Shown here: piece after piece, positions 1 through 64,000 of the stretch
Layout: each line of letters begins with the position of its first letter
How positions within the stretch are numbered: the first letter of the stretch is position 1
NCBI RefSeq assembly: GCF_053078305.1
Contig: NZ_CP166879.1
DNA length: 64,000 bases
Direction: 5' to 3' (one strand)
The notes under the pieces: model-generated
The model's input: the letters and a program-made list of their open reading frames with translations, nothing else
Database searches by the model: none
What the model was told of the DNA's origin: nothing
Translations under genes and position numbers: made by a program

Positions 1-1924
<1,924 letters not shown>

Positions 1925-1966
1925 TTATAGCACAGTGGTGGTGACTTGACCACCGTGCGCGTAGTG

Positions 1967-3268
1967 TCAAGCAGAGGTAAATTGCGGGATGTTATGCCAT
2001 AACGGCCAGCTAAACGAGAAGCGGGCACCACCCAGTTCGCTGGTGTCACAATTAACCGTACCGCCCATTGCCAGTGCTATAGAGTGGACAATTGCCAGCC
2101 CCAGCCCGCAGCCGCCGGTTGAGCGATCCCGGCTGGGATCGAGGCGAACAAAAGGTTCAAAGATATGTTCGCGGTTTTCTGGGGCAATCCCTGGGCCATC
2201 ATCCTCAACAATTAATGTCGCTCTATTCCCCGACAGTAGCAGGCTGGTTTCAACCGTTGAATGGCAGTAGCGAAGGGCGTTATTGAGCAAATTATCCAGC
2301 ACGCGCTCCATTAAGCGCATATCCAACGCCGCATAATGGCCTTGCATGAGCGTTTTTATCCGTACCGTTTTATCGGGCGTTACTGCCTGAATATCTGCCA
2401 GATGCGTTGATAGCCACAACGGCAGGTCTGGTTCGCTAAGATGAAGCTCGTTTTGTGGGCGATCGAGTCGGGCATAAGTCAGCAGCTCTTCAATTAAAGC
2501 TTCAAGTTGACTGATATCACGATTCAACGCCTGGGATTCGGCGGCGCTCAGGTTATCGCTCATCTCCAGTCGATAACGCAGGCGCACTAACGGTGTTCGC
2601 AGTTCGTGAGCGATACCGTCAATAAGCTGTTTTTTGCTGGCAATCAAGGCGTTGATATTGTCCGCCATCTGGTTAAATGCGATACCAAGTCGTTCAAAGC
2701 TCGAACCCTCATCAAAGTGGATACGTTCATTGAGATGCCCATCGCCAAATCGTTGCGCCGCTGCTTCCAGTTTTAACATATCCTGCCAGTGCGGACGCAT
2801 CCAGATAAACACCGGAAAGGCGAGGGAAATAGCAATAAAAGCGATCAGGGCGATATCCAGCAATCGCATCTGATGGAGATAATAAAGATAAGGAACAGGA
2901 CCAACTGCCAGCACGTAGTGGCTGCGCGGGATACGCTGCAAAAACGTGTACTGATCGTCCAGGGCGACAATTTCGCCGCCACGCAGTCGGTGCATGGAAA
3001 TATCATCAAGATGGTATTTACTCAGTGGCTCGACACGCAGATCGAAAGAGAGATTTAAATCCATCTCTTTCAGCGTCTTACCCCAGTCGTGTGGGGGGAT
3101 CTCACGCAATTCGCTGCGCATCAGATACAGCGAACTGTTCATCAAATCATCCAGCGACTGTTTGCCCGCGCGTTCGGCGGTAAATTTGTACACCAGCCCA
3201 ACCAGCAGAGACATCACAAGGAAGCAGACAAACAATAACAGGTAAAACTGGATAAACAGTTTTTTCAT
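1967..3268 (-). CDS. rstB: Sensor histidine kinase RstB
   Basis: 433-aa minus-strand ORF; N-terminal TM segments, HAMP region, H-box (AHELRTPL) and HATPase C-terminus; synteny with rstA. Confidence 0.9.
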   Translation of the reverse strand: MKKLFIQFYLLLFVCFLVMSLLVGLVYKFTAERAGKQSLDDLMNSSLYLMRSELREIPPHDWGKTLKEMDLNLSFDLRVEPLSKYHLDDISMHRLRGGEIVALDDQYTFLQRIPRSHYVLAVGPVPYLYYLHQMRLLDIALIAFIAISLAFPVFIWMRPHWQDMLKLEAAAQRFGDGHLNERIHFDEGSSFERLGIAFNQMADNINALIASKKQLIDGIAHELRTPLVRLRYRLEMSDNLSAAESQALNRDISQLEALIEELLTYARLDRPQNELHLSEPDLPLWLSTHLADIQAVTPDKTVRIKTLMQGHYAALDMRLMERVLDNLLNNALRYCHSTVETSLLLSGNRATLIVEDDGPGIAPENREHIFEPFVRLDPSRDRSTGGCGLGLAIVHSIALAMGGTVNCDTSELGGARFSFSWPLWHNIPQFTSA

Positions 3269-3271
3269 CGC

Positions 3272-3991
3272 TTATTCCCATGCATGAGGCGCAAAAAGAT
3301 AGCCTTTGTTACGCACAGTTTTAATGCGATAAGGTTCTGCGGCGTTATCGAGCAGTTTTTTTCTTAACCGCGAAATAGCCACGTCCACGCTACGATCCAG
3401 TCCGTCATAACTGACGCCGCGTAAATTTTTCAGCAATGCATCGCGGTCCATGATTTGCCCGGCATGGGTAGCTAATTCCCACAATAATTCGAAATCAGCT
3501 GTCGAGAGCGAGATTTCAGTGTTAGCCAGGGTGACTACGCGGTTGATGGGATCGATGGTCAACGTGCCGAAATGCAGGGCTTTGTAGGGAGTCAGAGACG
3601 TTTCCTGAAGACCTTTGGTCAGTGTGGCTTGCTCATTCTGACGCAAATGCAAACGTAAACGCGCTAACAAAACAGCAGGGGGCGTCGTTTTGAGAATATA
3701 GTCGCAGGCACCCATTTCCAGTGCCAGGATATGGTTCATATCGCTATCGAGAGAGGTTAGAAGAACAATCGGTCCGGACCACTTTGCGCGTAAATCACGA
3801 CAAATGGTCATGCCGTCCTTGCCTGGTAGCATGATGTCGAGTAACACCAAATCCGGATTTTCTCGCAAAATGGTTTCTTCGGCCTGGTCGCCGCGCGGCT
3901 CTACGGTAACCTGCATATCATGTTTTGCCAGGTACGCGGCAATCAGTGAACCGACTTCCGCATCATCTTCCACAAATACGATAGTGTTCAT
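3272..3991 (-). CDS. rstA: Response regulator RstA (OmpR family)
   Basis: Translation MNTIVFVEDD... with receiver and winged-helix domains; track ORF trimmed by 20 codons to the ATG at 3989-3991. Confidence 0.9.
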   Translation of the reverse strand: MNTIVFVEDDAEVGSLIAAYLAKHDMQVTVEPRGDQAEETILRENPDLVLLDIMLPGKDGMTICRDLRAKWSGPIVLLTSLDSDMNHILALEMGACDYILKTTPPAVLLARLRLHLRQNEQATLTKGLQETSLTPYKALHFGTLTIDPINRVVTLANTEISLSTADFELLWELATHAGQIMDRDALLKNLRGVSYDGLDRSVDVAISRLRKKLLDNAAEPYRIKTVRNKGYLFAPHAWE

Positions 3992-4119
3992 AACATTCAC
4001 GGTAGATATAAAAACGTCACAATACACCGCGCTGTTTTTACTTACTATCAATCGTTTCTAAACAAGTTTTCATCAGGTATTCTACTGATGACTTGTTATG
4101 GAAGTGTTAAGGTAAAAAG

Positions 4120-4455
4120 ATGGGGCTGGTAATCAAAGCCGCGCTCGGTGCGCTGGTAGTGCTGTTGATTGGTGTTTTAGCAAAAACGAAAAATTATTAT
4201 ATCGCCGGGCTGATTCCACTTTTCCCGACCTTTGCGCTCATCGCGCATTATATTGTTGCCAGCGAACGTGGCATCGAAGCCTTGCGTGCAACCATCATTT
4301 TTAGCATGTGGTCGATTATTCCCTATTTTGTTTACCTGGTGTCACTGTGGTATTTCACCGGAATGATGCGCTTACCCGCTGCTTTTGTTGGTTCTGTTGC
4401 GTGTTGGGGGATAAGCGCATGGGTGTTGATTATATGCTGGATAAAGCTGCATTAA
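4120..4455 (+). CDS. ydgC: Inner membrane protein YdgC (GlpM family)
   Basis: 111-aa hydrophobic ORF between rstA and folM, matching K-12 gene order. Confidence 0.8.
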   Translation: MGLVIKAALGALVVLLIGVLAKTKNYYIAGLIPLFPTFALIAHYIVASERGIEALRATIIFSMWSIIPYFVYLVSLWYFTGMMRLPAAFVGSVACWGISAWVLIICWIKLH

Positions 4456-5174
4456 CGCAGATGACGACCGCCATCAAGTGGGAAACTGCGTCCGGTGACA
4501 AAGCAACTGGTAAGTAAGTAATCGACCAGGTCGATCACTTCTTTCTCGCCAGGCGCGGTTTTCATCAGTGATTTATTCAGCGCCTGTTGTCGATATTCGG
4601 CATCATCATGTTCATTAAACAGGATCAGCGATGGCGCAATAGAATTCACTTTCACTTCCGGTGCCAGCTTGCGGGCAAACGAGCGGGTCATATTATCCAG
4701 TGCCGCTTTGCTTGCAGCATACGCAATATGCTTGTCGCTACCGCGCTCCACCACATAATCGGTAAAGTGAATGATATCGCTGGCGGCGTGTCCGTGCCCA
4801 CGCAGTAATCTTTCCAGCGCATGGTTGAGCAGGTATGGGGTATTAACGTGGATCTGCATCATGCAAGCCAGTACGTCGGCCAGTGGCGCACCCGGTTTTT
4901 CCGCCATCCACGCACTGGCGTTATGCAAAATAGCACGCAGACCATGGGTGCTTTTTAGTACTTCATCGGCAAACGCCATCACACCGTCGTTGGTCGAAAA
5001 ATCAGCCTGAATACACTGCGCACCTGCATTAATCAGTCCATCAATGGCTGGATAGTGTGTCCGATAGCTGACAATCACCGGTTGCTTTTGATTAATGAAA
5101 TGCCATGCAAGGGCGAGGCCGATGCGACGACCTCCGCCAGTAATTAATATTGGCAAGGGCTGGGTTTTACCCAT
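4452..5174 (-). CDS. folM: Dihydromonapterin reductase FolM (short-chain dehydrogenase)
   Basis: 240-aa ORF with N-terminal TGGGRRIG dinucleotide-binding motif and YxxxK active-site pattern; synteny. Confidence 0.85.
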   Translation of the reverse strand: MGKTQPLPILITGGGRRIGLALAWHFINQKQPVIVSYRTHYPAIDGLINAGAQCIQADFSTNDGVMAFADEVLKSTHGLRAILHNASAWMAEKPGAPLADVLACMMQIHVNTPYLLNHALERLLRGHGHAASDIIHFTDYVVERGSDKHIAYAASKAALDNMTRSFARKLAPEVKVNSIAPSLILFNEHDDAEYRQQALNKSLMKTAPGEKEVIDLVDYLLTSCFVTGRSFPLDGGRHLR

Positions 5175-5210
5175 CGTTATCTCCTTTACTATCCAACGAT
5201 GGGATGAACG

Positions 5211-6593
5211 TTATCCCACCAGCATCCAGGTCGCCGGAACTGAGGCAATTAACAGCATGCCAATCAGCACCATTTCCTGACGGTTCAGTACATTATCATG
5301 TGTATGCGTTTTGCGCGCATACAGGAAAACCAGCAGCCCCGGTGCATACAGAACAACGGATAACAGCAAGTGCATTGGACCAGAGGCGTACAATAACCAT
5401 AAGCCATAAATGCAGGCACCGACACCTACCGCTTTATGCAGTGGACGGGTTGCGATTTTCAGCAAGAACGCGCCGACCAGGAAATAGGGCACCAGAATCA
5501 TTTCTGAGGCGATGGTCAGCAACGTGTTGTAATCGGAACCGGTCAGCCAGATGAGTACCAGACAAATTTGCACGCAGATGTTGGTCAACCACAGTGAGGC
5601 GGATGGCGCAGCTTGTGCGTTCTGGCGCGCAAAAATGCGTGGGAATGCTTTATGAGTGGCAGCCAGGAACGGAACTTCTGCCGCCATGATGGTCCAGCTT
5701 AAGTACGCGCCGCAAACGGAAACGATCAAACCGGCAGCGATGATGATTTCGCCCCATGGTCCCATCATTTCCACCATCAGACCGGCCATTGATGGGTTAC
5801 GAATTTCAGCCAGTTCAGGACGTGCCACCACACCCAGCGAAAGCAGCGTTACCAGCAAGTAAACGCCCAGAGCGGAGAGAACCGCCAGTAGTGTCGCTTT
5901 GCCAACATCACGTTTATTACGCGCACGCGCAGAAACAACCACGGCACCTTCCACACCAATGAAAACCCACAGGGTGATCAGCATGGTGTTTTTCACCTGT
6001 TCCCAAACAGGTACGCCAAGTGCAAGTCCGGTGAAGTCGAGCTTGAAGGTATCCAGTTTGAACATCATCATCGCCAGCACAACAAACAGACCCAGCGGCA
6101 ACAATTTTGCCAGTGTCGCCACCAGGTTAATGCTGGCAGCGGTTTGCACCCCGCGCAGGATCAAAAAGTGAACAATCCACAATAAAGCCGATGCACCGAC
6201 TATCGATTGCCAGGTATTACCATCGCCAAACAGGCGCAATTCCGGCGTGTCCGTAAAAAAGCTTAACGCGGAAAAAACGATCACCAGATAGGAGACGTTG
6301 GCGATGACTGCACACAGCCAGTATCCCCATGCGGAACAAAAGCCGATTAGCTCGCCAAACCCTTCGCGGGCATAGGTAAAGATACCGCCGTCAAGTTCGG
6401 GACGAATGCGCGTGAGGATCAGCATGGCAAAGGCCAGCAATAAAATGCCAGCGCCAGTAATACCCCAGCCGATGAGCAGTGCTGCCGGGCTGGCAACTGC
6501 CGCCATATTTTGCGGCAGACTGAAAACACCCGCGCCCAGCATTGAGCTTAATACCAGCGCGGTGAGTGCGCTCAGTCCCAGTTTCTTTTCCAT
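5211..6593 (-). CDS. ydgI: Amino-acid antiporter YdgI/ArcD family (APC transporter)
   Basis: 460-aa polytopic membrane ORF; conserved position between folM and ydgH. Confidence 0.85.
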   Translation of the reverse strand: MEKKLGLSALTALVLSSMLGAGVFSLPQNMAAVASPAALLIGWGITGAGILLLAFAMLILTRIRPELDGGIFTYAREGFGELIGFCSAWGYWLCAVIANVSYLVIVFSALSFFTDTPELRLFGDGNTWQSIVGASALLWIVHFLILRGVQTAASINLVATLAKLLPLGLFVVLAMMMFKLDTFKLDFTGLALGVPVWEQVKNTMLITLWVFIGVEGAVVVSARARNKRDVGKATLLAVLSALGVYLLVTLLSLGVVARPELAEIRNPSMAGLMVEMMGPWGEIIIAAGLIVSVCGAYLSWTIMAAEVPFLAATHKAFPRIFARQNAQAAPSASLWLTNICVQICLVLIWLTGSDYNTLLTIASEMILVPYFLVGAFLLKIATRPLHKAVGVGACIYGLWLLYASGPMHLLLSVVLYAPGLLVFLYARKTHTHDNVLNRQEMVLIGMLLIASVPATWMLVG

Positions 6594-6725
6594 CGATATC
6601 CAGTGATTAAAACGTGATAAGAAGAATAAATATTAGGGCAAAACGCATAAAAATGGAGTTTGCCACTGAAGCGCGGGATTTTACGAAGAGATGTGTCTGC
6701 ATGCAATGGTCGTAGGGAAATTTGT

Positions 6726-6760
6726 GACTAAAAATGCGAAAGGCGGCATCAAGCCGCCTT
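6726..6760 (-). terminator. Putative intrinsic terminator downstream of ydgH
   Basis: Hairpin AGGCGGC-ATCAA-GCCGCCT (6741-6760) followed on the minus strand by a T-rich run. Confidence 0.4.
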
Positions 6761-6778
6761 ATAGGAGTAACTGAATAG

Positions 6779-7723
6779 TTATTTATACAGATCTGCGCTG
6801 ACGGTCAGGTTATTACCACGTTCCTGCCACTGGCGGGTGATGTGGTAATACTTAGCACCTTTCTTCGCGGCACGTTTCGCAACCTGATAGGAGACTTCGG
6901 TCATGTTGCCGTAGTTGCCAGAGAATTTGATGCTGTCGAACGGGACCATCATCGCTGCTGTCGCTTTGTTCAGTTCTTCGACTTTAGTGCCATCCGGGAG
7001 CGTGACGGTGTAACGCCCGCCTTTTGATGACTGGGTTTCAAAGAAGCGACCGACTTCAGAACTTGGTGATGCGGTAGTCGCAACACCCGGGATCTCAACT
7101 TTCTTCGCGGCTTCGCCACCGGCAGCCAGAGCTGCACGTCCTGCTTCGGAATCTGCCGGGATCACATCCGGGCTCTGGACGATACGTTTCTTAGCATCTT
7201 TTTTATAGATGAATGCAGTAATACGCTGGTTGCCGCCCTGGTTGGCATCGATTTGACGAACGATGTAGAAAGAGTAGGCACCTTTCGCTTTTGCCGCTTT
7301 GGTGATGGCATCATTGACTTCTGGCTGGCTACGATAGAAGCCCTGGACGGTGACCGTGTCAAACGGTTCAATCAGAACAGCCTGATCTTTCGGCAGTTCG
7401 ACAACACCGTTAATTACGCGATTACTTGTTTCTTCTGCTTTTTCAGCATCGGCTTTATAGAGGTCAGCGACCACACGCCAGTTACCGCTGTTACCAAAAT
7501 CAGAAGTGTCGACAACATAAAAAGAGGCGGCACCTTCTTTATCTGCGCGACGAGAAACGGCTTTCACCGCTTCGCCAATAGCATTAAAACGACCGGTAAC
7601 CACTACACGGTCAAAAGGTTTAACCGCTGCCGCTTGCTCCGGTGTCAGTTCTGTTGCTGCGTTAACGGAGAATGCCGTAGCAGAAAGCAGTGCCGACGCC
7701 AGGAGGGTGTTCTTAAGCTTCAT
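6779..7723 (-). CDS. ydgH: Periplasmic protein YdgH (DUF1471 repeats)
   Basis: 314-aa ORF with signal peptide and three internally repeated segments; synteny. Confidence 0.85.
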   Translation of the reverse strand: MKLKNTLLASALLSATAFSVNAATELTPEQAAAVKPFDRVVVTGRFNAIGEAVKAVSRRADKEGAASFYVVDTSDFGNSGNWRVVADLYKADAEKAEETSNRVINGVVELPKDQAVLIEPFDTVTVQGFYRSQPEVNDAITKAAKAKGAYSFYIVRQIDANQGGNQRITAFIYKKDAKKRIVQSPDVIPADSEAGRAALAAGGEAAKKVEIPGVATTASPSSEVGRFFETQSSKGGRYTVTLPDGTKVEELNKATAAMMVPFDSIKFSGNYGNMTEVSYQVAKRAAKKGAKYYHITRQWQERGNNLTVSADLYK

Positions 7724-8183
7724 AAAAATAATCCTTCGCCTTGCGCAAACCAGGTACTGGTATTGTTATTAACGAGAAACGTGGCTGATTATTGCATTTA
7801 AACGGTGTAACTGTCTGCGTCATTTTTCATATCACATTCCTTAAGCCAATTTTAATCCTGCTCAAATGACCGTCTATGCTTAAAAAACAGCCGTATCAGC
7901 ATCATTACTACTGAAGCAACTGAATTGTATAAGTTAATTTAATGTTAAGTAGTGATTCGTGCCGGGGCGATGTCTCGTTTTACCCGACCGTCGAAGACAA
8001 TTATCAGTCTTTATCCGGCGTTCTAAGGTGTTTATCCCACTATCACGGCTGAATCGTTAATATTTTGCGAGTTCACGCCGAAATACTGATTTTTGGCGCT
8101 AGATCACAGGCATAATTTTCAGTACGTTATAGGGCGTTTGTTACTAATTTATTTTAACGGAGTAACATTTAGCTCGTACATGA

Positions 8184-9779
<1,596 letters not shown>

Positions 9780-9786
9780 GGGGTAA

Positions 9787-11178
<1,392 letters not shown>

Positions 11179-11182
11179 CCCT

Positions 11183-11214
11183 GACGGCCTCTGCGGAGGC
11201 CGTCACTCTTTATT
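11183..11214 (+). terminator. Intrinsic terminator after pntB
   Basis: GC-rich hairpin GACGGCCTC-TGC-GGAGGCCGTC followed by ACTCTTTATT; overlaps the convergent tqsA stop. Confidence 0.6.
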
Positions 11215-12237
11215 GAGATCGCTTAACAGAACGGCGATGCTTTGACCTCCCGCTGTTTGTTCAAGCGCAATTTTGACAATAATTGTCAACGGCACGGAAA
11301 GCAGCATACCCACCGGTCCTAACAACCATCCCCAAAAAATCAACGACAAAAATACCACCAATGTGGAAAGACCCAGCCCACGCCCCATGATGCGCGGCTC
11401 CAGAATATTGCCGAAGACCAGATTAATCAGCAGATATCCCGCCAGCACCAGCAACGCTTCGTAGAAGCCATTAAATACCAGTACCTGAGCGATAGGGGGG
11501 ATTGCCGCGAGAACTGAACCAATATTAGGGATGTAATTAAGCGCAAAGGCCAGCAATCCCCAGACAAAAGCGAAGCGAACATCGAGGGCGGCGAGCATCG
11601 CCCATGCGACCAGGCCGGTGATGATGCTGATGGCTGTTTTCAGCACCAGATAATGAGACACACTGTCAATCGCACGCTGAATCGCCGCCATCCCTTCAAC
11701 CGGACGCGCCATCATTTGCTGAAATTTTCCGGGCAATTGTGGCACTTCGAGCAGCATAAACAGCACCGTCAGCAGCAATAAAAATATTGATGACATGGCA
11801 TTAGATAACTGCGTCAATAAGTTGGTGAGCAACGTCATCGCCGCGTTCGGATCAATGTAATGCGCCAGTTGGTCAACTGAGACGTCAATCCCTACGCGTT
11901 GCAACAACGGCTCAAGAGCTTGCAGCGGCGTCATAATAGAGTTGCGATATTGCGGTAACGTCCGCGTCAACTCGTTGAGCGCGGAACCCAGATAAGCTAA
12001 CAGCAACACCATAGCCATCACAATGATGGTCATCAAAATCGACACCGCCAGTACACGCGGCACTCGCCAGCGGACCATGTGTTGCACCAGCGGGTTAAGA
12101 ATAACAGCAATAAATAATGCGAGAATAAACGGCACGATGATCTCGGCGGCAAAACGGATACCGCAGAGAATAATGACCAGCATTCCCAACATAATGACGA
12201 TTTTTAGGCCATTGAGCGTGATGATCGGCTTTGCCAT
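11203..12237 (-). CDS. tqsA: AI-2 transport protein TqsA (YdgG)
   Basis: 344-aa polytopic membrane ORF ([14 protein letters not shown]...); synteny. Confidence 0.85.
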
Positions 12238-12648
12238 GCTTGTCCCCGTTTTTTCTTCCTTTGCTAATAATAATGTCTTTTTCGCTCCGTCATCATAACG
12301 AAAATCAAACCGCTCAGGTAAAGAAGTGAAAATATTTTGAGTTAATTCTTAAGCTATGATACAAATCAGGCGTGTTCAACTACCGAGGACAATTATCATC
12401 CGCGATGACGAGAAGCAACACTGCGGATAATTGTAATATTATGGACAATTTGTTCAGGACGTTATTTTCTACATTTACCCATCTTCGTACCTCATCCACT
12501 ATCTTGCTCGTAGGTGAGCAGCACTGGCGCAACGCGCTTTAGTCCTTTCTTCTGCCAAAGCTTGCGCTAAGCGCGGGGCTTGACCACTTTACTTTGGTTT
12601 CGCTGAATTAAGCGAAAATTAAAATAATTCTCTTGCAGGAGAAGGACA

Positions 12649-13014
12649 ATGTATATTTATTGGATTTTATTAGGTCTGGCTATTGCTACAGAAATTACCG
12701 GTACGCTGTCCATGAAATGGGCGAGCGTCAGTGAGGGAAATGGCGGTTTTATTTTAATGCTGGTGATGATTTCTCTGTCGTATATATTTCTCTCTATCGC
12801 CGTTAAAAAAATCGCCTTAGGCGTAGCTTATGCGCTGTGGGAAGGTATCGGTATTTTATTTATTACCTTGTTTAGCGTTTTGTTATTCGACGAAAGTTTA
12901 TCGCTGATGAAAATTGCCGGGTTAACCACCCTGGTCGCCGGGATTGTGTTGATAAAATCAGGTACCCGTAAAGCGCGTAAACCTGAACTGGAGGTGAACC
13001 ATGGCGCAGTTTGA
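12649..13014 (+). CDS. mdtJ: Spermidine export protein MdtJ (SMR family)
   Basis: 121-aa four-helix SMR-type ORF; long upstream leader (12250-12648); overlaps mdtI. Confidence 0.9.
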
Positions 13015-13330
13015 ATGGGTTCACGCCGCCTGGCTGGCATTGGCAATCGTGCTGGAAATCGTTGCTAACGTCTTTTTGAAATTTTCTGACGGCTTTCGTC
13101 GCAAAATATTTGGCTTGCTCTCCCTGGCGGCGGTGCTGGCTGCCTTTAGTGCGCTTTCTCAGGCCGTTATAGGGATCGACTTGTCTGTCGCTTATGCATT
13201 GTGGGGCGGGTTTGGTATTGCCGCCACGTTAGCCGCAGGTTGGATCTTGTTTGGTCAACGGTTAAATCGTAAAGGCTGGATTGGCCTGGTCTTGCTGTTG
13301 GCTGGAATGATCATGGTGAAACTTGCCTGA
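13001..13330 (+). CDS. mdtI: Spermidine export protein MdtI (SMR family)
   Basis: 109-aa SMR-type ORF overlapping the mdtJ 3' end. Confidence 0.9.
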
Positions 13331-13335
13331 TGAAC

Positions 13336-13377
13336 ACGCTGCCCGCACAGTCGGGCAGCGTTTGAACATTATTTTTG
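13336..13377 (+). terminator. Terminator between convergent mdtI and ydgD
   Basis: 10-bp perfect stem ACGCTGCCCG/CGGGCAGCGT followed by TTGAACATTATTTTT. Confidence 0.6.
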
Positions 13378-14190
13378 CGACAGTTGATCCAGCTTGTCGC
13401 GAAAACCGGTAACAGAAATGGCCCGGTTATCGGCGCGCCAGCGATCTTTCGCGGCAGGAGCCGAACTTTGCACCCCAATTAATTGCCAGCCGTCATCGGT
13501 ATGCAACATCAGAGGCGAACCGCTGTCACCCGGCAAGGTATCGCACTGATGTGACATCACCGACGTTTGCGCCCAGCCAGTCACTTCACAGTTTTGATGA
13601 CTGTACAACGTATCGAGATGATCTTCAGGGTATCCTGCCTGAGTCACTTTACGACCTGCCGCTTTTAATGCGGCGGTAAGCGCGGCTTTATCTCCCTCAA
13701 ATAACGGCAACGGCGTAATGCCAGAAGGGGGATTACGTAGCACAATCAATCCGAAGTCCCACGGCGCGGCTGCGGGAGGTACAATCCAACCATCCCCATC
13801 TGCTTTTAACCGCTTTCCCAGTGTCGGATCAACGCGGCCTTCTATGTCGTGGATGTCATAGCGCCAAAGACCTTTATTTGACACAAAACGCAGCGCCACT
13901 GCTTTATCGGCTTTACCCCTTGGAGGTGTCAATAAACAGTGTCCTGCCGTTAATGCCAGATTGGGTGCAATCAGCGTCGCCGTACATAAATTGCCGCTGG
14001 CCGTTTCCAGTTGCCCAACCGCATCCCACGGTGATTGGGTCGTGTCATTCACTGGCACACGATCATCATGACCAAAAAACAGGGTGCTGACCTCATCGTT
14101 TGCCGATTTGGCAACGTCTGGTTTATCTGCAAACACAAAAGCAGACGTCAAACTAATTGCACCCAACACTACAGCAATGGTTGTACGCAT
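13369..14190 (-). CDS. ydgD: Trypsin-like serine peptidase YdgD
   Basis: 273-aa ORF with signal peptide, TAGHC histidine motif and GDSGSP serine motif. Confidence 0.85.
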
Positions 14191-14289
14191 ATCACACTCT
14201 GGTGGGTAATTATGATTATTAAAAGCAAACCCTCATAAATACTATAGACGGGACGGGATGAAAGTGGGAGTAAAATCAGATAACTACAG

Positions 14290-14373
14290 TCAGGAAAGAT
14301 AAAAACGGGCGGCAATCAGTGCGCATAAAATAAGGATGATAAGAATGAACTCAAAGCGATAACGGCCCACCAT
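14290..14373 (-). CDS. ydgU: Small membrane protein YdgU (27 aa)
   Basis: Minus-strand translation MVGRYRFEFILIILILCALIAARFYLS; matches the position of the K-12 small protein between asr and ydgD. Confidence 0.55.
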   Translation of the reverse strand: MVGRYRFEFILIILILCALIAARFYLS

Positions 14374-14465
14374 ACTACCCTCCGCTAAAGGCGGTGCTAA
14401 ACGTTACCCGCTTAGCACCGTAATTTTCAGGCGCGAGGGGGCGCGCCAGCATTACTGTTGAAAAC

Positions 14466-14774
14466 TTACGCTGCGGGTTGTGCAGCAGGTTTTGCCGGTT
14501 GCTGATGGCTGTGTTTCTTGGCGTGTTTCTTCGCTGCCTGCGCTTTTTGTTCTGGGGCTTTCTGTTCAGCTTTCGCATTTTTATGATGCTTTTTAGCCGC
14601 CTGCGCTTTCTGGGCAGGTGCTGCTTTATGCTGTTTTTTATGATGTGTAGTTTTCGCCGGTGCTGCTTTGGTGGTCGTCGCAGTCGGAGCAGGTGTGGTC
14701 GCAGTCTCTGCAGCAAAGGCGGCAGAAGACAGACCCATAGCAGCGGCAACAACCAGAGCTAATACTTTTTTCAT
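14466..14774 (-). CDS. asr: Acid shock protein Asr
   Basis: Translation [21 protein letters not shown] followed by a low-complexity A/K/H/Q-rich repeat; track ORF trimmed by 9 codons. Confidence 0.85.
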
Positions 14775-14877
14775 TGTCATACCCTCAATTTGTTTTTTCA
14801 TTTAACCCCACTGCGGGGCCGTTGAAATAACTATATCCCTGGGAATGGCAGACTTCCGTGAGTGGTTGGTTTCAGCG

Positions 14878-14893
14878 TGTAACGATATGTACA
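14878..14893 (-). promoter_or_regulatory. RstA box upstream of asr
   Basis: Minus-strand TGTACATATCGTTACA fits the reported RstA consensus TACATNTNGTTACA, about 105 bp upstream of the asr start. Confidence 0.55.
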
Positions 14894-15197
14894 AACGCTG
14901 AATAAATTACAGCGTTGATAATAACGTATTGTGACTTAAGGAAAATTTAGCTACCAATAATAGTAGTCTTGATCGGGTTAACTATTTTACTACTTACAAA
15001 GCGGTAGAATAACTGCGCATCAGTAATAAATGACACACAGCAAAATGAATCCGTTTATTTGGGTACTTATAATCCTGATGACGCTAGACGCGCTGCGGGA
15101 ATTGGCTGGCGCTTCGTCTATTTTAGGATGGCTATTAACGTTGGTTTGAGTAGGCAATAAGTCCGGACGGGTATTTACCGCAGTCCGGACTTATTTT

Positions 15198-16451
15198 TCA
15201 GGCGTGCAGACGACGATGCAAACGCGTCCCGACCAGCAGAGCAATGACCAGCATCAGAGCAATAAATGCGCCGACGCCGTTCCAGCCATAGTTATGCCAG
15301 AAAACACCACCCAGCGTCCCGGCAATACTCGACCCCAGATAGTAACTGAACAGATACAGCGAGGAGGCCTGGCCTTTAGCGCGTTTTGCGCGGGGGCCGA
15401 TCCAGCTGCTGGCAACTGAGTGGGCTGCGAAGAATCCTGCTGAGAAGAGTAACATTCCGGCAAAGATCAGCCACAGCGAGCTGAATAAGGTCATCAGTAA
15501 ACCAAACAGCATAACCCCCGTCGAAAACAACATCACTGGACCACGCCCATAGCGGGTGGTCATGGTTCCGGCTTTGGGTGAGCTCCATGTACCGGTCAAA
15601 TAAGCCAGCGATAATAAGCCAACCACGGCCTGACTGACATGCCAGGGGGAGAGCATCAACCGATAGCCGATGTAATTAAACAGCGTGACGAACGACCCCA
15701 TCAGCAAAAAGCCTTCTGCGAACAATAACGGTAATCCCCGGTCACGCCAGTGCAGACGAAAGTTGATAAACAACGACTTAGGTCGCAGCGAAGTCGGGCG
15801 AAAATGGCGTGATTCCGGGAGGATTTTCCAGAACATCAACGCCGAGGCTAGCGCGAAACAACCGATAGCCGCCAGAGCAATTCGCCAGTTGAAAAAGTCC
15901 GTGAAGACACCGCTAATTAAGCGTCCGCTCATGCCGCCAATTGAGTTGCCGCTGATATACAACCCCATCGAAAAGGCCACGAAACTGGGGTGGATTTCCT
16001 CGCTAAGATAAGTCATGCCAACAGCTGCCACGCCACTTAACGAAAGCCCAATCAAGGCGCGCATAATCAAAATGCCGTGCCAGCTGGTCATCATTGTCGA
16101 AAGTAACGTACAAATGGAGGCCAACAGTAGCGCCGTGACCATCACTGGTTTGCGACCAATGGCATCGGATAGGGGGCCAGTAAACAGCAAACCAATAGCC
16201 AACATCGCCGTGGAAATGGACAGTGAAATACTACTGTTCGCGGGCGTTAAGCCAAACTCCTGCGAAAGCACCGGAAGGATAGGCTGCACACAATAGAGAA
16301 GTGCAAATGTTGCCAGTCCGGCAGAGAACAGCGCCAGGGTGACGCGCATAAATTGCGGCGTACCGCGTTTAATAAATTGATTTGGCTGAGAAATGCTTTG
16401 CTTGTCAGTGTCGCTTGCCGGAGCGCCATCAACAGTTGTAGTACGGCTCAC
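15198..16451 (-). CDS. ynfM: MFS transporter YnfM
   Basis: 417-aa 12-TM ORF; synteny. Confidence 0.85.
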   Translation of the reverse strand: MSRTTTVDGAPASDTDKQSISQPNQFIKRGTPQFMRVTLALFSAGLATFALLYCVQPILPVLSQEFGLTPANSSISLSISTAMLAIGLLFTGPLSDAIGRKPVMVTALLLASICTLLSTMMTSWHGILIMRALIGLSLSGVAAVGMTYLSEEIHPSFVAFSMGLYISGNSIGGMSGRLISGVFTDFFNWRIALAAIGCFALASALMFWKILPESRHFRPTSLRPKSLFINFRLHWRDRGLPLLFAEGFLLMGSFVTLFNYIGYRLMLSPWHVSQAVVGLLSLAYLTGTWSSPKAGTMTTRYGRGPVMLFSTGVMLFGLLMTLFSSLWLIFAGMLLFSAGFFAAHSVASSWIGPRAKRAKGQASSLYLFSYYLGSSIAGTLGGVFWHNYGWNGVGAFIALMLVIALLVGTRLHRRLHA

Positions 16452-16557
16452 TTGAAATCCTTGCTAAATATGCCTGTGGATCAGGCTTATACATAGGGTA
16501 GGAAAATCGAATTGTTCTGTCTAATATATTAATAATCTCAAATAAGATGTTTTAAAT

Positions 16558-17451
16558 ATGAATATTGAACTTCGTCATCTGCGTTACTTTGTTGCTGTTG
16601 CGGAAGAGCTGCATTTCGGGCGCGCCGCTGCCCGCCTGAATATTTCGCAACCGCCGCTAAGTCAGCAGATTCAGGCGCTGGAGCAACAAATTGGTGCCCG
16701 ACTGCTGGCACGAACCAATCGCAGTGTATTGCTGACGGCAGCAGGAAAACAGTTTCTTGCAGATAGTCGGCAAATCCTGTCTATGGTGGATGACGCTGCC
16801 GCTCGCGCTGAAAGACTGCATCAGGGTGAAGCGGGGGAGTTGCGCATTGGTTTTACTTCGTCGGCTCCTTTTATTCGGGCGGTGTCCGATACGTTATCGC
16901 TGTTTCGCCGAGATTATCCCGATGTCCATTTACAAACCCGCGAAATGAACACTCGCGAGCAAATCGCTCCGCTCATTGAAGGAACGCTGGATATGGGATT
17001 GCTGCGTAACACAGCGTTACCGGAGACGCTTGAACACGCAGTCATCGTCCATGAACCGCTTATGGCGATGATCCCGCACGATCATCCCCTGGCAAATAAC
17101 CCGAATGTAACGCTGGCTGAACTGGCGAAAGAACCCTTTGTCTTTTTTGATCCGCACGTCGGGACAGGGCTGTATGACGATATTCTCGGGCTGATGCGAC
17201 GTTACCATTTGACGCCCGTCATCACTCAGGAGGTGGGCGAGGCAATGACCATCATCGGTCTGGTTTCCGCCGGTCTGGGTGTTTCAATTTTGCCTGCGTC
17301 ATTTAAACGTGTTCAGCTCAACGAAATGCGCTGGGTGCCGATTGCTGAAGAGGATGCGGTTTCTGAAATGTGGTTGGTCTGGCCGAAACATCATGAACAA
17401 AGTCCAGCTGCGCGTAACTTTCGTATTCATCTGCTGAATGCTCTCAGGTGA
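16558..17451 (+). CDS. ynfL: LysR-family transcriptional regulator YnfL
   Basis: 297-aa ORF with N-terminal LysR HTH, divergent from ynfM. Confidence 0.85.
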   Translation: MNIELRHLRYFVAVAEELHFGRAAARLNISQPPLSQQIQALEQQIGARLLARTNRSVLLTAAGKQFLADSRQILSMVDDAAARAERLHQGEAGELRIGFTSSAPFIRAVSDTLSLFRRDYPDVHLQTREMNTREQIAPLIEGTLDMGLLRNTALPETLEHAVIVHEPLMAMIPHDHPLANNPNVTLAELAKEPFVFFDPHVGTGLYDDILGLMRRYHLTPVITQEVGEAMTIIGLVSAGLGVSILPASFKRVQLNEMRWVPIAEEDAVSEMWLVWPKHHEQSPAARNFRIHLLNALR

Positions 17452-17585
17452 GGGAAATTTCAGCGAAAAAGCCCGAAAAATGTGCTGTTAATCACATGCC
17501 TAAGTAAAAATTTGACGACACGTATTGAAGTGCTTCACCATAGCCTACAGATTATTTCGGAGCGCGAAAATATAGGGAGTATGCG

Positions 17586-18806
17586 GTGGTTGCTGAAAAC
17601 CAGCCTGGGCACATTGATCAAATAAAGCAGACCAACGCGGGCGCGGTTTATCGCCTGATTGATCAACTTGGTCCAGTCTCGCGTATCGATCTTTCCCGTC
17701 TGGCGCAGCTGGCTCCTGCCAGTATCACTAAAATTGTCCGTGAGATGCTCGAAGCACACCTGGTGCAAGAGCTGGAAATCAAAGAAGCGGGGAACCGTGG
17801 CCGTCCGGCGGTGGGGCTGGTGGTTGAAACTGAAGCCTGGCACTATCTTTCTCTGCGCATTAGTCGCGGGGAGATTTTCCTTGCTCTGCGCGATCTGAGC
17901 AGCAAACTGGTGGTGGAAGAGTCGCAGGAACTGGCGTTAAAAGATGACTCGCCATTGCTGGATCGTATCATTTCCCATATCGATCAGTTTTTTATCCGCC
18001 ACCAGAAAAAACTTGAGCGTCTAACTTCGATTGCCATAACCCTGCCGGGAATTATTGATACGGAAAATGGCATTGTACATCGCATGCCGTTCTACGAGGA
18101 TGTAAAAGAGATGCCGCTCGGCGAGGCTCTGGAGCAGCATACCGGCGTTCCGGTTTATATACAGCATGATATCAGCGCATGGACGATGGCAGAGGCCTTG
18201 TTTGGTGCCTCACGCGGGGCGCGCGATGTGATTCAGGTGGTTATCGATCACAACGTGGGGGCGGGCGTCATTACCGATGGTCATCTGCTACACGCAGGCA
18301 GCAGTAGCCTCGTGGAAATAGGTCACACACAGGTAGACCCATATGGTAAACGCTGTTATTGCGGGAACCACGGCTGCCTCGAAACCATCGCCAGTGTGGA
18401 CAGTATTCTGGAGCTGGCACAGCTGCGTCTCAATCAATCCATGAGCTCGATGTTACATGGGCAACCGTTAACCGTGGACTCATTGTGTCAGGCGGCATTG
18501 CGCGGCGATCTGCTGGCAAAAGACATCATTACCGGGGTGGGCGCGCATGTAGGGCGCATTCTTGCCATCATGGTGAATTTATTTAACCCACAAAAAATAC
18601 TGATTGGCTCACCGTTAAGTAAAGCGGCAGATATCCTCTTCCCGGTCATCTCAGATAGCATCCGTCAGCAGGCCCTTCCTGCGTATAGTCAGCACATTAG
18701 CGTTGAGAGTACTCAGTTTTCTAACCAGGGCACGATGGCAGGGGCTGCGCTGGTAAAAGACGCGATGTATAACGGTTCTTTGTTGATTCGTCTGTTGCAG
18801 GGTTAA
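17586..18806 (+). CDS. mlc: ROK-family global regulator Mlc (DgsA)
   Basis: 406-aa ORF starting at GTG (VAENQPGHIDQIK...), ROK zinc motif CYCGNHGCLE. Confidence 0.9.
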   Translation: MVAENQPGHIDQIKQTNAGAVYRLIDQLGPVSRIDLSRLAQLAPASITKIVREMLEAHLVQELEIKEAGNRGRPAVGLVVETEAWHYLSLRISRGEIFLALRDLSSKLVVEESQELALKDDSPLLDRIISHIDQFFIRHQKKLERLTSIAITLPGIIDTENGIVHRMPFYEDVKEMPLGEALEQHTGVPVYIQHDISAWTMAEALFGASRGARDVIQVVIDHNVGAGVITDGHLLHAGSSSLVEIGHTQVDPYGKRCYCGNHGCLETIASVDSILELAQLRLNQSMSSMLHGQPLTVDSLCQAALRGDLLAKDIITGVGAHVGRILAIMVNLFNPQKILIGSPLSKAADILFPVISDSIRQQALPAYSQHISVESTQFSNQGTMAGAALVKDAMYNGSLLIRLLQG

Positions 18807-18930
18807 CATTTTTTAACTGTTCTACCAAAATTTGCGCTATCTCAATTTGGGCCAGGAAAGCATAACTTAGACTTTCAAGGTTAATTATTTTCCTGGTTTA
18901 TATTTGTGAAGCATAACGGTGGAGTTAGTG

Positions 18931-19626
18931 ATGCTGAAGCGTTTCTTTATTACCGGTACAGACACTTCTGTAGGGAAAACGGTGGTTTCCCGCGCATTGC
19001 TACAAGCGTTAGCCTCCCAGGGAAAAACGGTTGCGGGATATAAACCCGTAGCGAAGGGGAGCAAAGAGACACCCGAAGGGCTGCGTAATAAAGATGCCCT
19101 GGTGTTGCAGAGTGTTTCAACCATCGAACTGCCTTATGAAGCAGTTAATCCTATCGCGTTAAGCGAAGAAGAAAGTAGCGTGGCGCACAGTTGCCCAATC
19201 AATTACACCCTCATTTCAAACGGCTTGGCAAACCTGACCGAAAAAGTCGATCATGTCGTGGTAGAAGGGACTGGCGGCTGGCGTAGTCTGATGAATGATT
19301 TGCGTCCACTCTCTGAATGGGTGGTGCAGGAACAACTGCCGGTGTTGATGGTTGTCGGTATTCAGGAAGGTTGCATTAACCATGCACTGCTAACAGCTCA
19401 GGCGATTGCCAACGACGGGCTGCCGCTCATTGGCTGGGTGGCTAACCGAATCAACCCAGGACTGGCGCATTATGCGGAAATCATTGATGTGCTCGATAAA
19501 AAACTTCCGGCACCGCTCATTGGTGAACTGCCTTATCTGCCGCGCGCCGAACAGCGTGAACTGGGGCAATACATCCGCTTAGCTATGCTGCGCAGTGTGC
19601 TGGCGGTAGATAGAGTCACGGTGTAA
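18931..19626 (+). CDS. ynfK: Dethiobiotin synthetase paralogue YnfK (BioD2)
   Basis: Translation [17 protein letters not shown] (P-loop); start set to the ATG at 18931. Confidence 0.85.
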
Positions 19627-20835
19627 CGTCCGCGAGATTACCGACGCAATTACGCAGGCAATCAATAAACCGGGGAGTAGCTGATACTCCCCGGTCATTT
19701 CACATATCATCAACGTCGACATAATCGGCGCGTGCGTGGTTGCCGCCAACAGTGTCGCCATCCCGGTCAATCCGAGTAAAAGCGTAATTTCTTCGCCATC
19801 AGGGAACCATAATCCCATGCTACGACCATACAACATGCCAATGGCAAGACCGATAAATAGCGTCGGTGTAAAGACACCACCGGGTGCGCCGGAACCGCTA
19901 CTCGCCAGCACGGCACACAGTTTACAAAGGAAGATCCCGGCAATGATCATTAACAGTGGCGGGGCGGTTAAAAAGGATTGTACGGTGCTATAGCCGTTGC
20001 CCCACACTGCAGGTGTGAACAGGGAAAGCAGACCCACGATCAACCCGCCTAGTGCCAGTTGCCAGGGCGGCGCAAGTTTGAGACTCACAAATCCACGATG
20101 ACAGGCGTTCATTAACGTTAACAACAGTGGTCCGCACAGACCTGCCAGCACACCTGTACTGATAATCAGCGCATAGTCACGAGCCTGAACCGTCACTGAG
20201 AATTGTACGCTGTAGAGTAACGCGTCGCTATGATTAATCAGATTGCTAACCAGCAATGCCACGACGGCGGAAATAATCACCGGGCCGAGAGAGGCCAACA
20301 TCATAGTGCCAAACAGCACTTCGGCTATAAATAAACTGCCAGCAAGCGGGGCACGATAGGCCGCAGCCATTCCCGCCGCGGCCCCACAGGCGATCCATAA
20401 TTTCCACTCCTGGCGTGGCGTAAAACGTTGGGCAAAACAGGAGGCGGCAAGGGCAGCTAAAAGAATCATCGCACCTTCGCGACCAATTGCACTGCCGCTG
20501 GTTACTACCAGCAGAGAGGCAAGCGATTTAACCAGGCTTGCTGCGTAATCAAACTGACCCTCGGTTTGCAACGCTTCCATATAATCGGTCGGCGCATGAG
20601 GGCGTTGCTGGGTAAATTTCTGCCAGCCCATCAGCAACAAACCCGCCGCCAGTCCGCCGAGCGCCGGAGTTAGCAGCCGTCGCCAGGGGGAAAGGTTTGT
20701 CGCTGCATTGACCAGACTGCCGGAGTCATTATTGAGGAACAACCACTCCAGTAGCAGCATCGCATGACGAAACCCGGCAACGGCAAAGGCCGCGAGAATA
20801 CCGACGACTGTTGCGATAAGCAGACGGCGGAACAT
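19579..20835 (-). CDS. clcB: ClC-type voltage-gated chloride channel ClcB
   Basis: Translation [12 protein letters not shown]..., GREGA selectivity motif; trimmed to the 418-aa form; 3' end overlaps ynfK convergently. Confidence 0.85.
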
Positions 20836-21029
20836 AGTGCGCAGATCCGGATAGATGTGTAGATGATGCATGAGCAGAAATGGGCAATGAAACACGGGCG
20901 ACTATTTTGCGGCAAAAGAGGCCAGCCGCAAAAGCAGTGCGTGCTTTAAGAGATAAAAAAACGTGACACTGTAACCTATTATTGCCGGATTGCGCGTAAT
21001 CGTCACCATCCGGCAATATTACGGTGATC

Positions 21030-21644
21030 CTATCGAAACAGCGGTTTAACCGCGACAGGAATTAACAGTTGTGATTGCCATTGCGCCAGCGTTAAGCGAG
21101 CCAGTTCACCCAGTGCACGGTAGAAAGGGTGTTCTGCTTTTTCGATAAAAACATCAAGAAAACGTGTTGACCACGGAAAAAGGTGCCATGCCAGCAATTC
21201 TTCGCATTCTGTCTGGCGACCATTCTCCGCCAACCACGCAGCCATCAACAGCAGTGAACCAAAATGATCTTCCGGTTCGTTTTGCTTCATTTCAAACTGA
21301 ATGCCTTTCTCGCGCATCCACTGACGAAGTGCCAATGTTGAATCGCCAAACAGCACAGATTCGCGATCCAGCCAGACCGACCCCCACGGCGGAGACGGCA
21401 GTGCCCACGGGCCGACAAACAAACGCTGCCAGGCCTGGGCGTGAGTCTCTTCACACTGTGTCTGAAAAGCCGTCACCAGCGGCGCTAATGACGCTTCTGG
21501 TAGAGGCCACTGAGTTTCCCAGCCGTCACTGGTGAGTACCGCAACCAGAGGTGCGGCTTCAGCACTCTCTGGAGCGTAGTAAAACAGTGCGCCCAACACG
21601 CGCGCCGCAACAGAAAAATTATCTTGCTGTGAAAAATGGGTCAT
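21030..21644 (-). CDS. dmsD: Tat proofreading chaperone DmsD
   Basis: Translation MTHFSQQDNFSVAARVLGALFYYAPES...; downstream of ynfH. Confidence 0.85.
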   Translation of the reverse strand: MTHFSQQDNFSVAARVLGALFYYAPESAEAAPLVAVLTSDGWETQWPLPEASLAPLVTAFQTQCEETHAQAWQRLFVGPWALPSPPWGSVWLDRESVLFGDSTLALRQWMREKGIQFEMKQNEPEDHFGSLLLMAAWLAENGRQTECEELLAWHLFPWSTRFLDVFIEKAEHPFYRALGELARLTLAQWQSQLLIPVAVKPLFR

Positions 21645-21686
21645 TCCTAACATCCTGAAATGTGCGGGTTGCCCCGCACTAATTTG

Positions 21687-22541
21687 TTAACCTGCAATAG
21701 CCATTCCTACCGTCATGTGCAGGCCATAAAAGAGCACACGCCCGATCATCTCACCGCCAAGTATGAGGATTAGCCCCAGAATAAGTCCGGCAACGTGAGG
21801 TTCACGGCGACGAATGAGCGGACAAAGCCAGCATCCAAGACCTGCGCATAACAATACCACACGCCAGACCTGTAAGGAGGCGTAATCTGGTACCAGTGCG
21901 CTGGCTTGTTGCACGGATGAGTGAATAGACGACAGAGACAAACCTTGCAGCACAATCACCCCGGCACAAGCGATCAGCGCCAGAACGCTAATGATGGCAA
22001 ATGGTGTGGTATTAAATGTAACGCGGGCTGCCCGCAGAATTGCGGCAGCAAGTATTGGACCACTCAACAATACCGTCAGGAAGAAAGCCAGCGTAGTGTA
22101 ACCGTTATGCCAGGTTGGCACAGTGTCGATTTGATACACGCAGGTCATCATCCAGACGAAAATGACGCCGAGCGCCATGCTGACAAGTAACCAGAGTTTC
22201 CCCAACGCTTGCGGCATTTTACCGATGACCGCCACCAGCCACCATAGTCCGCCAACGGCAAAAAATATGGAACCGGCAGCAATCTCGTTACTTAGACCAG
22301 AAGCTCCGATTCGATTCAGCGAGTTAAACGCCCGCAGTGGCGATCCCAGGTGCATGACAGAGGCAATAAACCCGATGCCCATCAACAGCCAGAGGAAAAA
22401 CATGCCACGAACAATGTGCTGACGGTCTGCGTCATTTTTGGCGGCGAACCAGCCAATTCCGCTAACAATCAGCGCGCCTACTACGCATTGACCCAATACG
22501 GTAAAGATAACCAGTGGCCATTCATGCCATCCATTTCCCAT
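21687..22541 (-). CDS. ynfH: DMSO-reductase-type membrane anchor subunit YnfH (DmsC paralogue)
   Basis: Translation MGNGWHEWPLVIFTVLGQ...; 284-aa polytopic protein; track ORF trimmed by 80 codons. Confidence 0.85.
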   Translation of the reverse strand: MGNGWHEWPLVIFTVLGQCVVGALIVSGIGWFAAKNDADRQHIVRGMFFLWLLMGIGFIASVMHLGSPLRAFNSLNRIGASGLSNEIAAGSIFFAVGGLWWLVAVIGKMPQALGKLWLLVSMALGVIFVWMMTCVYQIDTVPTWHNGYTTLAFFLTVLLSGPILAAAILRAARVTFNTTPFAIISVLALIACAGVIVLQGLSLSSIHSSVQQASALVPDYASLQVWRVVLLCAGLGCWLCPLIRRREPHVAGLILGLILILGGEMIGRVLFYGLHMTVGMAIAG

Positions 22542-22542
22542 T

Positions 22543-23160
22543 TTACACTTCCTCCGGATTAGCCAGATAACCAGTGGTATCGCCGGTCGGGCGGCTGTTG
22601 GCGTTAGGTTTGATAACGATATTGGGTTTTGTGAAATGCGCGCGCGGCAGTGGCGCGACGGCAGCAAGAGTGCCGTGCTTCTGGCGCAGCTCTTCAATTG
22701 GACCGAACTCAAGTGCACGCAGCGGGCAGGATTCGACACATATGGGTTGTTTCCCCTCGGCGACGCGCGAATAACAACCATCGCACTTCGTCATGTGCCC
22801 TTTTTCAGCATTGTACTGTGGCGCGCCGTACGGACAAGCCATGTGGCAGTAGCGGCAGCCGATACAAACATCTTCATCAACCACCACAAAGCCATCTTCA
22901 CGCTTATGCATTGCGCCGCTGGGGCAGACTTTTGTACATGCGGGGTCATCGCAATGGTTACAGGAGATGGAGAGATAATAAGCGAACACGTTCTGGTGCC
23001 AGACGCCATTATCTTCCTGCCAGTCGCCGCCAGCATATTCATAAATACGGCGGAAACTGACTTCCGGGCCAAGATCTTTAAAATCTTTGCACGCCAGTTC
23101 GCAGGTTTTACAGCCAGTACAGCGGCTGGAATCGATAAAAAATCCATATTGTGTGGTCAT
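22543..23160 (-). CDS. ynfG: DMSO-reductase-type Fe-S subunit YnfG (DmsB paralogue)
   Basis: 205-aa ORF with four ferredoxin-type Cys clusters. Confidence 0.9.
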   Translation of the reverse strand: MTTQYGFFIDSSRCTGCKTCELACKDFKDLGPEVSFRRIYEYAGGDWQEDNGVWHQNVFAYYLSISCNHCDDPACTKVCPSGAMHKREDGFVVVDEDVCIGCRYCHMACPYGAPQYNAEKGHMTKCDGCYSRVAEGKQPICVESCPLRALEFGPIEELRQKHGTLAAVAPLPRAHFTKPNIVIKPNANSRPTGDTTGYLANPEEV

Positions 23161-23170
23161 GGGCTACTCC

Positions 23171-25594
23171 TTAAACCTTTTCGATCTGGACAAGATTGCT
23201 GTGCGACGGGTTTCCCTTTGCCAGCGGTGAAGGGCGGTGAGAGGTCAGAATATTAATACTGCCGCCGTGATCGACCCGGTCACCAAACATATCCGCTTTA
23301 AGCCACGCACCTTGCCCGATGGCGGTAACGCCAGGCAGAATACGCGGAGTCACTTTTGCGGCAATCAGCATTTCTCCATTATTGTTAAATACCCGCACGG
23401 TATCGCCATGACGGATACCGCGAGCCTGAGCATCAATGGGGTTGATCCACACCTCTTGTGGGCAGGCCTGCTGTAACACATCAATATTGCCGTAGCTGGA
23501 GTGGGTACGCGCTTTGTAGTGGAAGCCCGTTAACTGCAGTGGATAGGTTTTCCGCAGGGGATCGTCCCAGCCATCAAAACCTGGGGTATACGCAGGAAGG
23601 GGATGAATAATTTCATCTTTTTTCAATTCCCAGGTATCTGCAATCTTCGCCAGTCGTTCAGAATAAATTTCGATTTTCCCCGAAGGTGTTTTCAACGGGT
23701 TTGCCTGTGGATCTTCACGGAATGCGCGGAAAGCGACGTAGTGTTCTTCCGGGCATTTTTTCTTAAAGATCCCGGTCGTTTTCATCTCCTCGTAGTCGGG
23801 CATCTCAGGGTTACGTTCCTTCGTTTTCGCATGGAGATATTTGATCCATTCATGCTGACTGCGACCTTCAGTAAAGGTTTGATAAACGTCCGGTCCTAAG
23901 CGTTTGGCGACTTCACTCAGCATCCAGTAGATGGGTTTGCGTTCAAATTTTGCTGAGGTTGCGGGTTGGGCGAGGATCACATAGCCCATATTCCCTGCAG
24001 ATTCATGAGAGATAAGGTCTTCTTGCTCTGTTGGCATCAGGTCGGGCAACAGGATATCGCAATACTTAGCCGAGGCCGTCATGAAGTGGTCAATGCCGAC
24101 AATCATCTCGCACTTGCTGTCATCCTGAAGCACCTCATGGGTGTGATTGATGTCGCCATGTTGATTGATCAATGTGTTACTGGCGTAGCACCATAAAAAC
24201 TTGATGGGGACATCCAGTTTTTCTTTTCCACGAACACCATCACGGGTCGCGGTCATTTCCGTACCATGGTCGATGGCATCTGTCCATGTAAAGACGGAAA
24301 TCTGCGTTTTAACAGGATTCTCGAGCATCGGGAACCATTCTACCCCCAGATCCCAGCTACCTTCGCGTACGCCTGAGTTGCCGCCGTTTATGCCGACGTT
24401 ACCGGTGAGAACGGAAAGCATGGCAATAGCGCGGGATGTTTGTTCGCCGTTGGAGTGTCGTTGTGGCCCCCAACCCTGACAAATATAAGCAGGTTTTGCT
24501 GAACCGATCTCTCGTGCCAACTGGATAATTTTTTCTGCCGGGATGCTGGTGATTTTTGCTGCCCATTCCGGCGTTTTAGCTATGCCGTCAGGCCCTTCGC
24601 CCAGAATATAGGCTTTATAATGCGCGTTACGTGGTGCGTTGGCGGGCAGCGTTTTTTCATCGTAACCAACACAATATTTGTCGAGAAATGGCTGATCGAC
24701 CATGTTTTCAGTAATCAGTACCCAGGCAATCGCACAGGCCAGTGCGCCATCGGTGCCAGGGCGAATGGGCAGCCATTCATCTTCACGCCCGGCAGCTGTG
24801 TCGTTATAACGTGGATCGATGACGATCATGCGTGCGTTTGAACGTTCGCGGGCTTGCTCGACGTAGTAAGTGACACCACCGCCGCTCATCCGCGTTTCTG
24901 CCGGGTTATTTCCGAACATAACGACCAGTTTCGTATTGGCGATATCATCCGGGCTGTTGCCATCATTGGCACCGAACATATAACTCATTGCGGCACTGAT
25001 CTGTGCGGTACTGTAGCTGCCATAGCGACTGAGAAAACCACCGCAAGAGTTCATCAGACGGTACGGGACGTTTGAGTTGGTGATGTTTCCGCCATCTACG
25101 CCTGTTCCGTACAGGACATGTACAGCCTCATTGCCGTAATCTTTCAGGATCCGCCGAAGATTATCACTGATGGTATCCAGGGCTTCGTCCCAACTTATCC
25201 GTTCAAATTTACCTTCACCGCGCTTGCCGACGCGCTTCATGGGATATTTCAACCTATCAGGATGATTCATCCGTCGGCGGATAGAGCGCCCGCGTAAACA
25301 CGCTCGAACCTGATGATTACCGTAGACGTCGTCACCTGTCGTATCAGATTCCACCCAGTACACGGTGTCATCTTTCACATGCAAACGTAACAGACAGCGG
25401 CTCCCGCAGTTAACGGTGCAGGAACTCCAGACCGCTTTCTCTTCTACCGGAGCCTGTGCCGCCCGGACCATTTGGGAAAATGGCAGAGTGAAAGCACTGC
25501 TTGCCAGCGCAAGACTGCCAAGTGCGGAGGTTTTCATCAGACTTCTACGGCTGATTTCAGCCTTCATGAGCGCCTCTGTGGTATGGATTTTCAT
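23171..25594 (-). CDS. ynfF: Molybdopterin oxidoreductase catalytic subunit YnfF (DmsA paralogue)
   Basis: About 807-aa ORF with Tat signal (SRRSLMK) and Cys cluster; tandem paralogue of ynfE. Confidence 0.9.
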   Translation of the reverse strand: MKIHTTEALMKAEISRRSLMKTSALGSLALASSAFTLPFSQMVRAAQAPVEEKAVWSSCTVNCGSRCLLRLHVKDDTVYWVESDTTGDDVYGNHQVRACLRGRSIRRRMNHPDRLKYPMKRVGKRGEGKFERISWDEALDTISDNLRRILKDYGNEAVHVLYGTGVDGGNITNSNVPYRLMNSCGGFLSRYGSYSTAQISAAMSYMFGANDGNSPDDIANTKLVVMFGNNPAETRMSGGGVTYYVEQARERSNARMIVIDPRYNDTAAGREDEWLPIRPGTDGALACAIAWVLITENMVDQPFLDKYCVGYDEKTLPANAPRNAHYKAYILGEGPDGIAKTPEWAAKITSIPAEKIIQLAREIGSAKPAYICQGWGPQRHSNGEQTSRAIAMLSVLTGNVGINGGNSGVREGSWDLGVEWFPMLENPVKTQISVFTWTDAIDHGTEMTATRDGVRGKEKLDVPIKFLWCYASNTLINQHGDINHTHEVLQDDSKCEMIVGIDHFMTASAKYCDILLPDLMPTEQEDLISHESAGNMGYVILAQPATSAKFERKPIYWMLSEVAKRLGPDVYQTFTEGRSQHEWIKYLHAKTKERNPEMPDYEEMKTTGIFKKKCPEEHYVAFRAFREDPQANPLKTPSGKIEIYSERLAKIADTWELKKDEIIHPLPAYTPGFDGWDDPLRKTYPLQLTGFHYKARTHSSYGNIDVLQQACPQEVWINPIDAQARGIRHGDTVRVFNNNGEMLIAAKVTPRILPGVTAIGQGAWLKADMFGDRVDHGGSINILTSHRPSPLAKGNPSHSNLVQIEKV

Positions 25595-25654
25595 CATTAC
25601 TCACTTATTGCTTTTCAAACAAAATGTCATGCCAGAATTTATGGTTGTAGTGGG

Positions 25655-28081
25655 TTATATTTTTTCGATCTCGACCAGATTCGTATGCTGCGGGTTTCCC
25701 TTCGCCAGTGGTGAAGGGCGCAGAGTGGTTAGCGTATTCACACAGCCTCCATGGTCGATTTTATCGCCAGACATATTGGCCTCGTGCCAGGCTCCCTGGC
25801 CCATAGCGCTAACTCCAGGGAGAATACGTGGTGTCACTTTGGCTGGTAGCCGAACTTCGCCACGATGGTTAAACACCCGCACCATATCGCCGTTGGCAAT
25901 CCCACGTTTCTGCGCATCTATAGGGTTGATCCACACCTCCTGACGGCAGGCAGCCTTCAGGAGATCAATATTGCCGTAGGTCGAGTGAGTACGGGATTTG
26001 TAATGGAAACCAAACAGTTGCAGTGGAAAGGTACTACGTTCAGGGGAGTCCCAGCCTTCAAAGGTTGAGGCATAAACTGGCAGTGGGCTTATCACTTCAT
26101 CTTTTTCCAGTTCCCAGGTACGGGCAATTTCCGCCAGCTTGCTGGAATAAATTTCAATCTTACCGGAAGGTGTTTTAAGTGGATTTGCCTCGGGGTCGTC
26201 ACGAAATGCTTTGTAGGCGACAAAATGACCATTGGGATCTTTACGCTTATAGATACCCATTTTTTTCAGTTCGTCGTAAGATGGTAACGCCGGATCTTTG
26301 GCAAGCATTTTGGCGTACAGATGTTGTAACCATTGTTCCTGCGTGCGACCTTCAGTGAACTTTTGATAGACGTCAGGTCCAAGACGTTTCGCGACTTCAC
26401 TCAGGATCCAGTAAATCGGTTTACGTTCGAATTTTTCGCTGGTGACTGGCTGGAGGAAAATGAGATATCCCATGTTACCGGCGTAGTCGTTAGGAATAAT
26501 ATCTTCCTGCTCAACGGTCATCAGGTCTGGCAGCAGAATGTCGGCATATTTTGCCGATGAGGTCATAAAGTTTTCGATGACCACAATCATTTCGCATTTC
26601 GATTCGTCCTGCAGAATTTCATGCGTTTTGTTGATGTCAGAATGCTGATTAACGAGGGTATTTCCCGCGTAGTTCCAGATGAACTTAATGGGCACATCCA
26701 GTTTATCTTTGCCGCGGACGCCATCGCGGATTGCCGTCATTTGCGGAACATGATCGATAGCATCTGTCCAGCTGAAGCAGGAAATTGACGTTTTGACCGG
26801 ATTATCCAGCACCGGCAGTCGCTCTATGGTAATGGTATAGGTCGATTCACGCGCGCCACTATTTCCGCCGCTGATGCCGACATTGCCCGTCAGAATAGGC
26901 AACATAGCAATAGCGCGTGCGGTCAGTTCGCCGTTTGCCTGGCGTTGCGGCCCCCAGCCCTGGCAGATATAAGCGGGTTTTGCTGTGCCAATTTCACGCG
27001 CCAGTTTGATGATACGGTCCACCGGGATACCGGTAATTTGCGAAGCCCACTGCGGCGTTTTCGCTGTGTTATCATCACCTTCACCAAGAATATAGGCTTT
27101 ATAGTGACCATTTTTGGGTGCATCTGCAGGTAAGGTTTTTTCGTCATAGCCGACGCAGTATTTATCGAGAAAAGGTTGATCAACGAGATTTTCGTTAATC
27201 AATACCCAGGCAATCCCCGCAACCAGCGCGGCATCGGTGCCCGGGCGAATAGGAAGCCATTCATCTTCACGACCAGCAGCCGTATCGGTATATCGCGGAT
27301 CGATAACAATCATTTTGGCGTTCGATTTCTCGCGCGCTTTTTCAAGAAGATAAGTGATGCCACCGCCGCTCATGCGGGTTTCTGCCGGGTTGTTACCAAA
27401 CATCACGACCAGCTTGCTGTTTTCAATATCCGTGGTGCTGTTGCCATCATTACTGCCGTAGGTGTAGGGCATGGCACAGGAAATTTGTGCGGTGCTGTAG
27501 GAGCCATACTGATTGAGTGAACCGCCGTAGCAGTTCATCAGGCGTTTGACCGCCGAGGCTGATGGCGAAGAGCGGGTCATATTGCCGCCAACGATCCCCG
27601 AAGAGTACTGAATATATACAGCCTCATTGCCATATTGTTCGACGGTTTTCTTCAGGCTACTGGCGATAGTATCCAGGGCTTCATCCCAGCTAATCCGTTC
27701 GAATTTGCCTTCGCCGCGTTTGCCCACGCGTTTCATTGGGTAATTCAAGCGATCGGGATGATTAATACGCCGACGGATGGAGCGACCACGCAAACAGGCG
27801 CGTACTTGATGATTGCCATACTCGTCGTTGCCGGTGTTGTCAGTTTCCACCCAGATCACTTCATTATCTTTAACATGCAGACGAAGTGCACAGCGGCTAC
27901 CACAGTTGACGGAACAGGCACCCCAGACCACTTTTTCGCTGGCCTGTTGTACTGCTGCCGCTGCACTGCGCAGGGTGAACGGTAAAGAAAAATCGCCTGC
28001 AGCCAGCGCCAGAGAACCTATTGCGGTAGATTTAACGAGTGTTCTGCGGCTGATGCCCACCATTTGTTCATTTTTGGACAT
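25655..28081 (-). CDS. ynfE: Molybdopterin oxidoreductase catalytic subunit YnfE (DmsA paralogue)
   Basis: 808-aa ORF with Tat signal (SRRTLVK); first gene of the ynfEFGH-dmsD operon. Confidence 0.9.
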   Translation of the reverse strand: MSKNEQMVGISRRTLVKSTAIGSLALAAGDFSLPFTLRSAAAAVQQASEKVVWGACSVNCGSRCALRLHVKDNEVIWVETDNTGNDEYGNHQVRACLRGRSIRRRINHPDRLNYPMKRVGKRGEGKFERISWDEALDTIASSLKKTVEQYGNEAVYIQYSSGIVGGNMTRSSPSASAVKRLMNCYGGSLNQYGSYSTAQISCAMPYTYGSNDGNSTTDIENSKLVVMFGNNPAETRMSGGGITYLLEKAREKSNAKMIVIDPRYTDTAAGREDEWLPIRPGTDAALVAGIAWVLINENLVDQPFLDKYCVGYDEKTLPADAPKNGHYKAYILGEGDDNTAKTPQWASQITGIPVDRIIKLAREIGTAKPAYICQGWGPQRQANGELTARAIAMLPILTGNVGISGGNSGARESTYTITIERLPVLDNPVKTSISCFSWTDAIDHVPQMTAIRDGVRGKDKLDVPIKFIWNYAGNTLVNQHSDINKTHEILQDESKCEMIVVIENFMTSSAKYADILLPDLMTVEQEDIIPNDYAGNMGYLIFLQPVTSEKFERKPIYWILSEVAKRLGPDVYQKFTEGRTQEQWLQHLYAKMLAKDPALPSYDELKKMGIYKRKDPNGHFVAYKAFRDDPEANPLKTPSGKIEIYSSKLAEIARTWELEKDEVISPLPVYASTFEGWDSPERSTFPLQLFGFHYKSRTHSTYGNIDLLKAACRQEVWINPIDAQKRGIANGDMVRVFNHRGEVRLPAKVTPRILPGVSAMGQGAWHEANMSGDKIDHGGCVNTLTTLRPSPLAKGNPQHTNLVEIEKI

Positions 28082-28180
28082 AACTCACTCCCTGTTCTTT
28101 ATCGTTATATAAAAGTTTATATATTGAATATTTAGCGCGCTAATAATAGAGGAAGTCTACCCATTTTGGGTTAAGAATTA

Positions 28181-28194
28181 TTAATCCATATCAA
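28181..28194. promoter_or_regulatory. Possible FNR-type site upstream of ynfE
   Basis: TTAATCCATATCAA resembles TTGAT-N4-ATCAA with one mismatch, about 100 bp upstream of the ynfE start; operon is known to be anaerobically expressed. Confidence 0.3.
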
Positions 28195-28278
28195 TAGAAG
28201 GGTATGAGTAATAAGGTGGGTTATGTTATATGTTCAAATCGCCGGATGCGTCGTATCCGGCGTTCAGTCGATAATGTA

Positions 28279-28584
28279 TTACTGCGGTTCGGCAGGCACG
28301 CCATCCTGGTTAGACTGCGCGGGAGCAGAGACGTTACCGCTGGTGGTGCGGGTGTAGAGAATTTTATGCGTATCATTAGCGCAATGCCCGACGACCTGGG
28401 AATCAGGCTGATCAACCTGGTCATTGGGTACAATACTTAACGTGAAGCTGCTTTCGGGTACGCCATTATTGATAATGCGTTGTGATATATCGCTCTGTAT
28501 GCGCTCACAGGATCCCGGCGCGGCGAGTACCGTGGGTGAGGAGAGGGCGAGCAGAAGCGCGGCACAGCAGGCTGAGAGTTTCAT
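28279..28584 (-). CDS. ynfD: Secreted protein YnfD (DUF1161)
   Basis: Translation MKLSACCAALLLALSSPTVLA (signal peptide); AAGGAG SD 6 nt upstream of this ATG. Confidence 0.8.
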   Translation of the reverse strand: MKLSACCAALLLALSSPTVLAAPGSCERIQSDISQRIINNGVPESSFTLSIVPNDQVDQPDSQVVGHCANDTHKILYTRTTSGNVSAPAQSNQDGVPAEPQ

Positions 28585-28691
28585 CATAAGCTCCTTACGC
28601 GAAGATAACTTCTTTAAGCATAGCATTTAACGTGTAAAGTACTGTATTTGCTACTATGATTGAGAATCATCTCTACTCTCTGGTGACTGAT

Positions 28692-29402
28692 GTGAAATAC
28701 AAATTACTGCCATGCTTACTCGCGATATTACTCACAGGATGTGACCGCACAGAGGTAACACTTTCATTTACTCCTGAGATGGCCAGTTTCTCTAATGAAT
28801 TCGATTTTGATCCGCTGCGTGGTCCGGTAAAAGATTTCACTCAGACATTAATGGATGAGCAAGGTGAAGTGACGAAACGTGTTTCTGGAACTTTGTCGGA
28901 AGAAGGCTGTTTTGATTCACTCGAATTACTGGATCTGGAAAATAATACCGTGGTCGCTCTGGTACTGGACGCCAATTATTACCGTGATGCCGAGACGCTG
29001 GAGAAGAGAGTACGTTTACAGGGAAAATGCCAGCTAGCGGAATTACCTTCCGCCGGGGTGAGTTGGGAAACCGATGATAATGGCTTCGTGATTAAAGCCA
29101 GCAGCAAACAGATGCAGATGGAATATCGCTATGATGATCAGGGGTATCCGCTGGGTAAAACCACGAAAAATAACGACAAAACATTATCTGTCAGCGCCAC
29201 GCCATCAACGGATCCGATCAAAAAATTAGATTACACAGCGGTTACTTTACTGAACAATCAACGGGTTGGTAATGTAAAACAGAGCTGTGAATATGACAGT
29301 CACGCCAATCCGGTGGACTGTCAGCTAATCATTGTTGATGAAGGAGTAAAACCCGCCGTCGAACGGGTTTACACCATCAAAAATACAATCGATTATTATT
29401 AA
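28692..29402 (+). CDS. ynfC: Lipoprotein YnfC (UPF0257)
   Basis: GTG start giving MKYKLLPCLLAILLTGC lipobox; 236 aa. Confidence 0.8.
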   Translation: MKYKLLPCLLAILLTGCDRTEVTLSFTPEMASFSNEFDFDPLRGPVKDFTQTLMDEQGEVTKRVSGTLSEEGCFDSLELLDLENNTVVALVLDANYYRDAETLEKRVRLQGKCQLAELPSAGVSWETDDNGFVIKASSKQMQMEYRYDDQGYPLGKTTKNNDKTLSVSATPSTDPIKKLDYTAVTLLNNQRVGNVKQSCEYDSHANPVDCQLIIVDEGVKPAVERVYTIKNTIDYY

Positions 29403-29404
29403 TG

Positions 29405-29965
29405 CTATTGTGCGGTCGGCTTCAGGAGAGTCTGACCCGGTGTTTTGTGCTCTGCCAGATACTGATGCTGGAATATACACATGCGAATGGCATTACGATA
29501 TTGACCATTAATAAAGAACTCATGCATCAATTCACCTTCAACCGTAAAGCCAAGCTTGCGGTAAATGTGAATCGCTTTTTCATTCTCTTTATCAACGATC
29601 AGATACAGCTTATAGAGATTGAGAACGGTGAAGCCATAGTCCATTGCTAATTTGGCGGCACGGGTTGCCAGACCTTTCCCTTGATACTCCGGGGAGATAA
29701 TTATCTGAAATTCTGCGCGGCGATGAACATGGTTAATTTCCACCAGCTCCACCAGACCGGCTTTTTCGCCGTCACATTCCACCACAAAGCGCCGTTCGCT
29801 CTGATCGTGAATATGCTTATCATACAGATCAGAGAGTTCAACAAAGGCTTCGTAGGGTTCCTCAAACCAGTAACGCATCACACTGGCGTTATTGTCGAGT
29901 TGATGTACATAGCGTAAATCTTCACGCTCCAGCGGGCGTAGCTTAACACTGTGGGCGCTTGGCAT
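29405..29965 (-). CDS. speG: Spermidine N1-acetyltransferase SpeG (GNAT)
   Basis: 186-aa [26 protein letters not shown]... with GNAT motifs. Confidence 0.9.
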
Positions 29966-29999
29966 AACGTGTCCTTACATTCCTTAAATCAATAACAGG

Positions 30000-30341
30000 T
30001 TAGGGGGTAATAACGCGGCCAGTTCGACGGTCCAGGCAGCGCAAAGTATTTGGCTCCCAGTAGGCATTGATGTTGGCGCTTTGCTCACATTTATCGCGGT
30101 TATCAAAAGCGGCGTCGGCTTTATCCCACTCTTTTTCAGTGCGTTTATTCACTTTCTGACGCAGATTGCGCGTGTCATTCCATTGCTCTTTTTCCATAGC
30201 GGCGTGCTGGCGGCTTTGTGCACTGTCGCCAGACTCAATCACCAGTTTGTTAGTTTCGGCATGAACAGTTGTGCTCAATGCCAGTGCGCAAGGCAGCAGA
30301 AAAGCGAGCAGGCCGATTCGTTTGCTGAGAGTGATTTTCAT
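30000..30341 (-). CDS. ynfB: Secreted protein YnfB (UPF0482)
   Basis: 113-aa ORF with signal peptide; synteny. Confidence 0.8.
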
Positions 30342-30475
30342 AATTCATTCCCTGTGTGAATGATTAAAGGTGATTCTACACCATCCACTGCGAACGCAAA
30401 ACGTACCAGGAGGGTGTTTATATTGATGATATTATGTCGCCCTATAACTATACATGATGTCAATAAGTGACAAAG

Positions 30476-30802
30476 ATGATTAAAACAACGTTACTATTTT
30501 TTGCTACTGCGCTGTGTGAAATTATTGGATGCTTTCTGCCCTGGTTGTGGTTAAAACGAAACGCCAGTATCTGGCTGTTGCTTCCGGCGGGGATTTCACT
30601 GGCGCTGTTTGTCTGGTTGTTAACGTTGCATCCTGCGGCGAGTGGGCGTGTTTACGCGGCTTATGGTGGCGTTTATGTCTGCACGGCGTTGATGTGGCTG
30701 CGCGTTGTGGATGGCGTGAAACTGACTCTTTATGACTGGACGGGTGCGTTGATTGCGCTTTGCGGCATGTTGATCATTGTTGCGGGCTGGGGGCGCACGT
30801 AG
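30476..30802 (+). CDS. ynfA: Membrane protein YnfA (UPF0060)
   Basis: Translation [20 protein letters not shown]...; 108 aa, four TM helices. Confidence 0.8.
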
Positions 30803-31007
30803 GAACATAAATCCATTTTATCAATAAGATACGAGGAAGTGTCAGCTGACAAAAGGTATTCTATTTCATCTTTTGTCAACCGTTCACAGCGCAAATATAC
30901 GCCTTTTTTTGTGATCACTCCGGCTTTTTTTGATCTTCATACTTGTATGGTAGTAGCTCAGTTGCGTAGATTTCATGCATCACGACAAGCGATGCAAGGA
31001 ATCGAAC

Positions 31008-32222
31008 ATGAAGATCGTAAAGGCTGAAGTTTTTGTTACCTGTCCGGGGCGTAATTTCGTCACATTAAAAATCACCACTGAGGACGGTATTACGGGCCTT
31101 GGGGATGCCACCCTCAATGGACGTGAGCTTTCTGTGGCCTCTTATTTGCAGGATCACCTTTGTCCGCAGCTTATTGGTCGCGATGCGCACCGTATCGAAG
31201 ATATCTGGCAGTTTTTCTATAAAGGTGCTTACTGGCGTCGCGGTCCGGTTACGATGTCGGCCATTTCAGCGGTTGATATGGCGCTGTGGGATATTAAAGC
31301 CAAAGCTGCCAACATGCCGCTTTACCAGTTACTCGGCGGCGCGTCTCGTGAAGGGGTGATGGTTTATTGCCATACCACCGGTCACAGTATTGATGAAGCT
31401 CTGGATGATTATGCCCGTCATCAGGAGCTGGGATTCAAAGCCATCCGCGTGCAGTGCGGCATCCCTGGTATGAAAACCACCTACGGCATGTCGAAAGGTA
31501 AAGGTCTGGCTTATGAACCCGCAACCAAAGGACAGTGGCCGGAAGAGCAGCTGTGGTCGACGGAGAAATACCTCGATTTCATGCCGAAATTGTTTGACGC
31601 GGTACGTAACAAGTTTGGTTTTAATGAACATTTGCTGCATGACATGCACCATCGCTTAACGCCTATTGAAGCGGCGCGCTTTGGTAAAAGCATTGAAGAT
31701 TATCGCATGTTCTGGATGGAAGACCCGACGCCTGCGGAAAACCAGGAATGCTTCCGTCTCATTCGCCAACATACCATCACACCCATCGCGGTGGGTGAAG
31801 TCTTCAACAGCATCTGGGACTGCAAGCAACTGATTGAAGAGCAACTTATCGATTATATCCGCACCACGCTGACCCATGCAGGCGGAATTACCGGTATGCG
31901 CCGGATTGCCGATTTTGCTTCGTTGTATCAGGTACGTACTGGCTCACACGGTCCTTCCGATTTGTCACCAGTCTGCATGGCTGCGGCGCTGCACTTTGAT
32001 CTGTGGGTCCCCAATTTCGGTGTCCAGGAATACATGGGTTATTCCGAACAAATGCTCGAAGTCTTCCCGCACAACTGGACTTTCGATAACGGCTATATGC
32101 ATCCGGGAGACAAACCGGGTCTTGGCATCGAATTCGATGAAAAGCTGGCGGCGAAATATCCCTATGAACCTGCTTATCTGCCAGTCGCACGTCTGGAAGA
32201 TGGCACGCTGTGGAACTGGTAA
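31008..32222 (+). CDS. rspA: Starvation-sensing protein RspA (enolase superfamily, mannonate dehydratase-like)
   Basis: Translation [22 protein letters not shown]...; track ORF trimmed to the ATG at 31008. Confidence 0.9.
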
Positions 32223-32233
32223 GGAGTAAGATA

Positions 32234-33253
32234 ATGAAAAGCATATTAATTGAAAAACCGAATCAACTGGCGATTGTCGAACGTGAAATACCCACCCCGT
32301 CAGCGGGTGAAGTTCGAGTAAAAGTAAAACTTGCCGGAATTTGTGGTTCAGATAGCCATATTTATCGTGGGCATAATCCTTTTGCGAAATATCCGCGCGT
32401 CATTGGACATGAATTCTTTGGCGTCATTGATGCGGTGGGTGAAGGTGTGGCAAGCGCCAGAGTCGGTGAACGTGTTGCTGTCGATCCGGTGGTCAGCTGT
32501 GGTCATTGCTATCCGTGCTCTATAGGTAAGCCGAACGTTTGTACGACACTGGCTGTATTAGGTGTGCACGCTGACGGTGGTTTCAGTGAATATGCCGTGG
32601 TTCCGGCAAAAAATGCGTGGAAAATTCCTGAAGCAGTGGCCGATCAATATGCGGTGATGATCGAACCTTTTACCATTGCGGCTAACGTAACCGGTCATGG
32701 TCAACCGACTGAAAATGATACCGTTCTGGTTTACGGTGCCGGTCCAATCGGCCTGACGATCGTTCAGGTATTAAAAGGCGTCTATAACGTTAAAAATGTG
32801 ATTGTTGCCGATCGCATTGATGAACGACTGGAAAAAGCGAAAGAGAGCGGGGCTGACTGGGTGATTAATAACAGCCAGACACCGCTTGGCGAGATTTTCG
32901 CTGAAAAAGGCATCAAGCCGACATTAATTATCGATGCGGCTTGTCATCCTTCTATCTTGAAAGAGGCCGTAACGCTGGCTTCTCCAGCGGCACGTATTGT
33001 ATTGATGGGGTTCTCCAGTGAACCGTCTGAAGTGATTCAGCAAGGAATTACCGGAAAAGAACTCTCTATTTTCTCTTCACGCTTAAATGCAAATAAATTT
33101 CCGGTCGTTATCGACTGGTTAAGTAAAGGGTTAATTAAACCAGAAAAATTAATTACCCATACGTTTGATTTTCAGCATGTTGCTGATGCCATTAGTTTAT
33201 TTGAACAGGATCAAAAACATTGCTGCAAAGTCTTACTCACTTTTTCTGAATAA
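32234..33253 (+). CDS. rspB: Starvation-sensing protein RspB (zinc-type alcohol dehydrogenase family)
   Basis: Translation MKSILIEKPNQLAIVER..., GHEFFG zinc motif, GAGPIG Rossmann motif. Confidence 0.9.
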   Translation: MKSILIEKPNQLAIVEREIPTPSAGEVRVKVKLAGICGSDSHIYRGHNPFAKYPRVIGHEFFGVIDAVGEGVASARVGERVAVDPVVSCGHCYPCSIGKPNVCTTLAVLGVHADGGFSEYAVVPAKNAWKIPEAVADQYAVMIEPFTIAANVTGHGQPTENDTVLVYGAGPIGLTIVQVLKGVYNVKNVIVADRIDERLEKAKESGADWVINNSQTPLGEIFAEKGIKPTLIIDAACHPSILKEAVTLASPAARIVLMGFSSEPSEVIQQGITGKELSIFSSRLNANKFPVVIDWLSKGLIKPEKLITHTFDFQHVADAISLFEQDQKHCCKVLLTFSE

Positions 33254-33310
33254 TACCAATAACGGCGAGTAAGTAGTACGCATCTTACCTCTTTTTTAGA
33301 GATAACCATT

Positions 33311-33418
33311 ATGACAATAGAAAAACACGAAAGAAGCACTAAGGATTTGGTGAAAGCAGCGGTATCGGGATGGCTGGGCACTGCGCTTGAATTTATGGAT
33401 TTCAAGAGTCATGCATAG
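33311..33418 (+). pseudogene. ydfJ: 5' fragment of MHS-family transporter gene ydfJ, truncated by prophage insertion
   Basis: ORF MTIEKHERSTKDLVKAAVSGWLGTALEFMDF then stop after only 35 codons; the G-x3-E-[FW]-x-DF motif is the start of an MHS transporter; an integrase gene begins immediately downstream. Confidence 0.6.
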
Positions 33419-33446
33419 TAACCATTTGATAAATATTAAATTAATT

Positions 33447-34721
33447 TTACCCCGCCTTGTTATGGGGCATGGTTGGGGCAAACTCGCTTAGCTGTGTATT
33501 TAACAGCGTTACCTGTGCATTATTATTTTCTGACATCCATTTTCCGTACACCTGAAACACCATTTGCGCATCGGCATGCCCCATCTGGTTTGCTATGAAT
33601 GCAGGATTAGCACCAGCTGTTAGCGACCAGCAGGCATAAGTATGTCTCGACTGATATGATTTTCGGTGGCGGAGTCCTGCTCGTTTTATTGCTGCGTCCC
33701 ACATCTGTCTTATTGAGTCAACAGTAAAATGGTCACCATAATTTTTTACTCTCGCTGACACTTCAGGTTGAAAAACAAAGGTGCATTTTTGTTTTTCTGT
33801 TCTGCCATACTCTCTGAGGTGAACATCAATGATATGCTCTTTGCTCAGTCTCGTTAGTGTCATCTGATTCTGGAGGGCCTCGATTGCTGGCTTAATAAGG
33901 TGAATTACACGATTAGTCCCCGCCTGTGTTTTTGGTACCGTAAAATGGTCTTTTGCTAAATTTCTCCTGATCATCATTGTTCCATTTTTCAGATCTATGT
34001 CCTCCCATCCAAGTGCACACAACTCACCAGGGCGAACGCCAGTATAAACAGAAACACACCACAAATTTTTGGCTTGCTGATTTCTGCACGCATCTATAAG
34101 GCGGATAAATTCCTCCCGCGAAAGAGGATCTGGAATGGTTCTTGATTCCTTTAATGGCGATATCCCCTTAAACGGATTATCTGCCAGGTAGCTGTTATCA
34201 ACACCAAACTGGAACACGGCGTTAAGATTTGTCATGTAATTATTTACGGTAACAGCCGATCTCCCGGGTTGTGTAACAATATAGTTACTTTTGGGGATCT
34301 GGTATCCAGTCAGTAACTCTTTACGAACCTCCAGTAATTTTTCTTTATTAATCGATGAGGCAAGATTTTTTTCACCGATTATGCTCAGGATATTTTTGAT
34401 GACGGCACGGTATGTATTGAGTGAACTTCTGGCAACTTCGGCCTCTTTTAGTGCCAGAAATTTTTCGGCCAGTTCACCTATAGTCAAATTTTGTCTGGCT
34501 TCCCCAAATTTTTCCAGATTGTGGGAGTAGGGGAACTGTTTTGCGTAGTCAAAAATCCCCGTTTTTATTGCGTAACAAACAGAAGCGCGTAGTTCACCAG
34601 CGATGCGTCTGTTTTTTACTGTGTCAGGGACACCGAGGTTTTCCCTGACTCTTACGCCTTTATAAACAAACCAGATGCGTAATGTCCCCCCGTGTTTTTC
34701 TACGCCTGTCGGATATTTCAT
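33447..34721 (-). CDS. int: Phage integrase (tyrosine recombinase)
   Basis: 424-aa ORF with C-terminal catalytic R...H-x-x-R...Y region (RHTYACWSLTAG...HADAQMVFQVYGKW); adjacent to the disrupted ydfJ. Confidence 0.9.
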   Translation of the reverse strand: MKYPTGVEKHGGTLRIWFVYKGVRVRENLGVPDTVKNRRIAGELRASVCYAIKTGIFDYAKQFPYSHNLEKFGEARQNLTIGELAEKFLALKEAEVARSSLNTYRAVIKNILSIIGEKNLASSINKEKLLEVRKELLTGYQIPKSNYIVTQPGRSAVTVNNYMTNLNAVFQFGVDNSYLADNPFKGISPLKESRTIPDPLSREEFIRLIDACRNQQAKNLWCVSVYTGVRPGELCALGWEDIDLKNGTMMIRRNLAKDHFTVPKTQAGTNRVIHLIKPAIEALQNQMTLTRLSKEHIIDVHLREYGRTEKQKCTFVFQPEVSARVKNYGDHFTVDSIRQMWDAAIKRAGLRHRKSYQSRHTYACWSLTAGANPAFIANQMGHADAQMVFQVYGKWMSENNNAQVTLLNTQLSEFAPTMPHNKAG

Positions 34722-34755
34722 GCCAGCTTCTCTCGTTGATTAGTGTTGTTTTGGA

Positions 34756-35007
34756 TTAAGCAAGGTGACGTCTTGGCCTTGCCGATGCCTGACGCTCGAT
34801 CCAGCGATCAATTTCTTCCAGATTGTAAAAACATGGGCTGTTATCCCACGGCATGCCGTCATGAGCGACATGTTTATACTCTCTCCCTTCCATAAATGAT
34901 TTTTCCCTGGCTTTTTTCAGTGTTCCTTTTTTTATTCCTTTCAGCGCAATTAACTGCTCTTCAGATACCCATTTGCCGGGAGAGACAATCATGATTACTT
35001 CACTCAT
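34756..35007 (-). CDS. xis: Putative excisionase
   Basis: 83-aa ORF immediately upstream of int on the same strand; typical xis position. Confidence 0.5.
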   Translation of the reverse strand: MSEVIMIVSPGKWVSEEQLIALKGIKKGTLKKAREKSFMEGREYKHVAHDGMPWDNSPCFYNLEEIDRWIERQASARPRRHLA

Positions 35008-35077
35008 CGCTTTTTATCTCTTACATCAGATGAGCGCCGGTTGCAGAATACCAGTCACAACCGGCGACGGTTGAACA

Positions 35078-37597
35078 TTAAAAATCAGCCTGATTCGGGA
35101 ACAGTTTTTGCCAGATAACTGAAACGTATTTTGCCTGGTAACGCGCATCGTGCAGGGCATTATGGCGTTCACCCTCAAATGTGATGACGTTGCGGGCATC
35201 GAAATCCATCACCAGTCCCAGGGCAACAATCGTTCTTACATCACGATCGTTGTAGTGACGCCACGGGCAGGGGATTTCTTGTCGTTTATATGAACGGCTT
35301 AAAATTACGTTGTCGAAGTTGGCTCCATTTCCCCAGACCTGAACAAAAAACTCACCGGAGTTTTCGTCTATAAATTCCCGTAATTGTAAAAGCGCATCAT
35401 CAAGCGGTATTCGATCAGCTAAAATGGCGGCACGGGCTTCGCCAGAGCGTTGAAGCCACCATTCGATGGTGCTTATGTCTACAGTGCCACCACATGTATC
35501 CATATCAATTATTTTGCTGAATTCTGGCCCCAGTTCTCCGGTTTGCGGATCGAAAAAGACTGCGCCTATTGAGGCTATTGGTGCGTCAGGATTTTTGCCC
35601 ATCGTTTCAAGGTCAATCATCAGGTGATCCCACATTCTGCTGGTGGATGTGCTTTCACGATGACCGTTCACCTTAATTAAGGGATTTGCTGTCTCGCCTG
35701 TTTCATTATTGCCATTGGCATGTTGATCGCCTTCGGTGCACTCCTTGTTCGGGTGTCCGGCACTTTCCATTTCCTCCAGATCTTTTTCCCGGGCTTCATC
35801 CTGGCTTTCTTCGTTGAATGTCTCCTGGTATGTTGCGTCGCCCATCACCGCGCCACAGTCAGGACAGTTGCCGCCACCGCTCTGACCGCAGGCGGTGCAG
35901 ACTTTTTCCTCTTCCTGTTGCGCTACTGGTTCGGATTGTTTCGTTTCTGGCTCGTCTTGTAACGCATTTTGGCTGTTTTGTTCTGCTTTCTGGTCGTTCT
36001 GTTCCGTTTCTTGCTGGTTCTGGTTCACAGAATCGCAGGTTTCAATCCCCTTAACCCATTTCGAATCATTCGGGTCGCTAATCCCTTCAACAAACTCACC
36101 ACGGGAAGCGGCAAGCAATTTGTCGGCATCTGGTCGACTGATGTCTGCTGCCTCCATAATTTTATTTACTTCTTCAGCAGTAACTTTTACCTGTGACTTG
36201 TCATCCAGCGGCTGCGGGTCCTGATGATGTTCAACTGTATCCGCTGCCATTGTTTCAGCCGTTGCCTGTTCATCTGCCATTGCGCCAGATGGCTGCGGTT
36301 TTTCTTCATCATCCTGTTTTCCTTCTTTTGTTACACGCTGAGGGATAGGGGCAGAGGAGCGACCGCAGGCAATATCCACGATTTCCGGATCAGGGTTGGC
36401 ATGATCGGTTTCGGTCAGTACTTTGTTCAGATATTCGGTAACACGGTGGGGAGTAGCCTCGATACCAATTGGTGCTTCTTTCACGGACGCAACTACTATC
36501 GCGCGGGAATAATCCAGGTGACCAGGCATGGCGATGAATTTGTCACGAAAAACAGAAAAGGGCGGCTTATTCTCTGAAACGATTTCTTCAATGCGTTTGG
36601 CGTGTGCCGGATGTGGATTGTAAATATCGATGTCCATTGAACGGGCCAGAACGCCAGCGGCAACGTCACGTTCCACTGACGCATCATCGTGGACAAAACC
36701 TTCACCGCGATCGGTAAGAATTCCTCCGCCAGCATTAGCGCCGGACGGGGTGCGATTGATTTCAGATACGCAATTTCCCTTTGCCCACTCTTTTGTCAAC
36801 AGCCCCTGATCAAGGTAGTCAGTCTTCATCCAGGTGGAAATGAACTTGTCGAATTCTGCCGGGCTGATACGGCGTGTTGTTGCGTGAGTGAATGCCTTTT
36901 CCACCGAATGCGCCAGTCTTCCAAGATGATGGTTTGTCAGCTTATCCAGCTCAGGATGCGAACGTACTGCAGTAAGCAGGCTCTGTATGTTTCCATCTTC
37001 CATATCCATTTCGATGCGGATCACGTCCTTGCGTTGTTCTGGTGTGGCGTGATGTTTGTATTTCTCGTCGAACTCCTGACCAAAGAAGTAGAGGTGCAGG
37101 AAGCGATGGGTAAGACTCAGGGTGGAGACGGGGATTTCACATTCAGGGCAGTCATCGTTGCTGTCCGGGGATTCGCTTTTATCTGCGTTCTCTGTCTGAG
37201 AGTCACTTTGTTCATCGCAGTCACGGCTGACACCTGTAACAGCTTCGCCGCTGGTATTGTCAGTGCTGGCAGGTTTGTCCTGAGCTGAAGGGGAAGGAGC
37301 TATAAATATCATTGTGATACCATCTTCCCCGCCTTTTTCGTAACGGTTGCAGAATTCAGTATCAAACACGCCTTCTGGAGGAAGGTCATTCACAACGGGT
37401 AAATGGACGCGAACAGGTTTTTTAAAGTCGTCCTCGTCATAATCATTATCATCCATTGCGGTAATGCAGCGGGAGATGGCAACAGATAATTTTTTTGCTG
37501 TAGTCCAGTAAAAACCACCTTTAATCCCAAGGCGTTTTCTGACCTTGTCATTTTTTGCTTCGCAATATAGTGCAAAAGTTTCTTTATCAGTGCTCAT
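35078..37597 (-). CDS. Prophage exonuclease, 839 aa, with C-terminal DEDDh-type 3'-5' exonuclease domain (often annotated exodeoxyribonuclease VIII)
   Basis: C-terminal approx. 190 aa carry the exonuclease motifs (MIDLETMG ... NGANFD ... HNALHDARYQA); central region strongly acidic and low-complexity with a CxxC...CxxC pair. Confidence 0.6.
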   Translation of the reverse strand: MSTDKETFALYCEAKNDKVRKRLGIKGGFYWTTAKKLSVAISRCITAMDDNDYDEDDFKKPVRVHLPVVNDLPPEGVFDTEFCNRYEKGGEDGITMIFIAPSPSAQDKPASTDNTSGEAVTGVSRDCDEQSDSQTENADKSESPDSNDDCPECEIPVSTLSLTHRFLHLYFFGQEFDEKYKHHATPEQRKDVIRIEMDMEDGNIQSLLTAVRSHPELDKLTNHHLGRLAHSVEKAFTHATTRRISPAEFDKFISTWMKTDYLDQGLLTKEWAKGNCVSEINRTPSGANAGGGILTDRGEGFVHDDASVERDVAAGVLARSMDIDIYNPHPAHAKRIEEIVSENKPPFSVFRDKFIAMPGHLDYSRAIVVASVKEAPIGIEATPHRVTEYLNKVLTETDHANPDPEIVDIACGRSSAPIPQRVTKEGKQDDEEKPQPSGAMADEQATAETMAADTVEHHQDPQPLDDKSQVKVTAEEVNKIMEAADISRPDADKLLAASRGEFVEGISDPNDSKWVKGIETCDSVNQNQQETEQNDQKAEQNSQNALQDEPETKQSEPVAQQEEEKVCTACGQSGGGNCPDCGAVMGDATYQETFNEESQDEAREKDLEEMESAGHPNKECTEGDQHANGNNETGETANPLIKVNGHRESTSTSRMWDHLMIDLETMGKNPDAPIASIGAVFFDPQTGELGPEFSKIIDMDTCGGTVDISTIEWWLQRSGEARAAILADRIPLDDALLQLREFIDENSGEFFVQVWGNGANFDNVILSRSYKRQEIPCPWRHYNDRDVRTIVALGLVMDFDARNVITFEGERHNALHDARYQAKYVSVIWQKLFPNQADF

Positions 37598-37689
37598 TGA
37601 TAAACCTCATTACTATTTTAAGGTTGTGCGAATCCCTGCCATTGCTGGCATTTTTAATCCGTTTGTATGGCGTTAATATGGCTGGTGGG

Positions 37690-37878
37690 TTATCCAGCCG
37701 GTATTTCGTTATTCAGGTACAGCGATACTTTTTTTAACGGGAGGCATTCGCCAGAAATTTTTTGCTCGTCTCTTGCACGGAGGCATGATTCTTTACTGGC
37801 ATAAATTCCGGTAATCACATTCTGTGGCTCACCCGTTATAAGAAAAACAGTCATTACCAGTGCAAATGCAGAAGTCAC
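37690..37878 (-). CDS. ydfD: YdfD-like small protein (DUF1482)
   Basis: 62-aa ORF immediately downstream of the dicB-like gene; resembles Qin YdfD in length and N-terminal hydrophobic segment. Confidence 0.55.
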   Translation of the reverse strand: MTSAFALVMTVFLITGEPQNVITGIYASKESCLRARDEQKISGECLPLKKVSLYLNNEIPAG

Positions 37879-38063
37879 TGCTGCCCCCCGAAAATACCAA
37901 GTTTAAGAAGGGCAATTCTGGAGAGTATGGAATTATCATTGAGAAGATAAGGCTCATATTTTCTCATCTTAATGGCATCTTCAGTAAACTCCCGGTTACT
38001 GAGCAGAACACCAATATCAAAACACCCTTCAGACGTATTAACGTTTGGTAATAACGTTTCCAT
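37875..38063 (-). CDS. dicB: DicB-like cell-division inhibitor
   Basis: 62-aa ORF METLLPNVNTSEGCFDIGV...FTEDAI... closely resembles K-12 DicB (MKTLLPNVNTSEGCFEIGV...). Confidence 0.7.
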   Translation of the reverse strand: METLLPNVNTSEGCFDIGVLLSNREFTEDAIKMRKYEPYLLNDNSILSRIALLKLGIFGGQQ

Positions 38064-38073
38064 TATCGCGTCC

Positions 38074-38631
38074 TCAACAATGAATTTTTAGTAATTGCTC
38101 CACAGTCATATTTTTAATTGCGCTCCGGTTTACAAGAGTCCAGCCTTGTTTCTCCAGATAAAACTGGAAGGTATCCAGGGTGCAGACCATTGCGCCGTCC
38201 GGAACGGTTTCAGTGAATTTGATATTGCCGTGTTCGTCGAGACGGATAACCAGGGTACGTCCGTCCCCGTGAATCATTTTGTCGGGAGACGGGGCGTTAT
38301 TCTGGCGCAGTTCTTTCTCCATGCGATCGAACTCAGCGATGTAGGCTTCTTTAAATGCAGCGGCTTTTTTGCCGGTGAAGCCCATCACCAGGAAAACGAA
38401 GCCGTTTTTGGTGATTTGGTACATGGGGCGTTTTTCGCCTTTGGCATCGGTGTAGGTAACCGACACAAAATTGTGTTCGTTAAAATTTGATGAGCAGTCT
38501 AAATTGCGAATTTTATCCAGTACTCGCTCGTGACGCTTACCAAAGAACTCTGCAATTGCAACAGACGTAGTGACAGCGCGACCATTTTTGATGGTTACGT
38601 CAGGGTGAGAAAGGGTAGGGATAGTAGCCAT
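38074..38631 (-). CDS. Rha-family phage regulatory protein
   Basis: Translation MATIPTLSHPDVTIKNGRAVTTSVAIAEFFGKRHERVLDKIRNL matches the Rha N-terminal motif; AAGAGG SD upstream; the track's longer ORF (to 38928) crosses a terminator-like hairpin. Confidence 0.6.
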   Translation of the reverse strand: MATIPTLSHPDVTIKNGRAVTTSVAIAEFFGKRHERVLDKIRNLDCSSNFNEHNFVSVTYTDAKGEKRPMYQITKNGFVFLVMGFTGKKAAAFKEAYIAEFDRMEKELRQNNAPSPDKMIHGDGRTLVIRLDEHGNIKFTETVPDGAMVCTLDTFQFYLEKQGWTLVNRSAIKNMTVEQLLKIHC

Positions 38632-38794
38632 AATGGCAGCCTCTTGGTTGAGTATTAATAACTCACCACCAAGGTTTTCCACGACCATAAGGGTGGTGAG
38701 ACGTACAGGGGTGGAAATACCGGTCAACCAAGAATCCGGCCAGCCTTGCGGCTGCCCTGCACGCCCCACCATAATCTGAATGTGGCTGTGCATT

Positions 38795-38823
38795 ACGCAT
38801 AAAAAAACCGCCTGAGCGCGGTT
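38795..38823 (-). terminator. Weak intrinsic terminator between the DicF-like RNA and the Rha-like gene
   Basis: Minus-strand AACCGCGCTCAGGCGG followed by TTTTTTT; stem only 4-5 bp. Confidence 0.3.
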
Positions 38824-39119
38824 ATGCGCTTGATTGAATTCCGGGTTTCCACGCCCGGCACCCGCTTTATGAGGTGCAGATGAACTATAATTCCACCCGT
38901 TCTGGTTTTCAATAGCTACATTCAACATTTTCTCTTACCCTTCATCACCGAAGTGAACTTTGTTGATGCAGTGCCTGGTGCCTCCAGGTGACGTTAACCA
39001 GTTAACAATTAACGCCGGAATACAGAAGTATGCCCGTTACGCCCCGTAAAAGACCACTTTACGGTTTTAACTGTTCCGCGTGCGCTTAGCCGCATTCACC
39101 GCATCACAAAATTCACTTT

Positions 39120-39177
39120 AAAAAGGGTGGCAGAGCAGTCACGGAGTAGAACTGATGCCACCAAAGACTACACATGG
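39120..39177 (-). ncRNA. dicF: DicF-like small RNA
   Basis: Minus strand reads ...GGTGGCATCAGTTCTACTCCGTGACTGCTCTGCCACCCTTTTT, near-identical to the 3' two-thirds of K-12 DicF including its terminator hairpin; 5' segment diverges. Confidence 0.55.
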
Positions 39178-39428
39178 GTATTGTGGCGGGGCTGTCACTT
39201 AAGCGTATGGTCAACCTGACAACCCGGTGCATTTTCTGGAGCAATGGAGGAAACCCCAGCCATACTTACCGCCGCGCCATTTCGCGGAGTGCCACAACCG
39301 GAAGCGCACGTTCGAAGAAATCTAACGACAAGCCTTCTAAGGGAAAGAGCTTCGCCGTACGCTTTCGCGTTATGCCCTGACTTTTCAGGGTAAATTAACC
39401 AGTGGCAACCTGTTTTTACTGGTGCTAA

Positions 39429-39581
39429 TCAGTTAGTGTTTCTTGCTAACCAGCGACGCGCGCCAGCTTCGGTTTTAAACTTTTTACTTTTGGTATACGT
39501 CATCGCGGTAAACGTGCCGTCCTGGTTAGGGAACACACCGCATACCAGAGATTCGTTGTTGCCAAGATTGAGCGTATCCAT
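39429..39581 (-). CDS. ydfA: YdfA-like small protein (DUF1391)
   Basis: 50-aa ORF MDTLNLGNNESLVCGVFPNQDGTFTAMTYTKSK... downstream of the dicA-like gene, as in Qin. Confidence 0.55.
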   Translation of the reverse strand: MDTLNLGNNESLVCGVFPNQDGTFTAMTYTKSKKFKTEAGARRWLARNTN

Positions 39582-39771
39582 GTTGACCTCATTTCCCCTT
39601 AACGCCGGGGTAGCGGAACTGTTTGCTGAGAACACCGTGCGGTGTCTTGATGGATGGTAATTTAGTTTTCTCATTGCGCTTGGTCAAATGTTTTTGATGA
39701 GAAATCTCAATATTTAATACAAAACAAAGCCAATACATTGAAATGTAAGGCTTTAAATTTTGTGAAGGGGG

Positions 39772-40179
39772 TTATTGATGTTTGTTACGTTTGCGAGCTT
39801 CTAGTAGCTCGGTGAATAGGCGATTAAAATTCTCAACGCGGGCACGGAGTTCGCTGATCTGTGCTTGCTGCTCTGATTTTGGAAGTGCGCGATACAATCG
39901 CAACATCTCCAACTCATCTTCCGATAAGTCTAAGGCGCTGTTGAGTGCAACTGGTGGATCTGGTGTTTTATCCTCGTCACCAAACAGTATCCAAGTTGGT
40001 GAACATTGCAATACCTCAGCTAGGCGATGCAAATTTTGCCCGCGCGGGGCTGTATGGTCGCTTTCCCATAGTGAAATTGATGAGCCAGATACGCCAGCAG
40101 CTTTGCTTAAATCGTTTTGACTTAAACCAACCTGTTTGCGTCTTTCTCTAATTCGTTGACCTAAAGTTTTCTCGTTCAT
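39772..40179 (-). CDS. dicA: DicA-like HTH (XRE family) prophage repressor
   Basis: 135-aa ORF with N-terminal HTH (LSQNDLSKAAGVSGSSISLWE) and the DicA-like C-terminal segment VLQCSPTWILFGDEDK; divergent from the Cro-like gene. Confidence 0.8.
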   Translation of the reverse strand: MNEKTLGQRIRERRKQVGLSQNDLSKAAGVSGSSISLWESDHTAPRGQNLHRLAEVLQCSPTWILFGDEDKTPDPPVALNSALDLSEDELEMLRLYRALPKSEQQAQISELRARVENFNRLFTELLEARKRNKHQ

Positions 40180-40256
40180 ATTTAGATATCTTAATAACCC
40201 TTGACTTGAGATTCCTTGAGTGATTACTATTGAGAAAACTCAAGCCTGGAGGGGTG
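40180..40256. promoter_or_regulatory. Immunity-region operator with divergent promoters
   Basis: Repeated half-sites ACTTGAG...TTGAGT...TTGAG...CTCAAG between the divergent dicA-like and dicC-like genes. Confidence 0.5.
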
Positions 40257-40484
40257 ATGTTTAAATCAGACGTAATTAATTTTTATGGGACGAAAGCCAA
40301 AGTAGCGAAAGCTGCTGGTGTTGATCCATCTGCTGTTTCTCAATGGGGGGAACTGGTCCCTGAAGGTCGCGCGATGCGCCTGCAAGAGGCATCCGGCGGG
40401 GAGCTTCAGTATGACCCCAAAGTTTATGACGAATATCGTAAGACGAAGCGGGCGGGGCGGGTGAACAATGAAAATCACTCCTGA
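40257..40484 (+). CDS. dicC: DicC-like Cro-type regulator
   Basis: Translation MFKSDVINFYGTKAKVAKAAGVDPSAVSQWGELVPEGRAMRLQEASGGELQYDP resembles DicC; start set to the internal ATG. Confidence 0.7.
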   Translation: MFKSDVINFYGTKAKVAKAAGVDPSAVSQWGELVPEGRAMRLQEASGGELQYDPKVYDEYRKTKRAGRVNNENHS

Positions 40485-40989
40485 ACAGGTTTGCGAGGCT
40501 CTGGATGCCTGGGTATGCAGACCAGGAATGACACAGGAGCAGGCGACGATATTAATCACCGAAGCATTCTGGGATCTGAAAGAGCGCCCGAACATCGATG
40601 TTCAGCGTGTCACGTTTGATGATGGCGCGGTTGATCAACGGGCGCTTGGCGTTAACCGGGTGAAGATATTCGAACGCTGGAAGGCTATCGACACCAGGGA
40701 TAAGCGTGAAAAATTCACGGCGCTGATTCCGGCAATTATGGAGGCTATCCGGATTAGTGATTTCAGGTTGTACCGCGAAATTACTGACGGAAAAAGCATT
40801 ACGTACATGATTGCCGGGTTAAACAAAGAATATGGCGATGTGGTGGAGTCCGGGCTGCTTTTTGCAGATCCAGCTGTTGTGGAACGTGAGACAGACGAGC
40901 TTATAGAAAAAGCAATCGCTTTCAAGCGTGCCTATCGTCACCAGTACCAACAAAAAGCCGGATGGAATTATGAGCCTTCTTTTTGCTGA
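40468..40989 (+). CDS. YdaT-like prophage protein
   Basis: 173-aa ORF MKITPEQVCEAL... overlapping the dicC-like 3' end; resembles Rac YdaT in N-terminus and the ...REKFTALIPAIMEAI... segment. Confidence 0.45.
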   Translation: MKITPEQVCEALDAWVCRPGMTQEQATILITEAFWDLKERPNIDVQRVTFDDGAVDQRALGVNRVKIFERWKAIDTRDKREKFTALIPAIMEAIRISDFRLYREITDGKSITYMIAGLNKEYGDVVESGLLFADPAVVERETDELIEKAIAFKRAYRHQYQQKAGWNYEPSFC

Positions 40990-41935
40990 ACGCCCGCTGG
41001 TTATAAACACACAGCTGGCGATGAAGATTGGTTTAAACGAAGCCATTGTGTTGCAGCAACTGCATTACTGGTTAAGGGATACCAGTTCCGGCATGGAATG
41101 TGATGGCGTTCGCTGGATTTACAACACAACGGAACAATGGCTGGAACAGTTTCCGTTCTGGTCAGAGTCAACGTTAAAGCGTGCGTTTGCAAGTCTGAAA
41201 GCGCTGGGGCTTTTGCGTAGCGAAAAGCTCAATAAATCGAAGCGTGATATGACTAATTTTTACACAATTAACTACGATAGCGCGCTTTTAGATGATGGCA
41301 AAGTGAACGAATCCATCGGGGCAAAATGCGCCACTCCATCAGGTCAAAATGACACGATGGAAGAGGTCAAAATGAAACGTTCCATTGGTTCAAAACGGCC
41401 CAATGTCATCAGGTCAAAATGGCCCGATGATCCTACAGAGAATACAACAGAGAATACAACAGAGAATAAAAAACTCTCTTGTCCGGACGCTTCGCAACCG
41501 GACGAGTTGACGGCTGAACAGGCGTTTTTAACCCGCCATCCTGATGCAGTTGTGTTCAGCGTGAAAAAACGCCAGTGGGGAACCCGGGAGGATTTGACAT
41601 GTGCGCAGTGGATCTGGGGGCGGGTTGTAAACCTGTACGAACAGGCTGCCAGTGACGATGGTGAGATCACGCGACCGAAAGAGCCCAACTGGACGGCGTG
41701 GGCCAATGACGTGCGCACAATGCGGATGCTGGATGGAAGAAGTCACAGACAAATTTGCGAAATGTTCAGTCGGGCACAACGGGATCCGTTCTGGATAAAA
41801 AACATCAAGAGCCCGGAAAAACTCCGTGAGAAATGGGATGAACTGGTTATTCGACTGTGGCGTGGTCCCGCGCAGCGTTGCGTGAATCATATTTCTGAAC
41901 CGGATACCGAAATTCCGCCGGGTTTCAGGGGGTAG
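40970..41935 (+). CDS. Phage replication initiation protein (O-like replisome organiser)
   Basis: Translation MSLLFAERPLVINTQLAMKIGLNEAIVLQQLHYW...; internal repeat-encoded linker; followed by a DnaC-like loader. Confidence 0.6.
   Translation: MSLLFAERPLVINTQLAMKIGLNEAIVLQQLHYWLRDTSSGMECDGVRWIYNTTEQWLEQFPFWSESTLKRAFASLKALGLLRSEKLNKSKRDMTNFYTINYDSALLDDGKVNESIGAKCATPSGQNDTMEEVKMKRSIGSKRPNVIRSKWPDDPTENTTENTTENKKLSCPDASQPDELTAEQAFLTRHPDAVVFSVKKRQWGTREDLTCAQWIWGRVVNLYEQAASDDGEITRPKEPNWTAWANDVRTMRMLDGRSHRQICEMFSRAQRDPFWIKNIKSPEKLREKWDELVIRLWRGPAQRCVNHISEPDTEIPPGFRG
41318..41475 (+). repeat. Iteron-like direct repeats plus 12-bp tandem repeats (candidate ori) inside the replication gene
   Basis: GGTCAAAATG at 41342, 41365 and 41412, variants GGGCAAAATG and GGTTCAAAACGG, followed by ACAGAGAATACA in about 2.7 tandem copies (41436-41468). 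Confidence 0.55.
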
Positions 41936-41941
41936 CGCACC

Positions 41942-42682
41942 ATGAAAAACATTACGTCAGGTGGTGTTCTGGCAAGAGTCAGCAGATTTGTGCCGCAGGA
42001 TGCAATCCCTCCGTACCGTACGGTGGCGGAGTGGCGGGAATGGCAGCTTGCTGAAGGGCGTAAGCGAAGCGAGGAGGTTAATCGTCTGAATCATCAGACG
42101 CGGGTTGAAAAAATCATTAACCGCTCCGGTATCCAGCTGCTTCACCGGAAGTGTACGTTCGGTAACTACCGGGTGCAGAACGATGGTCAGCGCCATGCCC
42201 TGAGTCAGGCGAAATCCATTGTGGCAGAGCTGGAAGGCGGCTGTACGAATTTTGTTTTCAGTGGCAGGCCTGGCACAGGAAAAAACCACCTGGCGGCGGC
42301 TATTGGCAACCACCTTCTGGCGAAAGGTCGCAGTGTGATTGTGATAACAGTGGCGGATGTGATGCTGGCGTTACATGGCAGCTACGACAACAAAAACTCG
42401 GGCGAAAAATTTTTGCAGGGATTGTGTGGCGTTGACCTGCTGGTACTGGATGAAATTGGCATGCAACGGGATACGCGTAATGAGCAGGTCACGCTTAATC
42501 AGATTGTTGACCGCAGAACGGCATCGTTACTCAGTGTGGGGATGCTGACAAATCTTAATCATGCAGCGATGAATACACTTCTCGGCGAGCGGGTAATGGA
42601 CCGCATGTCCATGAACGGTGGTCGCTGGGTGACTTTTAACTGGGAGAGCTGGCGTCCGAACGTCAGCCAGCACAGGAACTGA
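41942..42682 (+). CDS. DnaC-like helicase loader (IstB-type AAA+ ATPase)
   Basis: Walker [16 protein letters not shown] and Walker [10 protein letters not shown]. Confidence 0.8.
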
Positions 42683-42711
42683 GAAGTAATTTTTATCCGG
42701 AGGAAATTTTA

Positions 42712-43473
42712 ATGGAAACCGTATTGCATGCACTGAAAGCGATGGGTAAAGCCAATTCTGTTGAACTGGCGGCGCGGCTTGATATCAGCCGTGAAGAAGT
42801 TCTCAACGAACTGTGGGAACTCAAAAAAAATGGCGTTGTTGATAAAACGGGTCACACCTGGTTTCTGGCTGGTGAAGGTGAATCCGGGGTAACCGAAGAG
42901 CAGCCAGCACAGTCTGAAGTACCGGATGTGCTGACCGGGGAGGTCGAACAAAAAGTTACCGCGGACATGATGATTGAGTTTATCTGTCAGGATGGGGCTA
43001 AAACGTGTGAGGAACTGGCGGATAAGTTCGGTGTTAGCATTCGCAAGGTTGCTTCCACGTTGGCGGTCGTAACAGCAACGGGGCGCCTGGCACGCGTAAA
43101 TCAGAACGGTAAATTTCGTTACTGCATACCGGGCGCTGATTTACCGGCAGAGCCGGAAGCTGCATCCGTAGCGGAAACCGATGGTAAAGCCTTTCCTCAG
43201 CCAGCAGGTGTTGCGTTACCAGTCCGGGAAGCTGCAACACAGGAAGAAATAAAAACGGAAAGTGTGGCGGTCACAGTGCAGTCACAGCCGTCGTTCACCA
43301 GAAAGCATCCGGATGGTCTGATTTTACCATCGCTGCATGTGGCTAACCGCGAGCTGCGCCGGGCAAAAGGTCAGGTTCAGAAGTGGGAGCGAGTCTGCGC
43401 CGCGCTGCGGGAGCTGAACAAGTGCCGGGATATTCTCCGGGATATTACCGCCACCAGAGAACACCAGCGGTGA
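42712..43473 (+). CDS. Hypothetical phage protein with N-terminal winged-helix-like segment
   Basis: 253-aa ORF; no family recognised. Confidence 0.5.
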
Positions 43474-43532
43474 GTGGGTGGAAGACGTGGTGCCGGGCTG
43501 AAATTCTGATACTCCGGCAGTGCGCGGGAACA

Positions 43533-43787
43533 ATGAAGGTAAAAAGCATTGGCGCACTTATCGGACGAACTGAAGCGGCAGTGAGAACGAAGGCACGGGA
43601 GTTGGGCATCAGCATGATGTTACGTGGTGATTTTCACCCGTCGGCAAAATATTCACAACGTGATATTGAGCTGGCGCGGCAACTGCATCAGCGCGGTGTA
43701 CCCCGACGGGAAATTGCCGAAAAGTTCGGAATGAAGTTGCGCACAGTGAATAACTACGTTTATTTCGACAGGAGGGTTCAGGCGTGA
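43533..43787 (+). CDS. Hypothetical small protein (start uncertain)
   Basis: Frame open from 43383; first ATG after the upstream stop is at 43533; possible HTH (RREIAEKFGMKLRTVNNYV). Confidence 0.35.
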   Translation: MKVKSIGALIGRTEAAVRTKARELGISMMLRGDFHPSAKYSQRDIELARQLHQRGVPRREIAEKFGMKLRTVNNYVYFDRRVQA

Positions 43788-44080
43788 GGGTGAGAATTTA
43801 TATCGCCGGTCCGATGACGGGATATGAAAATTTCAACCGCGAGGCGTTTCACAGGGCGGAAGAAGCACTGAAACGGGAAGGGCATACCGTTTTAAACCCG
43901 GCAGTACTTCCGGACGGGCTGACTCAGCCGCAGTACATGGATATTTGCATGGCAATGATTCGTTGTGTGGATGCGGTTTATATGCTGAAAGGCTGGCAGC
44001 GGTCGGCAGGCGCTAAGGCAGAGCTGGCACTGGCGGAGAAACTGGGGCATGCGGTGATTTATCAGGAGGTGGCTCAATGA
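43784..44080 (+). CDS. DUF4406-type protein (nucleoside 2-deoxyribosyltransferase-like fold)
   Basis: Translation MRVRIYIAGPMTGYENFNREAFHRAEEALKREGHTVLNPA fits the N-terminal motif of this family. Confidence 0.6.
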   Translation: MRVRIYIAGPMTGYENFNREAFHRAEEALKREGHTVLNPAVLPDGLTQPQYMDICMAMIRCVDAVYMLKGWQRSAGAKAELALAEKLGHAVIYQEVAQ

Positions 44081-44538
44081 GAGAGGTTAACTATGAGGCG
44101 CTTCGTGAGGCAGCACAAAACTATCAGTCGACGCTGGCGTGGTATCAGGCTATCCCGGACAGCCCAAATGCTGAACGGGATTGTGATGCGGCTCTTGCTG
44201 CGTTTAAGCGTCACATCCGTCATCGGGAAGCGGATATTATCGCTGATTTGCTGGATGGACTGGAAGAAGCAAAATCACAACTCAACGAGCAACGTGAGTA
44301 TTACGAAGGTGTTATCTCGGATGGGAGTAAGCGCATTGCTGAACTGGAAGCGCGGGAAGTTCAATTACCGACTCGCTACGACCTTCGATATGGACACCCG
44401 ATAAATGCAGATGAGCGACAAGTCATGATACCTAAAGAAAATGGCAGTTGGCTTTACCTGATTGACCTAGAACACGCATTACGCGTCGCTGGCATTCGCA
44501 TCAAAGGAGAGGAGCATGGAAATAAAACCAGAGGATGA
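44077..44538 (+). CDS. Hypothetical phage protein (Ead/Ea22-like, coiled-coil)
   Basis: 153-aa ORF overlapping neighbours by 4 nt; coiled-coil centre; family assignment tentative. Confidence 0.45.
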   Translation: MREVNYEALREAAQNYQSTLAWYQAIPDSPNAERDCDAALAAFKRHIRHREADIIADLLDGLEEAKSQLNEQREYYEGVISDGSKRIAELEAREVQLPTRYDLRYGHPINADERQVMIPKENGSWLYLIDLEHALRVAGIRIKGEEHGNKTRG

Positions 44539-44872
44539 GTTAAGCAATATCGTTTTATTTCCGGTAAAAGAGGATGACCCTCGTAATCAGGTTAATTTTC
44601 TTTATGAGCCATCGGAAAGACCATATTGTCATCACGCCTCTGTTCGGGTTGACGAAAAAGAGCGTCAGGTCCGCTGTAAAATCTGCGGTGCAGTTGTGGA
44701 GCCGTTTGACTGGATGCTCTCTGTGGCGAAAAGAGAAACCAGACTGGCAGATGATGTAAGGCTATTGCACCAGGAGGAACAGGAAAGGCGGAAAAATATA
44801 GAAAAGTTAATTCAGATTGAGCGTAACGCGAAAGCGCGGATACGCAGGGCGACAAAATCCAGAACTGAATAA
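44516..44872 (+). CDS. Hypothetical protein with possible zinc-ribbon
   Basis: 118-aa ORF; CHH...CKIC motif, basic C-terminus. Confidence 0.45.
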   Translation: MEIKPEDELSNIVLFPVKEDDPRNQVNFLYEPSERPYCHHASVRVDEKERQVRCKICGAVVEPFDWMLSVAKRETRLADDVRLLHQEEQERRKNIEKLIQIERNAKARIRRATKSRTE

Positions 44873-44922
44873 ATAAATTTAGCGCTGTAAATAAAATCTA
44901 ATCCTTAACTGGAGGTATATTT

Positions 44923-45135
44923 ATGTTAAATACACAGAAATCCATTAATGCGGAAAAATATAACGAGTGGGCAAGAAAATTCTCTGAGCAGATTTTTAAA
45001 ATTACTGGCGATGAGAATGCGGCAAAAAATGAATTAGAACCGTGGACGCCTGAAGGAGCCGACCCAAATTATTGCTGGAGGGAGGTTGATCCAGTTGATG
45101 CTGCAAATGAAGCTATGAGTTATCACAACGATTAA
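44923..45135 (+). CDS. Hypothetical protein
   Basis: 70-aa ORF preceded by GGAGG. Confidence 0.45.
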   Translation: MLNTQKSINAEKYNEWARKFSEQIFKITGDENAAKNELEPWTPEGADPNYCWREVDPVDAANEAMSYHND

Positions 45136-45167
45136 TGTCAGGAGGCCGCCCGAAAGGGCGGTAATGA

Positions 45168-45386
45168 ATGGTCACATTATTTAGAAAAAAATATCCGCGA
45201 AAGAGTAGAACAACAGAATTTCTGTTTCTCATTCTGTTTATCGTGTTGATGATACCGATATCCCCGTTAATCCTAGTCTGGATAATCGGAAAAATAATTG
45301 AGCCAGTTATTGAATTGTATAACGACGTGGTATGGGCGTCATTCAACACACTGCACAATAAAATTAATCCGTATAAGGAAAGCTGA
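45168..45386 (+). CDS. Hypothetical small membrane protein
   Basis: 72-aa AT-rich ORF with one long hydrophobic segment, filling the gap before the HNH gene. Confidence 0.35.
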   Translation: MVTLFRKKYPRKSRTTEFLFLILFIVLMIPISPLILVWIIGKIIEPVIELYNDVVWASFNTLHNKINPYKES

Positions 45387-45387
45387 T

Positions 45388-45753
45388 ATGGCACTGACGA
45401 AAAAACAACGCGCAGAACTGCGCATGAAGTTCGGTGGTCGCTGTGCTTATTGCGGCTGCGAACTTGGCGAAAAGTGGCATGCAGACCATGTAAAACCGGT
45501 CATTCGTTTTGATGGAAATATGCTTCACCAGGAACGTGACGATATATCCAACATGGTTCCGGCATGCCACCCATGCAATCTGCACAAGCATTGCAGTAGT
45601 CTGGAAGATTATCGGCGAATTATCAGTGATGGTCGTCGTGAATTCCTTGCGTCCGGGAAAGGCAAAGCGCTGGTTCGTATGGGATTGGTTGAAATGAAAT
45701 CTGACCCGGTTGTGTTCTGGTTTGAAAAATATCAAGAAGGGGCTACGGCATGA
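45388..45753 (+). CDS. HNH endonuclease
   Basis: Translation [26 protein letters not shown]...WHADHVKPV...[11 protein letters not shown]; AAGGAA SD upstream. Confidence 0.75.
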
Positions 45754-46094
45754 CGACTTTTACCAGAGAGCAGTTAATAGCTCACGCAGAGGAGACTATT
45801 GAAGCACAGAGACTGTGCATACCGGGCACAATCGACCATGACATCATCCGCACATATAAGATGGATATTGCTGTTCTGGAAATCGCACTGGTATCGCTGG
45901 CAGCAGAGCCAGCCGGTAAATTGCATGAATACAAACCAGTGGGATATCAGCGTCTGGTCGATGAGTTAACCATGCTGGTAAAGCAGTTAACCTGGCAACT
46001 GAGGAAAGCGAAGCCAGACTGCAAATTACCGGATAAGGCGATGAGTTATCTGGAGCGGAACGGACTGATAAGCGTGGAGGATATTTTACGATGA
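45750..46094 (+). CDS. Hypothetical phage protein
   Basis: 114-aa ORF overlapping the HNH stop. Confidence 0.5.
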
Positions 46095-46385
46095 CCTGGC
46101 CTGAAGCATTAACAACGGTAGGAATTGCGATGGCGGTGGCGCTGGTGGTGTATTCGATTTGCCGCTGGGGATAAAAACGGTTTGCGGGAAAAGGAGAGTT
46201 AAGTAGAATTGCAGCGGGTGCTTGAGGCTATCTGTCTCAGGCATGAACACCAAAAGGCAGATAGAGAAAAGCCCCAGTTAACATTACGCGTCCGGCAAGA
46301 CGCTTAACATTAATCTGAGGCTCAATCTGTGAACGGCAAATCTAGGTTAGCCTCTTACGCGCCGAAAGGCAAGGAGAAGCAGGCT

Positions 46386-46541
46386 ATGAAGCAGCAAAAG
46401 GCGATGTTAGTCGCCCTGATCGTCATCTGTATTACCGTCATTGTGACGGCACTGGTAACGAGGAAAGACCTCTGCGAGGTACGAATCCGAACCGGCCAGA
46501 CGGAGGTCGCTGTCTTCACAGCTTACGAACCTGAGGAGTAA
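46386..46541 (+). CDS. hokD: Hok/Gef-family type I toxin (HokD-like)
   Basis: Translation MKQQKAMLVALIVICITVIVTALVTRKDLCEVRIRTGQTEVAVFTAYEPEE; upstream in-frame extension corresponds to the overlapping mok frame. Confidence 0.85.
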   Translation: MKQQKAMLVALIVICITVIVTALVTRKDLCEVRIRTGQTEVAVFTAYEPEE

Positions 46542-46643
46542 GAGACCAGGCGGGGGAGAAATCCCTCGCCACCTCTGATGTGCCAGGCATCCTCAACGCA
46601 CCCGCACTTAACATGCTTCGGCGGGTTTTGTTGTATTAGAATA

Positions 46644-46961
46644 TCAGGATATTACCTGGATCCCGTTTTTCTCGACAACTGAAAGAAGCCGAAGAGCTGC
46701 ACCTCCCGGGCGTTTCACTCCTCGTTCCCAGTCTGATATCAGGTTTTTACTGACGTTGAGGTATCTGGCAAAAACAGGTTGAGACAGATGCTCTCGTTCT
46801 CGCAGTGCACGGATCCTTTCTGGAGACATTACCGGCGCAGGCTGAAGACAAGTTTCATCGAATTCGCGCATAGTTTGTTTTGTGATTGCACCGATATCAT
46901 GGAGTGACTCCATCATTTCATGTACAGATGCAAGTGCATCACTGCGGTAATTTTTACTCAT
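46644..46961 (-). CDS. HTH (XRE family) antitoxin, HigA-like
   Basis: 105-aa ORF with C-terminal HTH (LSQPVFARYLNVSKNLISDWERG); overlaps the upstream toxin gene by 8 nt. Confidence 0.55.
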   Translation of the reverse strand: MSKNYRSDALASVHEMMESLHDIGAITKQTMREFDETCLQPAPVMSPERIRALREREHLSQPVFARYLNVSKNLISDWERGVKRPGGAALRLLSVVEKNGIQVIS

Positions 46962-47325
46962 TGGGTACCTCCGTGAACTGGCCTTGTTGAATCAATTGTG
47001 CCAGCTGTTCATCAGTAAGATTGAGGACATGGGGAGCGGCTTTTCGAAAAGCATTTTCCTCTATAGCAGTGATATTCTCTCGTTCATTCTTTGCGTATGC
47101 GTAGATGAAAAAGGCTTTTTCTGCAACGCGGTAAAAAATTATTGTCCGGTAACCGCCTGATTTTCCGCCACCACTTCGGGCTAATCTTTGTTTAATGACA
47201 CCACTACCCAAATTTGCGGATATGATCCCCTTATCGGCCAGCTCCACGATTTTGCGCAGCGATTTATCGGAAATCCGATGTTTTCGGGCGAAACGTTCAA
47301 ACCAGGCGTTTTTGAAAATTCGCAT
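46954..47325 (-). CDS. RelE/ParE-superfamily toxin, HigB-like
   Basis: 123-aa ORF with GGGKSGGYRTIIFY segment; toxin-first order typical of higBA. Confidence 0.5.
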   Translation of the reverse strand: MRIFKNAWFERFARKHRISDKSLRKIVELADKGIISANLGSGVIKQRLARSGGGKSGGYRTIIFYRVAEKAFFIYAYAKNERENITAIEENAFRKAAPHVLNLTDEQLAQLIQQGQFTEVPNE

Positions 47326-47548
47326 ACCTGCCTCTGCATTTTATATAACACATAGTGTTACACCATGTGGACTATGGAGGCAATCTTTATTTGAGAATGC
47401 TTGCTGATTTATCGGTGTTCAAAAAACAGACGTAATTCAGATTGTATAAACGGCAGACAGAAAAAGTCATTGTTCTTGCGCATAAAATCCTCAGATTTAC
47501 TGAGTGAAATGCGTCTCTTTTCATGGTTATAGTCCGAGAGAAGCGATA

Positions 47549-47776
47549 ATGCATTTCATTTCCTTTACGTCAGGAGGTGTTGTGAAAATCCCAGCCAGTT
47601 TGATCCCGGGGTTTTATGAGAGCACGCGCCCGGTTGTTGTTTACAGAAACAGTGATGGTTCTTTTCAATGTGGTTTTGTTATGCGAAGTAATGAGGTTGT
47701 TGTAAGCCTTTCTCTTCTTTCTGAGGTAAGAGAGTTGGCAGGATTACCTGTTGATGATATTCAGAAGCAGCTATAA
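47549..47776 (+). CDS. Hypothetical protein (start uncertain; alternative GTG at 47582 has an AGGAGG SD)
   Basis: Open frame from 47504; no family recognised. Confidence 0.4.
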   Translation: MHFISFTSGGVVKIPASLIPGFYESTRPVVVYRNSDGSFQCGFVMRSNEVVVSLSLLSEVRELAGLPVDDIQKQL

Positions 47777-47829
47777 AATCAGGCTGACTTGAACCGTCGC
47801 TGAGAAACACCGTGCCACCGGAGATCCCG

Positions 47830-48102
47830 ATGGCGCACGATATCAAACATCACAATTCTGATACCGGCCCTGCCAGCAGGCACGGGCGGCGTTCTCACAC
47901 ATTCAAATCTGACTGGTTCCTGCATGACCCATGCACTGAAGAACAGGCCGAATGGCTGATTCAGTGCTACCGCAGACGCGGGTATAAGTTTGAGAAAGCC
48001 CTCAGTCTTGACCGTCGCCACTGGATAATCTCCGTCAGGCTCCCTTATTCCGAACGCCCACCGCGTCCGTCCCGTACATTCCAGCAGCGCATCTGGAGGT
48101 AA
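47830..48102 (+). CDS. Hypothetical protein
   Basis: Translation MAHDIKHHNSDTG...; GGAGA SD 7 nt upstream. Confidence 0.45.
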   Translation: MAHDIKHHNSDTGPASRHGRRSHTFKSDWFLHDPCTEEQAEWLIQCYRRRGYKFEKALSLDRRHWIISVRLPYSERPPRPSRTFQQRIWR

Positions 48103-48103
48103 C

Positions 48104-49153
48104 GTGCGGGTATTACTTCGACCTGTTCTGGTACCGGAACTCGGGATGGTGCTCCTAAAGCCGGGCCGTGAATCAATGTCAGCATTCCATAACGGCAGAA
48201 TATTGGTGGAGCCGGAACCGAAAAACATGCGCGGTCTGCCGTCCGGAGTCGTTCCTGCCGTTCGACAGCCGCTGGCAGAGGATAAAACATTACTGCCATT
48301 TTTCAGCAACGAACGGGTGATTCGTGCTGCGGGTGGCGCTGGTGCACTGTCTGACTGGTTATTACGTCACGTGAAATCCTGCCAGTGGCCACACGGTGAT
48401 TATCATCACAGCGAAACTGTCATTCACCGTTACGGTACCGGCGCGATGGTGTTGTGCTGGCACTGCGACAACCAGCTGCGCGACCAGACATCAGAATCAC
48501 TCGATCAACTTGCTCAGCAGAATCTGGTTGCCTGGATGATTGACGTTATCCGTCACGCAATAAGCAGTACGCAGGAGAGGGAGTTATCGCTGGCCGAATT
48601 ATCCTGGTGGGCGGCCTGCAATCAGGTGGTGGATGCACTACCTGAGGCAGTAGCGCGTCGTTCGCTGGGATTACCAGCGGAAAAAATCCGCTCCGTATAC
48701 CGTGAGAGTGACATCGTACCGGGAGAACAGACAGCCATCAGCATACTGAAGCAGCGCACAAAAAATATTGCGCTGCCACTTCACGTCCACCAGCAACAAA
48801 ATCCACCACAGAAAAAAACGGTTGTCAGTATCGCCGTTGATCCGGAGTCTCCTGAATCGTTCATGAGGCGGCCTAAACGTCGCCGTTGGGTTAATGAGAA
48901 ATACACGCGCTGGGTAAAGACACAGCCGTGTGCGTGTTGTGGTAAGCCTGCTGACGATCCGCATCACCTGATTGGTCATGGTCAGGGGGGAATGGGGACA
49001 AAGGCCCACGATATTTTCACGCTACCGTTGTGCCGGGAGCACCACAACGAACTTCATGCAGACCCGCTGGAGTTTGAGAAAAAGTACGGCTCTCAGATTG
49101 AGTTAATTTTTCGTTTTCTTGATCACGCCTTTGCGACTGGCGTGCTCGGGTAA
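48104..49153 (+). CDS. ydfU: YdfU-like prophage protein (DUF968)
   Basis: 349-aa ORF; C-terminal CACCGKPADDPHHLIGHG...LPLCREHHNELH Cys/His cluster; same length and position as Qin YdfU. Confidence 0.55.
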   Translation: MRVLLRPVLVPELGMVLLKPGRESMSAFHNGRILVEPEPKNMRGLPSGVVPAVRQPLAEDKTLLPFFSNERVIRAAGGAGALSDWLLRHVKSCQWPHGDYHHSETVIHRYGTGAMVLCWHCDNQLRDQTSESLDQLAQQNLVAWMIDVIRHAISSTQERELSLAELSWWAACNQVVDALPEAVARRSLGLPAEKIRSVYRESDIVPGEQTAISILKQRTKNIALPLHVHQQQNPPQKKTVVSIAVDPESPESFMRRPKRRRWVNEKYTRWVKTQPCACCGKPADDPHHLIGHGQGGMGTKAHDIFTLPLCREHHNELHADPLEFEKKYGSQIELIFRFLDHAFATGVLG

Positions 49154-49165
49154 AAGAGGTGACTG

Positions 49166-49525
49166 ATGCTCATAGATTTGGTTTTACCTTACCCGCCGAC
49201 GGTGAACACTTACTGGCGACGCCGTGGCAGCACATATTTTGTATCAAAAGCAGGGGAGCGTTATCGCCGGGCAGTGGCACTTATTGTTCGCCAGCAGCGG
49301 CTGAAATTAAGCCTGTCCGGACGGCTGGCAATAAAAATTATTGCAGAGCCACCGGATAAGCGTCGTCGTGACCTGGACAATATTCTGAAAGCACCGCTGG
49401 ATGCGCTGACGCATGCGGGAGTGCTCATTGATGACGAGCAGTTTGATGAAATCAATATTGTACGTGGTCAGCTTGTTCCTGGTGGTCGGTTGGGTGTGAA
49501 GATTTACAAAATTGAGAGTGAGTGA
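49166..49525 (+). CDS. rusA: Holliday junction resolvase RusA
   Basis: 119-aa ORF MLIDLVLPYPPTVNTYW...RRRDLDNILKAPLDAL matching RusA. Confidence 0.85.
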   Translation: MLIDLVLPYPPTVNTYWRRRGSTYFVSKAGERYRRAVALIVRQQRLKLSLSGRLAIKIIAEPPDKRRRDLDNILKAPLDALTHAGVLIDDEQFDEINIVRGQLVPGGRLGVKIYKIESE

Positions 49526-50094
49526 GCGTAAATATGATATATCCGGAAATTACAGGCAAAAGCGGCGAACATTTACGCCTGAACACGCTGGAAGCAGTCT
49601 GGATCCAGGGGAAATTACGGATGTGGGGGCGGTGGTCGTATATCGGTGGGGGTAAATCCGGAAATATGTTTAACCGGTTACTGGTTTCGAAGAAGCTGAC
49701 GAAAACAGCAGTTAATGAGGTTTTACGCAGAATGAAGAAATCCGGGCTGGAAAAACCGGAACTTGAGGCATTTTTTCGGGATATGACCAGAGGGAAGCAG
49801 AAGAGCTGGTTGTCACATTGTACAGACACAGAGGCGTTGATTATTGATCGCGTTATCAGTGAGGTGCTTGGGGAATATCCCGGGCTAATCAATATTCTCC
49901 GGCAAAGGTACGAAGGACGGGGAATGAGCAAACTGAAAATGGCCGAAAGGTTAAATGCAGATCATCCTGAGTGGACGTTGGTTACGTGCAGACGCCGAAT
50001 TGATCAGTGGTTGGGGATATCTGAATTTATGTTACATGCCCCCATGCGTATGGCTTTTGTTACAGAGAAAAAAATGTTGCAAACTGATCAATAA
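49522..50094 (+). CDS. Putative late-gene antiterminator (Q-like)
   Basis: 190-aa ORF between rusA and the terminators/tRNAs; assignment by position and loose resemblance to QuuD-type Q proteins. Confidence 0.45.
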   Translation: MSVNMIYPEITGKSGEHLRLNTLEAVWIQGKLRMWGRWSYIGGGKSGNMFNRLLVSKKLTKTAVNEVLRRMKKSGLEKPELEAFFRDMTRGKQKSWLSHCTDTEALIIDRVISEVLGEYPGLINILRQRYEGRGMSKLKMAERLNADHPEWTLVTCRRRIDQWLGISEFMLHAPMRMAFVTEKKMLQTDQ

Positions 50095-50163
50095 ACTGCT
50101 TCAATCCGTATAAGCTTCGCAAGGCTGTATCGCGAGGCGAAACGCAAGTTTTTTCGCACAAGG

Positions 50164-50187
50164 AAGCCACCGGAAGGTGGTTTTTTT
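50164..50187 (+). terminator. Intrinsic terminator about 70 nt downstream of the Q-like gene
   Basis: CCACC-GGAA-GGTGG hairpin followed by TTTTTTT. Confidence 0.6.
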
Positions 50188-50310
50188 GTGTCCGTAATAT
50201 ACAGCAGCGCAATAAATTCGCTGGTGGTTATTAATACCGTTCTTTCAGCTTGCTGGCTTGTTCGACAAGAGTTATTGGTGTGTCACGTTAACCGGAAAAA
50301 GGAAAAAGAC

Positions 50311-50508
50311 ATGCTGAAACAGCAGGATATGACCGAAACCGCCAGAGTGGTGTTTAATGAATTAAGCGTCACAGAACCGGCGACAGTCGGGGAGATTGCG
50401 CAGAATACTTACCTTTCACGCGAACGCTGTCAGTTAATACTGACCCAGCTGGTTATGGCGGGTCTGGCAGACTATCAGTTCGGTTGTTACAGACGCCTTC
50501 AGTCCTGA
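50311..50508 (+). CDS. Hypothetical small protein, possibly winged-helix
   Basis: Translation MLKQQDMTETARVVFNELSVTEPATVGEIAQNTYLSRERCQLILTQLVMAGLADYQFGCYRRLQS; AAGGA SD upstream. Confidence 0.45.
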   Translation: MLKQQDMTETARVVFNELSVTEPATVGEIAQNTYLSRERCQLILTQLVMAGLADYQFGCYRRLQS

Positions 50509-50520
50509 AGGCTTTTTTAT
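50495..50520 (+). terminator. Intrinsic terminator overlapping the stop of the small ORF
   Basis: GCCTTCAG-TCC-TGAAGGC hairpin followed by TTTTTTAT. Confidence 0.65.
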
Positions 50521-50658
50521 TTGTGGTAAATGGGCGGCTGGTGGGTGTTAGGGGCACTCACCAGCCATCTGCTCATGCGTCCGGATCACAAGCAAACCTC
50601 AGGCCCACTGCTTTGCGCAAAAGCAGAATGAGCCTATCAGAGACAGGCTTAATGATCC

Positions 50659-51717
50659 ATGCTTAATACTGTAAAAATATCCAGTTGTGAGTTAATCAAC
50701 GCCGACTGCCTGGCATTTATCCGGTCGTTACCCGAAAATTCTGTTGACCTGATAGTCACGGACCCGCCGTACTTTAAAGTGAAGCCTGAGGGCTGGGATA
50801 ACCAGTGGAAGGGCGACGATGATTACCTGAAGTGGCTGGACCAGTGTCTTGCGCAGTTCTGGCGGGTGCTGAAACCTGCCGGAAGTCTTTACCTGTTCTG
50901 TGGCCATCGCCTGGCATCTGATATCGAAATCATGATGCGTGAACGCTTCAGTGTGCTGAACCATATTATCTGGGCAAAGCCGTCCGGACGCTGGAACGGG
51001 TGCAACAAGGAAAGCCTGAGGGCGTATTTCCCCGCCACAGAGCGCATTCTGTTCGCGGAACATTATCAGGGGCCGTATCGTCCGAAAGATGCCGGGTATG
51101 AGGCGAAGGGCAGGGCACTGAAACAGCATGTGATGGCCCCGCTGATTGCTTACTTTCGTGATGCGCGTGCTGCCCTGGGGATAACGGCAAAACAGATTGT
51201 GGATGCCACAGGAAAGAAAAACATGGTGTCGCACTGGTTCAGTGCCAGTCAGTGGCAGCTACCGAACGAAAGCGATTATCTGAAATTACAGGCGCTGTTT
51301 GCCCGGGTGGCAGAAGAGAAGCATCAGCGCGGTGAACTGGAAAAGCCCCACCACCAGCTGCTGGAGACGTATACTTCACTGAACCGGCAGTATGCGGAAC
51401 TGCAGAGTGAATATAAGCATCTGCGGCGGTATTTTGGCGTGACGGCGCAGGTGCCGTACACCGATGTGTGGACGCATAAACCGGTGCAGTACTATCCCGG
51501 GAAACATCCGTGCGAAAAACCGGCAGAAATGCTGCAGCAGATAATCAGCGCGAGCAGTCGTCCGGGGGACCTGGTTGCAGATTTTTTCATGGGGTCGGGT
51601 TCGACAGTCAAAGCCGCGATGGCGCTGGGGCGTCGTGCAACTGGCGTTGAGCTGGAGACTGAACGTTTTGAGCAGACGGTCAGGGAAGTACAGGATTTAG
51701 CCAGTCAGAACGGATGA
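50659..51717 (+). CDS. DNA methyltransferase (N6-adenine/N4-cytosine, DPPY type)
   Basis: N-terminal LIVTDPPYF and C-terminal FFMGSGST motifs; 352 aa with a long insert between them. Confidence 0.8.
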   Translation: MLNTVKISSCELINADCLAFIRSLPENSVDLIVTDPPYFKVKPEGWDNQWKGDDDYLKWLDQCLAQFWRVLKPAGSLYLFCGHRLASDIEIMMRERFSVLNHIIWAKPSGRWNGCNKESLRAYFPATERILFAEHYQGPYRPKDAGYEAKGRALKQHVMAPLIAYFRDARAALGITAKQIVDATGKKNMVSHWFSASQWQLPNESDYLKLQALFARVAEEKHQRGELEKPHHQLLETYTSLNRQYAELQSEYKHLRRYFGVTAQVPYTDVWTHKPVQYYPGKHPCEKPAEMLQQIISASSRPGDLVADFFMGSGSTVKAAMALGRRATGVELETERFEQTVREVQDLASQNG

Positions 51718-51757
51718 TATTGCAGTATTAGTTACGTACCGTTATTATCCTGCACCC

Positions 51758-51833
51758 GGCCCTTTAGCTCAGTGGTGAGAGCGAGCGACTCATAATCGCC
51801 AGGTCGCTGGTTCAAATCCAGCAAGGGCCACCA
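51758..51833 (+). tRNA. tRNA with CAU anticodon, ileX-like (tRNA-Ile2 lysidine type)
   Basis: Cloverleaf GGCCCTTTAGCTCAGTGGTGAGAGC...ACTCATAATCG...GGTTCAAATCC...AAGGGCCACCA; close to E. coli ileX. Confidence 0.75.
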
Positions 51834-51842
51834 TATCACATA

Positions 51843-51919
51843 CCGCCATTAGCTCATCGGGACAGAGCGTCAGCCTTCGAAGCTGGTTGCGCGGGGTTCG
51901 AGTCCTCGATGGCGGTCCA
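51843..51919 (+). tRNA. tRNA-Arg (anticodon TCG)
   Basis: Acceptor stem CCGCCAT/ATGGCGG, anticodon loop CTTCGAA, T-loop GGTTCGAGTCC, 3' CCA. Confidence 0.7.
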
Positions 51920-51932
51920 TTATCGGTATTCA

Positions 51933-52009
51933 GCGTTGTTAGCTCAGCCGGACAGAGCAATTGCCTTCTAAGCAATCGGTCACTGGTTCGAATCCAGTAC
52001 AACGCGCCA
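51933..52009 (+). tRNA. tRNA-Arg (anticodon TCT)
   Basis: Acceptor stem GCGTTGT/ACAACGC, anticodon loop CTTCTAA, T-loop GGTTCGAATCC, 3' CCA. Confidence 0.75.
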
Positions 52010-52178
52010 TACTTATTTTTCTGGCTCGCTTTTGCGGGCCTTTTTTGTATCCGCGCCACGCCCGGCGCATATCAACCACAGAGCCTTTCGGGGGTGAGCT
52101 TACGGAGTGGTCAGTGTGACTTTCTCTGTGGGCAGATCGCTCCCGGGCGTTGGCTCACCCACCCAAAGGAACGTCACG

Positions 52179-52610
52179 ATGTTTGGTATTTTCAAAAAGA
52201 AAACCCGCAGAGCAGCAACGGAAATTAAAAAGTTTGAGAAACGCGATCTGGCACAGGCGGTTATTAATGCTGCCTACCTGGTAGCCTATGCAGATGGTGA
52301 ATGTGAGGCTTCAGAGAAAGCGAAGATCGAACAGGTATTACGTAACCAGCCTGCGTTGTCCGCGTTTACGTCAGAAATTAATGCCATCAGTGCCACGATC
52401 ACAGGTCAGCTTGACACCAACTTTAAAATTGGTCGTCGAGCGGCGTTGCGTGAAATTGAAGATGTGAAACACGATACGCGTGAAGCGGAAGATGTGCTGG
52501 ATGTGGCGGTGGCTATTGCTGAAGCAGATGGTGAAATTGAGCCGGAAGAGCGTAAGGTTCTGGAAGAGATTGCAGGTGTTCTTGGCCTGCGACTGGAGAA
52601 CCACCTGTGA
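52179..52610 (+). CDS. TerB-domain protein
   Basis: Translation MFGIFKKKTRRAATEIKKFEKRDLAQAVINAAYLVAYADGECEASEKAKIEQVL...AIAEADGEIEPEERKVLEEIAGVLGL; AAAGGA SD upstream. Confidence 0.6.
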   Translation: MFGIFKKKTRRAATEIKKFEKRDLAQAVINAAYLVAYADGECEASEKAKIEQVLRNQPALSAFTSEINAISATITGQLDTNFKIGRRAALREIEDVKHDTREAEDVLDVAVAIAEADGEIEPEERKVLEEIAGVLGLRLENHL

Positions 52611-52771
52611 CGGTAAAACTGCGTCTGGCCGCTGTGGCACTCCTGCTGTTTCTGGTGGTGATGGTGGATTTCACCAGCAGGATCATGTCGGTGCTGGCGG
52701 ATGGAGTGCTGGTGGTCGGTATTGTGGTGGTGCTTTTTCCTTTGGTGAAAAAGGACATGCCAGGTAGTTAG
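52607..52771 (+). CDS. Possible small hydrophobic protein translationally coupled to the TerB-like gene
   Basis: GTG overlapping the upstream TGA (GTGA), GGAGA 7 nt upstream; 54 codons, two hydrophobic stretches; below the track length cutoff. Confidence 0.3.
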   Translation: MTVKLRLAAVALLLFLVVMVDFTSRIMSVLADGVLVVGIVVVLFPLVKKDMPGS

Positions 52772-53019
52772 CCGGGTATCAGTCATGCCCCGAAAATTTT
52801 AAATGTCTCACAATTCAGACGGTTGACAGTTGTCTGTTTTGCGGGGAGTTTGTTAAAAGAAACTGGCATGGTGAATCCCCCTGAGCGGAGGGGCGACTGG
52901 TGCATTAGGTGTTATCTTTGATACCTAGGAAAGTGAACGCGCGGGTTTGGTTGCACCGGGCTGAACTCACCGGGAGGCACCCGGCATCATGCGCATGATG
53001 ATACAGATACGCGGCTTTA

Positions 53020-53046
53020 GCCCCTCTCCGGAGGGGCTTTTATATG
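53020..53046 (+). terminator. Intrinsic terminator
   Basis: GCCCCTC-TCCG-GAGGGGC hairpin followed by TTTTATATG. Confidence 0.6.
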
Positions 53047-53072
53047 AATTTTGTAAGATATGAGTAAACTAA

Positions 53073-53408
53073 TTATGGACACTGTTGTTTTAGTCCGTAA
53101 GGGCATATTTGCAGAATGCAATGATTATTAAAGCATTCTTTCAATACGTTATCTGAATTTGCAGGACATTCCTGGCTGTTTTTGATTAAATCCCAGAATC
53201 TTTTATTGAATGGTACAACGTTGTAAATGGTTACAGGTAGCACTTTGTTATTAAGTACGATACCTGTGTGAGTCAACGTAAATATACTTTCAGGAGGTAA
53301 GAAAACATCCGATTGATACCAGATTATTAATTTTATTTTACTCCATATGGCTGAAAAAGATATTCCGCATGATGGCTGGATAACTGTATCAATCACAATC
53401 CACTTCAT
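53073..53408 (-). CDS. Hypothetical Cys-rich protein on an AT-rich antisense island
   Basis: 111-aa ORF with AAGGAGG SD 5 nt upstream of the ATG; seven Cys, five in the C-terminal third; region visibly AT-rich. Confidence 0.55.
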
Positions 53409-53661
53409 TTAGCCTCCTTATTTATGCTGTGCTGGTGATGTTCTGAAAAGTATAAATGATAATTTTGAATGTAAACCATAGAGCAGAATTATTTTTCTGA
53501 TGTTGTTTATTTAAATACAGGTTTTTTATATCCCGTCTTGTAGTTTATCCATGCATACCTGCTTTATGATGAGGTTTTCATTTAAGGTATGGTTTTGTGT
53601 TTTTTTCTGTATTTCATGTCAGGTATTTTAAAGAATTGTTTTTAATATGGTGGAAAGAACC

Positions 53662-55629
53662 ATGGCATTTAAACACTACGATGTGGTCAGGGCGGCGTCG
53701 CCGTCAGACCTTGCGGAGCGACTGACTCAAAAACTGAAGGAGGGGTGGCAGCCATTTGGCAGTCCTGTCGCCATCACGCCTTATACCCTGATGCAGGCCA
53801 TTGCGGCGGAAGGTGATGTCACCACACCTGTGCTGGTGAAGCCGTCGGATGGAGAAGGCACAGTTATCAGCACCACCAGCGAACCGGAGTATTACTTTGT
53901 TGTTGTTCTGGCGGGGCAGTCAAACAGCATGGCATATGGTGAAGGCCTTCCGCTGCCGGAGACATATGACCGTCCGGACCCGCGTATTAAGCAGCTGGCG
54001 CGCCGCAGTACGGTGACACCGGGCGGTGCCGCCTGTAAGTATAACGACATTATTCCGGCGGACCATTGTCTGCATGATGTGCAGGACATGAGCCGTCTTA
54101 ACCATCCGAAAGCGAACCTGTCAAAGGGGCAGTACGGAACCGTGGGGCAGGGGCTGCATATCGGCAAAAAACTGCTGCCGTTTATACCGGCGAATGCGGG
54201 CATTCTGCTGGTTCCGTGCTGCCGTGGTGCTTCGGCATTCACAACGGGTGCAGACGGCACATACAGCGAATCAGCCGGTGCATCGGAAAATTCACTGCGC
54301 TGGGGTGTGGGTAAGCCGCTGTATCAGGATTTGGTGAGCCGGACTAAAGCCGCACTGGCGAAGAACCCGAAAAACCGTCTGCTTGCGGTGGTGTGGATGC
54401 AGGGAGAAGGTGATGCGGCAGTGGGGACGCATGCGCAGCATCCGGGGCTGTTTAGTGCGATGGTGAATCAGTTCAGAACGGAGCTTGCCGGTCTGGCATC
54501 ACAGAGCACAGGAGGCAGCGCATCAGCGGTACCGTGGATTTGCGGGGACACAACGTATTTCTGGAAGCAGCGTCATGCGGAAGGGTATGCATCAGTATAC
54601 GGAGGGTATAAGGGTAAGGAGTCGCAGAACATTTTCTTTGTACCGTTAATGACGGATGAGAATGGTGCGAATGTGCAGACCAATGACCCGGCAGAAGACC
54701 CGGACCTGGAAGCCGTCGGTTATTACGGTTCAAAGTGGCGTAATGACCAGAAGACCTGGACATCTGTGGACAGGGCAAGCCATTTCAGTTCATGGGCACG
54801 CCGTGGGATTATTTCCGACCGTCTGGCAACGGCGATTCTGGTGCATGCCGGGAGAACTGCTGAATTCATTACCGGAAAACAGCCTGATACGGTGAAGCCC
54901 ACCGGACCTTCCGGTGAAGGCCCGGAGAGAGAGCCGGAAGCCCCGGTCAGTAACCGAACCCTGATGAGTCTGCTGGCGTCCGGTGAAGACCTGGCATCAC
55001 AGGGCTGGCGCTATTATCACAAACCGGCGAGCGGAGACAATGTTGATAAAAACATCGCTGAGGCTGTGGTCAGTGATGAGGGTGCCACCGGTGGTAAGGC
55101 CCTGCAACTGAACAAACCGGAAAGCCACATCTGGTTTCTGGAGCATGATGCCGCCGGGCAGGGGGCAGAGTTGCTGAAGAAAGGCGGACGTGTGAGCGTA
55201 CGGTTTAAGGTGCCGGGCTCACTGGTGCCGAATCAGTTTGCCCTGGGTATTTACTGGCAGTTGTCGTCCCTGCCGGAGGGAGTGACGCTGGCAGAGGAAG
55301 GCAACGACATGCTGATGTCCTTCTTCCTGCAGACGGATGCGACGAACCTGAACGCGATGTACCACAAGAAGCAGAATGCGAAGCTGGATACGTTCGGGGT
55401 CTTTGATAACGGATGGCACACACTGGCTTTTGAGTTTGCCGGAAACAACAGCATTCAGGTGACGCCGGTACTGGATGAGAAACGGGGTACACCGTTCACA
55501 CTGGTGAAATCTCCGGCATCAGGGGCGGCGGACAAACTGCAACTGACAGGCATATCAAAGGCGGCGACATATACGTTGCTGATTGACAGTGTGAAGGTGG
55601 AAGTGAACAACGCGGACGCCGCGGCATGA
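53662..55629 (+). CDS. Prophage O-acetyl sialic acid esterase NanS-p-like protein (DUF1737 + SGNH/DUF303)
   Basis: About 655-aa ORF; N-terminal MAFKHYDVVRAASPSDLAERL... segment and VVVLAGQSNSMAYGEG esterase motif; located after the tRNAs and before the lysis genes as in Stx phages. Start could be the ATG at 53647. Confidence 0.7.
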   Translation: MAFKHYDVVRAASPSDLAERLTQKLKEGWQPFGSPVAITPYTLMQAIAAEGDVTTPVLVKPSDGEGTVISTTSEPEYYFVVVLAGQSNSMAYGEGLPLPETYDRPDPRIKQLARRSTVTPGGAACKYNDIIPADHCLHDVQDMSRLNHPKANLSKGQYGTVGQGLHIGKKLLPFIPANAGILLVPCCRGASAFTTGADGTYSESAGASENSLRWGVGKPLYQDLVSRTKAALAKNPKNRLLAVVWMQGEGDAAVGTHAQHPGLFSAMVNQFRTELAGLASQSTGGSASAVPWICGDTTYFWKQRHAEGYASVYGGYKGKESQNIFFVPLMTDENGANVQTNDPAEDPDLEAVGYYGSKWRNDQKTWTSVDRASHFSSWARRGIISDRLATAILVHAGRTAEFITGKQPDTVKPTGPSGEGPEREPEAPVSNRTLMSLLASGEDLASQGWRYYHKPASGDNVDKNIAEAVVSDEGATGGKALQLNKPESHIWFLEHDAAGQGAELLKKGGRVSVRFKVPGSLVPNQFALGIYWQLSSLPEGVTLAEEGNDMLMSFFLQTDATNLNAMYHKKQNAKLDTFGVFDNGWHTLAFEFAGNNSIQVTPVLDEKRGTPFTLVKSPASGAADKLQLTGISKAATYTLLIDSVKVEVNNADAAA

Positions 55630-55768
55630 TAAAAAGAGCCGCCAGCGGCAGGAATGGAAGCTGGCGGAGGTAATCCCAATGGAGAATGTAAAGAAAAGAT
55701 GCTTTCGTACATCGGTTGTTTTTTTAAATGAAAACAGTTCTCATTGTCAACCATAACGGTAAGAAATT

Positions 55769-55948
55769 ATGACATTTATTCATCAGGTGATGCTGTACTT
55801 CTGTACGGCGGTCTGTGTGCTGTATCTTCTTTCGGGTGGGTACAGGGCCGTGCGCGATTTCTGGCGCAGGCAGATTGATAAAAGGGCCGCAGAGAAAATC
55901 AGCGCCAGTCAGTCAGCCGGAAGCAAACCCGAAGAGCCGCTCATTTAG
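55769..55948 (+). CDS. Possible small membrane protein
   Basis: 59-codon ORF MTFIHQVMLYFCTAVCVLYLLSGG...; weak SD. Confidence 0.3.
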   Translation: MTFIHQVMLYFCTAVCVLYLLSGGYRAVRDFWRRQIDKRAAEKISASQSAGSKPEEPLI

Positions 55949-55988
55949 CTGCAACTTTCTTAACAACCATTTTCAACGAGAAAATCCC

Positions 55989-56234
55989 ATGTCAGAAATC
56001 ACATCCCTGGTCACTGCAGAGGCAGTGAAGGAAGTCCTGCGCTCTGAAGAAGTCCTGAGCGCACTGAAACAGAAACTCCGCCAGAACCTTGAGTCGCGTC
56101 TTGATGCAGAAGTGGATGCCATTCTGGATGAACTGCTGGGCGCACCGGCTGTTCCGGAGCCGGAAGGCATTGCGGGTGACGGGAGTGCTTCAGATGGCGG
56201 TGAACCCACACCCGACAGCGACATGATGATGTAA
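55989..56234 (+). CDS. Hypothetical acidic protein
   Basis: 81-aa [25 protein letters not shown]... upstream of the holin. Confidence 0.45.
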
Positions 56235-56310
56235 GCATGCGCAAGGGACCATCGGTGTGTGCCGGTGGTCTTTATATTGTTGTGAGCTTCCGGATTGCGG
56301 GAGACGGGGT

Positions 56311-56526
56311 ATGTACCAGATGGAAAAAATCACAACAGGTGTGTCATACACCACGTCAGCGGTGGGAACGGGCTACTGGTTCCTGCAGTTGCTGGACAGG
56401 GTTTCCCCGTCTCAGTGGGCGGCAATAGGCGTGCTGGGGAGTCTGCTGTTTGGTCTGCTGACATACCTGACGAACCTGTATTTTAAAATCAGAGAAGACC
56501 GGCGTAAGGCGGCCCGGGGAGAGTAA
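56311..56526 (+). CDS. Class II holin / pinholin (phage 21 S-like)
   Basis: Translation [71 protein letters not shown]; dual-start arrangement (ATG 56311 and 56320). Confidence 0.8.
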
Positions 56527-56530
56527 AGCG

Positions 56531-57517
56531 ATGAATAACAAATATGAACTGGTTGTAAAAGGGATAAATCATTACCCGGATAAGATAACTGTTACGGTGG
56601 CACTGGAAATTGCCGGTCAGCCGTCGTTGTTGTCGCCATATGTGGCGATTAGTCTTGACCGTACTGAAGGTGCCACGCTGGAATTTTACGAAGCTGAGGC
56701 GAAAAAACAGGCGAAGCAGTTTTTCATGGATGCGGCTCTCGGATTACGCGAAGGGACTGCGCGATGTGGCTTTCAGAATATTTCTTCATGGACAATGCCG
56801 GAAAAAATCGCCACTTACCCGGGGCGTGAAAAGGTCAACGAACCGGTAAAAAATGCGCCTGATGATGTGCAGAGCGCGATGGTTAATGTGGAGCTTCCGG
56901 CACGTGTGACACCAGGAGTGAAAGTCGGGGAAGATTCTCGTCTTGTGCTGACCAAAAGAATAGGCAGCGTGGTCAGTGTTCATATTGATCATGAGGAAGT
57001 TCTGTCGGTTATGTACAGGGAAGACTACGATCCGAAAACAACATTCAGCGACTATGAAGCGAGAGCAAAGGAGTATGCCTTGTCGGTATTTGCTGCGGTA
57101 CGTGGCGAGGACTGTCGTAAAAACGGGCATGAAAGTGATTTTACTGTGCCTGTGTCGGACAAAAACCAGGAACGGGAGTGTAACCGGCCATCCTTTGTTG
57201 TATCCGGTGATGACGGGAAAATCACCATATCAGAAAATGGAAAAGTAACACCGCCATCGCACCAGCACAGTGAGACGCTCATTGAATTTGCCATTGATTA
57301 CCTGAAGAACAATAAAAAACAGGGGCTGATGAAGCGCATTGGTCGCTGCATGGGATATCTGCAGCTGGCGGCAGAGATTGAAGCACTTGCCAGTGGTGCA
57401 GACAGGGATGCTGCGGTGCGGGAGGCTCTTCTTTGTGATTTCAATACGCCACCCTTTAAGAAAGAGCCTGATGGCTGGATCCAGCCGGGGCTGACTTATC
57501 TTAAAGTGCGTATTTAG
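56531..57517 (+). CDS. Hypothetical 328-aa protein inserted between holin and endolysin
   Basis: Uninterrupted ORF starting 5 nt after the holin stop; no signal peptide and no motif recognised. Confidence 0.6.
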   Translation: MNNKYELVVKGINHYPDKITVTVALEIAGQPSLLSPYVAISLDRTEGATLEFYEAEAKKQAKQFFMDAALGLREGTARCGFQNISSWTMPEKIATYPGREKVNEPVKNAPDDVQSAMVNVELPARVTPGVKVGEDSRLVLTKRIGSVVSVHIDHEEVLSVMYREDYDPKTTFSDYEARAKEYALSVFAAVRGEDCRKNGHESDFTVPVSDKNQERECNRPSFVVSGDDGKITISENGKVTPPSHQHSETLIEFAIDYLKNNKKQGLMKRIGRCMGYLQLAAEIEALASGADRDAAVREALLCDFNTPPFKKEPDGWIQPGLTYLKVRI

Positions 57518-57553
57518 TGGGCCAGGGACAGCGGCTGAATATTTAATATATAC

Positions 57554-58087
57554 ATGAACGCAAAAATCAAATACGGCCTGTCAGCTGCTGTTCTGGCGCT
57601 GATTGCCGCAGGTGCGCCTGCGCCTGAAATCCTCGACCAGTTTCTTGACGAAAAAGAAGGTAACCACAGCACGGCATACCGTGATGGTGCGGGTATCTGG
57701 ACCATCTGCCGTGGTGCCACCCGGGTGGATGGTAAGCCTGTCGTCCCTGGCATGAAGCTGTCGAAGGAAAAATGCGACCAGGTTAACGCCATTGAACGTG
57801 ATAAGGCGCTGGCATGGGTGGCGAAAAACATCAAAGTGCCACTGACTGAACCCCAGAAAGCGGGGATCGCGTCATTCTGTCCTTACAACATTGGCCCAGG
57901 TAAGTGTTTCCCGTCGACGTTTTATAAACGAATTAATGCAGGCGATCGCAGGGGAGCGTGTGAGGCGATTCGCTGGTGGATTAAGGACGGTGGCAGAGAC
58001 TGCCGTATTCGCTCAAATAACTGTTACGGTCAGGTATCCCGGAGAGACCAGGAGAGCGCGCTGGCGTGCTGGGAAATCGACAGATAA
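57554..58087 (+). CDS. SAR endolysin (T4-lysozyme-type, phage 21 R-like)
   Basis: N-terminal signal-anchor-release segment LSAAVLALIAAGA and catalytic E...D...T pattern (EGNHSTAYRDGAGIWTICRG). Confidence 0.85.
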   Translation: MNAKIKYGLSAAVLALIAAGAPAPEILDQFLDEKEGNHSTAYRDGAGIWTICRGATRVDGKPVVPGMKLSKEKCDQVNAIERDKALAWVAKNIKVPLTEPQKAGIASFCPYNIGPGKCFPSTFYKRINAGDRRGACEAIRWWIKDGGRDCRIRSNNCYGQVSRRDQESALACWEIDR

Positions 58088-58243
58088 GCAGAATATTTTG
58101 CTGAAAAATGAGGTTTGCTTACATGGACGGATAACACGAAATCCTGCGAACTGGCAAAATGTAAGTGAATAAAAGTAAAAACCCCGTTTGTTGGCAGCAA
58201 GCGGGGTTTTGTGTTTCTGACCTTGGATAAGGCAAGGGAGAAC

Positions 58244-58426
58244 ATGGAAAAGTATAAACGAATTCTGTTGAGGTTGACTATGAAAAACGGCCTTGAACTG
58301 AAAGCGCCAGTAACTGATGACATCAGCAGAGCACTGGCTTTTGCTATTAAGTGGGTGGCGGTCGGTATCGCTGTGTCTCCGATGCTGTATGGGCTGGCAA
58401 AACTGGTCATTGCGTTGAAATCGTGA
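58244..58426 (+). CDS. Hypothetical small membrane protein
   Basis: 60-aa ORF MEKYKRILLRLTMKNG... with C-terminal hydrophobic helix; GGGAGA SD upstream. Confidence 0.4.
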   Translation: MEKYKRILLRLTMKNGLELKAPVTDDISRALAFAIKWVAVGIAVSPMLYGLAKLVIALKS

Positions 58427-58440
58427 AGGGAGGATTAAAC

Positions 58441-58572
58441 ATGTCAGACAAACTCATAATGCTGGCGAAGATCCTCTGTGTAATCGTCGGCATTTCATTT
58501 TCACTAATGCTGGTTGCTATTTGCTTTTCCACTGCCTGGCGCGTCTTAACTCTGTCAGGGCTGGTGGGGTGA
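58441..58572 (+). CDS. Hypothetical small membrane protein
   Basis: 43-aa ORF MSDKLIMLAKILCVIVGISFSLMLVAICFSTAWRVLTLSGLVG; GGGAGG SD upstream. Confidence 0.45.
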   Translation: MSDKLIMLAKILCVIVGISFSLMLVAICFSTAWRVLTLSGLVG

Positions 58573-58579
58573 CAGAAAC

Positions 58580-59515
58580 ATGAAATGTGTACTGTATTCC
58601 GGTGACTGTCTTGATGTTATGCCTTCATTACTACCGGGAAGTGTTGACCTGGTTTTATGTGACCCGCCGTATGGAACCATTAAAGGGCTTACACTCCGTA
58701 CATGGGATAAGAGTACGACAGCATGGGACGATGCCTTAAATCCTGAAGATATTTTCACACAGTGCGAACGACTGCTGAGGGTGGGCGGTGTGCTGGTCAT
58801 GTTCAGCCAGGAGCCGCATACAAGCACGATGATTACTCTGGCGGATAAAAACCTGCCGTTTTTATATCGTATGGTGTGGAAGAAGGAGCATTTCCCCAAC
58901 CCGCTTTCAGTAAAAAAAGCACCTGTATCTTTATTCGAGGATATCGTTGTTTTCCGGAAAAAATATGACAGTGAGAAAAACCACCCGCTGAGGGAGTACG
59001 CCCGAAATATCCTTTCTTTCATTGGCCACAGGACAGACAAGGAAGTTAACAAAACACTGGGGCACTGTCGGGCAGAGCATTTTTTTCGCGTGAACACAGT
59101 CCAGTTTTCCCTCTGCTCACAGGATACGTACAACGAGTTAATTAAACGCTTTGGTATCGACCGTATGCCGGGTTTCATGACATATGAAGAAATGTGCAAA
59201 GTGAATTCCGGTTACGGCACTGTGGTTTTTAATCTCCCTCAGGGGAAAAAATACCGCGCAAATATTCTGGAGTACGCGCGGGAGCGGGAGCGATGGCATC
59301 CGACCCAGAAGCCAGTTGCATTACTGGAAGAGCTGATTCAGACGTACAGCAACCCTGGCGACAGGGTACTGGATTTTACTATGGGGAGTGGTTCAACAGG
59401 TGTTGCATGTATCCGGACGGGGAGACGGTTTACCGGAATAGAAAAGGATGACCGGTATTTCGCTGTTGCAAAAAAACGTCTGGAAAAAGAAAACAGTGAA
59501 ATGGTGGTGATATGA
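58580..59515 (+). CDS. DNA methyltransferase (DPPY type), second copy, inserted between endolysin and Rz
   Basis: N-terminal LVLCDPPYG and C-terminal FTMGSGSTG motifs; stop overlaps the Rz start. Confidence 0.8.
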
Positions 59516-59979
59516 ACCGTGTTCTGTGTGTGGTGATTATTGTCCTGCTGGTGGCCTGTGGTGCGCTTAGTCTGGGGCTGAATCATTACCGCGATAACGC
59601 CATCACCTACAAAGCGCAGCGCGATAAAAAAGCCAGAGAGCTGGAGCTGGCAAACGCAACCATTACTGATATGCAGCAGCGCCAGCGCGATGTTGCTGCG
59701 CTCGATGCTAAATACTCGAGGGAATTAGCCGATGCGAGAGCTGAAAATGAAACTCTGCGTGCTGATGTTGCCGCTGGTCGTAAGCGCCTGCGGGTTAAAG
59801 CCACCTGTCCAGGCTCCGTGCGTGAAGCCCCCACCACCTCCGGCGTGGATAATGCAACCGGCCCCCGACTGGCAGACACCGCTGAACGGGATTATTTCAT
59901 CCTCAGAGAACGGTTGATGACAATGCAGAAGCAGCTGGAAGGGGCGAAGGAATATATCCGCACTCAGTGTATTAACTAG
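59512..59979 (+). CDS. Spanin inner-membrane subunit Rz
   Basis: 155-aa ORF with N-terminal TM helix and coiled-coil periplasmic domain; contains Rz1 in the +1 frame. Confidence 0.75.
59732..59917 (+). CDS. Spanin outer-membrane lipoprotein Rz1 (embedded in Rz)
   Basis: Lipobox LVVSAC followed by the proline-rich [27 protein letters not shown] segment, as in lambda Rz1. Confidence 0.65.
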
Positions 59980-60002
59980 TATTTTTGTTATCCGGAGAAT
60001 GC

Positions 60003-60227
60003 ATGAAGAAATTACTGGTAACCGTAAAGCCTTTTCAGGGAACAATTCCGTTCCGTATTTTGCAGTGTGGTCGTGTTCTTGTTGAAGGTTCGTTCAGTGG
60101 TAAATGTACGCAATTACACTCCCGGACCTTTCAGGTGAATGCCACGAATGAAGAGCTAACCGTTGAGTGTACGATGAATGCAGCTAAATGCCGCATGGTA
60201 TCGGCTGCATTACAGCCAGTGTGTTGA
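60003..60227 (+). CDS. Hypothetical Cys-containing small protein
   Basis: 74-aa ORF MKKLLVTVKPFQG...; GGAG SD upstream. Confidence 0.4.
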   Translation: MKKLLVTVKPFQGTIPFRILQCGRVLVEGSFSGKCTQLHSRTFQVNATNEELTVECTMNAAKCRMVSAALQPVC

Positions 60228-60469
60228 GCGACCTTATTATCCATGCGCGGTATTGTCGCCGTATTCCTGCATTAACAGAGACCGCAGCCCGACAGGGAGA
60301 CTCCTCTGCGCGAGTGTGCGGGGATAATCAAAAACGATACACACCGGGGTTTACCGCGTTAACGGAGCGCGGCGTTGTCCCCTCATGGTCGCTGGTCCGG
60401 TGCGATGGTGGAAGAAACTGGATTTTGTTGCAACTGATAATCATTATCATTTTCTCGGGTCCTTTCCGG

Positions 60470-60660
60470 CATATGGACCCGTTACGGGGCGGCGACCTCG
60501 CGGATTTTCACTATTTATGAAAATTTTCCGGGATCCATGTCCGGTTTCTCTGCAAGTTAACCATATGAAAAATATAAAAACATGCTTTCCATGAACCGGA
60601 CATGCGCAAAAAATAGACACTAAAACCGGACATGACCGGTTTTGTTGTGATTGTGAGGTG
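60470..60660 (+). other. cos site (cosN with lambda-identical 12-nt cohesive-end sequence, plus cosB-like R sites)
   Basis: GGGCGGCGACCT at 60487-60498 followed by CGCGGATTTTCACTATTTATGAAAATTTTCCGG, near-identical to the lambda genome ends; three CCGGACATG-type motifs at 60536, 60596 and 60626. Confidence 0.8.
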
Positions 60661-60681
60661 AGAGTTTTTGCGAGGTGAGGA

Positions 60682-61191
60682 GTGGCTACGCAGACTGAAG
60701 TTGCCAGGCATTTAAGTCTGACCGATCGCCAGCTTCGCAGATTGCAGAAATTGCCGGGTGCCCCGATATCGAATAAGCGAGGGCAACTGGATCTGGATGC
60801 CTGGCGCGATTTTTACATATCGTATCTGAGAAGAAGTAAAAACGATGTGCCTGATGGCGATAGCGAAGACGACTATGAGGAGAAATTGCTTATTGCCAGA
60901 TGGGAACTGACAGCAGAACAGGCTGTTACACAGCAGTTAAAAAATGAGGTGTCAAAAGGAAAACTTATTGACACCGGGTTCTGTATTTTTGCCCTCAGCA
61001 AGCTGGCAATGGCGTTATCCAGTACGCTTGATTCCATCCCTTTATCCATGCAGCGACAGTTTCCTGATTTAACACCGCGCCATCTTGACCATCTGAAAAC
61101 CCTTATTGCGAAGGGGGCAAATCAGTGTGCGCGGGCGGGGGATAAATTACCGGATTTACTCGATGAATATATCAGAGCAACAACTGAATAA
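60682..61191 (+). CDS. Terminase small subunit (lambda Nu1-like)
   Basis: GTG start with GAGGTGAGGA SD; C-terminal half aligns with lambda Nu1. Confidence 0.8.
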   Translation: MATQTEVARHLSLTDRQLRRLQKLPGAPISNKRGQLDLDAWRDFYISYLRRSKNDVPDGDSEDDYEEKLLIARWELTAEQAVTQQLKNEVSKGKLIDTGFCIFALSKLAMALSSTLDSIPLSMQRQFPDLTPRHLDHLKTLIAKGANQCARAGDKLPDLLDEYIRATTE

Positions 61192-63091
61192 TATGATGAG
61201 CGCTGTCACAACAGCATTACAGCCCCTGATAAGGGCATTGCCGGTGACGCCAGTTGAATGGGCTGATCAAAATTATTATCTGCCTAAAGAATCTTCATAT
61301 GGTGAGGGAGAATGGAAAACGCTGCCGTTCCAGATCGCCATCATGAACAGCATGGGGAATGATCAGATCCGGACTGTTAATCTGATTAAATCTGCCCGTG
61401 TTGGCTATACAAAGATGTTGCTGGGAGTCGCCGGGTATTTTATTGAGCATAAATCCCGAAACAGTCTGCTTTTTCAGCCCACGGATTCTGCCGCTGAAGA
61501 TTTTATGAAGTCTCACGTGGAGGCGACGATTCGCGATGTTCCCTGCCTGAAAAAACTTTCTCCCTGGCTGGGACGTAAACATCGTGATAATACCATCACG
61601 CTGAAACGCTTTTCATCGGGTGTGGGTTTCTGGTGCCTGGGTGGTGCGGCAGCAAAAAACTACCGTGAAAAATCCGTGGATGTGGTCTGCTATGACGAGC
61701 TTTCCTCGTTCGAGCCGGATGTTGAAAAAGAGGGCTCGCCAACCCTGCTGGGGGATAAGCGTATTGAGGGCTCGGTATGGCCAAAATCCATTCGCGGCTC
61801 GACGCCAAAAATAAAAGGTTCCTGCCAGATCGAAAAAGCGGCCAACGAGTCGGCGCATTTTATGCGTTTTTATGTGCCCTGCCCACACTGCGGGGAGGAG
61901 CAGTATCTGAAATTTGGCGATGAGTCCACGCCTTTTGGCCTTAAATGGGAGAAGGACAGCCCCGAAAGCGTTTTCTACCTCTGTGAACATCATGGCTGCG
62001 TGATCCATCAGTCTGAGCTTGACCAGAGCAACGGGCGGTGGATCTGTGAAAACACGGGGATGTGGACCCGTGATGGTCTGACGTTTTTCAGCGCTGCGGG
62101 TAATGAAATTCCACCGCCGCGCTCCATCACGTTCCACATCTGGACGGCGTACAGTCCGTTCACCACCTGGGTACAGATAGTCTATGACTGGCTGGATGCA
62201 CTGAAAGATCCCAACGGCGTGAAAACCTTTGTGAACACCACGCTGGGCGAGACCTGGGAAGAGGCCGTGGGCGAAAAACTCGATCACCAGGTGCTGATGG
62301 ATAAGGTTGTGCGTTACACAGCGGCGGTGCCTGCCCGGGTGGTTTATCTGACGGCGGGTATTGACTCGCAGCGAAACCGTTTTGAGATGTATGTCTGGGG
62401 ATGGGCTCCGGGAGAGGAAGCCTTTCTGGTGGATAAAATCATCATTATGGGGCGTCCCGATGAGGAAGAGACGCTGTTACGTGTGGATGCGGCGATCAAC
62501 AAAAAATACCGCCATGCAGACGGAACCGAAATGACCATTTCCCGTGTCTGCTGGGACACAGGGGGGATCGATGGCGAAATTGTCTATCAGAGGTCAAAAA
62601 AACACGGTGTTTTCCGGGTGCTGCCGGTAAAAGGTGCATCTGTTTATGGCAAGCCGGTGATCACCATGCCAAAAACCCGCAATCAGCGGGGCGTGTATCT
62701 GTGCGAAGTGGGGACGGACACCGCAAAAGAAATTCTCTATGCCCGTATGAAAGCCGATCCCACGCCTGCGGATGAAGCCACGTCGTATGCCATCCGTTTT
62801 CCTGATGATCCGGAGATTTTTTCGCAGACAGAGGCGCAGCAACTGGTGGCGGAAGAGCTTGTGGAGAAGTGGGAAAAAGGAAAGATGCGTCTGCTGTGGG
62901 ATAACAAAAAGCGGCGTAACGAAGCGCTGGACTGCCTGGTGTATGCCTACGCGGCATTACGTGTGTCCGTGCAACGCTGGCAGCTTGATCTGGCTGTACT
63001 GGCAAAATCCCGGGAAGAAGAGACGACCCGGCCAACCCTTAAAGAACTGGCAGCGAAGCTGTCCGGAGGAGTGAATGGTTACAGTCGCTGA
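61163..63091 (+). CDS. Terminase large subunit (lambda gpA-like)
   Basis: Translation MNISEQQLNNMMSAV...; long stretches match lambda gpA (AVEWADQNYYLPKES, KSARVGYTKMLLGV, EGSVWPKSIRGSTPK, CPHCGEEQYLKFGD, KKRRNEALDC). Confidence 0.9.
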   Translation: MNISEQQLNNMMSAVTTALQPLIRALPVTPVEWADQNYYLPKESSYGEGEWKTLPFQIAIMNSMGNDQIRTVNLIKSARVGYTKMLLGVAGYFIEHKSRNSLLFQPTDSAAEDFMKSHVEATIRDVPCLKKLSPWLGRKHRDNTITLKRFSSGVGFWCLGGAAAKNYREKSVDVVCYDELSSFEPDVEKEGSPTLLGDKRIEGSVWPKSIRGSTPKIKGSCQIEKAANESAHFMRFYVPCPHCGEEQYLKFGDESTPFGLKWEKDSPESVFYLCEHHGCVIHQSELDQSNGRWICENTGMWTRDGLTFFSAAGNEIPPPRSITFHIWTAYSPFTTWVQIVYDWLDALKDPNGVKTFVNTTLGETWEEAVGEKLDHQVLMDKVVRYTAAVPARVVYLTAGIDSQRNRFEMYVWGWAPGEEAFLVDKIIIMGRPDEEETLLRVDAAINKKYRHADGTEMTISRVCWDTGGIDGEIVYQRSKKHGVFRVLPVKGASVYGKPVITMPKTRNQRGVYLCEVGTDTAKEILYARMKADPTPADEATSYAIRFPDDPEIFSQTEAQQLVAEELVEKWEKGKMRLLWDNKKRRNEALDCLVYAYAALRVSVQRWQLDLAVLAKSREEETTRPTLKELAAKLSGGVNGYSR

Positions 63092-63281
63092 ACTGCAGGC
63101 GCTGCGTCAGGCGCGCCTTGATTTATTAACCGGTAAACGGGTGGTGTCTGTCCAGAAAGATGGTCGCAGAATTGAATATACGGCGGCCTCTCTGGATGAG
63201 CTTAACCGTGCGATCAATGATGCTGAGTTGGTACTGGGGACAACCCGCCGTCGCCGTCGTCCGCTGGGAGTGAGGTTATGA
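63075..63281 (+). CDS. Head-tail joining protein (lambda gpW-like)
   Basis: 68-aa ORF with TGKRVVSVQKDGRRIEYTAAS matching lambda W. Confidence 0.85.
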   Translation: MVTVAELQALRQARLDLLTGKRVVSVQKDGRRIEYTAASLDELNRAINDAELVLGTTRRRRRPLGVRL

Positions 63282-64000
63282 AACGAACGCCTGTCCTGAT
63301 TGATGTGAACGGCGTTCCGCTTCGGGAGAGCCTAAGCTACAACGGGGGCGGCGCAGGATTTGGCGGGCAAATGGCAGAGTGGTTGCCACCCTCGCAGAGT
63401 GCCGATGCGGCCCTGCTGCCCGCGTTGCGTCTGGGGAATGCCCGTGCAGATGATCTGGTGCGCAATAACGGAATAGCGGCCAATGCGGTGGCCCTGCATA
63501 AGGATCACATTGTCGGGCATATGTTTCTGATTAGCTACCGTCCGAACTGGCGCTGGCTGGGGATGCGGGAGACCGCGGCAAAAAGTTTTGTCGATGAGGT
63601 GGAGGCGGCCTGGTCAGAATACGCAGAAGGGATGTTTGGTGAGATCGACGTGGAAGGGAAACGCACGTTTACGGAATTTATCCGTGAAGGTGTGGGCGTT
63701 CATGCGTTTAACGGCGAAATCTTTGTGCAGCCGGTCTGGGATACGGAGAGCACGCAACTGTTTCGTACGCGTTTTAAAGCCGTGAGTCCGAAACGGGTGG
63801 ACACGCCAGGACACGGTATGGGGAACCGTTTTCTGCGGGCCGGTGTGGAGGTCGATCGATATGGTCGTGCCGTTGCGTACCATATCTGTGAGGATGATTT
63901 TCCTCACTCCGGGAGTGGACGATGGGAACGGATCCCGCGTGAACTTCTCACCGGGCGTCCGGCCATGCTGCATATTTTCGAGCCGGTGGAGGACGGGCAG
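63278..64000 (+). CDS. Portal protein (lambda gpB-like), 5' part; continues beyond window
   Basis: Open frame from ATG 63278 to the window end (not in the track because no stop is reached); NARADDLVRNNG and IHVFEPVEDGQ-type segments match lambda B. Confidence 0.85.
   Translation, partial: MKRTPVLIDVNGVPLRESLSYNGGGAGFGGQMAEWLPPSQSADAALLPALRLGNARADDLVRNNGIAANAVALHKDHIVGHMFLISYRPNWRWLGMRETAAKSFVDEVEAAWSEYAEGMFGEIDVEGKRTFTEFIREGVGVHAFNGEIFVQPVWDTESTQLFRTRFKAVSPKRVDTPGHGMGNRFLRAGVEVDRYGRAVAYHICEDDFPHSGSGRWERIPRELLTGRPAMLHIFEPVEDGQ

Follow-up and report, generated by a model that had tools for sequence, protein, structure and literature searches.

A long mosaic member of the DUF1327/YdfR family in the holin-endolysin slot of a lambdoid prophage

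The holin and endolysin genes of lambda and phage 21 are adjacent. In the prophage analysed here, an ORF of 328 aa is located between the two, which raises the question of what this gene is, how its product is built and what the product might do there. The window examined is the whole stretch of 64,000 nucleotides (NCBI RefSeq assembly GCF_053078305.1, contig NZ_CP166879.1), and the relevant features of its lysis cassette are the following.

56311..56526, + strand: class II (S21-type) holin, 71 aa (phrog_9876, E 2e-40; phrog_20, E 5e-34)
56516-56523, + strand: Shine-Dalgarno-like GGGGAGAG within the holin 3' end (sequence; alignment of the 933W and BP-4795 junctions)
56531..57517, + strand: YdfR-family ORF, 328 aa, stop codon included, ATG start (full-length match to phrog_1085, E 5e-115)
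57518..57553, + strand: 36-nt spacer between the 328-aa ORF and the endolysin (sequence; alignment with BP-4795 and 933W)
57554..58087, + strand: SAR-type endolysin (lysozyme), 177 aa (phrog_7 endolysin, E 3e-62)

The placement of the ORF described in an earlier, sequence-only reading of this DNA proved exact on both sides, with the ATG beginning at the fifth nucleotide after the holin stop and 36 nt lying between the ORF and the endolysin. The holin stop is a TAA ending at 56526, which leaves 4 nt (56527-56530) before the ATG, and the ORF closes with a TAG at 57515-57517 in both the ORF list and the raw sequence. The holin begins with MYQM, a dual-start motif comprising Met1 and Met4 that is typical for S21-type pinholins, and its homologues of equal length are named 'class II holin family protein' in RefSeq. 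The endolysin has a hydrophobic, Ala/Gly-rich N-terminus, its homologues are labelled 'lysozyme' or rrrQ in RefSeq, and the spacer in front of it is AT-rich, with no clear Shine-Dalgarno beside the endolysin ATG. Flanking direct repeats, sought around the 328-aa gene as an insertion signature, were not found, nor were any Rfam families within 55000-60500.

The ORF has hundreds of homologues, and its comparison with three intact 328-aa copies from complete E. coli genomes gave dN/dS values of 0.23-0.27; it is therefore more than a chance reading frame, being a genuine, intact gene that is under purifying selection. The maximum Kyte-Doolittle mean over 19 residues is 1.05 and the N-terminus is not hydrophobic, so the protein carries neither a TM segment nor a signal peptide, just as the first reading had stated, and with a pI of 5.7 the product is predicted to be soluble, acidic and cytoplasmic. 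No enzymatic, NTPase, nuclease or membrane domain was recognisable in it with Pfam and NCBIfam, the NCBIfam search yielding nothing above noise. As for membership of a lysis family, the protein was found to have no TM segment, lipobox or signal sequence and to match no PHROG lysis family, all nine of its PHROG matches being of 'unknown function'.

The gene had been described as unrecognised, a description that has to be dropped, given that DUF1327 (PF07041) matches residues 1-74 of the protein (E 8.2e-32; positions 1-74 of the 93 in the model) and that relatives already bear the RefSeq names 'YdfR family protein' or 'DUF1327 domain-containing protein'. K-12 YdfR is 43% identical to it across 74 aa (BLASTP, E 1e-17), while the closest database protein (P0001), also of 328 aa, is 96% identical and is called 'DUF1327 domain-containing protein' by NCBI; the exact sequence was absent from a collection of 15 billion proteins. 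A phmmer search of 1.84 billion representatives returned only 63 relatives, and the confident Foldseek matches in AFDB50 were exclusively uncharacterised proteins of E. coli, Shigella, Salmonella, Citrobacter, E. fergusonii and Rosenbergiella. The YdfR family is thus small and restricted to Enterobacteriaceae. The Pfam match, the homology to YdfR and the position in a lysis cassette all place the 328-aa protein in DUF1327, and there is good support for regarding its gene as a long, three-module mosaic allele of the DUF1327/YdfR family. Good support also exists for the family itself being an accessory gene of lambdoid Enterobacteriaceae prophages that lies in, or just upstream of, pinholin/SAR-endolysin cassettes.

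To describe how the protein is built, an AlphaFold2 (AF2) model was used, with a mean pLDDT of 68.7 and a pTM of 0.36. Each row of the underlying alignment combined genuine modules from homologues with query sequence as padding, and the M module was covered by only ~10 homologues. Two other alignments, one made with plain MAFFT from full-length homologues and one from separate domain pieces, had the mosaic middle out of register, and neither was used for AF2. The protein is predicted to consist of three ordered modules joined by two disordered linkers, as given below.

56531..56764, + strand: N module, aa 1-78, DUF1327 (Pfam; identity to YdfR; AF2 pLDDT about 70-86)
56765..56878, + strand: linker 1, aa 79-116, predicted disordered (AF2 pLDDT <50 over aa 73-116)
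56879..57106, + strand: M module, aa ~117-192, strand-rich with a helix at 172-190 (AF2 pLDDT 66-74)
57107..57175, + strand: linker 2, aa 193-215, predicted disordered (AF2 pLDDT <50)
57176..57514, + strand: C module, aa ~216-328, three short strands and four helices (AF2 pLDDT 80-93)

In the model, the N module is laid out as strands at 5-14, 18-27 and 37-43 followed by a helix at 50-71. A conserved patch of this module is E46-G47..L50-E51.Y53. The profiles of the N and M modules align with each other (hhalign probability 64%, E 6.7e-5, 53 columns), and the M module is probably a diverged repeat of the N module, while the corresponding N-vs-C and M-vs-C comparisons by hhalign were not significant. 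In four relatives (P0091, P0110, P0168 and P0173), the M module follows directly after the N module alone. Close and distant N modules are still related by hhalign (probability 91%, E 9e-7), and the N+C architecture is retained in relatives at merely ~20-40% identity. The strand-strand-strand-helix order brought a HicB-like fold into consideration, which was rejected, as the N, M and C profiles reached hhalign probabilities of at most 0.2% against two HicB_lk_antitox proteins; Pfam likewise gave no HicB match in the 328-aa protein.

The C module belongs to no Pfam family, and no fold relative of it was found, yet it carries a set of conserved residues, namely His246, Gly271-Arg272, Leu277-Gln278, Pro308, Lys310, Trp316, Pro319-Gly320 and Tyr323-Leu324. 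All proteins retrieved with its profile were unnamed ones from Enterobacteriaceae, none of them fused to a known domain, and the relatives were without a Pfam assignment except for one partial protein with DUF1327. The module measures ~110 aa and is also encoded on its own, in a gene of 185-213 aa at the same slot. It represents a conserved, previously undescribed domain, whereas the locus as a whole adds a rare mosaic allele to a known family. The most conserved stretch of the module, aa 266-282 (window ~57326-57376), reads MKRIGRCMGYLQLAAEI, and across the family it follows the pattern L/M-K-R-L/I-G-R-x-M-G-L/Y-L-Q-V-A-A-E-I. Among PDB profile matches (hmmsearch), the best for the C module was 8tch_A, a 580-aa 'pathogenicity island protein', over 24 residues; this match rests on a short LGRxxxLLQV motif with an E of 0.12 and is probably due to chance, although no other sequence lead emerged for the domain.

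With these modules defined, the gene can be compared with occupants of the same slot elsewhere. In the K-12 Qin prophage, essQ (a 71-aa class II holin) is followed after 4 nt by ydfR (b1555), which overlaps rrrQ (lysozyme), so that the slot is the same as here. YdfR has a homologous N-terminal domain and the same soluble, acidic character, but its 103 aa comprise only the N module and a short helical tail, lacking the M module, the C module and both linkers. BP-4795 harbors another YdfR relative in this slot (ORF47). The Stx2 phage 86 protein gp05 (268 aa) and E. coli 'YdfR family' proteins of 287-333 aa also occupy the slot and have the N and C modules, with an overall identity of 54-56% and a coiled-coil-like middle (...RIEKLE..ELKK...) in place of the M module. 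Stand-alone 'hypothetical proteins' of 185-213 aa, encoded at the same slot in O157 and other prophages (for example WP_001015158.1), have a C module 80-97% identical to ours; they lack DUF1327 and begin with a coiled-coil-like segment 3 nt past the holin stop. The states of the slot therefore range from empty (933W) through N-only (K-12 YdfR and BP-4795 ORF47, the latter of 114 aa) and C-only (185-213 aa, starting 3 nt past the holin stop, as in O157 strain FDAARGOS_293) to N plus variable middle plus C (268-333 aa), with a split copy in CE10.

A survey of related prophages, which the sequence-only reading had suggested as a check, was carried out and revealed that presence of the insert at the holin-endolysin junction is polymorphic. 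The phage collection was searched with the holin-ORF-endolysin stretch; 60 of the 359 matching records were sampled and 53 of these 60 contained both flanking genes. The two genes are directly adjacent, as in 933W, in 39 of the 53 (span about 754 bp, ranging from 726 to 754), while 11 have a short insert (span ~1,145 bp) and three have a long insert (spans of 1,750-2,050 bp). Holin and endolysin genes that are >90% identical at the DNA level abut in 933W and many Stx2a phages, and since such near-identical flanks enclose no insert there, the slot is a present/absent polymorphism and the accessory nature ascribed to the gene is confirmed. By megablast, DNA of the 328-aa ORF was detected in 1,337 of 5,426 complete E. 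coli genomes, only seven of which cover ≥80% of the ORF and thus carry the N-M-C mosaic, and in at least 48 of 60 sampled best-match E. coli genome records the slot, or the place next to it, is taken by a YdfR-type gene or a hypothetical one. The earlier premise of a normally uninterrupted holin-endolysin pair accordingly applies to 933W, as it does to lambda and phage 21, and not to E. coli prophages generally, of which the essQ-ydfR-rrrQ order of Qin is an example, and an insert at this position can no longer be called unusual. As the YdfR family usually fills the slot, the 328-aa gene is a fairly ordinary accessory gene. The first reading had also named, as a finding that would count against it, a conserved and characterised lysis accessory in many related phages; the gene is indeed conserved across many related phages, but it is not characterised. 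In sum, the family is widespread and uncharacterised, and the 328-aa member is a rare mosaic allele of it.

Distant YdfR relatives are sited between Q and the holin, with other genes intervening before the holin, and even where they are not between holin and lysozyme the relatives always lie near a class II holin and a SAR-type lysozyme. In two such loci (L009, 5639-6945; L008, 1089-2377), the YdfR-like gene is overlapped by a preceding DUF4406 (nucleoside deoxyribosyltransferase-like) gene, and a HicA/HicB pair is located on the opposite strand just after Q.

Intact homologues of 328 aa were found as uninterrupted ORFs at L001 7001-7987 and at 3501-4487 in both L004 and L005. The RefSeq annotation (PGAP) calls all three 225-nt pseudogene fragments, 'incomplete; missing C-terminus', probably because the naming model spans the DUF1327 part alone; these pseudogene flags on copies with 328 intact codons are wrong. 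The dN/dS lies at 0.2-0.27 in both the N and the C modules, with 0.20-0.25 in the C module. Among four genomes, the M module shows no nucleotide differences and the central 137 codons show 0-1, compared with a C-module dS of 0.2-0.44 among the four 328-aa copies, and the middle cassette therefore owes its recent spread to recombination. The M module behaves as a mobile cassette, and the N, M and C modules recombine across the strongly mosaic family.

Mosaicism of this kind, in which a central cassette identical in four genomes with differing flanks points to spread by recombination, would also suit a dispensable, decaying filler that persists through hitch-hiking and inter-prophage recombination and contributes nothing to phage or host here. 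Empty holin-endolysin junctions are common, truncated (BP-4795 ORF47, K-12 YdfR) and split (CE10) forms are frequent, and the many copies of the latter kinds are as expected for a dispensable gene. Nevertheless, we consider this explanation unlikely, because the four copies are intact over 328 codons and retain the low dN/dS in the N and C modules, relatives at only ~20-40% identity still combine N with C, and conservation of the C-module motifs is sharp.

When the gene is expressed bears on what it might do. No sigma-70-like promoter was detected on the + strand within 55600-60200, and together with the ATG lying 4 nt after the holin stop this upholds the earlier proposal that the gene is co-expressed with the late lysis operon. 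It is well supported that the gene would be read from the Q-dependent late transcript without a promoter of its own. In 933W, the endolysin ATG is located 4 nt after the holin stop, behind the same GGGGAGAG and at the position held here by the DUF1327 ATG, whereas in the occupied slot both the leader of the endolysin, which is AT-rich there, and the first codons of the endolysin gene are different. The junction alignment indicates that GGGGAGAG is the putative ribosome-binding site of the DUF1327 ORF here and of the endolysin in 933W. With a late transcript, a ribosome-binding site in the holin 3' end and no own promoter, the 328-aa protein would be made solely late in lytic growth.

This arrangement invites the explanation that the product is a cytoplasmic regulator of lysis timing, which would bind the pinholin tail or the unexported SAR endolysin, or whose gene would displace the endolysin from its ribosome-binding site. 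Besides lying inside the cassette, the gene is linked to the holin at the level of translation, its relatives keep company with class II holins and SAR-type lysozymes throughout, and its insertion shifts the endolysin from GGGGAGAG to an AT-rich leader without an obvious Shine-Dalgarno; a soluble regulator encoded beside the holin also has a precedent in LydB of phage P1. However, the same holin and endolysin function without the 328-aa gene in 933W-type phages, and distant homologues lie upstream of the holin with other genes in between. The lack of a TM segment and of any PHROG 'lysis' family among the nine matches also speaks against such a role, and the mosaic middle and frequent truncations are unlike a tuned regulator, which makes a lysis-timing function improbable.

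The sequence-only reading had instead suggested cargo for defence or superinfection exclusion, which would shield the lysogen or the infected cell from other phages. Present/absent polymorphism at a known moron-type position, strong mosaicism with module shuffling as in arms-race genes, and other accessory cargo nearby in the prophage (methyltransferases, an IraM-like gene and a TA-like pair) would all fit. Against it, PADLOC-DB v2 gave no family at E ≤ 1, and none of the enzymatic, NTPase, nuclease or membrane domains was recognisable. The absence of a promoter of its own within 55600-60200 also means that no obvious expression in the lysogen is expected, and K-12 ydfR is transcriptionally nearly silent in standard growth, with almost no RNA-seq reads (PMC13232886). 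The suggestion is not supported, and we regard a defensive role as quite improbable.

A further lead comes from the only functional data on YdfR that the literature search yielded (PMC13232886). In the bacterial two-hybrid assays of that study, residues 1-72 of YdfR scored positive with both RNase E and RNase G, while full-length YdfR did so with Rne(1-597) only (PMC13232886). Strep-YdfR co-purified RNase E(1-598), and its eluate contained DNase-resistant nucleic acid, although according to the authors the RNA might have been bound by a contaminant; overproduction of YdfR hardly changed the transcriptome (PMC13232886).

On this basis, the 328-aa protein may be a late cytoplasmic adaptor that places DUF1327 on RNase E or RNA, adds a separate activity in the C module and alters RNA decay, a reading that we favour over the others, though tentatively and by analogy with YdfR. 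Such an adaptor would resemble beads on a string, in which the N module, and perhaps the M module too, would attach to RNA and/or to the N-terminal, catalytic half of RNase E, while the C module would hold a second, independent activity or a partner-binding site. The net outcome would be that RNAs such as the long transcript of the lysis and virion genes decay differently late in infection, and the lysis machinery itself would be left untouched. The layout of the 328-aa protein is adaptor-like, with ordered modules, disordered linkers and a predicted cytoplasmic location (AF2, hydropathy), and the likeness of M to N, the independent occurrence of the modules and the purifying selection on N and C also fit. 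Several observations weigh against the adaptor. The RNase E data come from the 103-aa YdfR, which is 43% identical, rather than from the 328-aa protein, and they include the weak effect of overproduction, the restricted signal of full-length YdfR and the possible contaminant. The N module is acidic (pI 5.2), unlike typical dsRBDs, and its profile matched nothing in the PDB. C-only alleles are common, and the activity of the C module, whatever it may be, therefore does not depend on the putative DUF1327 docking module. The many split or truncated copies and the padded AF2 alignment with its thin coverage of M also count against it.

Other proteins are known to act on the same part of the enzyme. 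The phage T4 protein Srd binds the N-terminal half of RNase E. The host protein RapZ binds this half as well, together with RNA (PMC13232886). Both offer a possible functional analogy only, no sequence or fold relationship between either of them and the 328-aa protein having been found.

The structural comparison touches on the RNA side of the adaptor reading. The top two Foldseek matches in the PDB were the tandem-dsRBD proteins Loqs-PB and TARBP2, over 188-197 columns spanning the N and M modules, though with E values of 0.016-0.017 and TM-scores of 0.13-0.21 these matches are not significant. Both proteins have repeated strand-strand-strand-helix units on flexible linkers, as are predicted in N and M, but the first helix of a dsRBD is absent from the N and M modules, where AF2 places three strands and then a helix. 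A dsRBD assignment by sequence was rejected, there being no Pfam dsrm match, no match of the N-module profile in the PDB at E ≤ 10 and an N module with a pI of 5.2. It is conceivable, albeit doubtful, that the YdfR family as a whole, the three-module form included, represents a so far undescribed class of phage late proteins that dock on the catalytic half of host RNase E through degenerate dsRBD-like repeats and whose C domain reprograms RNA decay before lysis.

If the RNase E lead holds, the family would provide a new route by which temperate phages reach host RNA decay late in infection, and in Stx-type prophages the amount of late mRNA, and hence of toxin and virions, could shift. In Stx-type phages the gene is part of the late operon, beside the genes for toxin and virion release. 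STEC prophages abound in members of the YdfR family, which is among the commonest unexplained genes of E. coli prophages; megablast detected DNA of the 328-aa ORF in about one quarter of complete genomes, often in multiple copies.

Several other features of the prophage were observed. The host prophage appears to be a stx-less member of the Stx-phage type. A tRNA trio (Met-CAT, Arg-TCG and Arg-TCT) is followed by a 167-aa ORF rather than by stx (window 51758-52610), and in the related locus L005 a trio of this kind is annotated immediately ahead of stx2g; the 167-aa ORF has a weak match to TerB-like DjlA (E 1e-6), far under the curated cut-off. A 111-aa ORF on the - strand (53073-53408) matches the anti-adapter IraM family (157 bits against an NCBIfam cut-off of 121, E 1e-46) and is carried as prophage cargo just upstream of a nanS-p-like esterase gene; by acting as an anti-adaptor of RssB, IraM stabilises RpoS. 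Overlapping ORFs of 123 and 105 aa at 46644-47325 (- strand) resemble a toxin-antitoxin pair, of which the downstream ORF has weak HTH/MqsA-type antitoxin matches (E 3e-8, under the cut-off) and the upstream ORF has no NCBIfam match.

A second insertion in the lysis cassette occupies the endolysin-Rz interval (window 58178-59515), a position that in related phages contains ant or nothing. It starts with a hairpin with 16-nt arms (58178-58210), after which come overlapping small ORFs with hydrophobic stretches at 58211-58426 (phrog_1115) and 58351-58572 (phrog_4906), and then a 311-aa adenine-type DNA methyltransferase at 58580-59515 (phrog_67), the end of which overlaps the start of Rz at 59512. 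A 352-aa adenine-type DNA methyltransferase with a DPPY motif is encoded at 50659-51717, with the Q-region genes on one side and the tRNA cluster on the other, so that together with the one at 58580-59515 the prophage carries two orphan methyltransferases.

What the first reader, a model, noticed from the sequence alone, without database searches (positions are those of the whole stretch)
58211..59515. Methyltransferase and two small membrane ORFs inserted between endolysin and Rz/Rz1
A second lysis-cassette junction is also interrupted: two short ORFs with hydrophobic helices and strong SD sequences (58244-58426, 58441-58572) and a 311-aa DPPY-type DNA methyltransferase lie between the endolysin and the spanin genes. 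No restriction endonuclease partner is visible, so it is likely an orphan methylase, but the coupled small membrane proteins are unexplained.
Basis: partly seen in the sequence, partly recalled or inferred. Interest (0 to 1): 0.65.

Follow-up and report, generated by a model that had tools for sequence, protein, structure and literature searches.

The report
Late-operon orphan methylase in prophage lysis cassette
A lambda-like E. coli prophage carries three independent accessory genes between its cell-wall-degrading enzyme and its outer-membrane-disrupting genes: two small membrane proteins common in E. coli prophages, and a rare solitary DNA methylase that probably marks new phage DNA against host restriction enzymes; this is real but fairly ordinary phage mosaicism.

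Summary
ORF1 (58244-58426, 60 aa), ORF2 (58441-58572, 43 aa) and a 311-aa DPPY methyltransferase (58580-59515) lie between the SAR endolysin (57554-58087) and Rz/Rz1 (59512-59979 / 59732-59917).

The supposed coupling to the small ORFs is not supported. The ORF1-ORF2 pair occurs in 1032 of 5426 complete E. coli genomes; the methylase occurs in 11. The methylase also occurs after Ant+ORF2, after ORF1 alone, or directly after the endolysin in Salmonella-like prophages.

Both small ORFs are under purifying selection (pN/pS 0.16 and 0.27) and belong to PHROG families of unknown function. In the loci recovered through ORF2, it always sits directly 5' of Rz or of methylase-Rz.

Relatives at 59-100% identity occupy the same endolysin-to-Rz slot in several enterobacterial prophage lineages. 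The genes are tightly chained, have no promoter of their own and follow a strong hairpin. I therefore infer expression only from the Q-dependent late operon, to methylate progeny DNA.

The same prophage has a second, M.EcoGII-like methylase just after Q. Verdict: new member of a known kind, modest interest.

The parts
57554..58087 (+). SAR endolysin (R21-like lysozyme); left border of the cargo slot
   Evidence: 177-aa ORF. phrog_7 endolysin, E 2.8e-62. The N-terminal weakly hydrophobic Ala/Gly-rich segment at 9-27 is typical of SAR domains by established knowledge of R21-type endolysins.
58085..58173 (+). About 89 nt of conserved spacer following the endolysin stop; shared by ORF1-type and Ant-type cassettes
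   Evidence: blastn of 58085-58246 against 84 loci: positions 1-89/98 match in Ant-type loci and 1-162 match in ORF1-type loci.
58178..58210 (.). 15-bp terminator-like hairpin immediately upstream of the ORF1 ribosome-binding site
   Evidence: Terminator scan. MFE is -21.1 kcal/mol on the + strand and -14.3 on the - strand. It is kept, with pair-preserving substitutions, in L010, L088 and L193. Ant-type cassettes have a different hairpin at the same place.
58244..58426 (+). ORF1: 60-aa protein with a basic N-terminal half and a weakly hydrophobic C-terminal helix; function unknown
   Evidence: ORF. phrog_1115, E 1.4e-42, with no Pfam, NCBIfam or PADLOC match. pN/pS 0.16. Homologues occur in E. 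coli, E. marmotae and Salmonella prophages. It is frameshifted in 3 of 35 loci.
58441..58572 (+). ORF2: 43-aa single-pass membrane protein; function unknown; constant 5' neighbour of Rz in this phage lineage
   Evidence: ORF. phrog_4906, E 2.2e-24. It is 43 aa in 84 of 85 loci with pN/pS 0.27. All named homologues are from E. coli. It is always directly upstream of Rz or of methylase-Rz, whichever gene lies upstream of it. TM segment 11-29.
58580..59515 (+). 311-aa orphan beta-class (DPPY ... FxGxG) DNA amino-methyltransferase, probably N6-adenine
58573..59508 (+). Extent of the methylase cassette relative to methylase-free relatives
   Evidence: Junction comparison. The window reads GGGGTGA|CAGAAACATG...GGTGGT|GATATGAAC. 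L010 and L016 read GGGGTGA|GGGG|GATATGAAC. L089, which has a different ORF2 variant, shares the same left junction.
59512..59979 (+). Rz (i-spanin); right border of the slot
   Evidence: phrog_13 Rz-like spanin, E 2.3e-76. N-terminal TM segment 4-22.
59732..59917 (+). Rz1 (o-spanin) embedded in the +1 frame of Rz
   Evidence: ORF. Lipoprotein signal [15 protein letters not shown] and a proline-rich mature part.
49522..50094 (+). Q-like antiterminator that should drive the late operon containing all of the above
   Evidence: phrog_753 anti-termination protein Q-like, E 1.8e-74.
50659..51717 (+). Second beta-class methyltransferase of the same prophage, M.EcoGII-like; first gene after Q
   Evidence: phrog_6025/67/6952. 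98.6% identical to the methylase of phage 1720a-02, which PMC5778455 cites as very similar to M.EcoGII. Only 26% identical to the 311-aa enzyme.

Best explanation
The endolysin-to-Rz interval of this lambdoid (Stx-phage-type, here stx-negative) prophage is a cargo slot. It holds three separable accessory genes.

(1) ORF1 and (2) ORF2 are genuine, conserved small membrane-associated proteins. They are widespread in E. coli prophages and independent of the methylase.

(3) The 311-aa gene is a rare solitary beta-class DNA amino-methyltransferase cassette of about 0.94 kb. It sits precisely between the ORF2 stop codon and the Rz start codon.

Shown:
- the anatomy;
- the independent distributions of the three genes;
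- purifying selection on both small ORFs;
- an intact catalytic and SAM-binding motif set and a beta-class fold;
- absence of any endonuclease;
- recurrence of the same methylase clade (59-100% identity) in the same slot in several enterobacterial prophage lineages.

Inferred:
- The four genes are chained: the ORF2 SD abuts the ORF1 stop, there is a 7-nt ORF2-methylase gap, and the methylase and Rz overlap in ATGA. No + strand promoter is predicted, and a strong hairpin lies upstream. They are therefore transcribed and translated only as part of the Q-antiterminated late operon.
- The methylase is thus silent in the lysogen and made late in lytic growth. It then methylates replicated phage DNA before packaging, most likely at N6 of adenine in a still unknown sequence context. 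Progeny would escape restriction in the next host (anti-restriction self-protection).
- It adds to, or complements, the M.EcoGII-like methylase encoded just after Q in the same operon.
- For ORF1 and ORF2 my best guess, at low confidence, is that they are non-essential late inner-membrane proteins. They would tune pinholin/SAR-endolysin/spanin-driven lysis rather than act in the lysogen.
For: Anatomy and motifs.

No endonuclease: and the neighbourhoods.

Independence of the small ORFs and the methylase:
- ORF1-ORF2 in 1032 genomes versus the methylase in 11 of 5426.
- Architectures in 85 sequences (84 loci plus the window): R-Ant-ORF2-Rz about 45, R-ORF1-ORF2-Rz about 28, R-ORF1-ORF2-MTase-Rz 6, R-Ant-ORF2-MTase-Rz 1.
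- ORF1 is frameshifted where the methylase is kept.

Real coding genes: pN/pS 0.16 and 0.27 in frame against >=0.85 out of frame, with fixed lengths, and PHROG families.

Same slot in other lineages:
- Salmonella prophages L085-87, and L213/214 (origin not given; their endolysin and Rz are 84-90% identical to those of L085): lysozyme-MTase-Rz, methylase 59% identical while R is only 33-35% and Rz 47-50% identical.
- L088 and L193: lysozyme-ORF1-like-MTase-Rz.
- L188: KilAC-antirepressor-ORF2-MTase-Rz.
- DETEC-S792: same order at 78% nucleotide identity.
- STEC308: Q-HTH-MTase-holin.

Late-only expression:
- No + strand promoter-like site in 55600-60800, and a strong hairpin at 58178-58210.
- Gene spacing.
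- Precedent: prophage methylases M.EcoGI and M.EcoGII are silent in the lysogen (PMC5778455).

Adenine rather than cytosine:
- The DPPY motif, by established knowledge of amino-methyltransferase motif IV.
- PDB sequence hits to adenine enzymes at E 1e-18 to 1e-9, against 1e-5 for N4-cytosine enzymes.

Foreign cargo: GC is 0.46-0.48 for ORF1, ORF2 and the methylase, against 0.54 for R and Rz.
Against: - No expression or methylation data exist. The promoter scan is a crude sigma-70 consensus scan and cannot exclude a weak or non-canonical promoter.
- The target sequence and even the target base are unknown.
- If the M.EcoGII-like enzyme in the same operon really methylates adenines non-specifically, a second adenine methylase looks redundant. 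That leaves room for a different base, substrate or role.
- The methylase lacks an obvious SD of its own, so its translation level is uncertain.
- For ORF1 and ORF2 there is no evidence of a lysis role beyond position and predicted late expression.
- The alternative occupant of the same slot, Ant, is not a lysis protein, so position alone is weak evidence.
- A local similarity of the ORF1 helix to pinholin TMD2 (p about 0.005) failed at profile level (hhalign probability 1.3%). It is also not conserved in divergent ORF1 homologues.
Confidence: 0.68

Rival explanations
1. ORF1, ORF2 and the methylase form one functional module. Examples would be a membrane-anchored or membrane-regulated methylase, or a new exclusion or defence system in which the small membrane proteins are effectors.
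For: They are adjacent, co-oriented and translationally chained in the window. An ORF1-like gene directly abuts the methylase in L088 and L193, and ORF2 abuts it in the window, L004, L089 and L188.
Against: - The distributions are independent: 1032 genomes against 11.
- The methylase occurs without either small ORF in L085-87 and L213-214.
- ORF1 is frameshifted in strains that keep the methylase.
- Neither small ORF matches PADLOC.
- Adjacency is explained by all of them using the same insertion slot.
Confidence: 0.05
2. The methylase is a lysogenic-conversion gene. It would be expressed in the lysogen and reprogramme host gene expression epigenetically, or protect the host chromosome.
For: Prophage-borne methylases can change host transcriptomes, for example the Stx-phage PstI-type system discussed in PMC3893438. 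The carriers are mostly STEC isolates from humans.
Against: - There is no promoter-like site upstream on the + strand, and a 15-bp hairpin lies upstream of the gene chain.
- The gene has no SD and depends on the upstream ORF, and it overlaps Rz.
- In relatives it always sits inside the late operon.
- M.EcoGI and M.EcoGII set a precedent of silent prophage methylases.
Confidence: 0.1
3. ORF1 is the toxin of a type I toxin-antitoxin-like pair. A roughly 75-nt antisense RNA would start at a minus-strand promoter inside the first ORF1 codons, cover its SD and start codon, and end at the 58178-58210 hairpin acting as a minus-strand terminator.
For: - ORF1 is a small protein with a hydrophobic C-terminal helix.
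- The only promoter-like site in 55600-60800 is on the minus strand at 58280-58251 (TAGTCA-18-TATACT, 9 of 12 matches).
- On the minus strand the hairpin is followed by TTTTTACTTTTATT.
- The hairpin plus the ORF1 5' end is the most conserved part of the module in the divergent L088 and L193.
Against: - The promoter match is weak, and one site is fewer than the 5.1 expected by chance.
- Conservation of the 5' end is explained by the conserved N-terminal peptide KYKRILLRL, with synonymous changes in L193.
- Rfam gives no match, only a sub-threshold terminator-like hit.
- ORF1 is co-translated in a late operon chain, unlike free-standing type I toxins.
- Frameshifted copies persist without obvious consequence.
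Confidence: 0.06
4. The methylase is needed for the phage's own DNA metabolism. An example is methylation-dependent recognition or cleavage of the packaging site, as with Dam and pac in P1. It would not serve anti-restriction.
For: It is expressed with the late genes and lies 1.2 kb upstream of the terminase genes at 60682 and 61106.
Against: Near-identical late regions lack the gene in about a thousand genomes. It also occurs with at least three different terminase types: Nu1/GpA, Terminase_2 and Terminase_6N. It therefore cannot be an integral part of any one packaging system.
Confidence: 0.03

Closest known systems
M.EcoGI / M.EcoGII (prophage-encoded, silent, beta-class adenine methyltransferases of E. 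coli O104:H4; PMC5778455)
   Same: Beta-class motif order (DPPY, TRD, FxGxG). Both are solitary, carried on a lambdoid prophage and predicted to be made only on induction. A close relative of that family sits in the same late operon here (50659-51717).
   Different: Only 26% identity to the M.EcoGII-like copy, with a different central TRD. It is 311 aa rather than 349-352 aa, and it lies between the endolysin and Rz rather than right after Q. Its specificity is unknown; non-specificity was not tested.
Characterised beta-class N6-adenine methyltransferases: M.MboIIA, M.RsrI, M.BceJIV, CcrM, M1.HpyAVI
   Different: 17-25% identity. Several of those belong to R-M systems (M.MboIIA, M.RsrI) and CcrM is a cell-cycle regulator. 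The TRD here (about residues 85-235) is specific to a phage-borne clade also found in marine and gut viral contigs.
R-ant-Rz arrangement of Stx phages (933W / Sp5 type)
   Same: The same slot between the SAR endolysin and Rz carries non-lysis cargo. The first about 89 nt after R and the ORF2 homologue (48-49 aa form) are shared.
   Different: Here ORF1 replaces Ant, and an extra methylase cassette follows ORF2.
Late-expressed phage orphan methylases used for anti-restriction (e.g. P1 Dam, T4 Dam)
   Same: The proposed logic is the same: methylate progeny DNA late in infection with no cognate endonuclease. This rests on established knowledge and is not tested here.
   Different: Those are alpha-class Dam-type enzymes with known GATC specificity and are not inside a lysis cassette.
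Small membrane lysis modulators (S21-71 antiholin, P1 LydB, Mu gp25 releasin)
   Same: Small membrane proteins encoded next to a pinholin/SAR-endolysin system. This is only a functional analogy for ORF1 and ORF2.
   Different: No sequence relationship was found. There are no PHROG lysis-category hits, and ORF1 against the pinholin gives hhalign probability 1.3%.

Membership tests
Beta-class N6/N4 DNA amino-methyltransferase (Pfam PF01555 N6_N4_Mtase) | Significant full-length match to the family profile | tested here: met
   PF01555, E 1.9e-32, residues 22-299, model positions 1-221 of 221; phrog_67, E 2.6e-70.
Beta-class N6/N4 DNA amino-methyltransferase (Pfam PF01555 N6_N4_Mtase) | Motif order IV (D/S-P-P-Y/F), then TRD, then motif I (FxGxG) | tested here: met
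   DPPY at residues 28-31; [10 protein letters not shown] at 265-274; HPTQKP at 240-245. All are invariant in the 17-sequence family alignment.
Beta-class N6/N4 DNA amino-methyltransferase (Pfam PF01555 N6_N4_Mtase) | Rossmann-like methyltransferase fold closest to solved beta-class enzymes | tested here: met
Beta-class N6/N4 DNA amino-methyltransferase (Pfam PF01555 N6_N4_Mtase) | Demonstrated SAM-dependent methylation of DNA; identity of the base (m6A or m4C) and of the motif | not testable with these tools
   DPPY and the better sequence scores to adenine enzymes only suggest m6A.
Orphan (solitary) methyltransferase | No restriction endonuclease gene adjacent to the methylase | tested here: met
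   Neighbours are ORF2 and Rz in the window. Only lysis, antirepressor or terminase genes flank it in relatives. PADLOC returns methyltransferase models only.
Orphan (solitary) methyltransferase | No cognate endonuclease elsewhere in the genome | not testable with these tools
   Only 64 kb of the host genome is available.
Type II restriction-modification system | Methylase paired with an endonuclease of the same specificity | tested here: not met
   No candidate endonuclease ORF was found within the late region 55.6-63 kb.
M.EcoGII family (non-specific adenine methylase) | Close sequence similarity to M.EcoGI/GII | tested here: not met
   The 311-aa protein is 26% identical to the prophage's own M.EcoGII-like protein. 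That 352-aa protein is the family member, 98.6% identical to the phage 1720a-02 methylase.
Holin / antiholin families (for ORF1 and ORF2) | Sequence or profile similarity to a known holin, antiholin or other lysis protein family | tested here: not met
   PHROG hits are only to 'unknown function' families, and there are no Pfam or NCBIfam hits. ORF1 profile against pinholin profile gives hhalign probability 1.3%. ORF2 against pinholin, Rz and the R N-terminus is not above shuffles.
Moron (autonomous promoter-gene-terminator unit) | Own promoter upstream and own terminator downstream of the inserted gene(s) | tested here: not met
   There is no + strand promoter-like site. The terminator-like hairpin is upstream, not downstream, of ORF1, and the genes are chained into Rz.
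Type I toxin-antitoxin | Small hydrophobic toxin ORF plus an overlapping antisense RNA with promoter and terminator | tested here: inconclusive
   A weak minus-strand promoter-like site (9 of 12) and a hairpin usable as a minus-strand terminator exist. There is no Rfam match and no expression data.

The most novel reading that the evidence does not exclude
ORF2, and perhaps ORF1, is an unrecognised accessory component of the pinholin / SAR-endolysin / spanin lysis pathway of Stx-type lambdoid phages. One form of this would be a small inner-membrane protein that tunes SAR-endolysin release or Rz function. It would be present in about a fifth of E. coli genomes yet never studied. Separately, the 311-aa methylase clade, with a TRD conserved from enterobacterial prophages to marine and gut viral contigs, may have an unusual specificity. 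A very short motif or a different base would explain why it is kept alongside an M.EcoGII-like non-specific adenine methylase.
Probability: 0.2. Interest if true: 0.6.

Novelty: new member of a known kind. Interest (0 to 1): 0.3.

Why it matters
- It shows that the endolysin-to-Rz junction of Stx-type prophages is a recombination slot where cargo is swapped without disturbing lysis-gene expression. The cargo includes antirepressors, small membrane proteins, a methylase and even ParDE.
- It identifies a methylase clade that habitually rides in the late or lysis operon of enterobacterial prophages. This matters for predicting which restriction barriers Stx-type phages can cross. It also matters for reading methylomes, because such genes will be invisible in uninduced lysogens.
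- It flags two very common but unstudied small proteins in a well-studied lysis cassette as cheap targets for deletion analysis.

None of this overturns current understanding.

Tried and rejected
1. Known RNAs in the R-ORF1 spacer. Rfam at gathering and at E<=1 gave nothing but a sub-threshold terminator-like rimP hit. The anti-sRNAs AgvB and AsxR map to the stx-moron site, not here.

2. ORF1 helix as a copy of pinholin TMD2. The Smith-Waterman score was 36 against a shuffle mean of 20 +/- 4 (p about 0.005). However, hhalign probability is 1.3%, and the W/G/S positions are not kept in divergent ORF1 homologues. Rejected.

3. ORF2 as a duplicated Rz N-terminal TMD. BLASTP E was 1.2 and shuffle p was 0.18. 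Rejected.

4. Defence-system membership. PADLOC gives only generic methyltransferase models, and nothing for the small ORFs, the 328-aa protein or the 74-aa protein.

5. Broad locus scans.
It was repeated with a TRD-only alignment.
- The genome-contig scan gave only 9 loci, because there is one genome per species.

6. Literature.
- Searches for a methylase inside a lysis cassette, or for the small ORFs, found no description.
- The Stx-phage comparative paper PMC8136144 mentions neither.

7. Inferring the methylation target. No characterised close homologue was found; the best phage isolate hit is 54% (vB_EcoM-ep3), where the gene sits next to the primase. The target remains unknown.
Full report
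**What is there**

The window from about 33.4 kb onward is a lambdoid prophage. It has an integrase at 33447-34721, O/P-like replication genes, RusA, and a Q-like antiterminator at 49522-50094.

Its late region has the layout typical of Stx phages, but a TerB-like gene (52107-52610) sits where stx usually lies. In order it contains:
- three tRNAs (51758-52006);
- STnc100 (52837-53049);
- a SASA esterase (53647-55629);
- DUF1378 and DUF826 ORFs;
- an S21-like pinholin (56320-56526);
- a 328-aa phrog_1085 protein (56531-57517);
- a SAR endolysin (57554-58087);
- the region of the finding;
- Rz/Rz1 (59512-59979 / 59732-59917);
- a 74-aa ORF;
- Nu1/GpA-type terminase genes.

**Check of the observation**

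- ORF1 (58244-58426, 60 aa) is preceded by AAGGGAG.
- ORF2 (58441-58572, 43 aa) is preceded by AGGGAGGA, which starts right after the ORF1 stop.
- The 311-aa ORF (58580-59515) starts 7 nt after the ORF2 stop. Its stop overlaps the Rz start (ATGA).
- ORF2 has a strongly hydrophobic segment at residues 11-29. ORF1 has a basic N-terminal half and a weaker C-terminal hydrophobic helix.

**The methyltransferase**

It is a complete beta-class amino-methyltransferase.
- PF01555 matches end to end with E 1.9e-32.
- DPPY (28-31), HPTQKP (240-245) and [10 protein letters not shown] (265-274) are present and invariant in the family alignment.
- By sequence, the best solved relatives are CcrM, M1.HpyAVI, M.BceJIV, M.RsrI and M.MboIIA, with E 1e-18 to 1e-9. 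N4-cytosine enzymes score 1e-5.
- DPPY and the scores favour N6-adenine, but neither the base nor the motif can be determined here.
- No endonuclease is nearby in the window or in any relative. PADLOC reports only generic methyltransferase models.

"Orphan" is therefore supported.

**Are the small ORFs real, and are they coupled to the methylase?**

They are real.
- Across 84 related loci plus the window, ORF2 is 43 aa in 84 of 85 and ORF1 is 60 aa in 31 of 35.
- pN/pS is 0.27 (ORF2) and 0.16 (ORF1) in frame, against 0.85-1.97 in the other frames.
- Both fall in PHROG families of unknown function. Neither has a Pfam, NCBIfam or PADLOC match.
- All named ORF2 homologues are from E. coli. ORF1 also occurs in E. 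marmotae and Salmonella prophages.

They are not coupled to the methylase.
- In 5426 complete E. coli genomes, the ORF1-ORF2 pair is present at >=80% coverage in 1032. The methylase is present in 11.
- In the 85 sequences found through ORF2 (84 loci plus the window), the architectures are:

| Architecture | Sequences |
|---|---|
| R-Ant-ORF2-Rz | about 45 |
| R-ORF1-ORF2-Rz | about 28 |
| R-ORF1-ORF2-MTase-Rz | 6 |
| R-Ant-ORF2-MTase-Rz | 1 |

- ORF2 is thus a constant 5' neighbour of Rz in this lineage. ORF1 and Ant are alternatives, and the methylase is a rare extra.
- ORF1 carries a 2-bp frameshift in strain 2015C-3121 and in two IMG/VR loci that keep the methylase.

**The cassette and its junctions**

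Comparison with methylase-free relatives (L010, L016) places the cassette at 58573-59508.
- The window reads GGGGTGA|CAGAAAC-ATG...GGTGGT|GATATGAAC.
- The relatives read GGGGTGA|GGGG|GATATGAAC.
- The same left junction occurs next to a different ORF2 variant in L089.
- GC is 0.46-0.48 for ORF1, ORF2 and the methylase, against 0.54 for R and Rz.

**The same methylase clade in the same slot elsewhere**

| Locus | Methylase identity | Arrangement |
|---|---|---|
| L085-87 (Salmonella); L213, L214 (origin not given; endolysin and Rz 84-90% identical to L085's) | 59% | holin-lysozyme-MTase-Rz, no small ORFs; their R is 33-35% and Rz 47-50% identical to the window's |
| L088, L193 | 67%, 59% | lysozyme-ORF1-like-MTase-Rz |
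| L188 | 77% | R-KilAC antirepressor-ORF2-MTase-Rz |
| DETEC-S792 | 78% (nucleotide) | the window's order |
| STEC308 | 67.6% (nucleotide) | Q-HTH-MTase-holin |
| vB_EcoM-ep3 | 54% | next to the primase |

In enterobacterial lambdoid prophages, then, this clade is a habitual passenger of the late or lysis operon. It has either persisted there or moved repeatedly between lysis cassettes.

Its central TRD region is conserved at 45-55% identity in many environmental viral contigs and in Vibrio, Pseudoalteromonas, Cellulophaga and Polaribacter phages.

**How it probably works**

The steps below are inferred, not shown.
- No + strand promoter-like site is found between 55.6 and 60.8 kb.
- A 15-bp hairpin with a U-rich tail (58178-58210, -21 kcal/mol) lies between R and ORF1. 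It is kept with pair-preserving changes in divergent relatives. In Ant-type cassettes it is replaced by a different hairpin at the same place.
- The four genes are chained for translational coupling.

I therefore expect ORF1, ORF2 and the methylase to be made only from Q-antiterminated late transcripts. The methylase would then modify replicated phage DNA shortly before packaging and protect progeny against restriction in the next host.

This mirrors M.EcoGI and M.EcoGII, prophage methylases that are silent in the lysogen (PMC5778455).

**A complicating observation**

The first gene after Q (50659-51717, 352 aa) is another beta-class methylase.
- It is 98.6% identical to the methylase of phage 1720a-02. 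The M.EcoGII paper cites that enzyme as very similar to M.EcoGII.
- It is only 26% identical to the 311-aa enzyme.
- The relatives 2015C-3121 and FHI_NMBU_10 also carry both.

If the first enzyme is non-specific for adenine, the benefit of the second is unclear. This is the main reason my confidence in "adenine, anti-restriction" is not higher.

**The small ORFs' function**

Nothing here establishes it.
- Predicted late-only expression argues against a role in the lysogen, such as exclusion or conversion.
- Their position, small size and membrane character make a modulatory role in pinholin/SAR-endolysin/spanin lysis the most economical guess. I rate it at about one in three.
- Ant in the same slot shows that position is weak evidence.
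- Two specific ideas were tested and failed: ORF1 as a pinholin-TMD2 mimic and ORF2 as an Rz-TMD duplicate.
- A type I toxin-antitoxin-like reading of ORF1 rests only on a weak promoter match and remains untested.

**Verdict**

The coupling to the small ORFs is not supported.

All three proteins already exist in public databases, as a generically annotated 'DNA-methyltransferase' or as 'hypothetical' proteins. The held literature does not describe the arrangement.

It is a new member of known kinds: a phage orphan methylase and lysis-cassette cargo. Interest is modest.

Noticed in passing
window 50659-51717 (+): A second beta-class DNA methyltransferase (352 aa) lies directly after Q and before the three tRNAs. 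It is 98.6% identical to the methylase of phage 1720a-02, which PMC5778455 cites as very similar to M.EcoGII. It is only 26% identical to the 311-aa enzyme. Relatives 2015C-3121 and FHI_NMBU_10 also carry both methylases.
   Followed up: partly
window 56531-57517 (+): A 328-aa protein (phrog_1085, unknown function) lies between the pinholin and the SAR endolysin. Its N-terminal about 75 residues match several other unknown PHROGs. A 95%-identical copy in FHI_NMBU_10 is annotated as a truncated DUF1327 pseudogene although the ORF is intact.
   Followed up: partly
window 58178-58210; also L010, L088, L193, and Ant-type loci such as L004 and L064: A strong hairpin lies right after a conserved 89-nt post-endolysin spacer. 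It is kept with pair-preserving substitutions in divergent relatives. Ant-type cassettes carry a different hairpin (AGGCACCGTAATGGTGCCTTT) at the same position. Its role inside an antiterminated operon is unexplained.
   Followed up: partly
window 58251-58280 (-) with 58165-58210 (-): A weak minus-strand promoter-like site inside the first ORF1 codons, together with the hairpin followed by a T-run on the minus strand, could give an antisense RNA of about 75 nt. That RNA would cover the ORF1 ribosome-binding site. There is no Rfam match and no expression data.
   Followed up: partly
L089 (GCA_043650595.1), about 1-5200: The cargo set is tandemly duplicated: R-Ant-ORF2-MTase-Rz/Rz1-ParD-ParE-Ant-ORF2-Rz/Rz1-74aa. 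A ParDE toxin-antitoxin pair is therefore also lodged in the lysis region.
   Followed up: no
L003 (E. coli 2015C-3121) 6155-6339; also two IMG/VR loci: ORF1 carries a 2-bp insertion (frameshift, 23-aa product) in several prophages that retain ORF2 and the methylase.
   Followed up: yes
L266 and L267 (GCA_000736735.1, two contigs); L005 and L006: One E. coli genome carries the complete holin-328aa-R-ORF1-ORF2-MTase-Rz-74aa region twice, in two different prophages. The methylase is identical in both.
   Followed up: no
window 52107-52610, 52837-53049, 51758-52006: The position that holds stx in Stx phages holds a TerB-like tellurite-resistance-family gene (phrog_632) here. It is followed by an STnc100 sRNA match and preceded by three tRNAs. 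The same layout is seen in strain FHI_NMBU_10.
   Followed up: partly
window 38689-39176 (-) and 46216-46391 (+): Rfam matches above gathering score in the early region of the prophage: C4 antisense RNA, isrK, DicF and sok.
   Followed up: no
window 60003-60227 (+): A 74-aa ORF (phrog_2571, unknown function) follows Rz. It is present in most methylase-bearing relatives and in some Ant-type loci. It has no signal peptide or TM segment.
   Followed up: no

Follow-up and report, generated by a model that had tools for sequence, protein, structure and literature searches.

A predicted lambda-style cohesive-end site with a divergent cosB in a lambdoid prophage of Escherichia coli

The framework for DNA packaging at cos sites comes from phages lambda, 21 and N15 (PMC4669245; PMC9026076). 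Genetic work on lambda and phage 21 has established that the small terminase subunit (TerS) contacts bp 55-63 of the cosB box R3, with residues 20 and 24 of its recognition helix reading bp 56 and 59, and that packaging discriminates between the two phages by more than 1000-fold (PMC4669245; PMC9026076). The cos site described here lies in a 64-kb stretch of E. coli DNA (hereafter the window, meaning the whole stretch analysed) and fits neither the specificity features of lambda (box CGTTTCC(t/g)TTCT with helix SIRTIQNWQEQ) nor those of phage 21 (box CATGTCGGnCCT with helix DPRTIERWQSQ). Judged by its sequence, it is a genuine lambda-style cos in a lambdoid prophage, with cosQ, cosN and I2 essentially those of lambda, and it is highly probable that it serves as the cohesive-end site of a prophage at the Qin attachment site and works much as the lambda site does. 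A lambda-type cos in a lambdoid prophage is an ordinary feature, and this sequence is present many times in public databases.

The window begins in the E. coli chromosome at rstB-tus-fumC and extends to rspA-rspB. Because the segment 30149-34598 is 97% identical to the ynfB-rspB-intQ region of K-12, we place the prophage at the Qin attachment site; its integrase (424 aa; 33447-34721, minus strand) corresponds to the intQ pseudogene of K-12 and is intact. The genes are arranged in the order integrase, RecE-like exonuclease, Rha-type regulator, repressor, cII-like activator, O-like initiator and DnaC-like loader, after which come a Q-like antiterminator (49522-50094), a DNA methyltransferase, three tRNAs and a holin region with homology to that of phage PhiR12_1, then endolysin (57554), methyltransferase (58580), Rz (59512) and cos. 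The cos site is found between Rz and the genes for a Nu1-type TerS, a gpA-type large terminase subunit (TerL), gpW and a lambda-family portal. One methyltransferase gene (50659-51717) is located downstream of Q, and the second (58580-59515; 311 aa) between the endolysin gene and Rz. The three tRNA genes (51758-52009), which are of the CAT-anticodon Met/Ile type, Arg-TCG and Arg-TCT, also lie downstream of Q. A tRNA cluster in this position is known from Stx-type lambdoid phages; no stx-sized ORF follows the cluster in the window. Rfam matches above the gathering score (38689-39176, 46216-46391 and 52837-53049) comprise C4 antisense RNA, isrK, DicF, sok and STnc100, with C4 antisense RNA and isrK within or adjoining the Rha-type regulator gene and the sok antitoxin representing a hok/sok module.

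The original prediction placed the 12-nt lambda cohesive-end sequence in this region, and we recovered it exactly: GGGCGGCGACCT occurs once, on the plus strand at 60487-60498, with no second match in the 64-kb window at up to one mismatch. It is bordered by CG on both flanks (cosN, 60485-60500), and cosN together with its flanks (positions -6 to +17) is identical to lambda and to phage 21 at 23/23 positions. By analogy with lambda, nicks are predicted at 60486/60487 on the top strand and at 60498/60499 on the bottom strand (PMC9026076). About 30 bp to the left, as lambda-like cos sites require, lies the packaging-termination element cosQ (GGGTCCT; 60457-60463, plus strand), the start of an extended block (GGGTCCTTTCCGG; 60457-60469) that is identical to lambda at 13/13 positions (-30 to -18). 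cosQ is near-invariant among 81 unique lambda-like cos sites from IMG/VR, and phage 21 (M81255; gp1/gp2 terminase) has the same cosN and cosQ. To the right of cosN, the I2-equivalent segment CTATTTATGAAAATTTTCCG (60511-60530, plus strand) is common to all lambda-like cos classes, the phage 21 annotation labels the homologous bases IHF site I2, and the whole I2 region (+18 to +45) matches lambda at 26/28 positions when the two are compared in register from the left cohesive end.

The flanks had been described as nearly identical to those of lambda, which is true of cosQ, cosN and I2 but not of two other segments. The 11-bp cosQ-cosN interval (CATATGGACCC; 60470-60480, plus strand; -17 to -7) keeps its spacing and agrees with lambda at only 3/11 positions. 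In cosB (+46 to +195), the in-register identity is 42/150 to lambda, which is about random, and 36/150 to phage 21. The range first assigned to the site (60470-60660) holds cosN and the boxes described below; it misses cosQ, and the TerS gene starts at 60682. A direct repeat, TTTCCGGCAT / TTTCCGGGAT, is also present on either side of cosN (60463-60472 and 60525-60534) with a spacing of 62 bp, and its TTTCCGG cores are both kept in lambda, one on the cosQ/R4 side and one on the I2 side.

The expectation for a 12-mer with no more than one mismatch is 0.26 per window, which on its own would make a chance resemblance conceivable. We give that explanation no weight, given the lambda-identical stretches of 23/23, 13/13 and 26/28, the exact placement of the site ahead of the terminase genes, the clustering of three boxes that are unique in the window, and the retention of the site in hundreds of genomes.

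Three repeats, one of them inverted, with A-rich DNA as separator, had been noted downstream of the cohesive end, and this observation was borne out. The motif CCGGACATG has three copies in the 64 kb, at 60536-60544 (minus strand), 60596-60604 (plus strand) and 60626-60634 (plus strand), all of them within 100 bp to the right of cosN, with A-rich segments standing between the boxes. The expectation is 0.51 copies per window, and three copies anywhere in the window were reached in 1 of 100 shuffles. A repeat finder showed that the repeated unit is longer, namely the 12-mer CATGTCCGGTTT, found at 60536-60547 on the plus strand, as exact inverted copies at 60593/4-60604 and 60623-60634, and as an 11/12 direct copy at 60631-60642. 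A text search of the literature for the box sequence returned only papers on p53 sites.

We interpret these repeats, with the element between the first two, as a tripartite cosB that carries an IHF-like element at the lambda position, an assignment that is based on sequence. The R3 box (CATGTCCGGTTT; 60536-60547, plus strand; bp 50-61 from the left end) is the predicted principal TerS binding site and sits within the interval of bp ~50-65 expected of complex cosB sites (lambda, 21, phi80, Gifsy-1 and Monarch). Its TCCGGTT core occupies bp 54-60, preceded by a G at 60539 (bp 53). The R2 box (60593-60604, minus strand; GAACCGGACATG on the plus strand and CATGTCCGGTTC on the minus strand) is inverted relative to R3, and the two form an exact 11-nt inverted repeat (60536-60546 with 60594-60604). 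Between them lies the putative I1 equivalent (60557-60582, plus strand), an IHF-consensus-like 13-mer (TAACCATATGAAA; 60557-60569) followed by an A/T tract. The 13-mer has two mismatches to the IHF consensus, a stringency that is no commoner than chance in the window (557 matches at up to two mismatches vs 589 expected). Since the consensus scan is uninformative, we relied on positional conservation across relatives to assign I1.

The third site, R1 (AAAACCGGACATGACCGGTTTT; 60622-60643, no strand assigned), is best described as a quasi-palindrome, because a perfect inverted copy (60623-60634, in R2 orientation) overlaps an 11/12 direct copy (60631-60642, in R3 orientation); the site is conserved in class members. 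In complex cosB sites R1 has the same orientation as R3, and here only the overlapping 11/12 copy runs that way. The claim of a lambda-like cosB arrangement can thus be retained for R3 and the inverted R2, with a candidate IHF-like element at the lambda position, but not for the box sequences or for the orientation of R1.

Side by side with lambda, the window has the same 12-nt cohesive end and cosQ block, R3 at bp ~50-61, a putative IHF-like element between R3 and R2, an inverted R2, and an outer R3-to-R2 distance of 69 bp as against 68 bp. The differences lie in the cosQ-cosN interval, for which lambda has another allele, in the box (CATGTCCGGTTy in the window, CGTTTCC(t/g)TTCT in lambda), in the distance between R1 and R2 (30 bp vs ~53 bp) and in the perfect R1 copy, which is in R2 orientation in the window but in R3 orientation in lambda and 21 (PMC4669245; PMC9026076). 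Among the described boxes, that of phage 21 is closest (CATGTC-GG vs CATGTCCGG), and its R3-I1-R2 geometry is similar (67 bp vs 69 bp); the window box differs by one additional C and a tail of TTT, and its 5' end is 3 bp nearer cosN. We considered this 3-bp shift as a possible anomaly and rejected it, because the TCCGGTT core (bp 54-60) falls inside the lambda contact zone of bp 55-63.

The terminase genes lie directly to the right. TerS (169 aa; 60682-61191, plus strand) starts with GTG; just 5' of this start is a direct repeat (TTGTGAGGTGAG / TTGCGAGGTGAG; 60651-60679), the second copy of which provides the TerS Shine-Dalgarno sequence. TerS matches Pfam Phage_Nu1 (PF07471) with 67.9 bits against a cutoff of 30, over residues 49-150 only (profile 62-163), and shares 34% identity with lambda Nu1 and 32% with phage 21 gp1. 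Its C-terminal two-thirds therefore matches the Nu1 family as in lambda, whereas the N-terminal domain is outside the profile match and has a shorter wing region; the N-terminal sequence is likewise unrelated to that of phage 21. A sequence search against the PDB gave no meaningful match for TerS, and a Pfam scan of its N-terminal 58 residues gave Sigma70_r3 alone, below threshold. The AlphaFold model of the N-terminal domain (pLDDT 82.5) has helices at residues 4-10, 15-22 and 38-54, and a Foldseek search with the model placed winged helix-turn-helix (HTH) fold families at the top, but at weak E-values, with none at E <= 1e-3. Residues 1-54 are thus predicted to form a MerR-like winged HTH, which is the fold of Nu1 in an unrelated sequence, with TDRQLRRLQKL as the predicted recognition helix.

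TerL (gpA type, 642 aa; 61163-63091, plus strand) is uninterrupted, contains GpA_ATPase and GpA_nuclease domains, and is 99% identical to that of PhiR12_1 and 66% identical to lambda gpA; at the DNA level it is ~93% identical to phage 21 over most of the gene. It is followed by a gpW head-tail adaptor homologue with a Pfam gpW match (68 aa; 63075-63281, plus strand) and by the portal gene, the first 240 codons of which (63278-64000, plus strand; Phage_portal_2 profile 2-203 of 354) are present before it runs off the window end; the original description of the portal gene as intact can apply to this part at most. The gene order TerS, TerL, W and portal is that of lambda.

We scanned IMG/VR with the cosN 23-mer and obtained 120 loci that fall into several cosB classes, each paired with its own TerS N-terminus. 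The lambda class combines the helix SIRTIQNWQEQ with the box core CGTTTCC, the phage 21 class DPRTIERWQSQ with CATGTCGG, and a third class DVRTITAWQSQ with CAGATCC; an N15-like class has its own N-terminus and the core GGTGG/GTTGTT. In the window class, TDRQLRRLQKL goes with the core CATGTCCGG and the box CATGTCCGGTTy. A further class, between lambda and 21, is seen in phage PhiR5_1 (L130, 1000-1200), with boxes CATGTCAGTTCTTCTT / AAGAAACGACATCAG / CATGTCGTAACTG and the helix DIRTIDRWQTQ.

Within the window class, conservation follows the proposed elements. Across 12 unique cos sites, 4/60 columns in the boxes and I1 (R3, I1, R2 and R1) are variable, compared with 14/27 in the two spacers (Fisher p = 5e-6), and the R3 box is invariant. 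We then assembled a more divergent set of nine members, consisting of the window and the DNA upstream of eight TerS homologues (60-77% identical), from Escherichia, Salmonella, Klebsiella, Citrobacter and Enterobacter. The layout TCCGGTT-11-13-mer-23-AACCGG is invariant in 9/9 members and the spacer sequences vary. Compared with the IHF consensus YAANNNNTTGATW, the 13-mer has no mismatches in five members, one in two, two in the window and three in one. A third box in R2 orientation occurs 30 bp from R2 in the window and in the Enterobacter member and 42 bp from R2 in the Klebsiella member, and none was detected in the other six of the nine. R1 therefore appears to be a variable element in this sample, which would fit its accessory role in lambda and would be an exception to the textbook rule that R1 and R3 are parallel.

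In the nine members, TerS residue 20 covaries perfectly with the base just 5' of the TCCGGTT core. Four members have Arg20 together with G (ATG|TCCGGTT; 8/8 boxes), and five have Asp or Asn20 together with T (A(T/C)T|TCCGGTT; 10/10 boxes). We predict that Arg20 reads the G at bp 53. A contact between arginine and guanine, made close to the C-terminus of the recognition helix and on the 5' part of the box, agrees with the docking orientation deduced for lambda (PMC9026076). We put this contact forward as a hypothesis because the sample is small and phylogenetically related, and the covariation may reflect few independent events, since there are nine related sequences and just two box states.

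These differences bear on whether the site could have the packaging specificity of lambda (or of phage 21) and be interchangeable with lambda cos. Both phages have the same or nearly the same cosQ, cosN and I2, and cross-recognition is possible in principle because the N15 terminase can package lambda DNA although the boxes are dissimilar (PMC4669245). Lambda and 21, however, discriminate more than 1000-fold on smaller differences than those seen here (PMC4669245): cosB matches lambda at 42/150 positions and 21 at 36/150, the recognition helix shares 2/11 positions with that of lambda and likewise with that of 21, and the N-terminal domain is outside the Pfam Nu1 match. We therefore regard shared specificity as improbable. 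The statement that the prophage packages by the lambda cos mechanism is supported by cosQ, cosN, I2 and the Nu1/gpA-family terminase genes, but it does not extend to packaging specificity, since the cosB boxes and the TerS helix are not those of lambda; 'lambda-type' describes the mechanism and the cohesive end. On balance, we favour the view that the CATGTCCGGTTy cosB and the MATQ...TDRQLRRLQKL TerS domain define a distinct, experimentally uncharacterised packaging-specificity group, which would have lambda cohesive ends, escape cross-packaging by the lambda and 21 terminases, carry R1 in R2 orientation and possibly use a residue-20/bp-53 code. We found no description of this cosB/TerS pairing, of the R1 arrangement or of the residue-20/base covariation in the searchable literature.

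The mechanism that we propose draws on the anatomy of the site, its homology to experimentally dissected cos sites, conservation, covariation and the predicted fold, and from these we infer binding, bending, nick positions and specificity. Dimers of the TerS winged HTH would bind the inverted boxes R3 (60536-60547) and R2 (60593-60604), which an IHF bend at I1 (60557-60569) would set face to face, and R1 (60622-60643) would probably be accessory. Bound TerS would anchor the gpA-type TerL at cosN, where nicks at the positions given above would produce 12-nt 5' overhangs of GGGCGGCGACCT. Packaging would go rightward, into the terminase and head genes, and would terminate at the next cos via cosQ (60457-60463).

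Only five of 50,697 deposited phage records contain this cosB type, and the same five, PhiR12_1 to PhiR12_5 (PV340549-PV340554), are the only ones that cover the whole cos, at 97.8% identity. The cosN and cosB of PhiR12_1 are identical to those of the window, its TerS is 100% identical, and DNA identity is 98.4% over 60244-63700. The PhiR12 phages differ in having another cosQ-cosN interval allele (GATCCGGGCC vs CATATGGACC), mosaic early regions, and no counterpart of the additional DNA methyltransferase gene that the window has between R and Rz. Their records name K-12 MG1655 and E. coli C as hosts, which indicates that these phages have been propagated; as the sequences are given in prophage order, the ends are not mapped. 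We found no paper on PhiR12/ECOR phages, and PMC12315714 concerns other phages.

The cosQ-cosN interval of the window differs from those of all same-class relatives, and we considered whether it might be a defect. This was rejected, because the 13-mer that includes it (GGCATATGGACCC; -19 to -7, 60468-60480) is found in 9/116 IMG/VR cos sites and PhiR5_1 has a left-side cos allele identical to that of the window, with a cosB that is different again; the interval is thus a natural, usable allele. From sequence comparison, the window cos appears to be a recombinant joined at cosN, with a PhiR5_1-like left side and a PhiR12-like right side.

To estimate how widely the cosB type is distributed, we used a 261-bp query for which coverage of at least 80% necessarily takes in the window cosB. 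Of 5426 complete E. coli genomes, 1138 contained it, some of them at up to seven places. The source names of TerS homologues are Escherichia, Shigella, Salmonella, Klebsiella, Citrobacter and Enterobacter. The disparity between 1138 genomes and five phages means either that most carriers are defective or that phage isolation is biased.

The same disparity is one reason to consider that cos is intact while the prophage as a whole is defective, a relic usable only with a cognate terminase in trans or by recombination. K-12 Qin provides a precedent at the same attachment site by rspB. It has an orthologous integrase and shares patches of homology with the window (the dicF region, hokD/sok, ydfU and rrrQ), and it is a remnant that has kept a perfect lambda-type cos and NohA and has lost TerL through the tail genes. 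The remainder of the portal gene, the head and tail genes and attR, moreover, lie beyond the window end. Against this, TerS, TerL, gpW and the portal N-terminus are uninterrupted, unlike in Qin, and match PhiR12_1 at the identity given above, while the ORFs for the integrase, repressor region, O, DnaC-type loader, Q, endolysin and Rz are full length; no disruption was seen across the 30 kb of prophage inside the window, which runs from int as far as the portal N-terminus. A defective prophage therefore seems unlikely to us, though it is the most substantial of the alternatives, and the site itself is, on its sequence, very probably packaging-competent for its cognate terminase. Of the argument that the prophage is functional rather than a remnant, the part that carries over is the uninterrupted TerS and TerL, near-identical to those of PhiR12_1; an intact cos is weak evidence for a live prophage, because the Qin remnant keeps a perfect cos and a Nu1 homologue. 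Qin, which some databases give as the homologue, was also rejected as a carrier of the window cos type, because its cos is lambda-type.

Phage-inducible chromosomal islands (PICIs) have a foreign cosB next to a lambda-like cosQ and cosN (PMC6739421; PMC9026076), and some IMG/VR loci have two inverted cos sites, so we also weighed whether the window cos might belong to such an island or to another satellite that hijacks a helper terminase. It would be most surprising if it did: TerS, TerL, gpW and portal genes of its own stand to the right of the cos, with a full lambdoid region of early, Q and lysis genes to the left, its cosB has R3, a putative I1, R2 and R1 as opposed to the single R3 of a PICI cos, and the boxes covary with the adjacent TerS. 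We retain the reading as a prophage cos. In the IMG/VR contigs L005 (1393 on the plus strand, 2271 on the minus strand), L021, L023, L084, L087, L097, L111 and L123, two lambda-type cosN in inverted orientation are separated by ~870 bp, and the cosB on one side is unlike that on the other. L005 has an N15/Monarch-like TerS gene between the two and a capsid-like ORF after. The layout recalls the two cos sites reported for PICI EcCICFT073 (PMC6739421).

The interest of the site is modest and mainly for specialists in phage packaging. For annotation, the left end of the virion genome would be set at 60487, the packaging direction would be fixed and the terminase module could be assigned to the cos type. 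The cosB/TerS pairing is found in approximately one-fifth of complete E. coli genomes and in five deposited phage genomes. Shared cosN and cosQ combined with differing cosB would decide which co-resident prophages package one another's DNA, which satellites can package theirs, and where cos recombination shuffles left and right phage arms, and the Arg20-G covariation offers a simple handle on the evolution of TerS specificity. More speculatively, the lambda TerS residues that are gripped by PICI Rpp proteins sit in helices alpha1 and alpha3 (PMC6739421), and replacement of the TerS N-terminal domain might make phages of the window class resistant to Rpp-type hijacking.

Relatives within the TerS family of the window have other cohesive ends: a Salmonella locus carries GGACGACAGCCT and a Citrobacter one GGGCGGCGTCCG, and the sequence in an E. 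coli locus is more divergent (L126, L127 and L128), from which it follows that this type of DNA-binding domain is not tied to the lambda cosN. A distant, GC-rich family member in the P0086 locus (L135, 100-380) has a cosQ-like GGGTCCT and tandem CTTCCGGTTCCGGTT right before the start codon. R2 is absent at the usual offset in this locus, so its cosB may be simple (N15-like).
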